From NCBI GenBank assembly GCA_002633005.1, contig NMRA01000282.1, positions 271,748 through 335,747 of the forward strand: a DNA stretch of 64,000 bases, given 5' to 3'. Below the pieces are notes generated by a model, which saw only the letters and a list, made by a program, of their open reading frames with translations, searched no databases and had not been told where the DNA came from. How positions within the stretch are numbered: the stretch's first letter is position 1; each line of letters starts with the position of its first letter. Source of the DNA: Phoronis australis. Its lineage: Eukaryota > Animalia > Phoronida. Shown here one piece after another: positions 1-64,000 of the stretch. A program made the translations under genes and the position numbers.

Positions 1-2493
1 ATGATTCCAAAGTTTCCGACATTTGTTCCATGACGACATAGGGTGTGATATTTGAGTGATGGACTGAAATGATTTGAACATGTGTCCTTATATTTTTTAA
101 TTTGTTAATTGGATCCAGAAATTGATCTTACTTTTACCAAGAGTGGTGAATAAAAAAGCACTTTATGGGATTAAGCTCACAAAATAGATCTCATATTTCG
201 CCCCGTTCAATTGATAGAACTGCTGGTCATCCCTTGTGGACTCAGAATTTTACCACGGTATATTGTATCATACAAAAGTTACATTTAAAACAAAAATTAA
301 ACTGAACATCCATTCTGTAAGAATGCTCGGTAAGTTTTGATTCACCACTGTACAAATATGTAGCACTACTTCACCCTACTCCATGCCCTGATTGCTTTTC
401 TTTAGGAACACAGGTGGGTTGTGCCACTCGGACTGACGTCAATGCTTTTCATTCAAGGAACACTACTTCAGCCACATTTTCTCTCGGCTTGACGAATCCA
501 GTGGCAGATTACCATGTCTTATTGGGGCTCTCACATACAAGTCAACTGTGCAAGTCAGTTATAGATGTGGCGATGAGCCTCTTTTGCTCCTAGATGATCT
601 CCTTTTAGAAAGATGGGATATGAAGACAGCGACAGCAACAAAATTTATAACTTCGCTGAAGTTCAAGTTGAAGGGCCAGAATATTAGTGTCTCTATGAAG
701 TCTGATCAAGACTTCGATGTAATCAAATACCTAAGCAGCAAAGTTGACGACCGTGAAAATAAGTTCTGAAGAAGCAAAAAGAGATTACTGGACCAGAACT
801 ATACATCACAGAATAATTATTTCTCTGCCAAAGTCAGACAAGCCCGCAGGAAACTATGCATTTTCCTGGGAGAAAAATATTTTACACTAAACTGTTATGG
901 AACAGAAAGGTGTTCATTTTCGATGAACGAAAGAAGTCAGAGAAGTAATGAAACCAGGATGTCCACTCCTTGTGGTATTTGAAACTATTTCGGTTTGTTC
1001 CAGCCACTGCTTGCATGTGTAACGGGAATCGGGGTCCCTATTTGGTTCTTGCAAAGTTAAGTGACTACCTTCACAGAATTCAAGAAGGACCTGGCGCTCG
1101 TGCAATTGTTGTACACGTAGACCATTCAAAGGCCGGTTCACTAGAGGGCTTGGGTCCCTGGGATTCTGCACCACCGATCGTGGATGAGAATCCCTCAGAT
1201 GTCCAGAATGCAGCACCCAGTGATTCTGCACCATCGAATATGGACGAGAATCACTTGGGTCAGGAGGAAACTCCGCCACCAGCGACCGAGAACACGAGGA
1301 CCAACAGGAGAGGTCGTGTTATACGGAAGCCAGTGAGATTCAGCCAGATTTGACTCGATCATTTGCAGGGTCCTGGAGGACGAGACTATGGCTTTTGATG
1401 ATGTCTGGAAGAAAGTCTGCGGGGTAAAGGCTGTGGACAGGAGTTCACATGTTCCAAGGATTTCAGAGAACACCTGAAAACCTGCACCAGACACAAAACG
1501 ATTTTCGTATGCAGCTCTTGTGGGTTTCGTCACCAACGATGGCGTCAACTTGACTGACAAATCAAAAAGAAGGGCCACGGGACCATTGGAACCATGGTGG
1601 TTGCTAACCGACAGTATTGGGCACGGACTTCTGCGGCGGAGGAGAGGAGGCGTCAGGCTCTTAGCTGGGGACACATGAACAGCTCCTGCTATACCAAAAG
1701 TGCACTGGGAAGAAACTCAAAACGAAAGAGTTTTCACTGAAGTTGGCCGAAGACCTCATCACCATCATCACCAGAAATTTGTACGGTACGTAACATGTAC
1801 TACTCCACATGCAAACACTAAATCTCGCTAGCAGCCCTCCATAGGAAATACACAGAATCAAACTATTATTATTAATTTGAAATTCAAAAGAGACAACTAC
1901 TGTTACAATATCTATCACAAGGTGGCGTTAGTTACCAGTTTATTAAAAGGTTCAAGGTCCTATCAGTAAAGCTTTTACTATGCACTATCTTCTGCTTGAA
2001 ACATGGTGGCAGCGGTTGGATCATGCCGAGACAATTAAGACTTAATGCAAATTTTTAATGCAAATTTACGATAATCAGTGCCAAAGTTTTGACTCTCTGT
2101 TGACTGTTTGCTCACCGACTATGTCAAAATAAAACAAAAAATATAGCATAATTGAACTCTGTAACCGCTCCACCTAAGCCGTTGACATCAAACAATGACG
2201 CTGTAAGTGAACTGAAAATATTAAGACAAATGTTCGAAAACTATTCCATTATCACCGAACTAGAACGCAAGGATAAACGATTCCAGCAAGCGGTTTTTCT
2301 GAACACTTGTTAGTCCAGTGGGGTTAAAACTGTACAATGCCTTACAGTTTAGGACAGGGGAAGATAAGGAGGACGTCAAACTGTTCTCTTTGTGTTTCCT
2401 TTCTTGTTATAGTCTTTATTTTCTTTTAAAATTGTTTGGGGATGTTATATCTATCGCTAGGTGGCGTTACTTAATAGTTGGTTAAAAGGTACA
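1..2493. repeat. Direct segmental duplication, copy 1 (runs off the window start)
   Basis: Colinear with 4239-6716 at an offset of ~4238 (both start atgattccaaagtttccgac), with scattered substitutions and small indels. Confidence 0.95.
950..1353 (+). pseudogene. Ty3/Gypsy integrase C-terminus (GPY/F module) relic
   Basis: Translation GPYLVLAKLSDYLHRIQ..VVHVD..K followed by the terminal RRGRVIRKPVRF, typical of Gypsy pol ends. Second copy at ~5190-5591. Confidence 0.75.
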
Positions 2494-2494
2494 G
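1901..2494 (+). mobile_element. Miniature LTR retroelement (TRIM-like), copy 1, 3' LTR truncated
   Basis: LTR 1901-2003 (TG..CA), PBS tggtggcagcggttggat at 2004-2021, gag N-terminal relic, partial second LTR from 2443. Confidence 0.8.
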
Positions 2495-4238
2495 GTGTCG
2501 CAAAACAGGTGTTTTGGTTTGGGAATTATCAATCTTGCTCCAAACTTTTAGAGACTTATCTGTGTATCAGTGTCAATGTATTTCAAAGGTATGGTGGTCA
2601 AACGGTAACCAGTATATGTTAACAGGCTAGATCTGGATTTAGTGTCCCTTTAAAAGACGTGACGAAGTGTGTGGGTTTTTCAAAAAATGGTGTCCTGCCT
2701 GGGAACGAGAAACATTCCAAGAAAAGACAGAGCCCACTGCAAAAGCTAATGTGTGGTGACGTTGTTCTTGTGGACGGAGAAGACAGTGTTGTGAAGACGG
2801 TCGACCAATTGAATGAGGAAGAAACGCTGAATGTGGTTCGAGTGTCTCATTTAGAGATGCAAAGTTTAAAGGTATTGTACATGGTTATTATTATTGCAAT
2901 ATTTTGTCATGTCGACACGTGTAGGAGGCTGGATATAAAGCTTTTATGAAGCAGAAAGTTGCCCATTTTTCTAACTTCAGACGTAAGCTTAAAGTATGTC
3001 CTGAGTGGTTGCAGTTTTGCAGATTACCCTTCTTTGTGGCTACATTCTTGGAGAAAGTGGTATGATTGATGCTACTTTTGTTTCTTAACTTTAACACTGT
3101 CTTTGTGGTCAAGATTCTACTTTTTACATTTTATCATTGATCTCAAATCTATTCTTGCAGTGTTATCTGAAGAATTCACCACTCGGAAAAAACGTCGACG
3201 CACGCAGATAGTGAACCCTGTCGTTATGCCAGCTCTCTGGAGTGTTATTGCAGAAATTGTAGAAGAGGTGAGTCTTGGTATCTTTTTGGCGTTTTGAAGA
3301 ATTTTGCTGTATCCTTGGAAACCAATGACTTTACATATATTCTAATTATATTATAAAACAGTGAATTTTTTAAGCGGGTGATTTCACGTTTTTTTGTACC
3401 GACAAAGTGTATGGACCATACATATGTTTTTTCATGCTGTCTGGAGAAAACCAGTCATTTTGTTTTGTTAAGGGATTCCTTAACATGGGGAAAATATGAG
3501 ACCATGTTTAAATGTAAAAAATCATTCATCAGAACTTAGATGCCATGCACCAAAAACAGTGTTTTAAGTTGTACGCAACAATGAAAGGACTGGCCTAAAG
3601 GCCAGGCAGCATGTTCCTGGCATTATTGTCAGACCTAACAAGGTTTCTTAACATACAATTGGTTTTATCTTGATGTTGTAGTCTAAAATTGCAAGTATTT
3701 CCAAGTAACAGCAGCTCCCCTAAACCAGCAAACTGAGGATACTTCTTGTGTATATGCATTGGGCAAAATCCATTGCAGTTTGCTGCAAGGCAAGTCCAGT
3801 TTTTTAAAGGCATGATCAGCACCCCTCGACACAGCCGGAAATCTCTGGTCGTAAATACAGCTGCCACAAAAATTCAGTCATATTTCTCAGTTTTCTGGGG
3901 TAATTACAAGTGCCCCAAAAATTTTCAGTCCTATTTAGGAATTTGTGCTGGTACTTAAGACTCATCGAGTCAAGCCTACTCATTGAGATCCATTCCAATT
4001 TTAAAGATATTTTTGTTTCATTTGAACTTGCCAAGGTAACTATTTGTTTACTACTTAGGTGGACAGTTGTATAGCAGTGAGCGGTGGATGGCTGTGAACA
4101 GACTACGGCGATATAGCAGAGCTGTCAACAGAGACACCTCAGCACATTTGCAAATGATAGAAAAAAAGGCGCATGACATAAGAGCAACCAACACAGGTCA
4201 GAAAGATAACAGGTAAATTTCCATTTATGAAAAAAATA

Positions 4239-6716
4239 ATGATTCCAAAGTTTCCGACATTTGTTCCATGACCACATAGGGTGTGATATTTGAGTGATGG
4301 ACTGAAATGATTTGAACATGTGCCCTTATATGTTTTAATTTGTTAATTGGATCCAGAAATTGATCTTACTTTTACCAAGAGTGGTGAATAAAAAAGCACT
4401 TGACGGGATTAAGCTCACAAAATAGATCTCATGTTTCGCCCCGTTCAATTGATAGAACTGCTGGTCATCCCTTGTGGGCTAAAAATTTTACCACGGTGTA
4501 TTGTATCATACAAAAGTTACATTTAAAACAAAAATTAAACTGAACATCCATTCTTTATGAATGCTCGGTGCGTTTTAATTCACCACTGTACAAATATGTA
4601 GAACTACTTCACCCTACTCCATGACCTGATTGCTTTTCTTTAGGAACACAGGTGGGTTGTGCCACTCGGACTGACGTCAATGCTTTTCATTCAGAGAACA
4701 CTACTTCAGCCACATTTTCTCTCGGCTTGACGAATCCAGTGGCAGATTACCATGTCTTATTGGGGCTCTCACATACAAGTCGACTGTGCAAGTCAGTTAT
4801 AGATGTGGCGATGAGCCTCTTTTGCTGCAAGATGATCTCCTTTTAGAAAGATGGGATACAAAGACAGCGAGAGCAACAAAATTTGTAACTTCGCTGAAGT
4901 TCAAGTTGAAGGGCCAGAATATTAGTGTCTCTATAAAGTCTGACCAAGTCTTCGATGTAATCAAATACCTAAGCAGCAAAGTTGACGACCGTGAAAATAA
5001 TTAGTTCTGAAAAAGCAAAAGGATATTACTGGGCCAGAACTATATATCACAGAATAATTATTTCTCTGCCAAAGTCAGACAAGCCCGCAGGAAACTCTAT
5101 GTGTTTTCCTGGGAGAAAAATATTTTACACTAAACTGTTATGGAAGGTGTTCATTTTCGATGAAAGAACGAAGTCAGAGAAGTAATGAAACCCGGATGTC
5201 CACTCCTTGTGGTATTTGAAACTATTTCGGTTTGTTCCAGCCACTGCTTGCATGTGTAACGTGAATCGGGTCCCTATTTGGTTCTTGCAAAGTTAAGTGA
5301 CTACCTTTACAGAATTCAAGAAGGAACTCGGGCGCTCGTGCAATTGTTGTACACGTAGACCCTTTAAAGGTCTGTTCACTGGAGGGCTTGGTTCCCTGGG
5401 ATTCTGCACCACCGATCGTGGATGAGAATCCCTCGGATGTCCAGAACGCAGCACCCAGTGATTCTGCAACATCGAATGTGGACGAGAATCACTCGGGTCG
5501 GGAGGATACTCCGCCACCAGAGACCGAGAACACGAGGACCGACAGGAGGGGCCGTGTTATACGGAAGCCAGTGAGATTCAGCCAGATTTGACTCGATCTT
5601 TTGCAGGGATGAGACTATGGCTTTTGATGATGTCTGGAGGAAAGTCTGCGAGGGTAAAGGCTGTGGGCAGGAGTTCACATGTCCCAAGGATTTCAGAGAA
5701 CACCTGAAAACCTGCACCAGAAACAAAACGATTTTTGTATGTAGCTCTTGTGGGTTTCGTCACCAACGACAGCGTCAAGTTGACCGAAATATTAAAAAGA
5801 TGGGCCACGGGACCATTGGAACCATGGTGGTTGCTAACCGACAGTATTGGGCACGGACTGCTGCTGCGGAGGAGAGGAGGCGTCAGGCTCTTAGCTGGGG
5901 ACACATGAACAGCTTCTACTGTACCAAAAGTGCACTGGGAAGAAACTCAAAACGAAAGAGTTTTCACTGAAGTTGGCCGAAGACCTCATCACCATCATCA
6001 CCAGAAATTTGTAACATGTACTACTCCACATGCGAACACTTAATCACGTAAGCAGCCCTCCATAGGAAATACACAGAAACAAACTATTATTAGTAATTTG
6101 AAATTCAAAAGAGACAACTACTGTTACGATATCAATCACAAGGAAGCATTAGTTACCAGTTTATTAAAAGGTTCAAGGTCCTATCAGTAAAGCTTTTACT
6201 ATGCACTCTCTTCGGCTTAAAACATGGTGGCAGCGGTGGGATCATGCTGTGACAATTAAGACTTAATGCAAATTTTTAATGCAAATTTACGATAATCAGT
6301 GCCGAAGTTTTGACTCTCTATTGACTGTTCCCTCACAGATTATGTCAAAATAAAACAAAAAATATAGCATCGTTGAACTCTGTAATCGCTCCGCCTAAGC
6401 CGTTGACATCAAACAATGACGTTGTAAGTGAACTGAAAATATTAAGACAAATGTTCGAAAACTATTCCATTATCACCAAACTAGAACGCAAGGATAAACG
6501 ATTCCAGCAAGCTGTTTTTTTGAACACTTGTTGGTCCAGTGGGGTTAAAACTGTTCAATGCCCTAGAGTTTAGGACAGGGGAAGATAAGGAGGACGTCAA
6601 ACTGTTCTCTTTGTGTTTCCTTTCTTGTTATAGTCTTTATTTCTTTTAACATTGTTTGGGGATGTTATGATATCTATCGCTAGGTGGCGTTACTTAATAG
6701 TTGGTTAAAAGGTACA
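4239..6716. repeat. Direct segmental duplication, copy 2
   Basis: Same sequence as 1-2493; similarity ends inside the 3' LTR of the miniature LTR element. Confidence 0.95.
5617..5970 (+). pseudogene. C2H2 zinc-finger-like ORF directly after the Gypsy pol end (frameshifted copy at ~1388-1740)
   Basis: CEGKGCGQEF..F.EHLKTC and FVCSSCGF..R.. resemble tandem C2H2/C2HC fingers. Confidence 0.5.
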
Positions 6717-6765
6717 AGGTCATATAAGTAAAACGTTTATTATGCACTTTTGTCAACTTGAAACA
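6122..6765 (+). mobile_element. Miniature LTR retroelement (TRIM-like), complete
   Basis: 103-bp LTRs at 6122-6224 and 6663-6765 (TG..CA). PBS TGGTGGCAGCGGTGGGAT at 6225-6242 is complementary to the tRNA-Leu 3' end. Gag relic PPKPL..ELKILRQMFENYSIIT. 5-bp TSD ACTAC at 6117-6121 and 6766-6770. Confidence 0.9.
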
Positions 6766-7225
6766 ACTACACAATTTTCCCATAGCCTGTAGCAGAGAGT
6801 GTATGTTCGAGACTTGTTATTGCCAAATATCAGCGTTACTGGTGAAAAATTTTCAACTTCTCTAGAGGTTTGAAATTTGCCCCGTTCAGGCCTGTTAACG
6901 ATCACCCGGAAGCCAATATTTGAGCTCACAGTTTTTTTTTGAAGTCAAATTTGAGGTGGAAGTCTTTATGCCTTCAGATTTGCCAATAGCATAGTAGCTG
7001 ACAACCAGGAGTATCCAGAGGTTTCTGATCACAATTTCATGAGATTTTTTGAAAATCTTTCCACGTACCTTGTGTGCAGAAAATGGATCCACATACAATG
7101 GTGTTACTGATTGTTGTATTGTCTTGCAATAGAATTTGCACTCTGTTGAGGAGAGACAAGCTCATTATCGGTATGAAACATAGTTTCACTCATTTCCCAT
7201 CCGGGATCATTTTAGGAATACTTTC

Positions 7226-7520
7226 TGTTATATAGGACAGCTTGTAAGTCAACCAGTTGGTGTAGCTGTGTTGGCTCTCTGGTGTGTGGGAGGGCATTCA
7301 ATTGATTTAGGTTTACTTCAGTGTAATCGTGTTTCTTTCCTGTCTTAATATATCGCCTTTAACCCTAATATACAATATTCTTTGGCAACGAGTATGGCAC
7401 AGGTGTTCACAGGGCACAGGTGTTAACAGGACATATGATCGAAACACTTAGACTCATTGAAAGAGCAGTGGAGCACGTATGTTCAGCGAGAAGAACAATT
7501 TTTCTTACTGCATGACATTG
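7226..7520 (+). mobile_element. Gypsy LTR/PBS/gag-start fragment
   Basis: PBS-like tggcaacgag at ~7383, followed by LDSLKEQWSTYVQR.EQFF..HDI, which resembles a Gypsy gag N-terminus. Boundaries approximate. Confidence 0.5.
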
Positions 7521-8026
7521 GGTATATATATTATGGTGTTTCCGGTTCCAGTTACTACGCTTTCAAAATACGCTGATGTAAAAACTGACTTCTACGGCTG
7601 TCTCAACCTGGTAAAGGCTATAATTTACAACATAAGAGGTGAATAAAGCAATTATATCTCACATCTATCTGATATGAGACCCAGACACGTCTGTTTTTAG
7701 GCTAAAAACTATCTTTCTTGTCACAAAGCTTGTGCCGGCGAAATCCAATATGGCGGCCCTAACTACACTGTCTGGTATCTGTAGTTAGTAGAGTGTTATC
7801 TGGTCAAGTAGGCCTCGCTGTAGTTATGCAGTTTTGATAATATATATAAGATTCAGTTCCTCTTTGTTATCTGGTGACCTTGACTTTGTCATAAAGCCTC
7901 AGATATCTGTAAGATTGTTCATTTTCAGGCCCGTATTTGTCTACGTCTTTGTCTCGAGATACAACACTGTAGTTCAAAGAACTGTTTGATATCACTCTAA
8001 TTTGACATGCGATTTGGCAACTGATT

Positions 8027-9385
8027 TTGTTATTTTGTAGATTAACCACATTGGATAGTCCAGATGTGANCCGGTTTTCAAAAATAAATCAGTATTTGCA
8101 CCTTCATGACTCCAGCAACCAACCGGCACGTAATGACGCGGACTATGATCCACTGTTCAAGGTGAGACCATTGCTAAACATGTTTGAACCTAAGCCCAGA
8201 CAAGTGTACAAACCTGGCTGTCACTTGTCAATTGACGAAGGCATGATTGGTTTCAAAGGCAGGTTACACTTTCGCCAATATATGCCAGCAAAGCCTACCA
8301 AATGGGGCAAAAAGATGTGGCATATATGTGAGGCCGATACAGGTTATTGTTGCGGTCTTGATATCTATACTGGCAAGAGCAAAGATGGCAGATGTTAGCA
8401 TGGGTTAGGACATGATGTGGTGTGGAATTTGTCAACACCATTTCACAATATATTTCACAAGCTGTATTTTGACCGATTGTTTACATCTGTCGTGCTTGCC
8501 TGATAGTTTTTTTGAAATGGAATCTCGAGAGACGAATCTTTGTGCCCAGCAGAATATTGCTACTACACCAGATTCAAAATGGCAGCAAACATGCACTGCT
8601 GAAATGAAGACTTTTTTCTGTATTTCAGTCATGATGGGAATACAGCAATTACTTCGACTGAGTTTTTATTGGAGTAAAGATCCACGTTTCAATGACCGTT
8701 ACATTTCATCCATAATGTCAAGGACCAGATATGTCGAAATGTGACCCTTTGAACAAAGTTCGACCTGTCATTGACTTGATCAGTCCAAGGTTATTCAACT
8801 ATTACAAGCCAACCCAGAATCTTTCTGTTGACAAGGGTATGATAGGATACAAGGGGAAAATTTTCTTCCGCCAGTATATGCCAGCCAAACCCACAAATTG
8901 GGAATCAAAGCATGGCAGCCGTGTGAGAACAAGTCAGGTTAATGCTGTGGCTTCGAGATTTATACTGGTCGGAAAGCAGGGGAAAGACAGCATGGATTGG
9001 GGTATGATGTAGTGAGGAATCTTACCCAGCCATACCACCACCAATGTCGCCACATCTTTTTTGACAGATTTTTTCCTCATTACTCCTCAGCGAGCATCTC
9101 CTTCTGGTTGATACGTACTCATGCGCAACCATCAATCACAACGGGAAAGGGTTACAAGGCATAATTAAAAAATCAAGGGGATGCAATTCAGGAACAGAAA
9201 GGGGGTGGGTGTTGGTAACGTCGTTCAAAGACAAAAGGCAGATAATTTTTCCGTCTACCTCAGCTGATCATGGTATTGCTGAGAATGGAAAGCCTCACGT
9301 CAACATTGCGTACAACATACATATGGGCGGCATCGACAAATTTGACCAACTAATGTCATACTATCCAGTTGGTAGGTCTGGCATA
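8027..9385 (+). pseudogene. piggyBac (PGBD4-like, DDE_Tnp_1_7) transposase relics, two core fragments
   Basis: YDPLFKVRPL..SIDEGMIGFKGRLHFRQYMPAKPTKWG, a second DPLNKVRP..SVDKGMIGYKGKIFFRQYMPAKPT, and AYNIHMGGIDKFDQLMSYY. Many stops and frameshifts. Confidence 0.9.
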
Positions 9386-10636
9386 TGGTGTTTTTGCTAT
9401 AAATAGAAACAAAATAGGGTTAACTGGAGTTTATTTAGTCTGGTTACCTAGTAGTTAGGACAGTCTTTGTTACCTCACTGTCCTTTGTTTTGGAAGTGTT
9501 TAGTGCTGCCTCCAGCGACAGTGTATGCAGTTGTGTCAGCCATATTAGTTTGTGATCGGGCTGTTCTCGAAGTCTTGGAGAAAAGTGTAATGTAAAAATA
9601 GACTGCAAATCTTTGTTTTATTCTTTATGGTTATTATCGGACCAAAAATTGCTACTTTGGACCAAAAGAGTTACATAAAGTAAGCAACAGCAATGAGCTG
9701 GCATACGAACAGTATGTGTTTCACAGTCAGACTCGCGCGATGATCATGACCAGAATTTGATTAAACCATCTCCATTCATTGATACTTACCTTGATAAGAG
9801 CCCTGACATCAACTCTTATCTGGCAGCTGATGAAATGCTTCTTGAGTCAGTTTTAGATTCATCAGAAATGTTGAATTCTAGGTCTGCCTCGACATGGAAT
9901 ATTATTGGAATCCAACACGTCTGAGCAAAAAGGGAGGTTGCGAAAGAAAGTGAGATTAGGACAGATCTCCCGCCATTGTTTGACCGGTGTTGGCCTGACA
10001 GAGTATTTTCGCTCAAAGCACTTAAGAGATACGGTCTTGTGCACAAGGGTGGTCGAGAACTTAGAAATTGACAATCTGATGTCTGAAAAGGCAAAAAACA
10101 TGCCAAAATTCAGATGCAGACGTTGATGGTACTGAGCTTCTCGAAAACTTGGAGAATAATATCAGCTCCTAGGTGTATGGCATGGTTCTTTCCAAATACC
10201 CATTAAAGAGGAAACCAGCAAAGCAACAAGATGTTATTTGTCTTATAAATATGGTAGGGTTTTGGTGTCATGGAGTCCATTCTTAAATCGGAACTGCTGA
10301 CAAATAAAAAGTTTCCCTAAAGTAGTGAGACCATACACATATACAGATTTCACACAGAACACTTTTACCAGCCTTTTTAGTTACAATATTCATGGTCAAA
10401 TTTCACGCCGTATTAAGGTATTTCAACTACGTCATTGAGTCACGTGATCAAATCGCCCTGGACGTGTAGAAGCCATTACGGACCATACTGAGTATTGAGA
10501 TTTCGCAGACGTGTTTTGAACATTTTCGTGCTTTATTCATCGAGACGTTTATTGTATATAGTGTTTTAGTTAGTTTCGTCACTGTAGTATTGTTATTTGC
10601 CATTTCGTGTTTTTGTGATTGTGCACCATCGTGACC

Positions 10637-13600
10637 ATGTCCCTTTCTTCGATGTCGTCCAGCGATCGGGATTACAGTGAGAAGATCAAGCTGATTGACA
10701 ATGTCAACCCCTACGAGATTGAACAGCACGACTTTGTGTCGTTGGATGCTGTCAGGGACCCCCCGAATTTTGCAAATGGTGACATATAATTATCTCATTA
10801 ACTCACCAAGTCCAGTGTTCACTGGAAAGACGCTGAAGTCTTACAAGAGCTTAGACGCATACAAATACTTGTTAGCTGGCTACGTCAGAAACTTACTGTG
10901 TTACAGAACAAAGTCGGGGCACCTAATAATGAAGTGTGAGGTGAGTTTGTCACATAAATGTTATGGTGCAATGATGTAGAGGTGGTAGACTGCCACATAC
11001 TCTGCACTCAATCTCAGAATAGGCACCCGCCTGGAGTCGGTGAACCGACAGATCACTGCCCTAAGCACTCTACCTTAACTGTTCATGACACAAATCCAAA
11101 TCAGCTGTTTTCTGAATATTTTTGTATAAATACCATTAGCGTCAAAGACCGGATCAGAGTTGGGGGGGATGGAGTGATTAATTAGTGGTTCCTATAGACT
11201 GATACGTGGGTCTATGGTTACAGGTAGTTTGAGAACTAGTTGATATTCCTGCTGATTAATGGACGTTATTCAGTTAGAGTAACTGGTTATCAAATCAAGG
11301 ACCGCTTATCTGACTATTACCTGTAGCAGCATTCCCCATGTCACTGACGAACATCATGATTATTTAACTCGTGCCTTTGCTTGCGCTTGAATAAATATGA
11401 ATTGCATTCATAAATATATGACTACAGTGCAGAGCAAAACAACCATTTTAGTATTTAAGTGTTAAGTGTTAGGGTTTTTTTCTTCCCTGATCAGTGGCTA
11501 CCTTTTCTGCCATGACTAAATGTACCGTCATGTAGTTTGTTGATGAATTCTATATACATCATTAATTCCACTTTTTCGCATTAAACTGATCTAAGTACAT
11601 GGTGTGATGTTACAGGTAAACCACTCTCAGGCTTTGGGTGATGCAGCTCTACAACCATGGGTTGCTGTCCAGATGGAAGGCACTGCACGTGTAAGGCTGG
11701 TCTTGGAGAAAGCTGCTCACATATTGGGGCCACTTTATTTGCCCTGGAAGCTGCAGTGAAGCAACGCCAAGGAGTAACAAGTACATCACTACCATGTATG
11801 TGGAGAAAGCCCTCTGACAAGCCTGTCAGTTACTTACCAGGAAGTGACATCGACTTCAGCACTCCGCAGCAGAAACGAAAACAGGGTGGAAAGAGTGATA
11901 GTCAGAAGTCGAGAACATCAGAGAGTATACCCTCACCAACCAAGCAGGAAATGGAATCGTATTATAGCCAGCTATTCGCTGCTGGCTGTCGTAGCGCAGC
12001 GCTGTCTCTGGTGGGTGATTACTGTGGTCACTTCATGCCAAGAGCAATACTTATTCATGAACAACTACCATGTGCCCTCCCAGAACTGTTCTATGACGTG
12101 CAATTTGAACACTTGCCATATCATAAGCTTCTGCAGAAGTGCGAAGACCTCTATGCCGCTTTGACATACGATGCAACAAAGGTTGGTGTTCATATCAAAA
12201 TACTTTTTTAGTGTTTCACTTATTTTGTCAAACAGGCACCTAGGGTGAAATCTCAGCTCATGCATGCGTTATAAATGTGAGCTGAAACAAATGGAATTCC
12301 CACTCATCCAAAATAGTATGAGTATATCTTTGCAGTTTCAACCACACAAATTATTTAACCGAAATGTTATTTGACGGTTGCTGAACTTGCTCTTTCAGGC
12401 CGCTGTATTGGAGGAGACGAGAGAACAAGCAGGTGCGGCTCTCTGGTTTAAGCACCATGCAGGATGAATAACGGCATCTGAATTTAAAGCATTCGCCCAC
12501 ACTAATCCGAACTGCCCCGCACCTTTGTTAGTAAAAGCAGCTTGTCATCCAGAAAAGAAGCTTTCATCAAAGGCTACAAGGTTTGCGAAAAATCCCTACT
12601 TCTAGTATTTAACTATTTTAAGTAAGAGATGTTTCATGAATGACTCCTCTACCCTATACCATCCCTAATTAACCACCAATGGCACACTCTAACTTTTGCA
12701 GGAACTGTGTCGATGATGTGCGCAGCATATTTTTTCCCCGAGTACGCAGCATACATTTGGTGTACTCTACGTATTCCTGGTGTGAAACTCCTTTAAGTCA
12801 CTCACTCACTCACTGGCAGAAGTTAAAATTTACAGTGTAATGGATTTTGAATTTAAGGTACAATGGGAAATAAAACGTTTTGATGTTGTGCTTACTAACA
12901 ATAAAAATCATTGGTTCTCTCGGAGTAACAATTGCTGCTTCCGGGCTATTGTGGGTGCATCTTTTTGTGTGCTCACTTTTATGTAGCATACGCAATGACT
13001 GACTTGCCAATGAACAGGCTCTTGGTCATTGGGTTTGCTCAGTGGAAATGGCTTCAGACATGACAAGATGCAGGACACATCAAGCTAATCAGGTATTTTT
13101 ATTTTTAAGTGGAAAAACAAAAACTGGACTGCTAATATCTGTATTTCCTAGTTTTGTGTTGCTTCATAATTGTATGTGAGGACATAACTTTTTCATATGG
13201 GGTTGCGAGCACGAGGTCACAGCCAGGTCATCATACGAGGCCATAGCTTCGAAACAGCATGAGGGGCTTCAAGTCAGGGACTGGTTTTGTGATAAATCCG
13301 GACTATCCCTTTATGGGAGCTTCACCGGATGGCATTGTGTCCTGTTCCTGCTGTGGAACAGGTGTTATTGAAGTAAAGTGCCCCTACTGCGCAAGGGACA
13401 AAACAGTTACAGAGACTGCTGAGCAGTTCAGAGACTTTTGCCTAAATGTTGAGGATGGTGTGACACTCGGTTTAAAGAAAAATCATCCATACTTTTATCA
13501 GTGACAGTGCCAGCTCTTTTCCTGTAATGCACTGTACTGTGACTTCGTGACATGGAGCGAGAAGAGCATTGTGATACAACGAATTTATCCAGACCAAGGG

Positions 13601-13963
13601 TTATTCAATGAGAATGTTAAAAAAGCTGAACATGTATTTAAAACGGGCATTATGCCAGAGCTGGTCGGCAAATGGTTTTCCAAAAATCCAGTCCAGCCTC
13701 AAGAGGTTGCTGCCATGCCATTGTCATCAAATGTGTATTGCTATTGTCGTAATGTGGAATATGGGGAAATGATCATCTGTTCAGATGAGTCTTGTCAAAT
13801 CAAGAAATTCCATGTTGCCTGTTTAAGACTGAAACGCATGCCTTCACGTAAATGGTGGTGTCCTGACTGAAGAAAGGTGAAACGTAGCGCAAAGAAAGCT
13901 GCTGACAAATTTAGTGACCCAGATCTTGGTGCGGTACTTGAATTGTTAGATCAACGTACGTGA
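10637..13963 (+). pseudogene. SWIM zinc finger - YqaJ-like exonuclease - PHD finger protein (ISL2EU accessory gene), about 4 exons
   Basis: Exons ~10637-10940 (KSYKSLDAYKY), ~11616-12180 (CTCKAGLGESCSH, SWIM), ~12399-12580 (ETREQA..WFKH.AG*ITAS), ~13198-13963 (GASPDG..EVKCPY; CYC..C..C..FH..C..WWCPD*). Frameshifts and stops present. Confidence 0.9.
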
Positions 13964-13995
13964 CATTTGTTCCTGATGCATCTCATTGAGTTCCA

Positions 13996-14608
13996 TTTTT
14001 GTGCACCCACACATTTATATATGGATGCATATTGTAGTCATTTTTGTATGGGCATCAGCAGCTTTTATCTCCTAAACTGCTAGCTAGGTTTTAATGAGAT
14101 TTGGTATATTTGTTCCTATGAAGCTGGCAAGGGACGACAACGACTATCAGGCTGATCTGGCTATCGCTGTCCCCCCTAGTGGCAACTTCGTTTTTTATGG
14201 TTACCTTTGTAATTTCATAATTCTTGGATATTCATTAAATTTTGGACAATAAGTTTCCATTTTGAAGGTGACGACAATTACATTTTTAAAATATCTGAAA
14301 CTTTTGCAGTGCCTAGTGGCTGTTGTGCGTTGTTGTGTCTATCTTTTTATCTGCCACAGTGCCTGAAGGATCATATCTGATGTGGAGGCCCCAGTTGATC
14401 ATACATTTATTCTACGTTGAAATCTGTACATTGGAGTTATTTAGCACTTTTTATTGGAGTGCGGCATTCTAGTTTCCGATGGAAATAGCATCTGTCAATA
14501 TTGGGATGGATTTTATGCAACCAACTGTCCAAGTTTCACATGAATAACATCCCTTGGAAGCACATTGTTTGCTTTGCTATTGTGGCCTTATTTCGAGTTG
14601 CTGTTGTT
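13996..14608 (+). mobile_element. Degenerate HINE/DINE-like element nested between the two ISL2EU genes
   Basis: 5' hairpin ttttt-gtgcacccac..tggatgcat, core ccccctagtggc and 3' gttgctgttgtt match the element at 36853-38376. Confidence 0.6.
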
Positions 14609-14941
14609 AATGACTCACAGAGCACGTGACTCTACGGTTTCAATCCATGATAAAGGGTTCTAATGATCTCATTTGCTTCATTACGGTTCCATTTTAGATA
14701 AACCATGTGTGATCAGACCATCGGTTGTGAAACGAATAATAATGCAGGGATCAGAATTATACCACATCTATCTGAACTATATATGTATATATATTTATAT
14801 ACTTTAATTACTTTCTTAAATAGATGAGCTCAACAGCTTGACATACTTGAGGAATGACAGTATACACTGGTATTTACACAGACATGCACTTTACTTGCAA
14901 CCTCAGTCATCTACCATGATACTAGTAGCGTGTTGTCATTG

Positions 14942-17144
14942 TCAGTCAAAAGGTACAATAGATGGACATGTGTTAGTTAGAGCACAGGCCACCTGTACAG
15001 CTTTGTCAAGTGTTGTGAGACTTGTTATTTCATCCGACTGTAACAGAGTTATTGGTGCGATTGACTGCAACATTGTATACTTCTGCCGGACCACACCAAT
15101 AACTCTTTCTACATGAATTCGAACTGAAGCAATTTCACGAGATTTCTCTACTTCGTACCTGGTTAGCTGGGCTTTTCTCTAGTAAATGCTGGGATCTCCA
15201 ATGACCACCATATAATCCCACTGACTCTCGAATGTCAAAACCTCTATCTGCTAAGACTACATCACCGGGACCGGGATTAATATTCGATAAAAAACCAGAG
15301 TTTTCTGTCAGGTGCATGTCACTGACACGGCCCCCCATCCCTTTGAAATGAAAATTATTGCACCCTGAGGAGCAATGCCAATTTAATACTTCATGGTATT
15401 GTGTGACTTGTAATTGGAATATGTGGTATTTCTGGCACCAAGGTCCTTTGACCGTTCAATGAATACTTCAAAGCAATCTATTACTACTACACATTTAGGA
15501 AATGTTTTCCTAAAACACACTGGGAGTGACTTTCGGAGACAGTGGCGTTCTGGCCAAAATATGTTTAGAGGGACAAGTCGACAGTGACAAACATCAATAA
15601 CACTAATAAATATGCGTGAAATTGTGGATGAACTTATGTTAAACCTGAACGCAAGATCCTGAATATTCAGATTAAGTCTTAGTCTCATCAAAGTGATGAC
15701 AAACTGCTGAAACTTTGTTACGGAGTCGAAGTTCCTCAAAAATTTTTTCACAACTGAAAAGTTAATCATTAACAACTGGTAGTTTGCTAAACCGGTACAA
15801 AACCGGACTTTTTCATCACAGTTCACAAAATCGTGTTCATCCAAACTCAAGTTTTTTTTCATTAAGTAACACGTTTTCTTGGCGCAAGCTCAAAACTTCA
15901 GCATTCAGGATTTCGTTTTGTCTGTGCAGATTCGAGATTTCGGCATTTGCAGAATTGACAACCTCCCAGTCACAAGGTACTGTGTTAACAGATTCTTGGT
16001 CATTTATTGTAGTCACTTCAGAGTAAGTAGTATCTTCGCCCTCGTCATTATTTCGAGATAGGTCCAACAGCTGTTTGCAACATCCCTTTCTCTTTTTCTG
16101 CTCGGCGACGCTAGTCTGAGTTGCATCTTCGTTCAAATGCAGAGAGTGCTTGTTTTCTTTTCTCAACTTGGGCTGCAGAAGTGTGAGCAAACACACTGGG
16201 CATGTAGTCGGGACAAAGCTTGTCATCTGACTTCTTTCTTAGAAAATAATGCACCAATGAAACTATTCCCACATACTACATGTGCTAATGTGTGTTTGCG
16301 AATTGCGGAAATTAATAAAAACATGACAATGCAAAAAACAGAGGCCAGCCTTTAAAAAACAGTAATGAATGTGCTTACTTTAGCAGCTGATTAGTTCCAA
16401 ACTGCTATCGATAAATTATTTCAGTAATGATTACATGTGCTGAGAATACACATGTGAATTACAAGAAGCATCCAAGAGAAAAATTTCAGGTCAATGTTTC
16501 TCTTTACTACTCCAGGGAACAATATTCCTGGGTACGCCTTTTTACAATTGCAACAACTCGCGAAAGTTTACCGCTTAATTACATGTTATGAGGTTTGTAA
16601 AATTCGGTACACTAACTAGTTTTCAGAAGTAAAGCAAATAAGTAAAATACACGGAGGAACAGAGAAGTGTCAACAAAGAAAGGCACGGACAAGTTTTAAA
16701 TCGTCTTTTAAGTTTAGGATTCCACATATTAACTTTTACGACATTAATCGGAACTTAAACCTGGGCTTGCCTTCAGTGATATGACAAATATGGCGCCCTA
16801 GCTTATAATCTAGTAGAAGCCTGGTCGGACAATGAGGAGTCTCGAAGAACCAAAGACAACGGCAGAAATATTAACTAATTATGCAAAACTGAGACAGGGT
16901 GGAAGCGGTGGAAGCTTCTAGTCACGATAAACTCATCGATTACAATAATATTATTTACCTGATTGAAATGTGCGCTACAGAGCCTAGAGTACGGTGTAGG
17001 AGTCCAGTTCTGACGACTCACTGCTGAAATCCACCTATTTCGTCGATCTGGCTCAGAATTTACACTAGGGAATCTATAAAACGACAAATTCTTGTCCCTG
17101 GACTGGTTGTTGCTGCAACCTACCGCCACACAATAAATAGGCAT
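14942..17144 (-). pseudogene. THAP - HTH - DDE_Tnp_4 (Harbinger/ISL2EU) transposase, 2 exons
   Basis: Exon 1 16959-17144 MPIYCVAVGCSN..FYRFP..W..LCSAHF. Exon 2 from ~16238 contains [52 protein letters not shown] and ends CPSIVPFD*. Frameshifted. Confidence 0.92.
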
Positions 17145-18745
17145 GACTAAAGAAATCGAGGAAAACAAACACAAGCGTGCAACAACAACGACAGCTGGAC
17201 GTTTCTACACGTCCAACATGGTGAACACACAAAGTGATGACATCACTTGAAATACCTTAATATGGTCAAATTCATCGGCTATGCGCCGTACTTTATGAAT
17301 TGCGTGCCAGTACCTCTCAGATTTTCTACTTAGGGGTTAGAACGCCTGAATTATGAACATAGTAATTTCTACTATGCATACACCACAAGGCATGGGGATA
17401 TAATAATGTTGATCCATTGAAATCTATTTCTATGAGTATGTGGCAGCACCTCAATTGCCATATACTTCAGACCTGTTTCAAAAAGCTGAAGTCCAAATTC
17501 CTGACTAATACAATGCAGAAAGCAAAGCAGCTATTATTTAACTGAAGTATGCAAAGAGTTGGCTTCTAAGAAGGAAACTGGCAGTTCAGGAAGAGTCCTC
17601 ATTTCCATCTGATGGCATGGCTACAACTAATGTGAGAGCTAGTCTTTGAAGGAATGCATTTGTCCTAGCTGGAAATGGGCCAAAATTCAATAACACCAAG
17701 TACACTCAGGAACAGCTTAATTAAGCAATTACACGAAGAAAATGGTGGGAGGGTAAGAGGTACATTGCCTGGTGGTGTCAAGGGCTGATCAACAAAGAAG
17801 TATTATGTCTTGTTTTACAAAAAAAGCAAGAGTCACCCAAGTCGTAAAGCAGACATTCAGGCGAAGGTGTCCAATAGTTGACTTAGAATTCATAAGATAT
17901 CCTATGTCAAAAAGAAAGCATTCACATAAAAATCTCAAACCCAGAGAAAGACATTGCACAGTGAATGTTGCCATGTTTAATGCTATTCAGGATCGTGAAA
18001 AGCATCAAAATCTTAGTAGCATGATGTTTGAGTGGAAAACATTGTCACCTCAAAAAAGGCCACCTGAAAAAAATATATGAAATTTTCTGGTGGCGACTCC
18101 TGAGTGGAGATTGCTTTAAGGACAGTTGACATACTACATCATTACTGGAGGCAGGGGAGTTTGCAAAGTGTTTAAAGATGAGGAGGGGGGTTGGCTCTGG
18201 TGAGGTAATTAAAGACTGAACAGGAAAGTGGGTAGTCAGACGGTGAAGACAAGCTGGGTAAAAGTAACCTAGTTTATTTGACTGAACTAGACTCCATGCA
18301 TAGATATTTTACTCCATTACATGTATATATTTAAGTATTGTGTGGTTTGTATATTTTATCTAGTTCTCCATTGAGGATGTCTTATAATAAATAGATATTT
18401 TCCATCATCTTTAAGTTATTACATAAATTTTCTCCATTTCAGCTTTGTCACTCACCCACTATTGGCATGTGTTTATGACAGGATTTCAGGGGTTAATTAG
18501 CTTAGGTGTTTATTGTACATGTTTAGTTTAAAGTTATTAAAAAGTTCCCACCATGACATTGTCTACCAAAAATGAATTTTATTAATACATCTTAAGAGAT
18601 TTAATAGTTTTTAGTATACCTACTGCTTAGAAAAAGCCAAAAATTTAAAAAAAAAATTCTGTTCTACGTAACGGGTGGATCGTCTCCGCCATTGTTGAAC
18701 TAAGGAGTCGAGAGGAAAGCTCGTGGGTAGCTGCCTTTTTCAGTC

Positions 18746-18991
18746 ATGAAAAGGTGCGTTTGTGGCGGCTGTAGCAACAGCAATTTGACTGAGAACATCT
18801 CCGTATTAAAATTCCCAAAAGATATCAAAGCTGCACAGAAATGGCACCAGTTTGTGCGCCGTACTCGGGTATGGAATATGACTGTTGAACATGCGATCCG
18901 ATCGGGAGCCACCATTTGCTCGTCACAGTTTAGTGAGTCGTGTTTCGACCCCACACAGAAGCGGTGATACGATGAAGGACTCACCACCTTG
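18746..18991 (+). pseudogene. THAP-domain exon of a decayed DNA transposon
   Basis: MKRCVCGGCSNS..KFP..WHQFVR..ICSSQF..CF, with an in-frame stop, then a GTAAGT donor. Confidence 0.8.
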
Positions 18992-21129
18992 TAAGTGTAT
19001 TTTCAAATTTTATAAATAATGAACAAACTGCTCCTATTCTAGGGCGATTGAGGAGTGGCCCTCGACTCCGGCCCAGATCGAGTGCTACTACACGTAGCCT
19101 CGTAGGCTTATGCCATTACGGAGTTAAGCACTGCCTACCACGTTCATTCCATCATGACAATAGTGAATAGGAGTGACCCAGGTTTACTTTGTCCTTTGTC
19201 AGCGATTATAAAGTGTCAGTTTTGTTAAAATTGACCACCCCTTGGTTCAGTTGAGTTGGTTGTGGCTCAGTACCTTTCTGTATGAACACTGGATTATTAC
19301 TGCAGTATTCAGAGGAGGAAATCAAATGCCTGTAATTCTTTGAAGGCAAAATTTTACGCTGGTCTTCTTCAGTAAACAAGATGGCACCTACATTCTGCAG
19401 GTTGTGTACTTGCGATACTCAAACATTCAATGTAACAAGGAAGGCCATTACAATTCTTCATTAACCAGGGGTGTTGGTCGTAAATACACTGTCAATCATG
19501 CAAGCACTGTTATTTGTGTTCCATGATTCAACCCACTTATAGTTTTCTTCGTCAAAGCCTCATTCAAATCAGCAATTTTTTGCAGCGAGTCTCTTCATGA
19601 CATTTGTACTGTTTTATTGTTGGACAGATTAGACTGGAGAATCCTGTAACTTATCCTTTAGCACTGATGTGTGCCAATAGGATTTCCATATTCCAGTGTG
19701 ACAAGTGAACACAGCATGCACTGGATTCTAATTTAGATTTTCTTTACCATGCCTCTAAGTAATTCTCGGATGCCTTTTATTGTGTAATGGGTGTGGATGT
19801 GTTCGACTCGATCAGTCCATGTGTCATGTGGGTTCTTACAATGTCATTGCAGAGTCCTTCAAACATGTAACTTGTAAGTCCATACACTGTAGCAAATGCA
19901 TAGGCGTATACATGAATTATACTGGAAGAAAATCTTGACTATGTTGTACTGGATGCAGTGTGAGTTAACTAAGTTCTTCATATTTGTTTTGCAGTCGTCT
20001 TCGCTTACTTCCTGGCAGTGTGCCATCAGTTTTACCTGTATCTAGTAAACTAAGCACATTGCCGTCTCAGCGAGTGGTTGTGAGTACAAAACGCAAAGCT
20101 GAACGGGCTGTGGTGACAAAAAAGGTTCAAACTGCAAGGGTAAGTTCATTGCCATGAGTTTTATAAATTTGTGATTGCCTTGTGAGATTTCATATCGAGT
20201 TAATTCCGTTTTGACATCGTATTGCTCTGTCAAAGTGCTATTTTTATACTATTTCAAACCGTCTAGGTTTGGTAAATATTCTCAATTTGCACTTGTCTAG
20301 ATTCGTGAAGAAGTACGTTCGCTTGCCAAGCAGCATCAACCCAAGAACCCGAAAGCTCCTCACACTGTGTCTCGTGCTCCATCGCCTTCACCACCTAAAC
20401 TTATGTGTTCCTGTGAAACAGAACTCATCGTAAAGCCTATCAAACAAGATGCTGAAACACAAACGAAAATTACTGGTAATTTGTTTGAATTATCATGGGA
20501 ATGCATTTCACGAATACTTGGTTATTGAGTTGAGTATACTTAATTTATGGGCTGAAGTGGTTTGACTATGGACAGAAGAAAGGCGCATTTTGTATTTCTC
20601 CATAATAGCATTATCTTGTCAGGGACGACCTTCATCAGTACACTGCTACTGTGCTTTATTTTGTTTTGTATATGTATATTGCTTTGAGGTGCTTTAAAAA
20701 AAAATAACGTGTTTTAATGTATTGAACATGGCTTATGTTGGAACATCACACCTCGTATGAAAACTTCAGATACCATGCTTTATCCACTGTTATAGAAAAG
20801 GTTGTTAGGGTTTGTTTTTAAAATTATCCACTTTTGTGTGAAGGTTTATCCCAAAATAGGAATTTTGTGATTTGCGTAACTTTTTAATTTTCATGAATTG
20901 AAAATGATTAAAAACTGTAACAGCATTTTTGATATCTCATTTAGAAAATTTATCTCAAATGAAATTTGATCATGCATGTTATGGTTACCGTAATTGATAC
21001 CATTGTTTTGCTATCATTGTACCTTTCCTTTTTCCTGAATTTTACGAATACATGGTCACGTGACCCACTTATATCAGATTAGTAAAAAGTCAAAAATGCT
21101 GCAAATTGTACAGGATTTCTACTTTCAGA

Positions 21130-21946
21130 AAGTGTTTGTAATTGACAAGCGCGTTAAAGAAACTTATTCATCAATGGTCCATATTTCTGCAGACCAACTA
21201 CTTATCAGGAAATTTTAAGGAATCTTTCGCAAGAATTGCAGCAGTTGTTTCCTGGAAATCTTCCATCCAAAGATAAAGTATTTGAGGCAGAGAAAAAGAC
21301 TGCACTGTGTTTTCAGTCATATGTCGTTCCAGAGCAGACTTCTACAGGCTGGAAAATCAATCCTAAAAACCTGCTGAAAGTAATCACCACCTTCAGGTAT
21401 CCTTTTTTCTATGAGGAGAAAGATTCGATCTTGTTAGTTATGGGAGATGGTCGTGAGTTTGGCAAATGTCACAATACATACGTGGCACTTTCTGTAATTA
21501 AAGATAAGATAAGACAAAGCAACATGGTTTTGACTATCACAGTCCAAAAGAGTATTTTCCTGTTGCTTTAATCTATGAATCTGACAACAGAAATAATCTT
21601 GAACAATATTTCATGAAACCCATCCATCTGTTAATAGTTTCAAACCAACACCATCAAGCCAAATATTTAACTGCTGATGACATCAACAAGTTTGTGCACA
21701 CTTGCTTGGATTCTAGTGGCCGACCTAATCCTCTGTCTGCCCCTGTGTGGAACATTTATGGGGACAATACTCCCCAACAAAAACAACAATTTGCAGAAAA
21801 TGGCTTCTGAACAAAACTTGCACTCATTGTTTATAATGTCTAGGCCATACAGCATTTTTTCAAACATGGACATAACTAAAATATTTCAGTGCATTCTTCA
21901 CAGAGGTACGAAAATTGACGATAAGTTGATAAATTTACCTCTGTAA
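21130..21946 (+). pseudogene. Decayed transposase-like core (possibly Transib/RAG1-like)
   Basis: LPSKDKVFEAEK..GWKINP..LLVMGDGR..VALSVI..HSPKEYFPVALIYESD spread across frames. Family assignment tentative. Confidence 0.4.
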
Positions 21947-22289
21947 CTACTAAGTTCATCCATTGGCTGATTTTGAAGATATTTTGAGATACTTTGATGG
22001 TATTTTGCATAGGTGGCTACTAAGAAGATGATGACATCTTTATAATTTGACACTTTGTGGGCACCTAGTGGCCATTTTTATTACTTTTTGAATCTAGTAT
22101 TTTGCCATTTGCGGTGCACAATTCATACCCAGAGTTGCTCTGGTTTATATTTGGAAATTCCATGGTTATTACTTGTCATGTTTGCAGTGAACTCATGCAA
22201 TACCCAAAAGTTTTGCAAGGGAACACCTATGCAAGTAGCACATGATAGGCCAACACTAGAAAGTTGACTCTAAAGATGGAACAAACTTA

Positions 22290-23500
22290 AGCTTGATACC
22301 AGAGCAGAAACAATCTACGCATCATTCATTGAATTCTCCATACCACAAGACCTATGTTGACTGTAGCCTTGTAAAAATGTGTTTTTTGCAACTTGTATTT
22401 GCACCTGTTTTGGATCTCAGTGAAACAATTTGAATGTGGATTGTCTGTCAAAGAAATAAACTACTAGCAATGAACCAAACTCAAAACAACCAAATTGCAA
22501 ACGAAGTTGCACAGTGTGTCATGCAATTCTAAGAAGTATCCTCTGTCCAAGAATTCCACTGACAAAACTTTTAAATGATCCAAGAAAAACTTTAAACCAA
22601 GGTCACCAACATCAAACTCCAATTCAGGACAATTCAAGCATGTCTGTGACAAAAAGCCATTCAGGATCCTCTAAAGCATGATAATGAGAACCTGCGATCG
22701 TTACTACAGAAACCAGATTTTCAGAATTCAAAGCCATGTTCAAACAACAATATGTGACGAATGAGAGGAAAAGAAGAAACAACGTAAATGATTCAGTTTC
22801 AAGCACGCCATCCGATAAGCGTGTGATTTATCCTTACCCCATTGTAGATTCAAATGCTGGGGTCTTGTTGAGAGTTATGTCTCATGTGGTCCCATAAAGA
22901 AAATACAATTATTATACAATACACAGCTATAGACATTCTAAAGCAAAACCTAAATTTCTCGGTGATGTTTGCAACTCAATTTGTACTCATACGGTTAGTG
23001 ATAAAGACAATGTTTTATTTTTCATAAGACAGAAGTAGTATCTGGAGATTGATCAAGGTGGACTGACGGCATCAAGTAGATCGCTGTAATCATTTTGCCT
23101 CTACCCTTGAATCAACATTTAGAAACCATATTACGAGCGGAATTGAGGATAGCAAACTTAAGAAGCATTTTTTGCTTAAGTCAAGGAGAAGTGTGTAAAT
23201 TCAGATTATGTGAGCTGTGTTGCCTCATACATTTTCCACGTAACCTGCCTTTCTGATCTTCTAAAACAATTCCCTTGCAGTTTGCTCTGCTCTCATATGG
23301 ACACAGTAATCTTATTATTGCTTAATGTGTTTTATCTTCTGATGATGGTGTTTCAATACACGCCGAAACATGTAGTCGGTTTAAATTCGTTGCTGTTTTT
23401 ATTTCCATTACCTTCAGGTAATGGCGTCTTTCTGTTAAGTGTAACAATGTCCCTTTCCCTGAATCAGCAGACAGTGTTGATGATTGTTAATAGTTCCATC
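22290..23500 (+). mobile_element. Penelope-like element relic
   Basis: Degraded coding-like sequence ending in a pLTR-like region that carries a minimal hammerhead core. Boundaries approximate. Confidence 0.5.
23331..23385 (+). ncRNA. Minimal type I hammerhead ribozyme motif
   Basis: CTGATGA (23339-45), T, stem II GGTGT/ACGCC, GAAAC, ATGTA loop, GTC cleavage triplet. Stem I is weak. Confidence 0.65.
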
Positions 23501-23599
23501 TAAATTACAATGTTATTAATCTTGACTGTATGTTTACAGACTGTGAGTGGGGTTTCAGCACTATGACAAGAACTAATACAATGCCAAGAAACCTGTTCT

Positions 23600-24120
23600 G
23601 ATGATAGTCAGAACTATAAGCACATGGCCTTGTATTCAAGAATACCCCATTGACATTTTTTTCCCAAGAAATGCCCATGGGACATCAATGGGCCTTTCCA
23701 TAAAAAAGTTCAAATTCCAAGAAAACCTGTTAGGAAAAAAATGCCACTAGGGGCACAGCAGTTTTTGAGCTCGTGAAAATTTGGCACCTATCCTCCTCTA
23801 CTTGACAAAGATATTTGATGCCAAATTTCTTTCAAGTGGTTTGGAACAGAGAGAAGCAGACACCAGACGGACGAGTTCAGTAGTTTTAAAAAAGTTGACG
23901 AGTTTCCTCGAAATAGGTCTTGCTTGCTCGAAATTACAGCAAAACTTAAAAAGGAAATTAGATGCAAAATAAACTAATCATTTGACAAGTATCGGGAAAT
24001 TTTTGCTTCGAAATTTCCTCGATTTTTGATCAGACGAAAAATCATCAACTTTTTTGAAAACTGCTTTGCGGAGATGACATCAATATGCACATACCTATTG
24101 TATACGTGGGTGCATAAAAA
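23600..24120 (-). mobile_element. HINE-like element fragment
   Basis: Hairpin atgcac..gtgggtgcat-aaaaa at ~24086-24120 and a gccactagggg core at ~23743. Left boundary uncertain. Confidence 0.5.
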
Positions 24121-24950
24121 CCATTGTGTACAAAAGCATTAAAATCATAAGCTCATTTTTGTACACTGTACAGAGACCTTATTTTTCATCTGAAATAACA
24201 TTCTGATAGGCCGTGTGCCCGTAAGACATCAAGCATTAAACATCAGTAGAGAAAAAATAACTTATACAATCTTGAATGTATTATCTGAAGAATCACCTTA
24301 TTAGCCATACACTAACAAGGTGGTTCTCATAGAACTGTGATTGACCAGTCACTCTGAGTGTTGCCGATCCACACAATGCTACCTAGATCTGATGCTACAC
24401 AGATCAGGATTTCCCCTGGAACTTTGCCAATTATTGGGACCATGACAAATACAGAAAATCTACAGACAGTCTATTCCAATAGTTGTGTGCACGGTAAAAA
24501 TTCTCTCGTTTGGGACTCAGCACACTGAAAAAAGGTTGGAGCTCATACCAAATTTTAGAAATAGGCAATATTGGCAGTCCAAAATTAAAGAATGACGATC
24601 GACATACGACCCTTGACCTCAATGTTAAACAATATTCGTAAGCATGAAATGTTGCATTGTCGGCCATTTTCTATAATTTCATGAACTGTCAGATCTAATT
24701 TCAGACTTCATTGATTCGAAATGTAATATTTGAGAAATTATGATGAACGACAAAATTGCCCACGTCCCAATCTTTAGAATCAAGAGAATTCAAATTTGGT
24801 TTTCAATATCTGTGTCCCAAATTTTAGAGACTACCGTACTGGATAACTTTTACCGTAAGCAGTAGACTTAACAGCAATAACAGGATAACGTGAATACAAC
24901 TTATGGACAAGATAATAATAAATTAGTTACTGGGAAATGCCATGTTTTAC

Positions 24951-25240
24951 TTACGGCAGTAGCTTTTTCCTGGTATGTTTACATTTGTTTGCGATGGCAT
25001 CCAAACACGTTTTCCACTCACTCTCGAAATCCAGAACTGAGTCTTTAAACTTAGCGTAGACACGAGACTTGATCTGCATAAGTTTCACAGTGTCCAGTTG
25101 TTGAAAATTACGATATCCCGTCGGTGTCGAGGATGCAAGCTCCTGCTGTGAGAAGGTCAAGTCACACAATCGCAGTGCATAACGTCGTGCAGTCAACGTA
25201 GTCGGTAAATGAGAACTCAACGCATCAGAAAAGTTAGGGA
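24951..25240 (-). CDS. BEN-domain exon A (phase-1 acceptor)
   Basis: Polypyrimidine..TTTCAG acceptor. Uninterrupted YALRLCDLTFSQQELASST.TG..QLD..KL..IK..V..F..W..C..AIANKCKHTR follows the BEN pattern. Ends at TAA, which overlaps a possible GTAAGT donor. Confidence 0.85.
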
Positions 25241-26981
25241 CTGAAAAACAAAAAAATACAGCCATGCACTTCTGAGAATAAATAACACATCTTTTTATAG
25301 TACGTTTGAGTGAAAGAAAAATTAAACTGAACCTTGAACAGGACTACCGTTTATGTAACTGCCACGGCAGAATAGAGAGCAACAATTCATAGAAACAGTC
25401 ACAGCCAATTACTCGTTTATCAATGCACTTGGGAATCGTTTGTTGACATTTCTGTCTTTTTGACTCAATTGTTCCATAATCTACAAAGAAACAACATGAA
25501 CTAATAAGAAACTAACAGCAAAAATTGGAACAAAGAATCAAAATGGCATGGAAATAAAAACTGGTTACTCATACATCGTGATTCGATTACAATTTGATCA
25601 ATCATCGCACTCTACACCAACAATTGAGCAGCAACAAACAAAAGATAGTGTGCAGCAACAATGACATAATTATCAAAGGTGCACAGTTCACAGCACACAT
25701 GCACAAATATGGCAGTTTCCAGTTCTCATAACTGTGCCCACAGACCTTCAGTCCAAACTCTTGTTACATAACAATTCAGCATTTACCTTGGTAGTGATGG
25801 CGGAAAGGGGTAATAAAACTGATACAACAGAGATTATGCTTTGCATTTGCATTGTGCGACTTGCTCAAAGTGTCACACCTCCAGTTTAAAGAATTGTCGA
25901 TACTTTTTTATAAAAGTCAACCAAAAAGATTAAAAATAAAGTCAGAATAAGCAGAATGTGCCAAGTTGAAAGGCACCATTCCCCTTTCAGGAGGCGGTTA
26001 CTATAAATGAAATTGTCTTAAATTTTGCTCGGATCTTTGCTAAGGTCACTTCTACACCAAACTAAATTACTTTTCAGACGGAAGTTGAAGTTATGAGCTT
26101 TTTCCACAATGTAAGTACAGTACAGCCACTGAATTATTAGACTCTCTCCGGTCTGCCTAGGCGCGACTGTAACCGGAGAAATACCGGAGAGTGAGGCGTG
26201 AATCAACCGTGACAGCTGGCGTGAGCCTAAGAGTGACTGTACCCGAAGCTTACCGCGAGTTAGGTGTGAACGAAGCGCAAGCCAGCCATGAGTTTCCCCG
26301 TCTTGTCTACAGTCGGAACAGTCTTTAATTGCTATCCCCACTCGTTTAGCGAACAAAATACTGTATCGTATTTTGAGTGGCGTTTCCCATCGCTAGAATC
26401 ATCTTGACTAGTACGCTACTTGACTAGGACACTATTTAAGATTTAATTTAGGTTTGTCTGAACACACTACCAAGAGGGTTTATTTGTCTTGAAGACAAGT
26501 ACATTACGACTAAATATATCGTCATTGTTTCATTCAAGTTAGTGCTTACAATTTAATAATGATTTTGCGACTAAGGATGTGTTTGTGTTATGCGTGTTTC
26601 CGTACGCAGCAATGGAGGCAAAATGTGCAATACTCAAAGTGACACGAAGACACGTTTAGATTATGCTTTATTATAATAAGTAACTTTGCATATAGATAAA
26701 CACCATAGGCCTAGTGGAGCTATGAAATATGAACAAAAAGCCCAGATCATCTAACAAACGGCAGTAAAATGCGAGCATGCATGCAGAAAAGAGTAATGAT
26801 AACACTATCAAATAAAAATACCACTAATGCTACTAGTAATGATATTACATTTTAAGTAATACTAATAGTAACTATAATAGTAACTGTACTAGTAACAACT
26901 ACAGTATCAACTTCATTGCAGAGACACAAGTACATGTACATTGTAGGCATACAAAAAGAAGATGTCTACACGAAGGAAATA

Positions 26982-27268
26982 CTAAAATCGGCCTTTAGCC
27001 ATTTCTCTTCTAATATGTCGGCATTTTGCAGATATGGCATTCAGACAGGCTTTCCAAACGGTGTCAAAATTGGGGACTGACCCACCAAAGCGCCCTCGAA
27101 CTTTTGACTTTATTTCCTGTAGTTTGCTACTGTTTAAAGCCGGAGCGCCGCGGAAGCCTGTAACCGTCCCTGAGGCCAATTCCTCACGGCTAAACAGCCG
27201 GTCTGCTAGGATGCCTGCGTATCGTCTAGCGGCGTGTGATGGTGGTAATTTACCCACGACGGAGTTTG
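26982..27268 (-). CDS. BEN-domain exon B (phase-1 acceptor, terminal), inside the Tc1-type element
   Basis: ATTTTTCAG acceptor. Intact YAGILADRLFSREELASGTVTG..LNSSKLQEIK..WKACLNAISAKCRHIR. 40/80 aa identical to exon A without gaps. Confidence 0.85.
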
Positions 27269-27911
27269 CTGAAAAATATTTGTAACCGCAATTATCATTT
27301 TTATTTGTATTATTCCATTTACTTAACGAAGTAAAACTTCAACGAAGTTATAGACGTTTATTATTTAATTACGGTCTACGTTATCCACTCTTTCTTAAAG
27401 TGATTAAAGTAATTAAAATAACCTAAACGGTTAAGAGGGACTCGGCCAACATGTGCTGAACGCTACAGTATCTCAAAGGTCAAATAAACAGAAACATCTG
27501 GTGCAAATAATTTTGTGGTTTTTGACGACCGGAGACTCAAATTCAGTGTATATGTAATCTACTCCAAACCCAGAGCCCATTCACGCAAGGGCCAGTGGGG
27601 ATGACCAAAAACCCTAGGGCGCACGATTTAAAGAAAAACAATGTGTGAAAGAGTACCATTTTCGGACACCGGTGCGTAACGCGCTTCAGACTATTTCGAC
27701 AACAAGAGGCACCTTTTAGTAATTGGGCTTTTTGCAGTCTAGAACTAGCTACTTTTATTTATTTATATATTTAAACTTCTTTAAAAGACTGGGTGACCAT
27801 TTCAGTGTATACACTGATTTTCAAGTGGGCCCACTCAGAAATAATTACATGAAGCAAAATACAGACACTGAATAACGCCTACTATCCAGTGGAGCACATG
27901 TAACTGGTCCA

Positions 27912-30405
27912 CGGAACTTCCGGGGCTAGTTCGGTCCCGGGACTAGTTGGGCCACCGTCCCAAACTCCGCAATTATATGTGCACTTTCAGCCTCAGTCAT
28001 TCTGAGCAATCACATGACTTGTACCACTACACTAAAACCACGCTGGTTGAAGGCGGAGTGTTTTTCTTGATCTGACAGGCAACGATTGGTTTTAATCCAG
28101 GAGAATAAACTTTGGAGCTTCACTCGATTCACTGCTGGCCGTAAGCCATGAGCATTGATGTAAAAATGTTTTGTTCGTGGGTTTTAACAACAGCTTGCTC
28201 TTCAAGACAGGCCATGCGTTTCTTCAGATTCCTCAGTGATTGATGAGGTAATCATGTGTTTCCATTTAGAGCTAGCGGGGCAAATTGGGCCCTTTGACAT
28301 GGGGCTAGTCTGGCCAGAGGCCGAAATTGCCCCGTTCACTTTACTTGTTTACCTGATATATCATCAATTAATGTTTTTTTTTCAGGAAATTTAATGAGCA
28401 GCATTTATTATGAAATTGCACAAACTCATCTTAAATATGTTTCTTTGGTAGCACATTGTCATTTTGAAGGTTTGTGAACAAAAAATATCATTTTTAAATG
28501 TAAATATTGTGGGCACTAAAAATGTGAAAGTCTTTTACTCTATGTCTGATGCAAAGGCAGAACGGGTTAAAAGTAAAGCCTCTGGCTTGTGATCTACATT
28601 TACCGGGTGTCGTCTGGTCTTGAACATGTAAAATGCCAAGTTTTAATTATCATTTGTTTGACATTACAAGAGAAAAACTAAATCAAGAGAATCAGATACT
28701 CTAAGGGCAGCAGTCAGACCATCCCACCCTTCTTGATTTATTCTTGAGCACATTATAAGGAATACTTTATAAATGGAGCACCTGCTAGCTCAAAATGAAC
28801 CGCTCTTCCATCAGGCTGGATGACAGTTGACAACTTCACCATGTTTCTTCTGCATTTCGTCGAAAATGTCAAACCATCAAATGATGCTCCCTTACTCATT
28901 CTTCTTGATAACCACGATTCACATCTATCCATCAATACCTTGGACTCAATTTACGAGGTTCAAGAGTTAGTGCTCATTACGATGGGGCAGTTTGTAAGAA
29001 CCCAGAATCGCCTATCCAACCTGAGCAATCCCGAAATCAGATTCAGCAGCCCGTGATTGTCGATAACCAAGGAAATGAGTGGTTTTCGTCACCCATGGGT
29101 CTGTTCATGAACATTACATTCACTAGAAAACATCTTCTACAAACTCCTCATTGTACCAAATCATTTGCTGAAGATTCAGTTCGCAAGGCCCTACCTCATA
29201 TCATTAATAACTTTCCTGAAAGTGATTCCCAAAAAAATTTTGCCCATTCGTTATCCTCTGAACAGTTATAAATTATTTTAGTTTGTTTGAAAGTTATGAA
29301 CTTGAGTGCACTATTCCCCACTGCTCTGTGAGTAACTATTTTCGATAATCTTTCCAAAAGTCTTTTTATAAGTAGTTTTAAGTTACATTATCACCTAATT
29401 GTATAATTATGATTATCTGTATATTTTATTTTTTATTCTTTGGTGGCTCCGTGGTCAGCGGACCCTTCGGGTCTTTCACAGTCTCCATAAGAGTATTACT
29501 AAATTTGTATTAATTGTATTTTTGTTGTTACGTGAATAGAGTGTTTTACTAGTATGTACTACAGACTACAGGCAGTGAGACCACACCCAACAGCTCCACC
29601 CTGCAAAACCACAGGTAGAAACAGAAAACGGAGAAAATCGTCCATTCTCACCTACACATCAGAGAAAGAGGCCTTGAGAGAACAAGCTAAGGGAAAGAAG
29701 AAATCTATGAGAAAGCTTGCTGTTGACACAAAACCAAAACAAAAAGAGAAATTGCCATTCCCATCTTCAGACAGCCAGTCTGAATTAACAGGAGTGTTTT
29801 GCCTCGTTTGTCTAGAGCCATATTTTAACAGCAGGAGTAAAGAAAAGTGGGTCCCCTGCGTTGAGTGCAAAGGGCAAGCCCACAAGGAATGCGATGACAA
29901 TGGGATGCTGCCCTTCTTTGTGTGCCGCAGCTGCAACTCAGATGAGGACTAAAGCAAATACGTTTATACTCTCACCTTGTTTACTTTTAATAGCTCATTA
30001 AGTAAAAAAGTAGCATTTGATCATCAGTTTAGTAGGTGAAAGATTATGATACTTGCGAAGTATTTTTAATAGACAGTTGACATTCAAGCCCTAGTTCTTG
30101 TGTAATTTACGGTCCTTTGGGACAAATAAACAGGCATACACCAACACAAAATTTTGCAAAAATGTGTTTTTGTTCATTTTAAGAGTACTGCAATGGAGGC
30201 CAAACTTGCTTGTTGGGCCCCCGAAAGTGGACATGTTAAAACGAAAATTGCTACAAGACTGGTGCACTTACATCGCTTAACTTTGCACCATATATTGGCT
30301 GACAGACCGCACTTCCTGCACAGCGCTTATGAATGAACCAGCTTAAACAGTTTCCACAATATCGCACTTTTTACAAAAAAGGGTTGAACTAGCCCTGGTC
30401 TCCCT
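27912..30405 (+). mobile_element. pogo/Tigger-like element (DDE_1 plus C-terminal PHD) nested in the Tc1-type element
   Basis: Imperfect TIR core ccggggctagtt / aactagccctgg. SGWMT..F..FL.HF..LLILLDNHDSH at ~28760-28940. CLVC..WV.C.EC..AH.EC..FVCRSC at 29554-29952. Confidence 0.8.
28950..29540 (+). mobile_element. Non-LTR (LINE) 3'-end fragment inserted in pogo
   Basis: Interrupts the DDE_1 frame. Has an RT C-terminal-like peptide (TRKHLL..AEDSVRKALPHIINNFP) followed by an AT-rich tail. Confidence 0.4.
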
Positions 30406-31441
30406 TAATTTAGACGGTTAAAATACAGATTTCCCCTATTCATCACTCCATTAGAGGTATGACTTCCGAGAGACGAATTTCACGCATTTAGAGTCTGAAT
30501 GTCAAAAAGGAAAATTCCCGAGTCCGAAATTCACTCTGATGATCTCACTTACGGCCAGTTTTGAAAAACGTTTTAGGCCTAAAGATAGGCACCTCGGGGG
30601 AAGGAGATCGGGATTTCAGGGATTTTGACCTTTTTACGTTTTGCTGGAGTGAGAGTATCCCTCCTGGGCCCGAGTACATTACGGCGTTTTCCTGTTGCTC
30701 CTAACTTGTCTGATTCTATAGCCCAACAACAAGTTGGGAAGTTTACCCCTGTAGCCAATATCTTATACGACTGATTAACTCCATGCTGGCATTTATGGTT
30801 GGAGGGCCAGCTCTCTTTTGTTCCATAAGTCTTCTAATCTCCAATAAGATCGTATCTACCCTGACTGGGATGTGCTGTTAAAAATTAAAGTTAAATTATA
30901 ACATATTTGAACATAAATCAATATCATTTCTGACATCTTCATCAAATGGTGACCATGTGTAGTTTTTGAATCGCCAAACTCGCCCAACTGCAACCGAAGT
31001 TACGACAATCTATTCTTTCCGAATACACCAATTCACTCTGGGTTTGCCTGTGTTTACATGTGGTCTGCCATAACCCTGGTACATAATTGGCCTGCCTGTT
31101 GTTATAACAGACAAAAGAGTGTGCTTGGCAGTTAACAAAGAAGCTATATGTTATAATAGGCTTACCGCCCCCTACCTCTGGTTAAGTCACTGAACGGGAA
31201 AACGCTGCCATGTAATAATAACCCCGGTGCAAAGGACTTAGTTGCATGGTGGCATGTGGACCTTTTCCTGTTACCGACTTTTCGCGGATATTTTTTCCAA
31301 GGATCGTACTTAGACCCTTATTACGGGCGTGCAGGTCCCCGTTTTATTTCAGTACTTACGTGTCACTACTTTTCATCTACTCACTGAAACTGGGGATGAT
31401 GTCACTTCCGCTGATTCTTCATGCATCAATTGGCTTGCCTA

Positions 31442-31935
31442 CGGAGCAGAAGAAATGTTCTCCCCAAGAGTGGATTCTGCACGGCTGGACTCTTGATCAT
31501 GAATTAAAAGACTTGGGTCAATTCTAGATAACATTCGTTTCACAGTTTCTGTCTCTCTTTCAAATTTGTCAATGGCAAATTCCACAATGCCCTTTAATTG
31601 ATTGGTTTCCTTCTGCACGTTAATCAGTGTTTTTTTTTGATGTCTCTTGCCCAAGTCAGGACCGACTCTCATGTTTCGTCTATGTTGCTGGAAGGGAATT
31701 GATCATCGACATGAGATGGTGATCTAGACCACTGGCTGTGAAGTTCAATGAAGCGTCTCCTCGTTGGCGTGTTACCGCCTATCACAGGGGTGCTGCTGCT
31801 GGTGACCATGGTTTGTGCTGCAGAGGTGTAGTGCGTCGGAGAATCCTGAAATGTGCTGGCAAAGCGAACCATAATTTCCTCGTCTTCAGATGAAGCCTCG
31901 AATGATGTGATTATGGAGAGAGAAGTGGGGGAGAT
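31442..31935 (-). pseudogene. Low-complexity/coiled-coil exon, probable upstream part of the Tc1 cargo BEN gene (disrupted)
   Basis: S/T/E-rich segment followed by coiled-coil-like VQKETNQLKGIVEFAIDKFERETETVKRML. One stop and one frameshift. GTAGGC donor. Confidence 0.45.
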
Positions 31936-32982
31936 CTACACGCGATACACTCTGTATTGCAAACTTGAAACTGATATACTTATCTGCACTGCTTTATAAA
32001 GGAATTTTGTCCTACACACTACTTCCAGTGGTGGCCCCTTTAATAGGGATAAAGTGTGGTCCCAAAATGTACTTGATGTATGCAGAATACCAGCCGAGGC
32101 ATATTAGCCTATGTTTGTGCAAATTTAGTATTCTGGTTATTTTTATTAAAATCGCAACCTGGAGAAACTGGTTAACCATAACTTTTGCCTGACAACATCC
32201 TACTAAAAGTAAGTTGGGAGGGGGCGGGTGCGTGTGGCGTGTATGTTAAGGGTGAGAATGGCTTGATTTTTTTCTTACATATCTGTATTTCTGTTCTGTA
32301 TACCAATAAAAAAAATTGCAACTGTAAAAAAAAAAATCGCAATTGACGGTTGAATTCTGGTACTATTTTTAACGTAGCGACATGTGTAGCTGTTGCTCAC
32401 ATTCTTTCATAGACGGCCTCCATCCTCGCTGCGAAACCAGAGTCAGCGTTTGTATACAAATGTTAGGTAATGCATGCATGTACATTGCGTCTTGTCTATT
32501 TAGCGATATATTTGACAGTTTCTTGGTGGTCAATTAGACCGATAGTCAAACTCATACCGACAAAATCTCCCAAAAAGCGTTCTACTGTATGGACTAACAG
32601 AATGTCACAACCCTCGAAGCTGGCAATACTAGTGATGAAGATATACCCCTTGTCAACTATTCAAGAGGACAAATTGTCGGTCGCAGGTACAGGGATGGAT
32701 TGAACGATTATGACGAAGAACCACTGGCAGCTTTTTCAAGGTCTTGGAAAGCTTAACCCGTAAAAGTTAGTTCTTGCTGTTACGTGCAGTTTATGGTATA
32801 AATGGTACTCATAACATAACATGCATCACAATTATTTCTATGTAAAGTGCACCACTACGTGTTCCAAAAATTTTAACAGCCATCAACTTCTTGCATTCAA
32901 TATTCATTTGTGATGTATATCTGTTATTTTTTATTCTATATTGTGCTTGAAACCACTGGTGATGTTGTTTTTAATATTCAGA

Positions 32983-33090
32983 TACCGTTTTCGCCGTAAT
33001 AACCGCCCATGCCCCTATAAGCGCCCCCCACGCGTTTTCAGACTTTGCTGAAATAAGTGCCCAGTCCATGAACGTGTACATGTGAACAAT
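32983..33090 (+). repeat. End of a TA-CCGT (pogo/Tc2-like) element; inverted copy at ~46634-46740
   Basis: taccgttttcgccgtaataaccgcccatgccc..gtccatgaacgtgtacatgtgaa matches the reverse complement of 46634-46740. Confidence 0.7.
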
Positions 33091-33212
33091 GACGTACCTA
33101 CAGTCCTAAAACTCGGCTACAGTAACGTCTTCCAATTTATCAAAAAATTTTTACACGGGTCTTCTGGACCACCAGTGGCACTGCTACGTACATATTTGTT
33201 TCCTGATTTCAG

Positions 33213-33623
33213 TTGCATGTCTGGGCCGGCATCAGTATGTGTGGAGCGACTTACAGATATCGTGATTTTTGAAGGAATTATGGATTGTTTTTTGTACATC
33301 TCAATACTACGAAAAGCACAGCTGCTATTTATTGCAAGGAAGTATACATCAATACTGGCCAAGAAGTTTATGAGGGACCAAGTGATAAATTGGGTGCCTA
33401 CCCCCCTGAAAGTGCAGACCTCAACCCAATTGAAAATGTCTGGCATGAACAAAAGGAATACATAGGAAAGCACTCTAAGCCAACCACCAAGCAAGAGCTC
33501 GTCAATGATATCCAAGCTTTTTGGAAGACTGTCACTCTAGCAAAATGCAAACGATATATTTGCCATTTACTTAAATTTGTTCCTGAAGTCATATGCTGTA
33601 ATGGAGCAGTCACTGGATATCAA
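33213..33623 (+). pseudogene. Tc1-family (DDE_3) transposase, last exon relic
   Basis: TTTCAG acceptor, then HVWAGIS..IVIFEGIMD..INW..PPESADLNPIENVWHE.K..KPTTKQELV..FW..GAVTGY. The QDNDPKH segment is missing. Confidence 0.9.
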
Positions 33624-35972
33624 AGCACAATTAAAGTTGCCAACATTATGATTGCATACCTTTGGCACTGCAGACACAATGAAACAAGTGTTATTTCTCT
33701 ACCTGTCAATACAATACCATTTGTCATCATCTTTCACATTTTACATTCAACTACATGACTTCAAAATTATGAAGGACCACCAATTAAATTTAAAGTTACA
33801 AATTGTCTTTGTTTTTTGATGGTCGTTATCATTAGTGACCAGTGCATGTTCTATGTGAATTAGCGCTCTTTAACAATTATAATGACGTGGCTGAATAAGA
33901 AACTATTGAGCATAATTTTTTTAATTGTTTTGATAGGTATAATTAATTCACTTGTACAGTATCTTGCACACAGATTTATGTTGTTATGTTGTAACAGTAT
34001 CGTTGGAATTACGAGTCTTATATTAGATATACACTATACACTGTGTATTGTATTTCATTTAAGTTCATACTATTAGATTAAATTAGTGCCAGTCTTGAGA
34101 ACTCAGCTTTACTCTCTGGTGCCTGCCTCATCAGTGGAAGAAAATGTTTATACATTGTATGACCTCAACAGAATATAATGTACATACGTGCAATTGATAA
34201 TTTGTCTGTCCTTGGTATGGTTTTCGAAGTTTAACATTCAAACATGCTGCTTTCGCTGACACATGCGATATTAGGGGGTTGTTTCATAAAAGTCACCTAC
34301 GACAGAAATTTGGTCTGATGCTCCCATTTCATCGCCTGTATCAAGTTTTAGTCAAGTACATTTAATTATGAGTGCATCGAAAATGAAAAAGTAATTTATG
34401 AAAATTTTATCGGTAACTAGCAGTGATGTGTGTATTCTCATAGACTTTTGCTCATGTGAGGTTTAATTATTTTTTAGAAATCATTACTTGCAGCGAAAGA
34501 CCAAAATTTCTGTCTCAAATCTTAAGTCACTTCAGAAAACAGACCTCTGGACATTACTTTTCACTTATATATAATTACTTGTTTTTTTTAGATAAACTAA
34601 TAAAGAATGTTAACACGCGTGTACATGGCGGAATTATTCAATTGCCTTCACGATATGAAGGAAATAGCATGTGAATTCTGAGCACATTTATCCCAAGTTC
34701 CAGCATCATGCAGAGAAAACTGATCGCGCCCATGCATTTGACAACAAATGACCGCTATTATTATTATTTCAGCGAAGAAGTACCCCGGGGATACTGTGTA
34801 CTCATTCGAAATGCATGTACTACGGAGATGGGGCTACAAATAATTACACCGCACTACGGATTGAGGACTTTTAAGTCAACACATTTGCTCAGCAGTAAGG
34901 GATGGGGATGTCAGATGGGCGGCCTATTGAAATTTTCTGTACGCCAGTGCAGTGCAAAAATTTACAGAGTGACGCAATTCTTTCACAAATGCGTAGGCTA
35001 TTTTTAGGGCGAATTAACTATATACAGCTGTGACAAGTTTCAAGGAGTCCACAGCCATGTAAAGATGACTCTGGATACAGGGTCGCGTTTATTCGTATAT
35101 ACTCATCGTGATTACTGTACATGTATGTCATTGATGGGACTGGCTTTTAAGTCGTAAATTGAACATGAACATGAAAGTGTAACACAAGACCAGCTGAAGG
35201 AAGACGTTTGTATGAACAACACGTGGAATTACAGAGTTAGTCGGAACCCAAGTGTGATAGATGACTGCTTACAAAGATACTCTATAATATACTATAATAT
35301 CCTTGCAACTTGACCGAAACAACAGTCAGATCAAGACGTTACATGTATTTTTACTGATTAGCCCGGTGCCCGACCATGGTTACCACAGCTACCGAAGGCG
35401 AGAGGAAAGCCTGAACGAGGCGTGAGGAAGGCGTTAACTAAACCGGAGGTAAGCGTGAGAACTACCTGGAGAGTAAGCGTGAGATGACCGTGACTGATTT
35501 CTGTCACGCCTGCGATCCGGTTAAGCTCCGGTCTGGCTGGGCATGAGGTAGCCCGGACGAAGTCTAATAATTCAGTAGCTGTACTGTAGCATGATTATAG
35601 GCATGGCCACAGGGGGACCCACACTGAGCAATAGACCAACCCCAAAATACCCCATGACACTCTACATTCTATGTCATTTACCCACAATCCCGCATACATC
35701 TGTCCAGCCCTTATCCTGCTAACTCAAACACTGCTGTGTTGGTCATTACATCATGTGAAAACTAATATTTCATCCGTCCTTTTAATGCCAGAGACATTTA
35801 CTTGAGGTGTGATACTGACGCCAGAAAATTGACGAGCATGATGGATACCAGTGGGCAATAACACCTCAAACACGACCAACATGTTGAAAGCTAAGCTACT
35901 TATACACTGGATTTTCCTACTTGTGGAAAAAGGAAGACATTAATTTGAGAGAAAGCGATTAAAGTTGCTTAC

Positions 35973-36170
35973 GATCTGTCGCCGAGGTCGTTCCCACCAG
36001 CTTTGAGGTACATGATGGGGTAGCGTTTACTTGCACTGGAGGGGTACCCTGTGGTCCAGTTCCCATGGTGACTGGCACTGGCTGTATCTGTTTCATGTCC
36101 ACTAGTTGTTTGAGCAGACCTCTGATAGCACTGACATCATCTTCAAGACTGCTAGACTCCATGAGGATGG
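35973..36170 (-). CDS. Host gene L, last shared exon (phase 1-1), coiled-coil-like plus linker
   Basis: Acceptor ttttgtatcccag, donor GTAAGC. Encodes ILMESSSLEDDVSAIRGLLKQLVDMK..TTSATD. 198 nt with no stops. Confidence 0.75.
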
Positions 36171-36852
36171 CTGGGATACAAAAGGTGCAGTCGTATTATG
36201 TGACTACTTCGTACGGGTCAAGTCGAAATAAAAGCTAACACAAAGTAGGATCTTCTGAAATTGGCATGCATTGTATGTCTTAAAGCCAGAAAACACTGGA
36301 GATTGAGCAGTACTGATGCCACCTAATGTTTGGCAATGGAATCAAGTTTAATTCCAACCTGCAAGCAACCCTATTGCCTTCGGGAAGGACATGCAGATCA
36401 TCACCTCAGCAGGCCAACTGACTATTGTCTACAACACTCCTCAGAAAGACCTGGGGTGAAAAGTGACTCAAAAATACAAATCCTGGGGCTTGTGATATTG
36501 TAAAAAGTAAATAATCTTACTGTGTTTCAATCACTTGACTTATGATCAGAGTCTCAATTCTCTCAATCAAGTAAGCAACAATATAAGCAGTATTTACAAT
36601 ATCCAGAAACCTGGTCTTACTCTACACAACTATTTCCAAAAAAACTGGTTTAACCTCAACAGAATAAGGTACTAAGCCTCTGGAAATACCCAAAATTCCT
36701 TTAAGTAATGAGCCATTACTGCTTCACTGTGATGTGACAACAATTACGAAATACCTTCATTCAAGTATACAGGAAAGAGAGCGCAAGACAAAGTTACTGA
36801 CTTGAGCCTTGAGTCCCTTTCTATGAAACAGGCCCCACAAATACTCAACAAC

Positions 36853-38376
36853 AGCAACGCAGAGCGTTGAAATGCACCCACAATTGCACCGCATACGGTA
36901 TCCTTCTAGGGTTGTTTATTGGTACCATTAAGTGGCCAGTAGAGGGCATATATGTAGTATGTTGTACTCAGCAAAATGGAAAGGCATGGTCATTGTCTCC
37001 TCAATAGGCTAGGGGCAAAATGTGAGTAATCTTCATAATACAAGCACATCCTATACACCAGTTGCTTAAAGCACCACAGAAACATAGAATTAAAAACAAA
37101 TTTACCAACATACGAGATTAGCACAGCATTAGAATGCCAGAAACAAATTTCTACTTGGAACTTTTCCTTCACAGTCACGAAGTAACACAAAGTATACACC
37201 TGAAGACCTATGAAAATACAGAGGTCAATGTAAAATACTAAAATTGCCACTAGAGGCAAACACTAAAATTGCCACTAGAGGCATACCGGTAGTCAGAATC
37301 ATCCTAAAGTCGTCATCGTCCGTTGTCAACATCACATAAATACACTTGCTAAATTTAGTAAAGATCCTGCAAACGGTTTGGGAGATACAGCCATGGGCGC
37401 AAAAAAACAAAACTGCCACTAGGAGGCGCCACAGTAGTCCAAATCGTCTGAAAATCATTGTCAGCTGTCTTCCTTATAGTAAGCACATACACGCCAATTT
37501 TCACAATCATCCTTTGAGCGGTTTGGTTGATAGAGGGGTGGACGCAAAAATACAGACTCGAAAACAGTAAAAATGGCCACTAGGTGGCGCAAACTACGTC
37601 GAATCCATCTGAAAACAGTAGGATAGCGTCATCTCACTAATAGGTGCCTACATACCAAATTTCATGAAAATCCGTTCAATACTTTTGAAGATACAAAGGT
37701 AAGCGTAAAAAACTAAAATTGCCACTAGGGGGCACACCGGTAGTCGGATCCGACCAAAAGTCGTCATCTTCCGTTGTTAACATCATATAAATATACTTAC
37801 ACAATTTGTAAAGATCCTGCGAACGGTTTAGGAGATACAGCCATAGGCGCAAAAAAACAAAACTGCCACTAGGAGGCGCCACAGTAGTCGAAATCGTCGG
37901 AAAATCATCGTCAACCATCCTCTACATAGTAAGCATATACATGCCAATTTTCACAATCATCCTTTGAGCGGTTTGGTTGATAGAGGGGTGGAAGCACAAA
38001 AACAGACTCGAAAACACTAAAAACGGCCACTAGGTGGCGCAAACTATGTCGAATCCATCTGAAAACGGCAGGATAGCATTATCTCACTAATAGGTGCCTA
38101 CATACCAAATTTCATGAAAATTCGTTCAGGACTTTTGAAGATACAAAGGTAACCGTAAAAAACTTAAATTGCTACTAGGGGGCACACCGGTAGTCGAATC
38201 CGTCCGAAAGTTCGCACATGCCGTCCCATTCATGAATGGAACATATGTGCCAAATTTCATGAACGTATGTCAAAGGGTTTTGGAGATAGAGCAGCGGACG
38301 CCGCCCGGATGGATGGACGGATGGACAGAGATGACGGCATAATGCGTCCACATATAAATATGTGGGCGCATAAAAA
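36853..38376 (-). mobile_element. HINE/DINE-1-like non-autonomous Helentron with central tandem repeats
   Basis: 5' T-run plus hairpin atgcgcccaca..tgtggacgcat, a GTCC/ATCC microsatellite, 144-161-bp subunits in a 450-bp higher-order repeat, a 3' subTIR tgtgggtgcat and the palindrome caacgc..gcgttg. Confidence 0.85.
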
Positions 38377-39498
38377 GTCAAGACCACATTTATTACTGTA
38401 AGAGATCAAAAGTTGGTATTCTTGACATCAGTGCCCTGGGTTTAATATTTGAACTCGGACTTGACAATCAACCAATAGCATACCGTATGATTCAAGTACA
38501 AATTTATACGAAACGTAGGATTCAACTGGTCAAGTTTCGAGTACTTAAGAGAATAAACCCCAGTCCCAGAAGTCGTCAGTTAAAAGTATGATGCTCCTTT
38601 ACAAAATTTTCAAAAAACACCTAAAACATACAAACCTTTTGTTACTTGCGTCTTGGAGGTAGAACTTTCATTTGGCAAAGGGTTACTGAGAGATCTATGA
38701 AGAGAGATCTACAATGAGACATATGGACACAAACCAACATCCTTAAGTATTATTGTGCAACGTTTCTGGCCTTTCTTTTCATCACAAATATAACTTTTCA
38801 GTTACTCATGAAGCACATCAACTACCAACACTTTAAACACTCTCATGAGATGAGTCTCCAAAATGACCTGGAGTCGTTTCATTAAACTGACTTAAGACTT
38901 AGAACGAAATTTAGTCTTTTGCTCACAGTTCACGATTGTTGAAAACAGGTTTAGCCAAGTAATTATGATTGCATCACAGTCTAGAAATAAATTATAGAAA
39001 TCATCAGTTACTAGTAAATTTGTGTATATTCTCAGAAACTTTCCACTTGAGCTTAAGTGAGATATCAGTGCCAGATAAACCATTAAACTAATTAAGCTCA
39101 GGGGCACCACACAACATAGAGGGAGGGGTGGAAGTTGTGCCAACCGGAGGAAGAATTGGATTGGGTCCCGAGAAACCTTATTCTGTCACTGAAGGTGATG
39201 TTCAGGAGAGCAAAATACCTGGCACTCTAACCTAGAAGGTAGCATCTCCGTGTTTATTATAGAGCTTCGATATTCATGAAAAACCAGTATGGGACAACAA
39301 TGCAAACTCACTTTGTCAAAGAATATTTTACCTCATTATCAACACTGTAGTGCAGCCGTATTCAAACACACTGTGCGCTCTAGCTTTTGGAAAACAATTT
39401 CAGTCACTGTTTTCATTCAAATTTGAAGCAACTTAAATGAACAAAGCCAGGTTGACATGAATCAACCAATCGTTGAGGTTGCTAGGAAACCGACTCAC

Positions 39499-40114
39499 TC
39501 ATTGGCTGTTAGTGGAGTATCCAGGTTGCGGTCACCACGCAGTGCTGGGGCCCTCCACCACAACTCTTCCTCAAGTGAAGTCTCCCCACCGCTCTCCTCT
39601 GAGCAGCCTTCCACAGGCTCTACCTTCACAACACTCATGCACAACGATGGTTGCGCCATCATCGACGCCTCGCCAGAATCCAGCTCTTTTTCTCTAGCCT
39701 TATTCACATCCGCAGTAAGTTTCAGTCGTGGCGAGGGTGTGGCAAAACCATCATCTCCTTGAGAAATCTGTAAATTTTTTTCGCGTACGTCACATTCAGC
39801 CTGTGTCTCCTCCACGTCCTCCATACGGTCGGCAGCAGCACCCTCTTCAGTGTCTCCAACACAAGTGGTCTCTTTTTCAGGTTCAATCAGAGACTCGCGG
39901 CAAGCACTTTTCAAATTCAGCTGCGTATTATTTGAGATCCTTTGAAACACACTTGGCGACTTCATGGCTTTGCTAGTCAGGAATGTTCGGCTAGCAGAAC
40001 GATACGGATGAATTCGATGGCCAACAGGGGAACAGGAGTCTGTACTTCTGTTCATTGATGTAGGCCACTTTGAAGGATGAATTACAGGTGATAGGGTGCT
40101 TTCTGTGGATTCAT
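39499..40114 (-). CDS. Host gene L, large low-complexity exon (phase 1-2)
   Basis: Acceptor ttcttctttag, donor GTGAGT. 616 nt open, containing HPSKWP, RIHPY and VKVEP. Confidence 0.8.
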
Positions 40115-40125
40115 CTAAAGAAGAA

Positions 40126-41313
40126 TAATAATCAATTAGCTAAGGGCAACAGAATTGGAAACAGGTATTTTGTTCCATTACTTTTTGGCTAACTTTATAA
40201 ATCCTTGTTACAGTATTCCTACATTATTTCGAGTATAATCTCACCTTCCACCACAAACAACAACTTCTCATTCAGACCAGTGTGCAAGCTATTGTTTGAG
40301 GCCAGGCTCTACAAGTTTGCTCGCCAGAGATTGATTTTACAGCGTAATTGGTATAAATTAAAAATTCACCTCGTCAACAGAACGCAGCCTCAACAACATA
40401 GAAGCAGAGTGCCAACATGCGTCCATGTACATTGCAAATGCCAAAAATATAAAGGGTACCAATTTTCCTAACAATTCTATGCACTAGAGAGAAGCGGTGG
40501 TGTACTTGAAAATGAGCCCACAGTGTACATTGGTAGTCATCCCAAAATTGGCAAAGATGCTCCTAGTAGATCTTAAAATTGACAGTAAGAAAACTAAAAT
40601 TAACGCAAAGGGGCACTGCAGCAGATGAATCCTTTCAGTAACTGATGCACGCTCTCCTGAATGAACAACATTTGTTATGCTTCGCCANAAAAAAAAAAAA
40701 AAAAAAAACTTGCTGTCAGAGCAACATACTTGGCGGAAGAATTCCGCCAAGTAATAATCAATTAGCTAAGGGCAACAGAATTGGAAACAAGTATTTTGTT
40801 CCATTACTTTTTGGCTAACTTTATAAATCCTTGTTACAGTATTCCTACATTATTTCGAGTATAATCTCACCTTCCACCACAAAAAACAACTTCTCATTCA
40901 GACCAGTGTGCAAGCTATTGTTTGAGGCCAGGCTCTACAAGTTTGCTCGCCAGAGATTGATTTTACAGTGTAATTGGTATAAATTAAAAATTCACCTCGT
41001 CAACAGAACGCAGCCTCAACAACATAGATGCAGAGTGCCAACATGCGTCCATGTACATTGCAAATGCCAAAAATATAAAGGGTGCCAATTTTCCTAACAA
41101 TTCTATGTACTAGAGAGAAGCGGTGGTGTACTTGAAAATGAGCCCACAGTGTACATTGGTAGTCATCCCAAAATTGGCAAAGATGCTCCTAGTAGATCTT
41201 AAAATTGACAGTAAGAAAACTAAAATTAACGCAAAGGGGCACTGCAGCAGATGAATCCTTTCAGTAACTGATGCACGCTCTCCTGAATGAACAACATTTG
41301 TTATGCTTTGCCA
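40126..41313. repeat. 562-bp tandem duplication (40126-40687 / 40752-41313) around an N gap
   Basis: Near-identical copies at offset 626. The N at 40688 is followed by poly(A) and a hairpin. Confidence 0.9.
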
Positions 41314-43649
41314 AGGAGTTTGGCAGACTGAGAGACAGATACCAAAGTGAATAATAATCTAAAAACACTCCCAACACAGGTCGCAACTGTATAAAATCTT
41401 ATCTGCCACATTTCATGCATATTCTACATCAAACTTCTTAAAATATTGATAGAAACTTCCCGCAACAGCCTCCAAATTTTTCTAAAAGTCGTCCTCATCT
41501 ATCGCCATGTGCCACAAACTCGCCGGATTTTTACGAATCCAACAATTGGAAAACAGATGGAATTTGGAATTGTTCGGCAAAAAATGACAGGATTTGACCA
41601 CGTGACAAAGACAAACAATGTTGTTCGATTGCTTATTTTAAATAGGAGCTAAAGGAGGGTGATTGTCCGCAGCCAGACCTGCAAATGCCCAACCATTTTT
41701 TCTGACTAGAGAACAGAAAAATAAGCAAGAAAACCGAAAGAGAAAAAATGACGCGACAGGGATATACCCAGGTTTCAAAACCCAGCTTGCCAGCTAGGTG
41801 AGTGAGCCACATAATCTACTCGCCCAGCCCGAAATTCAATTGCCTGGCCGTTAGCATCTGTCATCACAAACTTGCTGCCAGGGTCAATAAAAATCATCGT
41901 TTCGTGCGTTGATGTCACCATCTATTAGGGCTAGCGTATTCGCCCAGGGTGCTTAGAAAAATTCATTTCGGAAGGGGGGCCATTGTTCTAGCCTAAGGCA
42001 GTTGAAACCCGGTCTCCAACAACAGGTAAAATCAAATTTACGAGCTGTGACGTATCTGTAACCTATGACAGACTTTCAACAAAACTGCAGTGCATTGCTA
42101 ACAAACTTTGTTGTTAAATTACGATATATATTTTTTAAATGTGCTGACATCCCATGGCAAAAACTTGCCGACTGATGCGTCACTGCCTCGCAATTGTCGA
42201 TAGGGTAACTTGAATTCTTGAGTAAAAATACAGTTTCGACTCAACAAATTACCTGAAATTCTCCTCAAAGGAGAATGCCACCCAAAAATAACCTATTTTG
42301 TATCAATTTAGATCGAGTGGTTCCACTTGATAACAGCAAGAACGGTTCTTTTACCTGACACAAGACGACAGACAGAGGTGTCGAAATTAACCAATGACCT
42401 CAGAGGTTTGAACGTAGTCTGTTCAGCAGTTCACAATACGCTTACTGGTGTCAGCTTATCGATTGAATTCATCGTTTTACACCAAAAAATCAACAAAAGT
42501 CGATGTAAAACCCTTACAAATACATCAAGTTATTGAACAAATGTGTTGTTTTATTTTGCTGTTACAGATTTATAGGTATTGGAACATAGCGTAGCCTACA
42601 AGGTTCGGTAGGCCAATTTTCCAAGGTCGGTCGCGGGAGTTTTGTGCCCTGTTCGGAGATAAATTCGAATTATTCATCCTTGAAATACAGACAGGGGAAC
42701 ATAGCTGTGTGTTGTAATATTAGACTTGCGATTTTTTCAGTTCTAAACACACAAAAACGCTCGTTCTCCCAGCCAGTGGCTTGGAACCCGATCAGGCCCG
42801 TCGCGGCCGGCTTGAAGACATCACGAACATATACCAGCCAAGGTTAGAAACTAAACTTCCAGTCACAAAAAACTATACTAGTGAGCCAAAGGAATATTGT
42901 GCACATGTTTATTTTGGTGAATTAGACGCAAAACTGCAAATCTACTAACTAACTCGTCAGGGGCCGCAAAGTCAGGTTACCCTTCCATAGCAAAACCGTC
43001 AGGGCAAAAGTTGCACAGTAACAATGATTCGAATAATGTATACGAATATCTAAATAAAGATTTCCCTAACATCTGACCATTGGATATGCAATCGAGATAT
43101 CGTTTCACAACAGCTTTCTGTCAGCAAACACTGAATTAGCATGTGCTCAAATGGCCAACATGTGGAGAATTTCTTGCTTACACTGGTGACCAATCCGATT
43201 CCCTAAGCCCCAGACAACTTTTAGGATGCCTATTCAGCACGCCCTTTGTATTCCTGTAGATCTGAGCTAATGAAGTGGAAATGTAATTGCTAGCATTACT
43301 ATCTTTACAATGGTTGTTGTTAGTACCAATTTGGTTTTCTCTAAAATTTGCAGAGTTACAGCCCGCAACTCTGGAGAGTAGTTTTAACTTGGTACATCAT
43401 AAATATTACAAAATGACTAAAAAGGTTAACTTTGACTGTGTTTATCTTCACAAAGGGCCACTTCCCAAAGGAACGTTAAGTTTCATATTGGTTTTCTTTA
43501 TTTAATTTTTAATGCTTCTGCAAACTTGTTTTTTTTCTTACAGGGAACAGGTTGATAGCTTCGTTTATACCACAATATTAGTGCAAATGGCAAATACAAC
43601 CGTGTAATAACCCATTTGGTTATTTCACTACTGAGATAACACTTTGCGG

Positions 43650-43720
43650 GAAACCGAGGCCGGTTTCGAACCCAAGCCTCAAGAGTTTCGAGTCGCCGAC
43701 TTTACCACTACAACACACAG
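43650..43720 (-). repeat. tRNA-derived (SINE-head-like) sequence
   Basis: A-box-like gtagtggtaaa and B-box gggttcgaaacc. The cloverleaf is imperfect. Confidence 0.5.
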
Positions 43721-45579
43721 AGGATGACGTCATCGAACGTGAAAATAGAATACTTAAATGAGCACGCGCAACAATCGCATGTTCAGCAAAGGGCATAGTA
43801 CCGACATTTATACGCTATGAAAAATAAGACGCATAATTTCCATAAAAACAATATTTTAATTCAGTGAAATTTTTCTCTCGTGTTCTCTCACTTGTAAATC
43901 ACCGATCTCCAATTTGAATGCGGGTATCGCGTCATCGGAATCCTTTGACTTGAGTATTACACTCAGTTACTAGTGGTAACCTACTTTAGCAGACGATATA
44001 TTCCCGGTCGAAGCTTAGCGTGATAAAATGTGTAGTAAGCTATAATAGTTGCTAAACCTTAATTTATAGATGCACTATATTTCTATTTTGTTTAACTTTT
44101 CAGTTGGTTTTGAGTAAAAGCATTATTTGACATAAATAGCTCAGCTTTTCTTAAAAGGTCACAACCTCCGACCCCAGGCCCATTGGGCGATAATTCTCCA
44201 AAATCCACTCTGGCTCTAGATAACGGGGGATAACGACTTTGCCATGTAATAATCTATATATCCAAGTTTTAAGCTTGAAGTAACAAAATAGTGGTACATT
44301 TTGATCGCCAGCGAAACTTAATTAATTAAGTTCATTGTGAGCCCATCCCTAAAATTACCACATTACAGGTACACTAAACATTTCACGTGTCATTAAAGTT
44401 TAATCTTTATTAGAACTCAAATCATAAAATATATACAAAAGTGCAAATATGGTGATAACGAAACTGAAGATTTGGAATTTCTGGACAGTTTAGGTGGCAC
44501 TGACTATATAACTATTCTAGCTCTTTGTCAGTAATAAAAATGAAAAGTGGGCACAACTGTTCCCCGGTCAAAAATCTGGTTAAACGAGATTGAATGAATA
44601 TCAAAAAAATGAATCCACGTGATATTGTTAACTCTGATAAGCGTTTGTATATTCACTGAGTATATCAATACGCGCGGTAGTTTATCTTCAATCGTACCCA
44701 ATGGTTATATTATTAGTTCATCTATTTTTAAAAATTGAAAACCGTACTTGGCTGTTTTTTTTCCAGCTGAATACCGCCGTGGTGTTCGTTTATGACGAAA
44801 ATAAGTGGTTAATGCACTTTGAAAATTCACCATTATGTACAGTCAGAGATGTTTAATACAGTTTATGGTCCGATAATTACATTTAATTGGTTCTTGCTTG
44901 CATCGGCCAATGCGGACATCACAATTGTACCTGATTTCGGCGCCGCACTCTCTTCGATCCTGGTACAAACCGCTAACCGTAGAAATGCATGACTTCCTTG
45001 TAAGCGTATTATTCACAGTATGAAGGTGCCCAATCAGTTTGTTGTATCTTTGTTTAAGTTTTACATAAGCATTGCTTAGGGTGAGAATAATTCATTTTGA
45101 AACAAATAGCACAATAATAAACGTCAACCGTGTCAACTCGCCCGGCGCCAATCCCGACTTAGTCAAGAGCTCATCCGACGAAGACTTTACAGGTCGATCG
45201 TTAGGTTTCACAACCTATCAGTTCAAATCGAAATTCACTGATCAAGAAATACAAAAGAGGTGCCGTGAACATATGGATAGTTCCAAAAACCGTTTGAAAA
45301 GCGTAGATGTGTCCAACGGACCATCCCCATTTTGCACCACATCTACTTATGATGCTTATGATGTTTTTGGGAAAAAGAACTGGCGAAAACATCCTACACC
45401 CAGAGGTCCACACAGAAGCCTGACGAACGAGTAAGTCATCAAACAGGTTATATAAAATGTTATGTTTTCATACCTTGAACTAATTGTAATTGTTTAATAT
45501 GTTTCCATGGCCAGCTACAATTCTCCATAATCAAAAACTGACCTACAACCGATCCGCGTTGTTTTGTCTCCAGCCTACC

Positions 45580-45886
45580 GAACCCAAACACACTAGGCAC
45601 TACGTTTGACTTCATACTCAGTCTCTTTTTCTGTCCTGGCATGAGCTGTTTGGTAAGGCGGCATTCGATCGTCAGTGAAATCACTGTAGACGAAATGCCG
45701 GCCACAAACACAGAGAAGTTTCACGGCCTCATACTTAATTGGTATTACGGCGTACTTTTCATTCTTCACTACCGCGAACCATTTCCAAAGCATTGTGTGC
45801 TCTAGAGGAAATCGAAAAAAAAGCGATATATCTGCTTTCCTCGTAGCTTCATAGTTCACACAAGCGGGAACGATACACCACTCCAT
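45580..45886 (-). pseudogene. THAP-domain relic
   Basis: WCIVPACVN..FFRFP..W..VCGRHF..DF, then after a frameshift NVVPSVF. Confidence 0.8.
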
Positions 45887-46369
45887 AGCGGCACTCACTC
45901 TGCAGAAGAACCACTGATGTCGCTGAGTTGTTTCTCACAGGTTAACGCGACACCTCTCGGCGAGGTGAGATTGACCGTATACGAGGTGATGTGGATATAG
46001 ACCGATTAAGACGGTATAAAAAGACGAATTAAATCGGGTGACATTCTCATTTAAGTTGTCCAAATAGCGGGATTAACCGCATTCCAAATATGGACTAGAT
46101 TGCACCCCGCAACAAGCAAAAAATCTGGACGAACACACGTTGTTGTCACGTGACGTTTGTTTTGAAGTTAGTCTGCAGTTGTGCGCCGAGTGAGCGAACA
46201 CGTGCTTGTCATCAGAGTTCATTTGCCAGAGTCAGTAGCAGGCCCACATAGTAACTTATATGTGGGCCCTAGCACGCACTTCTTGGCCAAGTGCTCATTA
46301 ACAGTGGTCAAGTTTCGATTCGCGGTTTTACGTACAAAAGTAATCTGCATTCCTGTTGAAGGAGAAGAG

Positions 46370-46740
46370 CTGTACGGGAAAGATGCAACATAATCCCGTT
46401 GACAAGTATGCTGCGTCTGTTCTGAAAGACCTGGCCATAGTGGGACACGTTCCTCACAAGATCAGCAGAACTTTTGCGTTCTTTTTGAATTGTACAGCCA
46501 CAGCTTAATTCCCTATATAGCAGTGAGGCTCGTGGTCTAGAAATTCGGTAGACGATGATTTTTTTTGACTGTCAGAAATTATTGATATATTGAAGACATT
46601 ACTATGGAATTTTAAAACTGTAGGTAAGGCATTTTTCACATATGTACACGTTCATGGACTGGACTCTTATTTTAGCGAAGTCTGAAAACGAGTGCAGGGG
46701 GTCGCTTATAGGGGCATGGGCGCTTATTAGGACGAATGCT
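46370..46740 (+). mobile_element. HIRAN-domain relic plus terminus of a pogo/Tc2-like element
   Basis: HNPVDKYAASVLKD.AIVGHVPHKISRTFAFFL, followed by the terminus shared with 32983-33090. Confidence 0.6.
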
Positions 46741-47579
46741 ATTATTTATAAAATAATTTTTGGCTAAAATGACATTGCATTGTACATTACAATAAGAAAT
46801 CAGTTCCAAGAATGATGGTATTTCAATTGCTGCGAGCACATGGACCGGTCTTCCGCCTTTCCCCCCTTTTTCTTCATTTCGGACTAGTCCACAAATTCCT
46901 TTGTGCACGACCACACACTGTGCTTTTGTCTAGACATCTACTGAATTGGTAGGATCGCTGTGTGCCAAGGTTTACTGCCGGAGCATCAACACGCTGACTA
47001 AATTGAACCTTAAATTTGTGATAAAAACAGCACAAGCAGGAGAAAATTTATTCACGTTCACCTGTGAAACGACAGTGTTTTTGCGCTCTGAAAATTCGCT
47101 CGCTGCCTGAGCGACCGGCAAGTCAACTTCTACTCACCCAGCAACATTTTACTCGCATTCATCCGGTATTGCTAATTTCATTGTCAAAGTCACATTAGCT
47201 GGAAAAAGTTACCGGGGCTGTGGCGCAAACCTTCGCCCGGTACCACAGGTCAGCATCATTCATTGGTCGCCAAATAACAGAACATCTGTGTTTCAATCCA
47301 GTCTCACCGATTTAGAACAGATTTTGATGAACATTTAATGTAATAAAGGATGATACATTCACAACAAACCAACTCTATTAACAACATGATCAAATCATAT
47401 TTGATATAAATGTTTGCGATGACATCAACTCAAAAGCACTGTTTTCTCATTATATTATTTCGTTTTCGTTTGATATAACTTCTAGCCGAAGAGTTCTTTC
47501 ATGAAAATCATGAAAGTCCTGTTTTTGGATTGCCCCTCTCGCTAGAACATTTTGAAAAGAATCCCCTAAAGCAATCCGA

Positions 47580-48318
47580 GAACTGCGCATAAATCATAAT
47601 ATTCGTACAGCTCGGCAGCAAACCTTCGTTAACACAAACTCTGCTGAAGACACGACTGGACTTTTTGTTTGACAGCTTAACACAGACTCGCTTGTAGTGT
47701 CTAAACAATCTTATTTCTTCAGCCGTGCATCTATGTAGCAAAACACCGAGAGACATAACAAACAAATTAAAACACTAGCTATATTTCGGGACCGCGTGTC
47801 TCAACATCAGGCAATGAGTGAAATTAACATACACAAAGTGAAATAAACAAAGAAATTCACAGTGAAAGCAGGTAGAGGGGTATACAAGCAGAGAGTGTGA
47901 ATGTATTACACGGTAGGAAGACCACAACCCTATCGAAATAGAGCCAGCGTGCCGTACACACCAGTGAGCTGCTCATTCAGCACAGGTTTTTCATGACTTA
48001 TCAATAGGGACTCCAAAATCTGTGGATGAGTAGCTCACAGGTGTGTACCACACACTGGCTTTGTTTTGTTAGGCTTATTGGCTTCCTACCGTGTGACATA
48101 GTCAAAAACTCTTCTGCTTGTATTCCAATCTACCTGCTGTTAATTCTGTTCATAAATTGCCCGATGATGAGACATATGGTCTCAAAAGATAGCTAGTGTT
48201 TTAATTTGTTTGTTACGTCTCTCGGTGTTTTGCTATAGCTGCATGCCTGAAGAAAGTAGATTGCTTAGAGACACTACGAGCGAGTCTGTATTAAGCTGTC
48301 AAACAAGAAGTCCACTCA
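47580..48318. mobile_element. Penelope-like inverted pseudo-LTR pair (long imperfect palindrome)
   Basis: Arms ~47655-47990 and ~48005-48318 are reverse complements. Each has a degenerate CTGATGA..GAAA core and a PLE-like ORF start (IRLFRHY.RVC.KL..F..VC.NEGLLP..TNI). Confidence 0.75.
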
Positions 48319-48477
48319 ACAAAGCATAGTATCTGAAACTCCATATGACTTCGATCAGCCACCTGCGAGATGCAATGTTTTAAAGTTAGCCAAATATGGA
48401 CATTTTTAAGGGTCCTACAAAACAGAGTTATACATCTAGTAGAATGAATGTTCATGTCACTGAGTTATGTTCATCAC

Positions 48478-48629
48478 CTGCATCATCAGCCATCAGCAAC
48501 ATGTAGCCAAATAGTTTGTACTCAGCCATTTTGATGTCCAGCCAAGCTACAAAGTCCGGGATCTCATCTGGTGTTGCTTCCTGGACCATAGTGCAGAAGC
48601 ATGCCCGAAGGTTTCGCTTGAGGGTCACC
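48478..48629 (-). CDS. Host gene L, exon encoding the shared N-terminal domain (ends phase 1)
   Basis: Acceptor tttctgtttatag, donor GTGATG. NLRACFCTMVQEATPDEIPDFVAWLDIKMAEYKLFGYMLL is paralogous to 55521-55662. Start codon unresolved. Confidence 0.85.
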
Positions 48630-49026
48630 CTATAAACAGAAATTAGGTTATAACATGGGCAAAGGATGATTACAGCACTACATATCATAATACTTAAGTT
48701 CACACAACGAGTTACCCCAGAACAAGTTATTCCAAGAATGAGTTGTTGCTATTAATAGAATTATGGTATTTGAGCTGGGGACAATTTAGTACACGTGGAA
48801 AAACATACCACATCTTACTGAAGTAGGGTAACTTGTAACATAACTTATTTTAGAACAAGTTGCAGGGTGGATGTATATAATGACTATCGTCTCTACCCAG
48901 AGTAGTGACGATGAAGCTCCTATAAGGGCTCCATACGTCGGAAGCTTTTCGGCGAATTATGCGTCGCACTGACTAAAACATCAAAGCCACATTGTTATAA
49001 ATACCTTTTGCGCTTAGAGGGACACC

Positions 49027-50961
49027 CAGGGCTCGACATTAAAGGTAGTCCGACTGCCCGGGACAACCAATTTGTTGGTCCGGACAAGCTCATGGCCGAA
49101 CAGCTTGTCCGACAGGACAAGTCAATGAATTTTTCTGCGAACGTTCTCTGCACAAAATTAAGATTCCAAAACGTGCGCAACTCGCTTACTTTTCTGTGAC
49201 AATCAATCAGGTTTAGCGGAACCGGGATCTTGCCTTACTATGGCGGTAAAATACCCGTATTCTCATGGCCTTTACTGAAGGAGACACAACTCATGTTGGC
49301 ATGTACTGATCATGACTGAGACAGCACTGCAGAAGAACCAGCAATGCAGTTCTTGACAGTTATATCATGTCCGTGGCCAATCTTTCTGTGATTCCCCGTG
49401 ACAGTACACGAAGCATAACCAACCTGAGCATTGAAATAAGAAAAGACATGGTCCATTGTGACAAGCCAACTTGTGCTGCTTTTCCGTCTTGGTTAAACGC
49501 ATGTTTTTAATGACTTTCTCTCCAGACACCAACATGGAAGCGCCCAACCAAAGGCAAGAGCCCAAAAAATCAACTTGTCATTAGTGCAAGTCGAACATTT
49601 TGTCCATGTTCTACGTGGTCAAAAACTTTTTTTGTTTGAACTTTTGATTTGCCTGATGACTTTTACAAGATGTATTTTTGCTTCATTATTTTGACAGCTG
49701 ACCGAGTACCCCTATTGCCTAATAGTAGTATGGTCCGATTGTTGAGCACGTGCTTTGAACGACAGCGGTGTTGGCTTTGAACGACAGCGGTGTTGGCTTT
49801 GAACTCAAAAAGAAATATACAATGTATATAAAAATTAAAATGTTACATTGTTCAAAGTATTCAATAAGAAGACCTGTCAATCATTAGCTGTGCTTGGTTG
49901 CCTAAGTATCCAGGAAATCTTTATACAATCAAGTGCTTCCCTTAAAAATACACCGCAAACTAGTGGAGTCTTGCTTGATCTGTCTTTTCTCTCAAGAAAC
50001 TTTCCCTACTGAACACACGCCTACCTGTAGGAATACCTTAGTTCTAAGAGATGACCAGCAACGACTGAGGTACGTAAAAATCCAGTCACGCTCAGGATCA
50101 CGACGCCACTGTATCGTGTGCACAGGCTGTCGAAGTCTGTTACTTCAATCCCCCAACCTATATTTTAACTGATATGCTTGAAGTCCGACGTCAGTGTATC
50201 TCCGTTCAGGAGAAATCGGTCCTCCGTGCAATAAGCAACAACTCCTGACTTTTCCAAAATTTCGATTTTAACCGCCCATGCTCGGCTTACAGTCCACCCC
50301 GTTTTTTAGATTCCCAATTTAAGCGCCCAGGGCGGTAACGCGGACGAGTACGGTAGTTAGTTTGCATATGGTTTCAAGTCAAGGAGTTCTGATCTTGCAA
50401 CTGGTAACCAAACCAAAGGGCGCGAAATCACCAAGCAACAGTATGAAACTGATAAACGAAAACAGGAATTAATTCCGAAATGAAAGAAATATTTTGGCTG
50501 GTTACCGTACGGTTTGATAGCGACCAGAACTAAAATGTGTTGTCTCATGTGAAAAATACATCGACGCAAACAGTTCATCTGTTGCGTCTGGGTCAGATGT
50601 GTTCAGAATCGAGTCTTTGAAGTCATGAACAGTCGACGGCTCACTCACAGCATATAAAAATACATTATATAACTGAATTGAAAAGCCAGGGTAAAGTTGT
50701 AGCGTGTTCACTGGTGAAATCCAAATACAAATACCCACTTCAATAAACTTGTGCAAAATTTAAATGTCGTGTAATATATGCTCTTATACATGTTTATTGG
50801 GCTTGTGCTAACAGGTATAATGTGCGACATTCATATGCGTTTGAAAAGTATAATGTGAGTTTAATTATCTTTGGACAAGTGTCTTATGGGTCAGGACAAG
50901 TAAATTCCATTTCTACTTGTCCGACTGGACAAGTTAAAATAAAAGTTAATGTCGAGCCCTG
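49027..50961. mobile_element. hAT5-like non-autonomous element inserted in the left TIR of the Academ-like element
   Basis: Perfect 16-bp TIR CAGGGCTCGACATTAA. 5-bp TSD ACACC at 49022-26 and 50962-66. Confidence 0.85.
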
Positions 50962-51155
50962 ACACCTTAGGAGGTTGTTGATGTGTGTAATTCCTTCCAA
51001 CTCGAACAAATACTTTTTCTTCGAGCAGTCCCTCGTTCAGTTCCCAAAATCGGGAACTCACCATTTTTACACTGCGCACGCTCCAATTTTTACTACGCCC
51101 ACTAGGTGTTATGACGTCATGACCTCAATCTTTTAAATAGACTAAAGGTGAAAAC

Positions 51156-51594
51156 ATGCAGTCTTGTCAATCAAATGTTTATTTCCAAAATGCCACGCAA
51201 TGTCTTAGGCAGCCAAACAACAATTCAGTTCAGATTGACGTGGATGGTGAGAGACGTTGCATGAATTGTAACGAACCTTTTAAAAACCCAAAAGGTCTCC
51301 TAAGGACATTGAAATATGGAGGCATAACCACAGAGATGGCGTTACGCGAAAACTTAGGAATATTTGCTTCCCCCGCTAAAGACAAGAAGTCGATTTGTGA
51401 GAAAGCGCTGTGTAATACTTGTTTTTCTTGTCTCGGGGGAATTGTTAACACTCAAATAAAGCTTAAAGAGCAGAAAGAGATTTTCACATCCAGACGTCAG
51501 AACAAAACGTATCTCTTTGAAAAGGCAGAGGATTATAGAAAGGAAGAAACAAAAAGAAAACAGCAATCGAACAACCGGCAAGAAAAAAAAGAAA
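51156..51594 (+). pseudogene. ZAD-like C4 zinc-domain exon of the Academ-like element
   Basis: CMNC..~50 aa..LCNTCFSCL..IV..QIKLKEQK helix, with a probable donor at ~51595. No catalytic part present. Confidence 0.5.
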
Positions 51595-52999
51595 GGTACT
51601 TTTATGCAAAGTTGTTGTTTTCTGTAAGCTTCATTACGAGTTTCGTGTTAAATTACTGGCCACTGCGTGAGTTCCTGTTGTGGTATTTGTCCAGCCTCAA
51701 ACTGAGACCGTGTTTAAGAGGAAAAACGCATTACGCTATATAATTATTGAAATGGGTCCCAAATGCCTGTGAATATGGCAAAATGACAACCAAGCTGTTT
51801 TACTATTTGCGAATGGCGTTCCCAACAGAAATATATAAGGTAAATATCATGCGCGCACCCAGGGGGGCTTGGGAGGCTCAAACGAGCCCTCCCCATTTGG
51901 CGAAATGGGCAAAAAAGTCCGCCTCAGAGAAACAAGTGGACGGAGACTTCAGCTTTCAAAGTTTGCCGGTTAAGACCGCAGCTTCTGACCTTCGGCCTGG
52001 TCAAAAGAATGGGATCATATCCCTTGGCATGCGCAGACTGAAAATGGTAAGTTCCCGATTTTGGTAACTGAACAAGGGACTGCTCGAAGAAAAAGTTTGA
52101 AAACGGGAGTATTTGTTCGAGTTGAATGGATTTGAAAACATCGCCAACCTCCTAAGGTGTCCCTCTATGCATAAAAGGTATTTATAGCAACGTGACTTTG
52201 ATGTTTTAGTTAGTGCGAGGCATAATACGCCGAAAAGCTTCCGGCGTATGGAGCCCTTATAGGAGCTTCATTGTCTCTACTCTGGATAGACGATAGTCAC
52301 TATCTAGTGTGGATGCAGACACAGCGGAAGTAATTACCAGCTCTGTATGGACACTCAGCTGAACAGGGGCAAGTTCCTCGTGGGTGAATTGTTCTGGCAT
52401 TTCTTCTGCTAGCGAATATACTAGCGATAACGCTAATATTTTTGCCAGCATGTGAAGCACATACAAGTCAGCATTTGCAGCATAGCAATTTGTTTTTGCA
52501 TCAAATTATTGAAAACTTATAATATAAGCGTTAAAACTCAAATCAGTCCTATCTCCAACCCAGATCAAATTACACCACTTATATAGGACATAGTAATTGA
52601 AAAACTTTGAAATGCATGCAAGAACACTTAGTAAGATAAAAGTTAATAAAGTTAATTTTTTATGAACAAAACCTATTTACTTAAAATGTGCTATTTTCCA
52701 TAAAAGAGTAGGCCTACTTTAGGAAACTTCTACCGTATTTATTGGGAAATGCATTTAGCCTACCAGGGAAGCCGCCCACCACCACGTCACGGCTCTCACC
52801 ACTGGCCGCTGACACTGCACCAGACCTGTCACCAGTGGCAGTGCCGCTGACACTGAATCATCCACCACTACACAACTACAAGTTCAACCACAACGAAAAT
52901 GAACTGGTCTATAAACAAAGACAAAGTCTACAAGCCGTGCATTAGTAAACAACTGTAACGAACACAACCCTTCAGAAATAACAAGCAAGTCTGCAAAAC

Positions 53000-53240
53000 A
53001 AGAAAAATAATCACCCTGAATCTGTAGGCCTACCAACAGAACTCATCCCGCGGCTCTGACTGCGGGTGTTGTTCTTTAAACACGAGGCTACTTTGACGCC
53101 GCCTGGTGGTAGCAGCGCCGTTTGCACGCCATATTGAATTCTTTGTTTGCAACTGAGGCGGTGTCTTTGTTCAAAGTATTTTTAGTCGCGAAAATCGCCC
53201 GTTAGAGCGGTGATTATTTTCTGAAACTTGTGAGAGGTAA
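53000..53240. promoter_or_regulatory. Candidate bidirectional promoter with non-coding first exons
   Basis: CpG-richer patch between the divergent paralogs. Plus-strand donor GAG|GTAAGA at 53237, candidate minus-strand donor at 53014. CTCF-like CCACCAGGCGGCG on the minus strand at ~53097-53109. Confidence 0.6.
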
Positions 53241-53906
53241 GACAATTTTACTCATAGATAATTTTGCAAACAATTTTGGGCACTAAATACTCTTCCGAGT
53301 ATCTAAATAGTTAATAACTTTCATGAATGTTTTTCAACTATCATGATCATGATGATTGAATATTCATTATTCAAGCCAATGGCGTGATCTCAAATTCATG
53401 ATCACAAATACGTTTGTACGTGAGTTTCTATGCCACTGATTACTTATAGAATGTTTTCCATGTTTGTGCTGTGATTTGTAGGGAGATGTTTGACTATTAT
53501 TTTTGCTGGCGGGAGCACATTGCATTAATTTTCCCGTTTATGGTATTTATCCCGGTGATTATCTTTTGACGTCATGGCGCTGAGCGTTATCCCTCGTGGT
53601 TTGTTGAACCAATGAATGACCAGTTAAAAAGATCCCTCTTTTCTATTGGATGGCACATACTTTAGTTTCTGAATTCCACCAATGACAAAGTTATTCACTG
53701 TATTTAGCAAAGCTGAATGTGTTTTCAAAAGGTGCATCACTTGTGTATGAAACGTGTTCATTTTGTTCAAAATTTGACCTAAAACTGGTTACATTAAAAG
53801 GTACCTTTGCTTAGTTATGTTGTTACTGATTTTAAGGAAGCTCAGACATTGACTGATTGTTAATATGTGTTGTATTATTTTTATGTGAAACACATTTTTA
53901 TTGCTT

Positions 53907-54983
53907 TCATCTTGTCATTGTGTTGGCCATGGCCTGACGATCCTGACTGTCTGTGACTTGTCCACAGATTGGGCTGTGTAAATCTTTACTTATGTCTTTG
54001 TAATTAGGCGTTGAATGATGATGTTGAATTGATTATATTAATTCAGTTGATGAAATGGTGAAGTCACTTTTTTGTTTGACTTGGAATGTAAACCCCTCTT
54101 ATTATTTGATTTCCAATTCTTTTTTCGTCGCTGTTCTGTCATTATTTTGATGGGTCGCATAGAAAATTTTCCTGTTTTCGTTGGTCTTTCCAAGCCCTGA
54201 AGACCATTACAGTGGGGTGAAAACGTCTGAGGTTAGAGCATGCTTTTTGTTAGTAAAATTAGCTTGTGCGTATGCCTCATCTTGGAAAAGCAATGAAGAA
54301 TCTGGCCTAATAACTAGGGAGGACAATCAAAAAGTAGGTCACGGTGCTCCATATCTGCCTCCGTGTAAAACCCACGTCGGTAAATTACCCGATTTCAGAC
54401 TTCAAAGTTAACTATAAGACAATTTTGTGTTATAAATCGTTACCTTAGTCTTTATTTGTAAGTTTGTAATCTTTTTGTCTCAAATTATCGCTGATAAATC
54501 ATTTTTTGTAAGCTTTTTTTAGCGCACGATTTTCCGCCATGCGATCAACTTTCGAAAAAGTACCTCTTGTTCCTCCTATCCAANTCATCTTGTCATTGTG
54601 TTGGCCATGGCCTGACAATCCTGACTGTCTGTGACTTGTTCACAGATTGGGCTGTGTAAATCTTTACTTATGTCTTTGTAATTAGGCGTTGAATGATGAT
54701 GTTGAATTGATTATATTAATTCAGTTGATGAAATGGTGAAGTCACTTTTTTGTTTGACTTGGAATGTAAACCCCTCCAATTTCTTCTTTTTTCGTCGCTG
54801 TTCTGTCATTATTTTGATGGGTGGCATAGAAAATTTTCCTGTTTTCGTTGGTCTTTCCAAGCCCTGATGACCATTACAGTGGGGTGAAAACGTCTGAGGT
54901 TAGAGCATGCTTTTTGTTAGTAAAATTAGCTTGTGCGTATGCCTCATCTTGGAAAAGCAATGAAGAATCTGGCCTAATAACTA
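53907..54983. repeat. ~400-bp tandem duplication (53907-54316 / 54585-54983) around an N gap
   Basis: Near-identical copies. The first is followed at a TA by a TE-like terminus (gggaggacaatcaaaaagt) running to the N at 54584. Confidence 0.9.
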
Positions 54984-55520
54984 TGTAATCTTCAGTGATA
55001 GTTTTAGGAATGGATCCAGCATCATTGGTGCATAAAAATTCATTGTTTAACTCGGCCCTACATGTCACTAAAGCTGTCAGAATTTCATCAGATTTTGTCC
55101 TGAATAGCACTGCATTCAGCAACTGCAATCCAGAGCAGCAACAATTTCAATGACATGGAGTCTACCATTTTTCGAAAATGCAGATCTCAACTGTTTATTT
55201 ATGTGGTTATTTGAACTGAATTGCTGTTAACTGTTCAGACCAATAACTACTCATGTAACGTGCCGAGATAGCAGACAAAATCAGGCATAATGCCACCCCC
55301 AAGAATTAAATTGAAAAATAGCAGATGTTCGACTAACATGACCCTTAGGTCTTTAAAATTGGCCCCTAGTTTTGAGGCCGTTTGGGTCAACCAAATTGTG
55401 ACCATGTTTTTGTAAAATGATCTACGGCTCTTAAATTTTGTTTTGAAATGCAGTTGGTATTTGTCTTGGTTGTACTTATATTTTATTTCTTGTTTCAGCG
55501 TGTCACTATTGAACACAGAA

Positions 55521-55662
55521 ATGGGAGACATTGAACACTTGCGCCTTGGTTTCTGTTCACTAATCATGCAAGCAAAAGGGTCCCTAATCTCAAACTTTGT
55601 TGCCTGGTTGGATCTTAAAGTGGCCGAGTACAAAGTCTATGGACACATGATTTTGACAGACG
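55521..55662 (+). CDS. Host gene R, first coding exon with the shared N-terminal domain (ends phase 1)
   Basis: Acceptor tttcttgtttcag (exon starts 55499), ATG at 55521, MGDIEHLRLGFC..FVAWLDLKVAEYKVYGHMILTD, donor GTAAGA. Confidence 0.88.
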
Positions 55663-56036
55663 GTAAGAGTTTGTTGTCTGTGAGAATATTTTATGATTGG
55701 AGGGGAATGCTGGAACCTCGCATGGAGTCTTTCAAGTTTTAGTTGCTCAATTTGCCAAATGCAACCTTGATATGGTAACGCTTTTCATGTTTTTCAACTA
55801 ACTTGTTGATGATTTTGAACTTTTCGTGCATATTTTGGTATCTGAAGATAACTTCGCTGAGTTTTGGTCAGACAGTTAATTGTGCTATGAAAACGGAGAC
55901 ATGCAATGGTTCAATCTGAATCGGGGGGTACCTCATTTCTTAAAACTGTGCATTAATATTCTCATGAGTTCGTAGGGTTAGAGATGGTTACAAACTCTTC
56001 AAGTTGCAAAGACTTGTGGCATGAAATTTCATTTAA

Positions 56037-57129
56037 CTCTTTCAACTCCAAGTAACTGTCGGCCATTGTGTCCCTGAACCCCAAGTAACTTAGCACACAT
56101 GGGTTGAACTGAGGTGCTTGTTTTCAAAATTCCATAAACAATCCATTTATAATTGAATTTCAAAGTGTAATACACCAAAATGTAGAGAACAGAATGAACT
56201 TTATCTACAAATTCACCAAAATTAAAAAATCCCACTCTCTCACGTGATGCAGGTAAGTAACACCTGAAATGCCGGTGTTTGTTTGCCAATTTGCCAATTC
56301 AATGTATCGTTTAAAGAATAAAAATGATTTATGAGTAACAGTGTCGTCAATATTCTTCAGTAAAATTTCTTAAGATACATTTTCGATCATATTTCACATC
56401 TTCTATTTACATTTGAAGTTCATAAAGTGACTTAAATTAGGCGATCGTTAAGTTCAACGATTCAAATTTGTCCACTTCCGGTTGTGACTCGCGCTTCGTT
56501 TGGGCGTTCAAATTAATTACCCTGACAATTTCACCGAATATTTCATCAATATAGAAATTTTTAAAGTACTCAACTTGCTTATCAGAACCATCGTACACTC
56601 TAGAAGACTCCACATGTTCAGAAAATTTGCGAAGTTGTCGGAGTTCAACGGCGTTTGTTTGACCCAATTGCGAAATTCGCGACCTGTAAAGTTTTCCTCC
56701 GGTTCAAAGCCATGTAATTCAACTTCTTTGTCGTAATAGTCAACAAAATCTGGCCAGATATATAAAAATTCCTTTTTGGGTTATCTTGTATATTAATTAA
56801 GGAAAAAATATACAAATTATTGCCAATTTCGTCATTTGAAAAGTCCACGTCTGAATCGCCGTCAGCCGACATTTTGTTTTCGCGAGTCATCGATCTAAAT
56901 TCTTGGAAAACCCCTTCAATAACTCACGTTACCTCTCAGCAACGAATCAGAAAAGCTGTTAGAAATGAAGGTAAGGCTATATTTAAATTTGTGACGTACA
57001 CAAAAGAATTCCCCTAATCAACCAATCAAATATTCTGTTGCTTGGAAGTTCGGCATATCGTGAGACCGATAAAGCTTGAATGGAGGTAAGTTTCAGAGAC
57101 CGCTTAAGCGGTCTGCGGTGTTGAAAGGG
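56037..57129 (-). mobile_element. piggyBac deletion derivative in an intron of gene R
   Basis: TTAA flanks, TIR C(T/C)CTTTCAAC(T/A)CC, and transposase N-terminal relics MSADGDSDVDFS and EYFKNFYIDEIFGEIV..NLNA. Confidence 0.85.
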
Positions 57130-58270
57130 TTAATAGTCGCTTCCAAGTGTTTTTGAACTTTTTTGAGGTTTCGTTTGAATGATTTGCAATCAGAAAAGGT
57201 TTGTATTAAGTCTACAGTTTTTTAGCAAAACATAAAGTATATTTTTCCGATAGTCAGGGTTTGTGAAATAAGCAATGTATGCAGACTTTGTAGTTGACGG
57301 GTGTGCAAATTTAATGGAGTAACCAAGCATCGGCTACTTCCTGTGCTTGAATTTGATGACATGAGGCATGCCAACCTGAGTGTTAACAGAGCTTCAGTTA
57401 CTTTATCTTGTTCGGTTATAAAAGGACTTTACCCCATTTTTTGTGTAACGCTCTGTTGAGCAAGTGCCCCTGGGTCACTTATTTAGGACATCCCTTTAAC
57501 CTCATGTTTGTAACAGCAAGAGATATTCCTTACTGATTGTACTAATGAAGTACTGTATGTACTGTGCTCAGACCGCATTACTGCCTTTCTTGCAAAACCA
57601 ACTATCCGAATTGGGCGCAGCTGAAATTTCCCGCCATGTAATCTCGTGTGAGATAGGTGAGCTCATCAGTTCACTCTTTGCTTTTTTTGCATCGGGTGTT
57701 GAAAAGCTGATGCCTTGACATAGCTGAGTGATTAGGGGTTGCAAGCCCCAGTGTCTTAAGAAAAACTGCCAGCTTTGCAGCATTAGCACACGTGTGTGTG
57801 TAGTGTGATTGTTTACTAATTATTTAGTATTTCACTCATTTCTCACCTGGTTTTTGTTGGTGGGATGCTAAAGCATCATTTTTTTAAGTATTCAGGTCTT
57901 TGCTGTCGTCGGTGAAATTTTAATCGTTGCTGTATGTGAATAAGGAGTCACGTGGGTACCAGAAACCTGAACCCATCAAAATTTTAGCCGTATAAGTCGG
58001 TTTTCATTGCATTTTTTGTTCTTTTCAAATTAGAATTCAGCATGTTGTGGGTTTGTTTTTTAGTCACTGTAATTCATTTCACGGGTTTTTTACGCACTTT
58101 GTTGAATTAGTCTTGGAAACGTTCTTATTATATGCTTGGAATCTGCAATCTACTAAAACTTTGCTACTGAATCTTATTCAAGTTACTAATTTCATTCTTA
58201 AGTCTTAGTTGCATGTATTGAATTTAAATGTTTAATGGTTGTGTATTACTAATTCACCCTCCCGTTCCAG

Positions 58271-58937
58271 ATAACGAAAATGAGGGAACAGGGGCCTGGC
58301 AGTATACATCGCCTTCAGATCCCAGTAATTGGCCGCGCAATTTACCGGACAGCTACGGTGACCAGGCATCGAGTGGTCCGCCACCTCAGATGAGCCGCAG
58401 TTCAATCATGAACTTTCGTGGACGAAAGGCACCGTACGCTCGGCCGCGACCGGCGCGGCCGAAGAGCGTCACAAACTTGTTAAAAAATGCAATCTCCAGG
58501 GCCAAAAATACTTCTTCCAGTGCACAACTGACCTTACCTTCGTCACAACCCATCGCCGCTAACTCCACATCCATCAACACAACGACAGATCTCTCGCATA
58601 CTGTTACATCCTTAGACTCTTACGTTCAATCCTCCACAGCCCTCGAAACAGTCACAACAGCAAGCACATCCGGCCCGGAATCATCGTCGACACTCGTGAA
58701 ATCGGAACCTGGTTTAGAAATGACAGTTGAGGCAGCAAAATCAGAACATGACCCGGCAATGAATGAACAAGGAATGTGGTTATCAGATCCCGCCTCTGCA
58801 ACACTGATGGACCAAATGCCAGGCACATCTTTCTCTACACCCCCACCGCCCCGCGCGCCGAGGGGAAGGGGTCGTGGAAGGGGGGGATCCATGTCAGCTC
58901 CCCGTATGTCAACAGGTGCTGCTAGTAGTGCGATGGT
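58271..58937 (+). CDS. Host gene R, large low-complexity exon (phase 1-2)
   Basis: Acceptor cctcccgttccag, donor GTAAGT. 667 nt open, containing DPSNWP, RKAPY, VKSEP and an RGRGRGRG box. Confidence 0.88.
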
Positions 58938-59334
58938 GTAAGTATTAGTCTTCGTCCTTGTGGTGGTTATTAATATCTGCGCTCTCAGCAACCGTTCGGG
59001 ACGCTTTCATACAATACACTCAACTTGAAATAACTAGGTACCACTCTCATTCGGATTCCCACAATGCAGCTAGGGGTTAATGTCCTCCCTCTGTTAATAA
59101 ACGCGGAAGTGCCTAAAATTTTGAAAAGTAAGTCAGTCTTGAAATTCAGTTTTGTGCCTAAAATTTATTAAAATAACCCTTATTAGCTTGCTTATTTAGA
59201 TCTTAACGCATCATTCATTTGATAGCGCTTATTGTCATCCAGTAGTATGGTTATGCTTGGACCACCGATATCAATATAGTTTTTTTTACTAGTCTGTTAA
59301 TACTAGACTGATTCTGTTATGTTTTTATTTCCAG

Positions 59335-59417
59335 GGCCAATCCAGCTGCGAAACGCACTCCTAGTCGAGATTCAGTCAACGAGTTATTACAAACACATAC
59401 CATTCAAACAGAGTCAG
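59335..59417 (+). CDS. Host gene R, next exon (phase 2-1); the gene probably continues beyond the window
   Basis: Acceptor tttttatttccag, donor GTGGGT. 83 nt in frame, ANPAAKRTPSRDSVNELLQTHTIQTES. Confidence 0.8.
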
Positions 59418-62400
59418 GTGGGTGCCACTTACATTATTCATTGGCTTCCCAGTCAGCCAGGTGACGTGTTGTTACACCTGATGACGTTCATCCGATAGTT
59501 GGGCATGGCCTTGAAGTCTTATTCTCTCCTAGTAAGGAAATGTGACAGCTATGTCTTCTCGATATTTGGAAATGTTGACCATCCAAGTAACAAAGTTCGC
59601 ACTAGATCAGTACCGATATTTTTGGGGCAATCCGCTGTCTACTGGGCCAAATTGCTAGCAAAAAGACTTGTGGGGGGGGAGTCTCATGGAAACAGGGTAT
59701 CAGTGAAAACTGTCTCAAATGTTTCGAACATGGTTCAGAACGTTCTTACTCGACTGTACAAAGCTTAGTTGCTTCCTATTTGTTTTTGAACAGATTACAA
59801 GATTGTACCGGAAATTTATTTGGTATACCAGGACCTTAGAGCAATCTTTTTTCCCCAGTTTAGAATACGAGATTGGCAAGTATTGCCAATCAAAAAATGT
59901 CTTTAAAATAGAACATTTCCTTGATTATATGAAATGTTTGCGGTCAAAATTTGTTTCAAAGCGGATATAAACCCTTCTTGCGTCACAAAAAATAAATTTC
60001 GATTTTTGCCACTTAGGACATCGGTTTCAATTTGTTGCTTAGTCAAATTGAAGGTGATTTCTGTACTTGGAAAGAGCTGACAGTTGGTTATTGCTTGAGA
60101 CCAGGCTCTACAAGTTGTCTTGTTACTGCCGGTCATTTTATGAGCTGAGCATGGGTCTCGAGAAAAAGTGAGATGTCATTTTTTTGCATAAATTGCTTCT
60201 CATTTGAGTAACAAACAAGTTGAGACTAATTCTATAGTGACATAGGGTTCAAATTAAAAACGCGTTTCTTTGATGAAATGCGTGTTCATAGGCACTTCCA
60301 AGTTTGTGACTAAAACTTAATGTAAGACGATCATCTTTAAACTTAAAATAGCAGAGAAGGCAGATTTTGATTTCCAAGTTCACTTAAAAAACCTACTTTA
60401 ATCGAAGGACAAACAACCTAAAACTGTCAAGAATTATAAGTGTTGCTTTGGGTGTAGATACCGCCGCATCTTGTCCAACTAGAAGCTCTAGATTCCTTTT
60501 TGTCCGACTTCAGAATTATTTCTTCTGATAAGCGAAAAACGATAGGAGACTTGGCAGACTTCTCGGTGCTTTGTCTTTGCGGATCAAATATCATCCTCTT
60601 TCCCCCACATGTAACTATCTCACCTGGGCTGAAAATTTCATATCACTAAATAAATTTAAATTTTCTCAAGTTCCAATGTAAGTTGACATTTGATCATTCA
60701 TGGGTTTACTTCTGCGGGGGTGTTCTCTCAGCAAAGAAAATCACCGATTTCAGAAGCCAGGGGTTTTTTACCCACGGATAATGAGGGTCATGATTGTCAT
60801 TGGAATACAGGTTTGCCACTACATGGTAGCTATACAAGCAATTTCACTTCAATAGCCATTTTTCAATGTGGCGGTGACATAATGAAATCTGCCTTGTCAC
60901 TAGGTGGCAGTAGAGCAGCTGGTGGACAGCGTTATGCGATTTTGTGTTGGATGTAATGCAGTGACATTTGCATTTTTTTGTAATTTTTTGCGACTAGCTT
61001 GCTATCAACTTGCCGCTGTTATGCGTCGGTATAATCTTATCGCCTGAAACTCCTAACATTTCAAAATCTCGGTTGGTAGAAGTCCATCAACTCTGCCCAT
61101 TTTGCACACCAGAATTAGAAATTGGGGCTCTCACAATTATGCGTGTCGGATGTTCCCTATGAAAAAGTACTCGGCTGTTCTTGCTATCGAGGGCTTAACG
61201 TCATTGGTGAGTCATGACACGTCGTCCAACTGACTGGGTTAATTAACTCTGAGTGAGGGACCATCTGATTCCTGCACAGGGCGGAGCAAAGCCCATTGTT
61301 AACAGATTGTCCATGTTATTGTATTTGGAGACTTGTAATCAAATTTTCATTTTCGTGTTTGAAATTGATTTGAAAATCTAAAGAGTACAATTACGGATGT
61401 CTAATTTGTAAACACTGTAACGCGTACTGCTGAATTTTTTGAGGTGGCTAATATTTGAAAAAAGTAAATATCTGAAATGTTAAACCACATGGCATGTGAC
61501 ATTTTTTTTTGAAAGCATTTGGTGCAGGCATGATCCTTCACTCGAGGAAAAATCACCATTCTTTATTTGGCCAAGAACAAGTGATTATGTCTTCCTGTCT
61601 GCTTGTGTTCTGAATTTTAAGTTGTATGGAGTGCTTCTTTGGTGGGTCAAAAATGACCAACTTCAAAGTAATGTCAAACAATAATGAACATTTTATTTCT
61701 GTATCATGGGCCATAGTCCCGTTGTCCAAAAATCATCATTGACACACTTGACACCTATGGACTCTAGTTTGACCACAGTATAACCATAGAAAACGAGAAG
61801 TGTTTACTTGCTTTATTCCACGACTTTGCTTTTGACTCTCATCATTGTGTGAAATTGGATGTCCCAAGGTAATAGTCATATTAATTAAACTGCACTCAGT
61901 ATGCCTTTAAGCAAATGTGATCTGATGGTTTCAGAGGTCAGTTGGCTAGTTGTTAGCCAAGCCTAAAATTTAATTCCTTTGATGTAGTACTCAAATTTAT
62001 GCACATAATGAAACGATTTGTATTGTAACTCGATATGATATCGATCTACAAGTATCACGTTCAGGGATTCTTGTATTGTTAGGGAGACAGGTACACTTTT
62101 TCTTGGCCGCAAGTAGACTCCACGCAACAGTCAAGGTGTGTGTGTGTTTTGTGCTATTAAAGTAGGCTAGTTTAATAAGCCCAGGTAAAGGGGATTCGTT
62201 CAAGTGTTGTGTTAAATTTTAAGAGCTCACAACAGACTAGGTCAACCCGCGTAAAACTTACGAAGGTTAATCTGCGTATACATCCGAGAACCATCTGGAC
62301 ACAACTGCAACATGTGTCGTTCTGCTGTGACGATATCTTGTCTGTTAAGGTTGTGTGGGACCCTAGAAAAACGCCAAATTTGGCCGCCTAACTTTGGAAC

Positions 62401-64000
62401 ATCTTTTCTCTTAAGTGGCTGATCAGATCCACATGAAACTTTCAAATACTATGCTTTATGTACTGTTCTAAACATGTTGATAGGTTTTGTTTTTAAAATG
62501 TTCCACCTTTGAATTGGCTCCATCAGAAGTAGCACTTTTGCAACTCGTATCAAAGAAAGATCAAAAGTGTTGCGTGAAACTGAAACTACAGCGTCGTTTT
62601 GAGATTTGATCTTCAACATTTATGTAAAAAATGACCATCTCGTTGATACCGCTGTGTTCTATACACCTTTCTTTTAGGCTAAATTCTGTTAAAAGGACAC
62701 GGTCACGTGACTAAAATGATGACACGCTGACACAGAGTTAGAATTAACGCCTACGGGCTTTCTACTTTTAGAAAATACACACATCTACGCGTTTAGTTTT
62801 CCGAGTTTTGTTGATATTTGGCTAACTGCAGACGTGTCAACAAGGTCCTACATAACCTTAAACAATTGCGATGTGTTTAATGATTACATTGGAGCTGTTC
62901 CTTGATTGGTTGCGTGGATGTGATAACTCTTGTTGATGTATTATTGCCTTTGCTATTGGTTGGGAGATCGTGAATCGCTCAATGCATTCCCATGCAGTTA
63001 CCGCCTGCGATTATGGTTTGTTGGCAGCTTTTGTCATTTTTGGTTGGCGAAGAACAAGTGCTGCAGTAAAAAGGTCTGGTTTGGGATGCCAAAATTGAAA
63101 GTAAAACCTGAGTTCTCTTAATTCTGAATAGAACAATGTGGCAGATTTTGTATTTCTCAGATTTCGAACCCTGCCTTTCAACTGAGTCTGGAAACTGATG
63201 TAAGACTTCATAAAATTGTTGAAATCGGCCACTGGTGCACCATTTTTGCGTGCCCGTCCCCTTAGTATGAAACACCAATTGTTTTTCCATTGTATTATTT
63301 GAATTTGGGACTACCCGTATTTCTAAAATTTGGTGCATGTCCAGACTTGCTCAAGTTTTTATTACTGTCCCAAATTGGAGAATTTCTAACATACTAGTGT
63401 TGCATTGAAACTGCATTTTGTTGGGTTGATTGAGCGCTGATTCATTATCTTTCAACTCCTACTAACTTGGTTGAATAGCAGTCTACCTAGGCTAGTACTC
63501 TTTGCTAACCTGGAATTCTATCTACGAATGTGCACTGAATTTGTTAGTGGCCAAGAGTTGATCAATGGGCATGTGGCGCGCTGCAGCTGGTTTGATGGCT
63601 ACCACCTGTTGGTGGAGTGCGTCCTCAGTTCAGTCGCGTGTCATCTGGCGGCGATTGTAGCGTCTAGCGTTTGCTCGACAGTTTCGAGTTGAGTAGTACG
63701 CTGAAGTATGAGGTTCCGTTCTCGGAGATTTGGTTCGCCTCTGGATATGTGGCCCGCCTTAGAATGTTGTAATGAATACATTGCACAAGGTGATCCACTG
63801 AGGTTCCGGGTGCCTACTGTAACATTGTAGGAGTAATTTTGAGAAAGTTGCATTTCCCTGTTGACCAATTTACTCATTAAGACAGAATGTTGTGTCAGCT
63901 TAGAAATGGTGAAATGCATTTCTTAATTATTGCAATGTCCCACGGAAAACTAAGCCTGCTGGGAACAGCAGTAGCCCAAATCACACCAGCTGTGAGCGGT

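Follow-up and report, generated by a model that had tools for sequence, protein, structure and literature searches.

Swappable DNA-binding ends have been described mainly for insect BTB genes, and it is common in animals for duplication of a domain to have given two alternative last exons. In mod(mdg4) and lola, the front exons are constant and the last exon, which carries the DNA-binding domain, varies, giving at least 30 and at least 20 isoforms, respectively, in the account of PMC11426971, and trans-splicing is described for both fly loci (PMC11426971; PMC4387717). BEN domains enter this picture in two ways, as outlined in PMC3510454: one mod(mdg4) isoform, C, carries a BEN domain, and the two BEN proteins Elba1 and Elba2 are brought together via their N-terminal parts. 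In the 3′ variable region of PGRP-LC, as presented in PMC6191721, the choice among alternative cassettes is aided by long-range RNA pairing, between a single docking site and the selector that precedes each cassette. In the human Pack-TIR cases covered by Tan et al. 2021 (PMC8277862), the outcome is a retained intron or a UTR extension.

Here we describe a gene from Phoronis australis, located in a window of 64,000 nt (the whole stretch of DNA that was analysed), in which a single donor is spliced to two different last exons, both of which encode BEN domains. The features of the locus are collected in Table 1, and we refer to the last shared exon as A, and to the two alternative endings as B and C. 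We consider it likely that this is a host gene with two isoforms, which probably have a common front and ends that are predicted to differ, that exon B was probably brought in as cargo of an element, and that the choice between the endings is made as a race.

Table 1. Features of the two-ending gene, of the element around exon B and of the head-to-head paralog (positions in the window).
Feature	Position	Strand	Basis or remarks
Exon C, one of two last exons; 95-aa BEN domain	24951..25240	-	Pfam 23.2 bits, 5 junction reads
Right inverted-repeat arm, ACTG then TA, 875 nt ahead of exon C acceptor	26116..26201	.	Repeat search
Likely 3′ UTR of B isoform, AATAAA at 26672, within repeated right part of element	26672..26981	-	Sense-strand depth
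Exon B, one of two last exons; 94-aa BEN domain	26982..27268	-	Pfam 36.3 bits, fold model, 6 junction reads
Left inverted-repeat arm, TA then CAGT, 384 nt past exon A donor	35504..35588	.	Repeat search
Exon A, last shared exon	35973..36170	-	11 junction reads from its phase 1 donor
Small linker exon (candidate), phases 2-1, acceptor at 38694 or at 38685	38636..38694	-	Splice matrix; predicted
Predicted long low-complexity exon, phase 1 in/phase 2 out	39499..40114	-	Open 204 aa, minus-strand RNA, paralog phases
Predicted N-terminal domain exon, ∼47-50 aa, uncatalogued, phase 2 in/phase 1 out	48478..48629	-	Open frame, AG/GT ends, paralog and relatives
Probable shared promoter region, candidate first exons of both genes	53000..53240	.	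CG-rich; donors 53014 minus, 53237 plus; inferred
Head-to-head paralog	55499..59417	+	BLASTP E 1e-12 between domain exons; same phase series
Paralog exons: domain, long, small	55499-55662, 58271-58937, 59335-59417	+	Phases 2-1, 1-2, 2-1

The original prediction, made from the DNA letters, was that exon A ends in phase 1 and is spliced to both downstream exons, and both parts of it are borne out. Exon A is 198 nt long, has AG/GT ends, is in phase 1 at both its entry and its exit, and contains no stop; it encodes a short amphipathic helix followed by low-complexity sequence. For the RNA we used three raw runs with the same species label from one study (X1, X2 and X3), with ∼18-19% of each sampled. 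Junctions of A, B and C were mapped over 24500-36500; in the wider stretch, a repeat at 36847-38376 dominated the RNA mapping, and upstream joints there were masked. The A to B junction (27268^35973) is represented by 6 reads, five in X1 (4 starts) and one in X3 (1 start), and the A to C junction (25240^35973) by 5 reads, two in X1 (2 starts) and three in X3 (3 starts). Run X2 has depth over exons A, B and C, yet contains no read for either join. Both junctions have CT..AC ends on the plus strand (that is, GT-AG on the minus strand) with no ambiguous letters, all of the reads lie on the strand expected for minus-strand RNA, and their short sides reach up to 65-71 letters. None of the 8 joints listed connects exon A to an exon between A and B, and exon B is joined to a host exon rather than only to exons internal to the element. 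The two acceptors are used alternatively from the single exon A donor, and to about the same extent. The two-ending gene is expressed, at a low level, and the total junction support is modest, with 11 reads from two of the three runs of one study.

Exons B and C both have AG acceptors and remain open in the phase-1 frame in which they are joined to exon A, as had been predicted, and both are terminated by stops. They had also been called intact BEN-like domains, 40 of 80 residues being identical without gaps; the count is the same on recomputation (B7-86, with at most 8 identities at any other offset), and both exons score with the Pfam BEN profile (PF10523), exon C exactly at the gathering cut-off of 23.2. 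Profile matches include BEND3 and BANP. The AlphaFold model of exon B (pLDDT 90.9, from a 29-row alignment) retrieves BEN domains in all of the first 13 rows listed by Foldseek, with a best TM of 0.74, a probability of 1.00 and an E-value of 0.016. Weak Foldseek E-values are usual for such a small domain. The best structural matches are the BEN domains of BANP, BEND3, Insv, BEND6 and Bsg25A, and solved BEN domains align at 16-28% identity. The BEN fold was modelled for B, while C is assigned to the family by sequence; a basic C-terminal helix is present in both. From their family membership, the B and C ends would be expected to bind DNA in a sequence-specific manner.

Between exons B and C, pS is 0.92 and pN is 0.40. 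Since the silent sites are saturated at this pN, both frames must have stayed open over a long period, and the comparison shows long purifying selection on both BEN exons. The base contacts described for BEND3 in PMC8887127 involve E807, R810, R814 and K815, which align to A, R, R and E in exon B and to N, K, K and K in exon C. The two exons differ at all four of these positions, which suggests, on a template that is 25% identical, that B and C prefer different DNA sequences.

The BEN profile run over the six frames of the window yields no third copy (other domain types were scanned on chosen ORFs of the window), and a search of Rfam gave no match. In the Atlas, exon B finds BEN clusters only. 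Homologue searches with B (longer) and with C (near length) gave no matches, no BEN relative was found in the viral contigs, and no orthologue was found in the homologue, viral-contig and metagenome-contig searches.

Upstream of exon A, the predicted chain runs from a domain exon through a long low-complexity exon to a small linker. Over the region of the long exon (bin 39312-39965), the RNA is strictly minus-strand, with depths of 4.34, 2.82 and 1.25. The best donor of this exon is in phase 2, and therefore a small linker exon is needed before exon A; the one in Table 1 is the best non-repeat candidate among the 10 listed (generic splice matrix). There is an assembly gap (N at 40688) within the intron upstream of the long exon. 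Judging from the exon phases, the domain exon that starts at 48629 is probably linked to exon A. The domain exon, the long exon and exon A match no Pfam family at E 0.1 and no BTB domain at E 5, and the front end is not BTB. The front domain also gives no match in the PDB (by sequence), in the Atlas or in a homologue search (longer). Its model, from an alignment of 2 sequences only, has two helices in 47 aa and no strands, and the fold search retrieves generic hairpins only (best Z 6.1); a MADS-like fold was rejected on account of this strandless two-helix model. The front end common to both isoforms is likely to be an uncatalogued helical domain of 47 aa followed by a long flexible linker, and the domain may serve to bind partners.

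The same module is found in a second gene in the window, the head-to-head paralog, whose domain exon is 45% identical to that of the two-ending gene. Its long exon is likewise low-complexity, its phase series (2-1, 1-2, 2-1) matches that of the predicted minus-strand chain, and its 3′ end lies beyond the window. The two genes face away from the CG-rich stretch that is their probable shared promoter region. Outside the window, two of the three metagenome loci for the front domain were kept. These are animal-like contigs (L001 and L002) with the domain at 47% identity, the same phase-1 donor as the domain exon, and a long low-complexity exon behind it. Past the long exon, the tail of L001 has no BEN match, so the front module occurs before different tails. 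Two other candidates were rejected as relatives, one as a bacterial ORF with a score under the threshold (L003) and one as a partial match with no intron (L004). By sequence, the front domain is conserved in the paralog and in the two contigs, as a small family with differing tails.

These data also bear on whether exon A belongs to the chain at all. It might instead be part of a short gene that encodes BEN only and has a start of its own, in which case the exon for the 47-aa domain would come from another transcript. No read is seen joining to 36170, there is an in-frame ATG near the start of exon A, and many of the matches are BEN-only proteins that have a short coiled coil. We nevertheless regard such a gene as improbable, given that exon A has an acceptor that scores well with the generic splice matrix, that the RNA over the long exon is of the same strand as that over exon A and of similar depth, and that the paralog has the same series of three exons, ending in phase 1.

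Exon B lies inside, and exon C outside, a pair of inverted-repeat arms that is the longest inverted repeat in 24000-36500 and unique in the window. The arms match at 27 of 28 terminal letters and have TA at both ends; TA-flanked CAGT ends are the pattern of Tc1/mariner elements. The longest run of codons without a stop in the window amounts to 237 aa, transposase matches occur in short fragments only, and every transposase inside the element is fragmentary, in agreement with the original description of the surrounding transposon ORFs as broken. Some reads join position 26958 to 35420 (10 reads, X3) or to 35431 (2 reads, X2), and in these 12 reads the two halves of the element are joined without the intervening 8.4 kb; a single deleted copy could be their source. 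There are also divergent opposite-strand reads over 26314-26461 and 26884-26923. Together, the joined halves and the divergent reads indicate a sister copy that lacks the 8.4 kb holding exon B. The repeats of the element have no match in the viral or metagenome contigs, and no parent copy of exon B is present within the window.

How exon B came to lie between the arms can be read in more than one way. We lean slightly toward B being transposon cargo in the style of a Pack-TIR. A somewhat less probable course is that B and C arose by an old in-place tandem duplication of the last exon, and that the transposon halves flanking B were added later and have no role; the two-isoform gene would then stand, with an ordinary origin. 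The two exons have the same acceptor phase and align without gaps, as would be expected of such a duplication, and they lie near each other among the 72 rows of a quick BEN tree (P0019, P0036 and P0051-P0059 left out), which does not resolve their fork. In addition, the repeat copies are 95-97% alike, and the silent sites of B and C are saturated. The B/C split is thus much older than the repeat arms. B is therefore no recent copy of C, and it may have been here before the element. Against the in-place duplication, the two halves do not overlap in the window at the points where the sister-copy reads join them. Had there been two independent insertions, each would need to have lost precisely the half that the other kept.

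A different view of the same element is that exon B is a transposon-borne gene trap, which is spliced because its acceptor and poly(A) site are usable and which yields a product that is useless to the host. The low expression would suit a trap, as would a decayed, frameshifted coiled-coil ORF (31935-31442) that shares the repeat pair with B and is a possible former upstream exon. We think it quite unlikely that B is of this kind, in view of its intact frame among transposases that are all fragmentary, its use as often as C (6 versus 5 reads), and the conservative nature of the one coding difference listed in reads over B (L24M).

If B is cargo, a Tc1/mariner-like inverted-repeat element in the A-to-C intron would have brought both exon B and its poly(A) signal. 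The first AATAAA past the stop of B (26672) is in the repeated half of the element, and the sense-strand depth in the bin 26505-26905 is 2.2, 2.2 and 0, and lower farther on. The choice between endings is most simply pictured as a race, in which the transcript would either be spliced to B and polyadenylated at 26672 or skip to C. With the generic matrix, the B acceptor is weak (-0.2), versus a score of 5.0 for that of C. Pairing of the arms might also influence the outcome. The arm helix scores 76, versus at most 45 in 30 shuffles, and the duplex is predicted at -100.9 kcal/mol; once formed, it would loop B out of the pre-mRNA and hide it, reduce the 10,732 nt of the A-to-C intron to ∼1,260 nt, and favour C. 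A docking site common to B and C was not found, 50 of 200 shuffles scoring as well. We would expect the two isoforms to be nuclear DNA-binding regulators with differing targets. It is a rather doubtful proposition, at present, that the transposon delivered the whole arrangement to the last intron of a BEN gene of an uncatalogued modular family, namely BEN exon B, its poly(A) site and a switch in which the arms pair and restore the original ending C, and that the locus is a lola-like cassette system at a two-exon stage whose origin can still be seen.

The original prediction had drawn the analogy with a cassette system built on a non-BTB N-terminus. The layout, both junctions and the lack of a BTB domain stand, with two endings found in the window rather than an array. 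The head-to-head paralog and the inverted repeats around B go beyond the original prediction. What the locus offers is a set of RNA-supported, swappable BEN ends, behind a likely front domain that is unrelated to BTB and uncatalogued, in a two-ending system that is small enough to test. New here is a BEN exon within a TA-flanked inverted-repeat pair, together with a sister copy without the interior that holds B. If B is indeed cargo and the repeats steer the choice, the locus would illustrate one way that such exon arrays begin. In the literature covered (mostly open-access), no listed report concerns a non-BTB gene with a choice of BEN last exons, or an inverted-repeat element with a BEN exon inside.

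Compared with the described systems, the gene has features of several. Like the Pack-TIRs as described, it has inverted-repeat halves around extra sequence and chimeric transcription with a host gene, and it has the terminal inverted repeats and the TA target-site duplication on both sides of B. Unlike in the human cases of that account, what the repeats enclose here is a coding last exon that is spliced on in frame. The alternative 3′ cassettes recall PGRP-LC, although a role for long-range RNA pairing in the choice is only predicted here, and in contrast to the docking arrangement described for that gene, the one strong helix here comes from a single repeat pair, which would skip B. The BEN sequence and fold, and the position of the BEN domain at the C-terminus behind a long linker, are shared with BEND3, BANP, NACC1/2, Insv and Elba1/2; those are separate genes or tandem domains in one chain, whereas the BEN domains here are alternatives from one donor. 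With respect to mod(mdg4) and lola, the front is not a TTK-type BTB domain, two endings, both BEN, were found in the window rather than an array of 20-30, and exons B and C are downstream on the same strand, so that cis-splicing suffices, unlike the trans-splicing described for the fly loci. The Phoronis gene is not a member of the TTK-BTB class of mod(mdg4) and lola. The analogy holds for the layout, with one constant donor and alternative DNA-binding last exons, which here are seen in reads.

The inverted-repeat pair that encloses exon B, one of the two alternative BEN-domain endings of the gene, also contains decayed transposase pieces. The pogo-like remains consist of a DDE_1 match and a Cys-rich finger, and the Tc1-like remains give a DDE_3 match under the cut-off. 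Within the same pair lies a frameshifted ORF that has no Pfam match and almost no RNA reads, and which could be a one-time upstream exon of exon B.

Features of the window, by position
Feature	Position	Strand	Remarks
piggyBac-like (DDE_Tnp_1_7), YqaJ plus PHD, DDE_Tnp_4 and two THAP ORF fragments	8006-17204 and 45596-45934		
Decayed pogo-like and Tc1-like transposase pieces	27900-30420 and 33052-33755	+	within inverted-repeat pair
Frameshifted ORF	31935-31442	-	Ser/Thr-rich part and coiled-coil-like part
Dispersed repeat	36847-38376		intron upstream of exon A
Additional inverted-repeat pairs	48874-52306 and 47654-48317		upstream introns
Near-identical duplications	40126-41313 and 53907-54983		single Ns adjoining, at 40688 and 54584
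Tandem duplicate, 94%	1-6720		1-2496 vs 4239-6720

The dispersed repeat near exon A, the last shared exon, is abundantly transcribed (RNA read depth >1000), with the reads coming from other copies. The upstream-intron inverted repeats include arms of ~150 nt and one palindromic 660-nt element. The near-identical duplications adjoining the single Ns look like contig-overlap artefacts.

In L001, an animal-like metagenome contig encoding a relative of the 47-aa front domain, the tail (L001:4004-5676) is spread across at least three in-frame exons and has no Pfam match; it may be reminiscent of SAMD3-like proteins. The best match of exon B is a Nematostella vectensis protein (P0001, LOC5512772) with 6-7 BEN domains on a single chain, and such multi-BEN protein models could, in some cases, be alternative exons chained together.

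Follow-up and report, generated by a model that had tools for sequence, protein, structure and literature searches.

A BEN-domain gene of Phoronis australis ends either in its own BEN exon or in one inside a decayed Tc1-type transposon

The window analysed here is the whole 64,000-nucleotide stretch of Phoronis australis contig NMRA01000282.1 (assembly GCA_002633005.1, positions 271,748 to 335,747 of the forward strand). It includes a BEN-domain gene on the minus strand, and the last intron of this gene holds a decayed Tc1-type transposon (26118..35586, ~9.5 kb; Table 1). The host gene ends either in its own BEN exon, exon A, or in a BEN exon that lies within the transposon, exon B.

Table 1. 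Features of the host gene and of the transposon in its last intron (window positions)
Feature	Position	Strand	Evidence or remark
BEN exon A, the more distal of the two alternative last exons; lies beyond the element	24951..25240	-	RNA joint 35973 to 25240, 5 reads; HMM matches
Left TIR (26 bp, begins CAGTA) with its TA target duplication	26116..26143	+	Same first five bases as complete relatives L013, L018, L053
Left arm, with short subterminal repeats followed by DNA common to the ~1-kb sibling; 3' UTR of exon B	26144..26958		DNA depth 150-5400 versus 40-60 for single copy
BEN exon B, alternative last exon within the element, with a phase-1 acceptor and a stop of its own	26982..27268	-	Pfam BEN 9.8e-9; RNA joint 35973 to 27268, 7 reads
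Nested pogo-type relic, Cys-rich PHD-like tail (by eye)	27920..30398, ends approximate	+	Pfam DDE_1 6.9e-5; 13-bp inverted ends
Nested very high-copy repeat, putatively LINE-like (by eye)	30680..31215, ends approximate		DNA depth 56,000-60,000; loose ends
Broken frame, Ser/Thr-rich and heptad-like stretches	31442..31935	-	Translation; putative exon
Nested MITE	32983..33155		Second copy at 46570-46736
Tc1 transposase, C-terminal half, frameshifted, second catalytic D deleted	33207..33620	+	Pfam DDE_3 2.9e-4; profile match
Right arm: subterminal repeats, right TIR (35561-35586), TA	35380..35588		z 11 against the left arm
Shared host exon (heptad stretch and linker)	35973..36170	-	Donor shown by RNA, acceptor predicted; single-copy contig
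Further predicted upstream host exons	36798-36820, 38636-38694, 48478-48629	-	Splice sites from sequence
Large upstream host exon, predicted	39501..40114	-	Minus-strand-only RNA depth 1.7-5.1; splice sites read from sequence; joints not seen

The terminal inverted repeats (TIRs) at 26118-26143 and 35561-35586 match at 25 of 26 bases and have a TA outside each. The inverted arms extend beyond them to 43 nucleotides that are 86% alike. Single-copy DNA contigs (24752-26141 and 35547-36875; run X1, depth 44-47) bridge both junctions between element and host, and the TA-flanked 26-bp TIRs described in the initial annotation therefore stand. The element thus shows both marks of Tc1/mariner (ITm) transposons, a duplicated TA target and inverted repeats at its ends. 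The end motif GCGTGA occurs at 15 sites in the window against 16 expected, so it is not enriched overall, only clustered, with 6 of the 15 in the element ends. The likeness of GCGTGA to a BEND3 site is a lead only.

Of the 9.5 kb, some 3.5 kb consist of unrelated nested repeats, which are later insertions, so the element proper measures ~6 kb. Its transposase is a relic of Tc1 type, as judged by Pfam DDE_3, by a profile of 27 relatives and by a tree. The relic is detectable over the C-terminal ~150 amino acids only (columns 184-333 of the 333-column profile), with two frame changes and a gap of ~13 residues that spans the second catalytic D. Over 73 amino acids, it is as much as 62% identical to relatives. 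In intact relatives the second D and the E are 34 residues apart (DD34E); the window copy has lost this D. Membership in TLEWI is ruled out, because those elements are DD36E and lack TIRs (10.1101/656579). The broken frame on the minus strand has no family match in Pfam, and no RNA from three runs falls in the bin that overlaps it (31580-32089). Against relatives (5279 ORFs), both this frame and the shared host exon score below shuffled sequences. For these reasons, the frame is only a candidate exon, although it likely belonged to the BEN gene of the element as one of its upstream exons. Two items of the initial annotation are thus narrowed: the plus-strand Tc1 transposase relic is present, but only as a frameshifted C-terminal part, and the disrupted coiled-coil exon is a broken frame whose role as an exon is putative.

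Exon B encodes an open frame to its own stop and matches Pfam PF10523 with an E value of 9.8e-9 (35.7 bits), which is above the 23.2 cut-off, so the early description of an intact BEN exon inside the element is confirmed. Exon A falls just below that cut-off (E 1.7e-4, 22.2 bits) and reaches 81.9 bits with the BEN HMM built in this analysis. A profile from A, B and their homologues matches the structures of BEND3 and BANP (E 6e-11 to 1e-5). The proteins encoded by A and B are 44-46% identical, and A is the closest sampled relative of B (46%, with the next at 38%). Both exons have phase-1 acceptors at a near-identical position, and each departs from the BEN consensus in 3 of 19 columns, with two departures in common. 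Sequence-specific DNA binding is known for the BEN proteins BEND3, NACC and Insv (PMC8887127), so the isoforms ending in A and in B would likely differ in their targets.

Both endings are used. RNA reads came from three raw runs with the same species label, representing three samples of one study (X5, X6 and X7; 18-19% of each was used), and were mapped to 21380-36679. The joint from 35973 to 27268, which leads into exon B, is crossed by 6, 0 and 1 reads in X5, X6 and X7, and the joint from 35973 to 25240, which leads into exon A, by 2, 0 and 3 reads. Each joint is thus seen in two of three runs (totals of 7 and 5); in X6 the exons are covered with zero junction reads. Both joints share the donor at 35973, are GT-AG on the minus strand and keep the frame of the shared exon to the stop. 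Depth on the matching strand in X5, X6 and X7 is 4.1, 2.3 and 0.5 in the bin of B, 0.6, 1.5 and 0.8 in that of A, and 2.5, 1.9 and 1.2 over the shared exon. Neither joint is seen in the X8 contigs. Minus-strand RNA runs on into the left arm in two of three runs (bin 26480-26989), where AATAAA sequences at 26672 and 26484 (minus strand) are predicted poly(A) signals for a predicted poly(A) site. These joints, together with the coordinates, bear out what had been proposed from sequence: the element lies between the shared host exon and exon A, and exon B has the orientation and phase needed for splicing. An in-frame transcript that links a host exon to an element-borne exon is therefore found beside the transcript that ends in A, and the origin of B in the transposon is probable.

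Among the upstream host exons, expression is seen only over 39504-40160. The predicted first exon has no Pfam match and no BTB domain was found in it, nor did it yield a match at 0.9 or more in the ESM Atlas. The predicted A and B isoforms are identical except for their last ~95 residues.

BEN is a standard cargo of this Tc1 lineage. A motif from the transposase relic retrieved at least 119 metagenome loci, from which the 80 with flanks were counted, to the exclusion of 39 no longer than 633 bases. The BEN profile used on them was made of 32 homologues without window sequences, though these had been found with B as the query. Among the matches listed, BEN lies within 5.5 kb of the transposase motif at 35 of 80 loci, and at 25 of 34 loci with at least 2 kb downstream; farther flanks gave 1 BEN match in 165 kb. 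Clustering at 85% identity reduces the 35 BEN-bearing loci to 13 groups, and two related assemblies contribute 19 of the 35, so these are not independent cases. Their layout is tail-to-tail in 28, same strand downstream in 4, and upstream on the other strand in 3. A clear back-to-back layout, with spliced BEN genes and BEN 3.5-4.0 kb upstream of the motif, is found in L007 and L073; L011, which also has the upstream type of layout, looks rearranged. Transposase and BEN are both enclosed by TA-CAGTA repeats in five elements: L013, L019 and L066 (6.3 kb), L018 (8.8 kb) and L053 (about 5.2 kb). L013 and L018 have short repeats near their ends, as does the window element. In a tree of 73 transposase columns, the relic sits on a long branch nested among the BEN-bearing transposases (100/100 against three outliers). 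Its nearest transposases among the matches listed are the tail-to-tail L070 and L071, by a weak tie (89/84, unstarred). A search of the open literature, which included PMC7325037 and PMC11601247, found no paper on a Tc1-BEN pairing.

Shorter relatives of the element are abundant. DNA depth at the outermost ends is 1,500-5,400, and a joint from 26958 to 35420 (right end ~35400-35420) is present in DNA contigs of depth 157 and in RNA reads of the strand opposite to that of the host joints. Filler letters at this joint resemble 35391-35424 by eye. Together, joint and filler indicate a ~1-kb sibling, present in a few copies, that has both ends and lacks the interior. The TIRs therefore belong to one element. 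This sibling has no BEN exon, and the left arm common to it stops 24 bases short of the stop codon of B. Depth over exon B is ~63, close to the 40-61 of unique bins (contig depth being a rough guide), and thus gives no sign of a family of near-identical B copies or of a second BEN-bearing copy of the element. No empty-site joint occurs among the DNA and RNA joints listed. The initial annotation had named two observations that would count against it. One was that other copies with these TIRs never include BEN, and the only other member seen, which is short and multi-copy, does lack BEN but joins both ends. The other was that the TIRs belong to two independent short MITEs, with exon B present in orthologs without them. 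Such a separation, with the transposase relic unrelated to the TIRs, could account for ends that are far more abundant than the interior, but it is very improbable: the joint between 26958 and 35420 largely refutes it, and the ends start with TA-CAGTA like those of complete relatives of this very transposase.

We favor, with a probability of roughly 0.7, the reading that the transposon had a BEN helper gene of its own and that exon B, the last exon of this gene, now serves as an alternative host ending. In the proposed course of events, an ancestral element of ~6 kb, as yet free of nested insertions, would have carried its transposase and BEN genes back to back and integrated at a TA within the host gene's last intron, with the BEN gene in the sense orientation of the host. 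The 5' parts of both element genes would have been lost afterwards. The phase-1 acceptor of B could then trap the host donor, for which it would compete with the acceptor of A. With the left arm providing a poly(A) signal, choice of B would end the mRNA within the element, and skipping of B would allow A to be reached. The helper BEN would be expected to bind the repeats in the element ends, where 6 of the 15 GCGTGA sites in the window lie, and the B isoform might thus be drawn to the many short copies of the family.

The identity of B to the BEN domains of elements, 22-31%, would fit native cargo, as these domains are 19-51% identical between elements whose transposases are 50-69% identical. 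The left arm that adjoins B and the back-to-back relatives, with BEN at a corresponding distance, likewise speak for native cargo. Against native cargo stand the minority layout, the tail-to-tail arrangement of the nearest transposases L070 and L071, the status of A as closest sampled relative with a common splice phase and two common departures from consensus, the middle frame without a match among relatives, the few junction reads from a single study with none in X6, and the lack of a second BEN-bearing copy in the data. On whether the ancestral element already had the splice site, a crude acceptor scan of the relatives was of little use, as it missed B's own site, and no sibling copy of B was found. 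Word-index protein searches gave no match, which is weak evidence, and viral contigs gave none.

That A is the closest sampled relative of B leaves some room for another origin, in which both are old host exons that arose by exon duplication and transposon DNA came to surround B later. Such an arrangement might arise by capture into an element, or if two insertions each lost the inner half, with the short sibling derived from the composite. The 46% identity, the same phase and the near-identical acceptor position speak for it, as do the roughly single copy of B and a layout that is in the minority among the relatives listed. The BEN trees point neither way: a tree of 85 rows, made by quick search only, gives A plus B a support of 58, and in a set of 36 rows chosen from the 85, B groups weakly (81/62) with the group that holds L007 and L073, while the AU test does not reject a single clade of A plus B (p-AU 0.32). 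We nevertheless regard this origin as unlikely. It requires that the usual BEN of the lineage was lost without trace and that another BEN exon came to lie inside the same ends; no other BEN relic was found in the element, even when reading through stops, and no decayed BEN was found at the usual tail-to-tail place (33620-35400). Moreover, the sibling has a single point of contact between left and right arm, with filler like 35391-35424, an outcome that two independent truncations would rarely produce. A recent capture of B from exon A is ruled out, because point decay of the element is near 5% (1 of 26 TIR bases and 5 of 38 conserved transposase columns changed), whereas A and B differ at over half of their residues. 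The initial annotation had left undecided whether the transposon donated a BEN exon or captured one from the host. Donation is now favored, since the lineage regularly carries BEN, and capture from exon A is excluded.

A separate question, compatible with B as native cargo, is whether the B isoform reflects an exon trap under no selection, in which a young insertion diverts transcripts and B is intact by chance. The mild point decay agrees with this, and under a simple model of neutral evolution the frame of B stays open with a probability of 0.17 at 5% divergence and 0.03 at 10%. With a chance of about 1 in 6 at 5%, the intactness of B is weak evidence of selection, and the earlier hint of selection, drawn from the fact that only the BEN exon is intact, is accordingly softened although the other element genes are indeed broken. 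However, both of those genes are broken while B departs from the consensus no more than A does, and joints and depth put the use of B at about the level of A. Use at A-like levels is a better hint of selection than intactness, and an unselected trap, while quite conceivable, falls somewhat short of even odds.

For exon A, comparisons of its flanks with the element gave z scores of -0.3 and 1.0 and there is no TIR pair, so these searches found no element remains around it. Its kinship with B would fit host duplication as well as it fits the earlier capture of an exon from a related element. A tentative and rather doubtful extension is that Tc1-BEN elements form a standing supply of plug-in DNA-binding tails, from which A (perhaps with the shared exon) came by an older element and B by a younger one, with the B isoform aimed at the dispersed ends of the family.

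Several known systems share parts of this arrangement. In CSB-PGBD3, a piggyBac transposase in a host intron is an alternative 3' terminal exon that has been conserved over 43 Myr (Newman et al. 2008, PMC2268245). Like it, the present case involves an intronic DNA transposon used as an in-frame alternative 3' terminal exon, with short non-autonomous copies of the family scattered elsewhere; unlike it, the exon encodes a non-transposase BEN domain inside a Tc1 element and swaps a homologous domain. The coral CMITEs (PMC2872659), being piggyBac-related, were set aside. Host-transposase fusions such as KRABINER and SETMAR are described from tetrapods and involve transposase domains (10.1101/2020.05.07.082677; the words BEN and invertebrate are absent from the main text). 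They are likewise born by alternative splicing, with coexisting parental and fusion transcripts and a gain of a DNA-binding domain. In contrast, the captured part here is probably from an accessory gene, and the transposase in the window is antisense and dead. Because the captured domain is BEN rather than part of the transposase, the gene is not a host-transposase fusion in the strict sense. Whereas the known fusions co-opt a transposase, the present gene has likely co-opted a helper gene.

Within the IS630-Tc1-mariner group, the TA duplication, the TIRs starting with CAGT and the DDE_3 match are like those of the Tc1 family (DD34E). ITm elements typically span 1-3 kb and have a single ORF (10.1101/656579), whereas this Tc1-BEN lineage measures 5-9 kb and has a second, BEN-coding gene. 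Two-gene PIF/Harbinger elements combine a transposase with a MADF helper and have been domesticated as whole genes (PMC9710019). They similarly pair a transposase with a DNA-binding helper gene available for adoption by hosts, but they differ in superfamily and domain, and the part adopted here is a spliced last exon. The Drosophila genes mod(mdg4) and lola have common 5' exons and alternative last exons that code for different DNA-binding modules. The phoronid gene resembles them in joining one shared 5' part to alternative DNA-binding last exons, but only two endings are seen, no BTB domain was found, and one ending still lies within transposon ends.

By a swap of BEN domains on the same protein head, the host protein would gain a second, swappable DNA-binding tail. 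The isoform pair, which differs in the last ~95 residues, and the predicted target in the end repeats make this idea directly testable. If true, it would reveal a route to BEN factors and to genes with variable DNA-binding tails in which the ends of the donor are still visible, and serial capture of A and then B would represent the origin of a variable-last-exon transcription factor caught in the act.

The pogo-type relic nested within the decayed Tc1-type transposon has a deleted sibling that is transcribed. RNA reads skip 566 bases of the relic (window 28093-28660) and carry 30 other letters instead; such reads are present in all three RNA runs (8, 11 and 2 reads). The host intron also contains a repeat with a period of ~450 bp (36847-38376), where RNA depth reaches 900-1,600 on one strand and DNA depth is very high. 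This repeat is an abundant family that is transcribed with strand bias.

At 24945-24956 (minus strand), a splice donor consensus overlaps the stop codon of BEN exon A, which lies outside the transposon, and a sequence scan found no AATAAA in the 1 kb beyond this stop. Possibly, exon A continues into a long UTR or is spliced to a further exon; no joint from this donor is among the RNA joints listed. At its predicted start, the BEN host gene has a divergent neighbour, whose ending was not found within the 64-kb window. By eye, both genes appear to open with an alike exon of ~50 residues, which had no Pfam match and only ESM Atlas matches below 0.9.

Exons and reading frame of the host gene, its neighbour and mobile elements
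Feature	Location	Strand	Remark
First exon, BEN host gene	48478-48629	-	predicted start
Divergent neighbour gene	~55500-55660; 58258-58937	+	apparently similar first exon; further segment
200-aa Cys-bearing frame	51141-51743		between 135-bp inverted arms
N-terminal exon, BEN gene	L071:2684-2917	-	metagenome locus
N-terminal exon, BEN gene	L007:1975-2190		metagenome locus
N-terminal exon, BEN gene	L073:1408-1600		metagenome locus

Elsewhere, window 11600-17200 has Pfam matches to YqaJ, PHD, HTH_Tnp_4, DDE_Tnp_4 and THAP, and is likely an ISL2EU/Harbinger-type element. Inverted arms of 135 bp, 90% alike, bound 48892-52290, and the Cys-bearing frame between them had no match in a Pfam search. Window 1-6716 holds a 4.2-kb tandem duplication (94%). 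Near-identical duplications at 40126-41313 and 53907-54983 each adjoin a single N, and may be assembly artefacts.

Small conserved N-terminal exons open the BEN genes borne by related elements, and that of L071 may resemble the BEND5 N-terminus. Within one Tc1 lineage, intron positions and gene layout differ.

Follow-up and report, generated by a model that had tools for sequence, protein, structure and literature searches.

What is the short N-terminal domain with which two head-to-head genes of Phoronis australis begin, and what kind of gene does it mark? The genes, R on the plus strand and L on the minus strand, lie in the window analysed here (the whole stretch of DNA, 64,000 nucleotides), and a preliminary description of it had reported that 20 of 39 amino acids agree between their head exons. 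This holds: there are 20 identical residues within 39 ungapped columns (L7 to L45) or, by BLASTP, 20/41 identities and 32/41 positives with no gaps. The pair has a local score of 118, compared with a mean of 19 and a maximum of 48 in 20,000 shuffles, and of the 2,154 six-frame segments in the window the runner-up reaches 36; no head-domain copies beyond R and L were found in the 64 kb. Identity is 32/39 at codon position 2 and 20/39 at position 3, and different codons are used at 10 of the 20 identical residues, as expected of an old pair under protein-level constraint.

The exon architecture described earlier also stands. Both head exons close on phase-1 GT donors (55662 in R, 48478 in L), and the second, large exons (58271-58937, 667 nt, in R; 40114-39499, 616 nt, in L) each run from phase 1 to 2 and complete, across the splice, the GAT of an aspartate codon. 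A later phase-1 donor had been noted in each gene; such donors follow at 59417 in R and at 38636 and 35973 in L. One boundary has to be corrected: the R head exon had been placed at 55521-55662, of which the end is right and the start is not, 55521 being the ATG of an exon that begins at 55499, with a 5' UTR exon ahead of it (Table 1). Spliced transcripts are seen in RNA reads from three runs of one study. Three supported joins link the four exons of gene R; the join 55662>58271 is carried by 30/17/19 reads, strand-specific depth in the large exon is 22-29, and five molecules in one run end at 53157. Gene L has one join (38636>36170), linking two exons.

Table 1. Exons of genes R and L in the 64-kb window (window positions; read counts are for the three RNA runs)
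Feature	Position	Strand	Remarks
Gene R 5' UTR exon	53157..53236	+	Start approximate; join 53236>55499, 29/20/22 reads and one contig
Gene R head-domain exon	55499..55662	+	ATG 55521; 45-aa head domain; phase-1 donor; family HMM 71 bits
Gene R large low-complexity exon	58271..58937	+	PSNWP, RGRKAPY, VKSEP, RG repeats; phase 1 to 2
Gene R small exon	59335..59417	+	Phase 2 to 1; join 58937>59335, 14/15/16 reads
Gene L head-domain exon (L1)	48478..48629	-	Phase-1 donor; needs upstream phase-2 exon for start; family HMM 64 bits
Gene L large low-complexity exon (L2)	39499..40114	-	PSKWP, HRIHPY, VKVEP; phase 1 to 2; frame check
Gene L 59-nt exon (L3)	38636..38694	-	Phase 2 to 1; donor from join 38636>36170, 7/8/3 reads
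Gene L exon L4	35973..36170	-	Phase 1 to 1; heptad stretch resembling a coiled coil; last of the constant exons seen
BEN terminal exon 1	26982..27268	-	Phase-1 acceptor; ends in its own stop; predicted to close L
BEN terminal exon 2	24951..25240	-	Phase-1 acceptor; ends in its own stop; predicted to close L as an alternative to exon 1

The large exons of R and L were said to keep three motifs in otherwise unalignable sequence, and so they do: PSxWP, R/H..PY and VKxEP are common to both, and no alignment was found outside them (best BLASTP E 0.083). In 20,000 paired shuffles neither PSxWP nor VKxEP ever occurred in both exons and PY did so in 0.4%, for motifs that had been picked after having been seen.

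Is the head domain peculiar to this pair? A word-based sequence search with the single R peptide gave no match. There are 87 HMM matches to the 45-residue domain, of which 79 are true on rescoring; the other eight (P0016, 31, 52, 58, 71, 74, 76 and 84) scored below 8 bits or not at all and were dropped. F11, F26, W29, D31 and G41 are invariant in 75 of 75 aligned members, and of 25 long matches 24 have the start of the domain somewhere in residues 1-6. Behind it, a phase-1 GT stands at 24 of 25 metagenomic loci and a phase-0 GT at none, many of these loci being near-copies of one subfamily. All 58 named proteins, of 67, are molluscan, from chiton to octopus, in a crowded search that cannot set the range of the family. 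Three of 20 further look-ups were named, all Solemya, the others being mostly short or divergent matches, and the query of a 22-sequence divergent clade matched one protein among 7,998 scored candidates. Pfam, NCBIfam and PDB gave no match to the head domain, which the preliminary description had likewise failed to recognise; a search of literature that includes few subscription journals found no description of it, an unnamed domain being hard to find by word, and a term search of PMC7535936 found no relevant passage. Judged by its sequence, the 45-residue domain is a real, uncatalogued family, older and wider than the R/L pair.

The idea of a lineage-specific family formed by inverted duplication is too narrow as it stands, with members in four mollusc classes and a further clade. 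It survives for R and L alone, which may be an old local duplicate: their head domains group with support of 97/94 in a tree of 47 columns only and with a long branch, gene L having the longest of all (2.09).

In the mollusc relatives the head domain is followed by a disordered linker and then by C2H2, BEN-like, Ets or HTH domains, which supports the nuclear transcription-factor family that had been proposed. The tails are C2H2 in P0003, P0063, P0073, P0077 and P0090, BEN-like in P0115 (E 0.009) and, weakly, HTH in P0014; an Ets tail in P0044 (E 8e-32) and a psq-HTH plus C2H2 tail in P0160 each come from a single "hypothetical" model that could be fused. The layout shown is one of N-terminal domain, phase-1 exon end, long low-complexity linker rich in SUMO consensus, and DNA-binding tails of unrelated classes. 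The SUMO-like reading of VKxEP, present in both large exons, fits the relatives well: of 25 long members 23 have a SUMO consensus, against an expectation of 8.6. The PY-NLS-like motif fares otherwise, with 1 of 25 (1.4 expected), and PSxWP with 0 of 25; both were rejected as family features and are thus private to the R/L pair. A PxW motif right behind the domain does count as a family feature, being present in 13 of 25 long members (0.1 expected), but it lies in a region of low model confidence in the predicted structure.

The helical fold that had been suspected is supported by AlphaFold2 (AF2), whose model of the head domain has helices at 2-17 and 20-40 (pLDDT 91.6) and whose model of a second member gives the same two-helix hairpin. 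Helix 1 is one-faced (moment 0.40); in helix 2, 11 of 20 positions are conserved hydrophobic and fall on two opposite faces (moment 0.05). As modelled, a two-faced helix 2 points to the need for a partner, without telling which. We hold, with a little more confidence than doubt, that this uncatalogued two-helix domain defines an invertebrate, at least mollusc-wide, family of transcription factors, whose members we infer to bind one another much as BTB domains do in lola and mod(mdg4). Helix 1 would pack on one side of helix 2, the conserved hydrophobic face on the other side would be buried against a second hairpin, and the pairing would give homo- or heterodimers joining two DNA-binding tails. 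For the BEN protein BANP, PMC11472053 describes a selection of DNA that is tuned by oligomerisation.

The main alternative, which we regard as unlikely but worth weighing, is a cofactor-docking module for repression or activation, like KRAB-A with TRIM28: a two-helix unit, encoded by an exon of its own, that recruits a conserved partner and not its own copy. Across at least four mollusc classes five residues are invariant and three nearly so, the polar D31, K33 and K38 among them, and the invariant W29, D31, K38 and G41 suit docking on a conserved cofactor as well as they suit pairing. A size of about 45 residues, a single exon with a phase-1 end and a SUMO-site-rich linker fit docking too; a KRAB profile, with E values up to 1 allowed, matched none of 50 members.

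Whichever partner the head binds, database gene models show that some family genes swap DNA-binding ends between isoforms. LOC127730005 of Mytilus californianus has 10 isoform clusters with 419 aa in common, after which they continue into two domain bodies, one with 4 and the other with 6 different last segments, and tails that match these are present in three further species of Mytilus; among chiton models, isoforms X7 and X8 have 258 aa in common.

Does the phoronid locus do the same? Arrays of phase-1 DNA-binding exons had been anticipated downstream, and they are present behind L, as two BEN exons, and not behind R. For gene R, exon scans found no DNA-binding exon downstream within the 64-kb window, and the sole open frame of at least 55 aa after 59420 in the phase-1 terminal-exon scan lies at 59533 (77 aa). 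That scan was not exhaustive, since it overlooked BEN exon 1, and the DNA-binding exon or exons of R are predicted to lie past 59417.

New here are two phase-1 terminal BEN exons after L (27268-26982 and 25240-24951), both in frame. The first passes the Pfam gathering cut-off for BEN (PF10523; 35.7 bits, E 9.8e-9, cut-off 23.2), gives a product of 436 aa, has AATAAA 309 and 497 nt 3' of it, and lies in a bin with minus-strand RNA depth of 4.0/3.7/0.5. The second falls narrowly below the cut-off (22.2 bits), gives 437 aa and is identical to the first at 40 of 91 positions; it has a depth of 0.5-0.8, near intron background, and no AATAAA or ATTAAA within 1.5 kb. Both acceptors read TTTTTCAG, and no additional BEN copies were found in the window. 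Upstream, minus-strand depth over L2 is 5.1/3.2/1.6, with none on the opposite strand; the L3 acceptor (38694) fits a longest read side of 59 nt in all three runs, and the L4 acceptor (36170) is read-supported, its donor (GTAAGC) being predicted. The head exon of L has no ATG upstream of helix 1, and there are seven candidate upstream donors for the start. The L1-to-L2 join, not among the 15 joints listed of 94, rests on splice signals and frame; the L2-to-L3 join is likewise not among the RNA joints listed. We predict that the constant part of L is spliced onto either of the two BEN exons. All predicted exons are colinear on a single strand, and a constant 5' region followed by same-phase terminal exons with their own stops, as predicted here with the two BEN exons, is the lola/mod(mdg4) layout, to which the ten isoform clusters of the mussel gene also conform.

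It is also conceivable, if improbable, that the head domain is sound and L has no alternative tails: the BEN exons would be separate or decayed, or exon 1 alone used, in a gene that may be weakly expressed or decaying. Joins from L4 to either BEN exon are not among the 15 joints listed of 47, at low RNA depth, and the depth over exon 2, the long branch of L, its head exon without ATG and the transposon pieces within its introns all fit this reading. Against this, L1-L4 with either BEN exon reads open without a stop, the two exons are intact at 44% identity, each behind a phase-1 acceptor of identical sequence, and RNA over L2, L3/L4 and BEN exon 1 is of similar depth and on the strand of L.

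That the head domain is a strongly diverged known fold (a MADS-type dimerisation region, BTB fragment or BESS) or a transposon protein piece is very improbable: HMMER against Pfam overlooks remote homologues and transposon remnants abound in the window, but with E values up to 1 allowed any one Pfam family picked up at most 2 of 50 members, the best PDB sequence profile has E 0.38, strands, needed by MADS and BTB, are absent from the two AF2 models, and the members belong to host genes that are spliced and whose tails have orthologues in other species. BTB/POZ is an alpha/beta domain of about 115 aa, and no BTB match was found in 50 members of this 45-residue, strandless, two-helix unit. The MADS/SRF-type fold, a helix followed by a beta-hairpin, gave no Pfam match (SRF-TF) and is not among the 50 VIA rows listed.

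KRAB, SCAN, ZAD and BESS are effector domains of zinc-finger and MADF families. The head domain resembles them in being short, helical, restricted to a lineage and the mark of a transcription-factor family that has expanded, and differs in that none of them is matched by Pfam in 50 members. ZAD has four zinc-binding cysteines, whereas no conserved Cys column exists in 75 members here; SCAN is much longer; and BESS is not N-terminal. Another close comparison is with lola, 17 of whose 20 isoforms have different C2H2 ends, and mod(mdg4), with at least 30 isoforms, as given in PMC11426971, which also places TTK-type BTB in arthropods only, with none in Mollusca or Annelida. Such genes likewise join a constant N-terminal domain and a low-complexity linker to alternative C-terminal DNA-binding domains, with a single head type paired with several DNA-binding classes; they differ in the BTB head, and may also differ in trans-splicing and in forming hexamers. 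According to PMC11472053, NACC1/2 (BTB-BEN) and BANP (coiled coil-BEN) contact the major groove with helix 5 of their BEN domain; mussel isoforms differ in the corresponding C-terminal helix. The predicted L products resemble these proteins in placing an interaction region at the N-terminus, then a stretch like a coiled coil, and a single BEN domain at the C-terminus. Unlike those proteins, the family has another head domain, BEN on interchangeable terminal exons, and non-BEN tails as well.

Expanded transcription-factor families carry hallmark head domains in insects (TTK-BTB, ZAD) and in vertebrates (KRAB, SCAN); for molluscs and related animals our literature search found no such domain described. 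On a bolder reading, which we put somewhat short of an even chance, this group evolved its own BTB substitute: dimers of the 45-residue hairpin would be mixed and matched, and alternative last exons would swap DNA-binding domains or the recognition helix, in a hitherto undescribed combinatorial code more than 500 million years old and convergent with arthropod lola and mod(mdg4). As a handle of 45 residues, the domain brings together proteins whose present names ("dentin sialophosphoprotein-like", "ZNF423" and "uncharacterized" among them) do not link them, and the family suggests that isoform diversification of the lola kind arose independently. What is exchanged between mussel gene models can be the predicted DNA-reading helix alone, which makes a specificity code directly testable.

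We are confident that the head domain, the 45-residue N-terminal domain common to the plus-strand gene R and the minus-strand gene L, represents a real, spliced, and uncatalogued family. The preliminary description put the peptides of the two head-domain exons at 20/39 identity, and this is borne out: they align over 39 ungapped columns with 20 identities, scoring 118 against a maximum of 48 in 20,000 shuffles and a next-best of 36 among 2,154 six-frame segments of the window. Codon position 2 is conserved (identical in 32/39) and position 3 is not (20/39). Exon sizes, phases, the completed D codon, and three short motifs (PSxWP, R..PY, and VKxEP) also agree with the earlier account.

A two-sequence HMM, searched against 1.84 billion representatives, gave 87 matches, of which 79 were kept on rescoring. 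Of 25 long matches, 24 have the domain starting within residues 1-6, and F11, F26, W29, D31, and G41 are invariant in 75 aligned copies. The residue directly following is G in 40/75 and D in 25/75; genomic read-through frames typically have G, spliced proteins D. A phase-1 GT lies 13 or 16 nt past G41 in 24/25 metagenomic loci, many of them closely related, and a phase-0 GT in 0/25.

Spliced transcripts of head-domain genes, on which the preliminary description was staked, were found: three joins for gene R and one listed for gene L. The evidence comes from three stranded RNA runs of one study, with ~18-19% of each read; the runs were chosen by the species to which a contig run is assigned that holds only 0.07 of the window's words, and two pieces from that contig run align to the window with 0 and 1 differences. 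RNA is weaker for gene L than for gene R, with a minus-strand depth of 5.1/3.2/1.6 across the large exon, and one of its joins is among the 15/94 and 15/47 joints listed, which are mostly repeat-derived; the other joins of L, absent from those listings, are predicted. The window itself is animal DNA of ~40% GC with many transposon remnants.

Features of the window; values separated by slashes are for the three RNA runs
Feature	Position	Strand	Observation	Reading
Gene R	5' UTR exon to 53236; 55499-55662 (head domain, ATG 55521); 58271-58937; 59335-59417	+	GT-AG joins on the expected strand: 53236>55499, 29/20/22 reads; 55662>58271, 30/17/19; 58937>59335, 14/15/16
Gene L	48629-48478 (head domain); 40114-39499 (large exon); 38694-38636; 36170-35973	-	Join 38636>36170, 7/8/3 reads
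BEN exon 1	27268-26982	-	Pfam BEN 35.7 bits, above cut-off; L-strand RNA depth of its bin 4.0/3.7/0.5	Predicted last exon of L
BEN exon 2	25240-24951	-	Pfam BEN 22.2 bits, just under cut-off; L-strand RNA depth 0.5-0.8, near intron background	Predicted last exon of L
Short frames between L's fourth exon and BEN exons	30875-30760; 31900-31440	-	Coiled-coil-like; resemble L's fourth exon by eye	Possible extra or decayed cassettes
Repeat within L intron	36850-38376		~800-fold minus-strand RNA cover; internal 450-nt duplication	Cover probably from other copies of the repeat
Nested inverted repeats between R and L	48892-52290		135 nt at 48892/52290; 70 nt at 51012/52096	With the next row, probably a DNA-transposon remnant
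200-aa frame inside these repeats	51141-51743		Two CxxC pairs; no Pfam match
Near-identical direct duplications, ~400-550 nt	40126-41290; 53907-54983		Single N at each junction (40688, 54584)	Likely assembly gap overlaps
Direct duplication	1-2089 / 4239-6310		4.2-kb spacing; 94-97% identity
Transposon remnants	8006-17204; 45593-45934		piggyBac-like DDE (PF13843), Harbinger-like DDE/HTH (PF13359, PF13613), PHD, two THAP frames

The domain had been called unrecognised, and it stays so: no Pfam family matched more than 2/50 members, NCBIfam gave no domain match, and nothing in the PDB matched by sequence or by a discriminating fold. No description was found in the literature searched, a scope outside which most subscription journals lie. 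The family's layout is like that of TTK-BTB factors, but the head domain itself is not a BTB member.

An AF2 model (pLDDT 91.6) gives helices at 2-17 and 20-40; that of a second member has the same helices, with disorder past ~residue 41. Helix 1 carries six conserved hydrophobic positions, all on one face, and helix 2 eleven, on two opposite faces with almost no hydrophobic moment, so that a monomeric hairpin would expose one conserved face. We infer that a binding partner would cover it. The main rival explanation holds that the head domain is a KRAB-like cofactor dock. The heads of lola and mod(mdg4) multimerise (PMC11426971), and by that analogy the partner would most likely be a second hairpin; we lean slightly toward self-association of the head domain.

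Phase-1 DNA-binding exons, anticipated for gene R beyond the window, were found behind gene L, where two BEN exons lie. The 297-residue model of gene R runs to the phase-1 donor at 59417, and no tail was identified for it in the window's remaining 4.6 kb. Both BEN exons follow a phase-1 acceptor, TTTTTCAG, and carry a stop of their own; the two are identical at 40/91 residues. The four exons of gene L end in phase 1 and, joined to either, give an open frame of 436 or 437 residues; it is fairly probable that gene L carries alternative BEN tails.

Named family members come from bivalves, abalone, cephalopods, and one chiton. In the tree, R and L would be sisters (support 97/94), grouped with 20 other rows and separate from a 53-row group containing the named molluscs, a weak placement because there are only 47 columns and branches are long. 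By identity, L is not R's closer relative (47%, vs 53% for R with abalone or mussel members). Adjacent locus numbers in Solemya, Sinanodonta, Potamilus, and Mytilus suggest that neighbouring paralogues are common in the family.

The linkers of long members are low in complexity and contain a SUMO consensus in 23/25 (8.6 expected); the tails of these members are C2H2 fingers, Ets, psq-HTH, weak HTH, BEN-like, and helical domains without a Pfam match. Terminal helical domains in P0010, P0012, P0017, P0038, P0051, P0089, and P0165, for which Pfam gave nothing at E 0.01-0.1, are candidate unnamed DNA-binding domains.

Database models of relatives also vary in their ends. Two chiton isoforms have 258 residues in common and end in paralogous domains; P0008 and P0090, transcripts of one cluster, are near-identical for ~330 residues and then diverge, one entering a C2H2 array. 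Mytilus californianus LOC127730005 has ten isoform clusters (P0135, P0132, P0129, P0072, P0124, P0118, P0123, P0117, P0120, and P0121) with 419 residues in common, followed by a BEN-like body in four and another helical body in six; within each set, differences are confined to the last 24-55 residues. Tails matching these are present in M. galloprovincialis, M. edulis, and M. trossulus. As modelled in the database, LOC127730005 would be a two-tier isoform system in which each of two DNA-binding bodies comes with its own set of alternative last segments bearing the C-terminal helix. In solved BEN complexes the major groove is read by C-terminal helix 5 (PMC11472053), and the isoform models would therefore swap the recognition helix.
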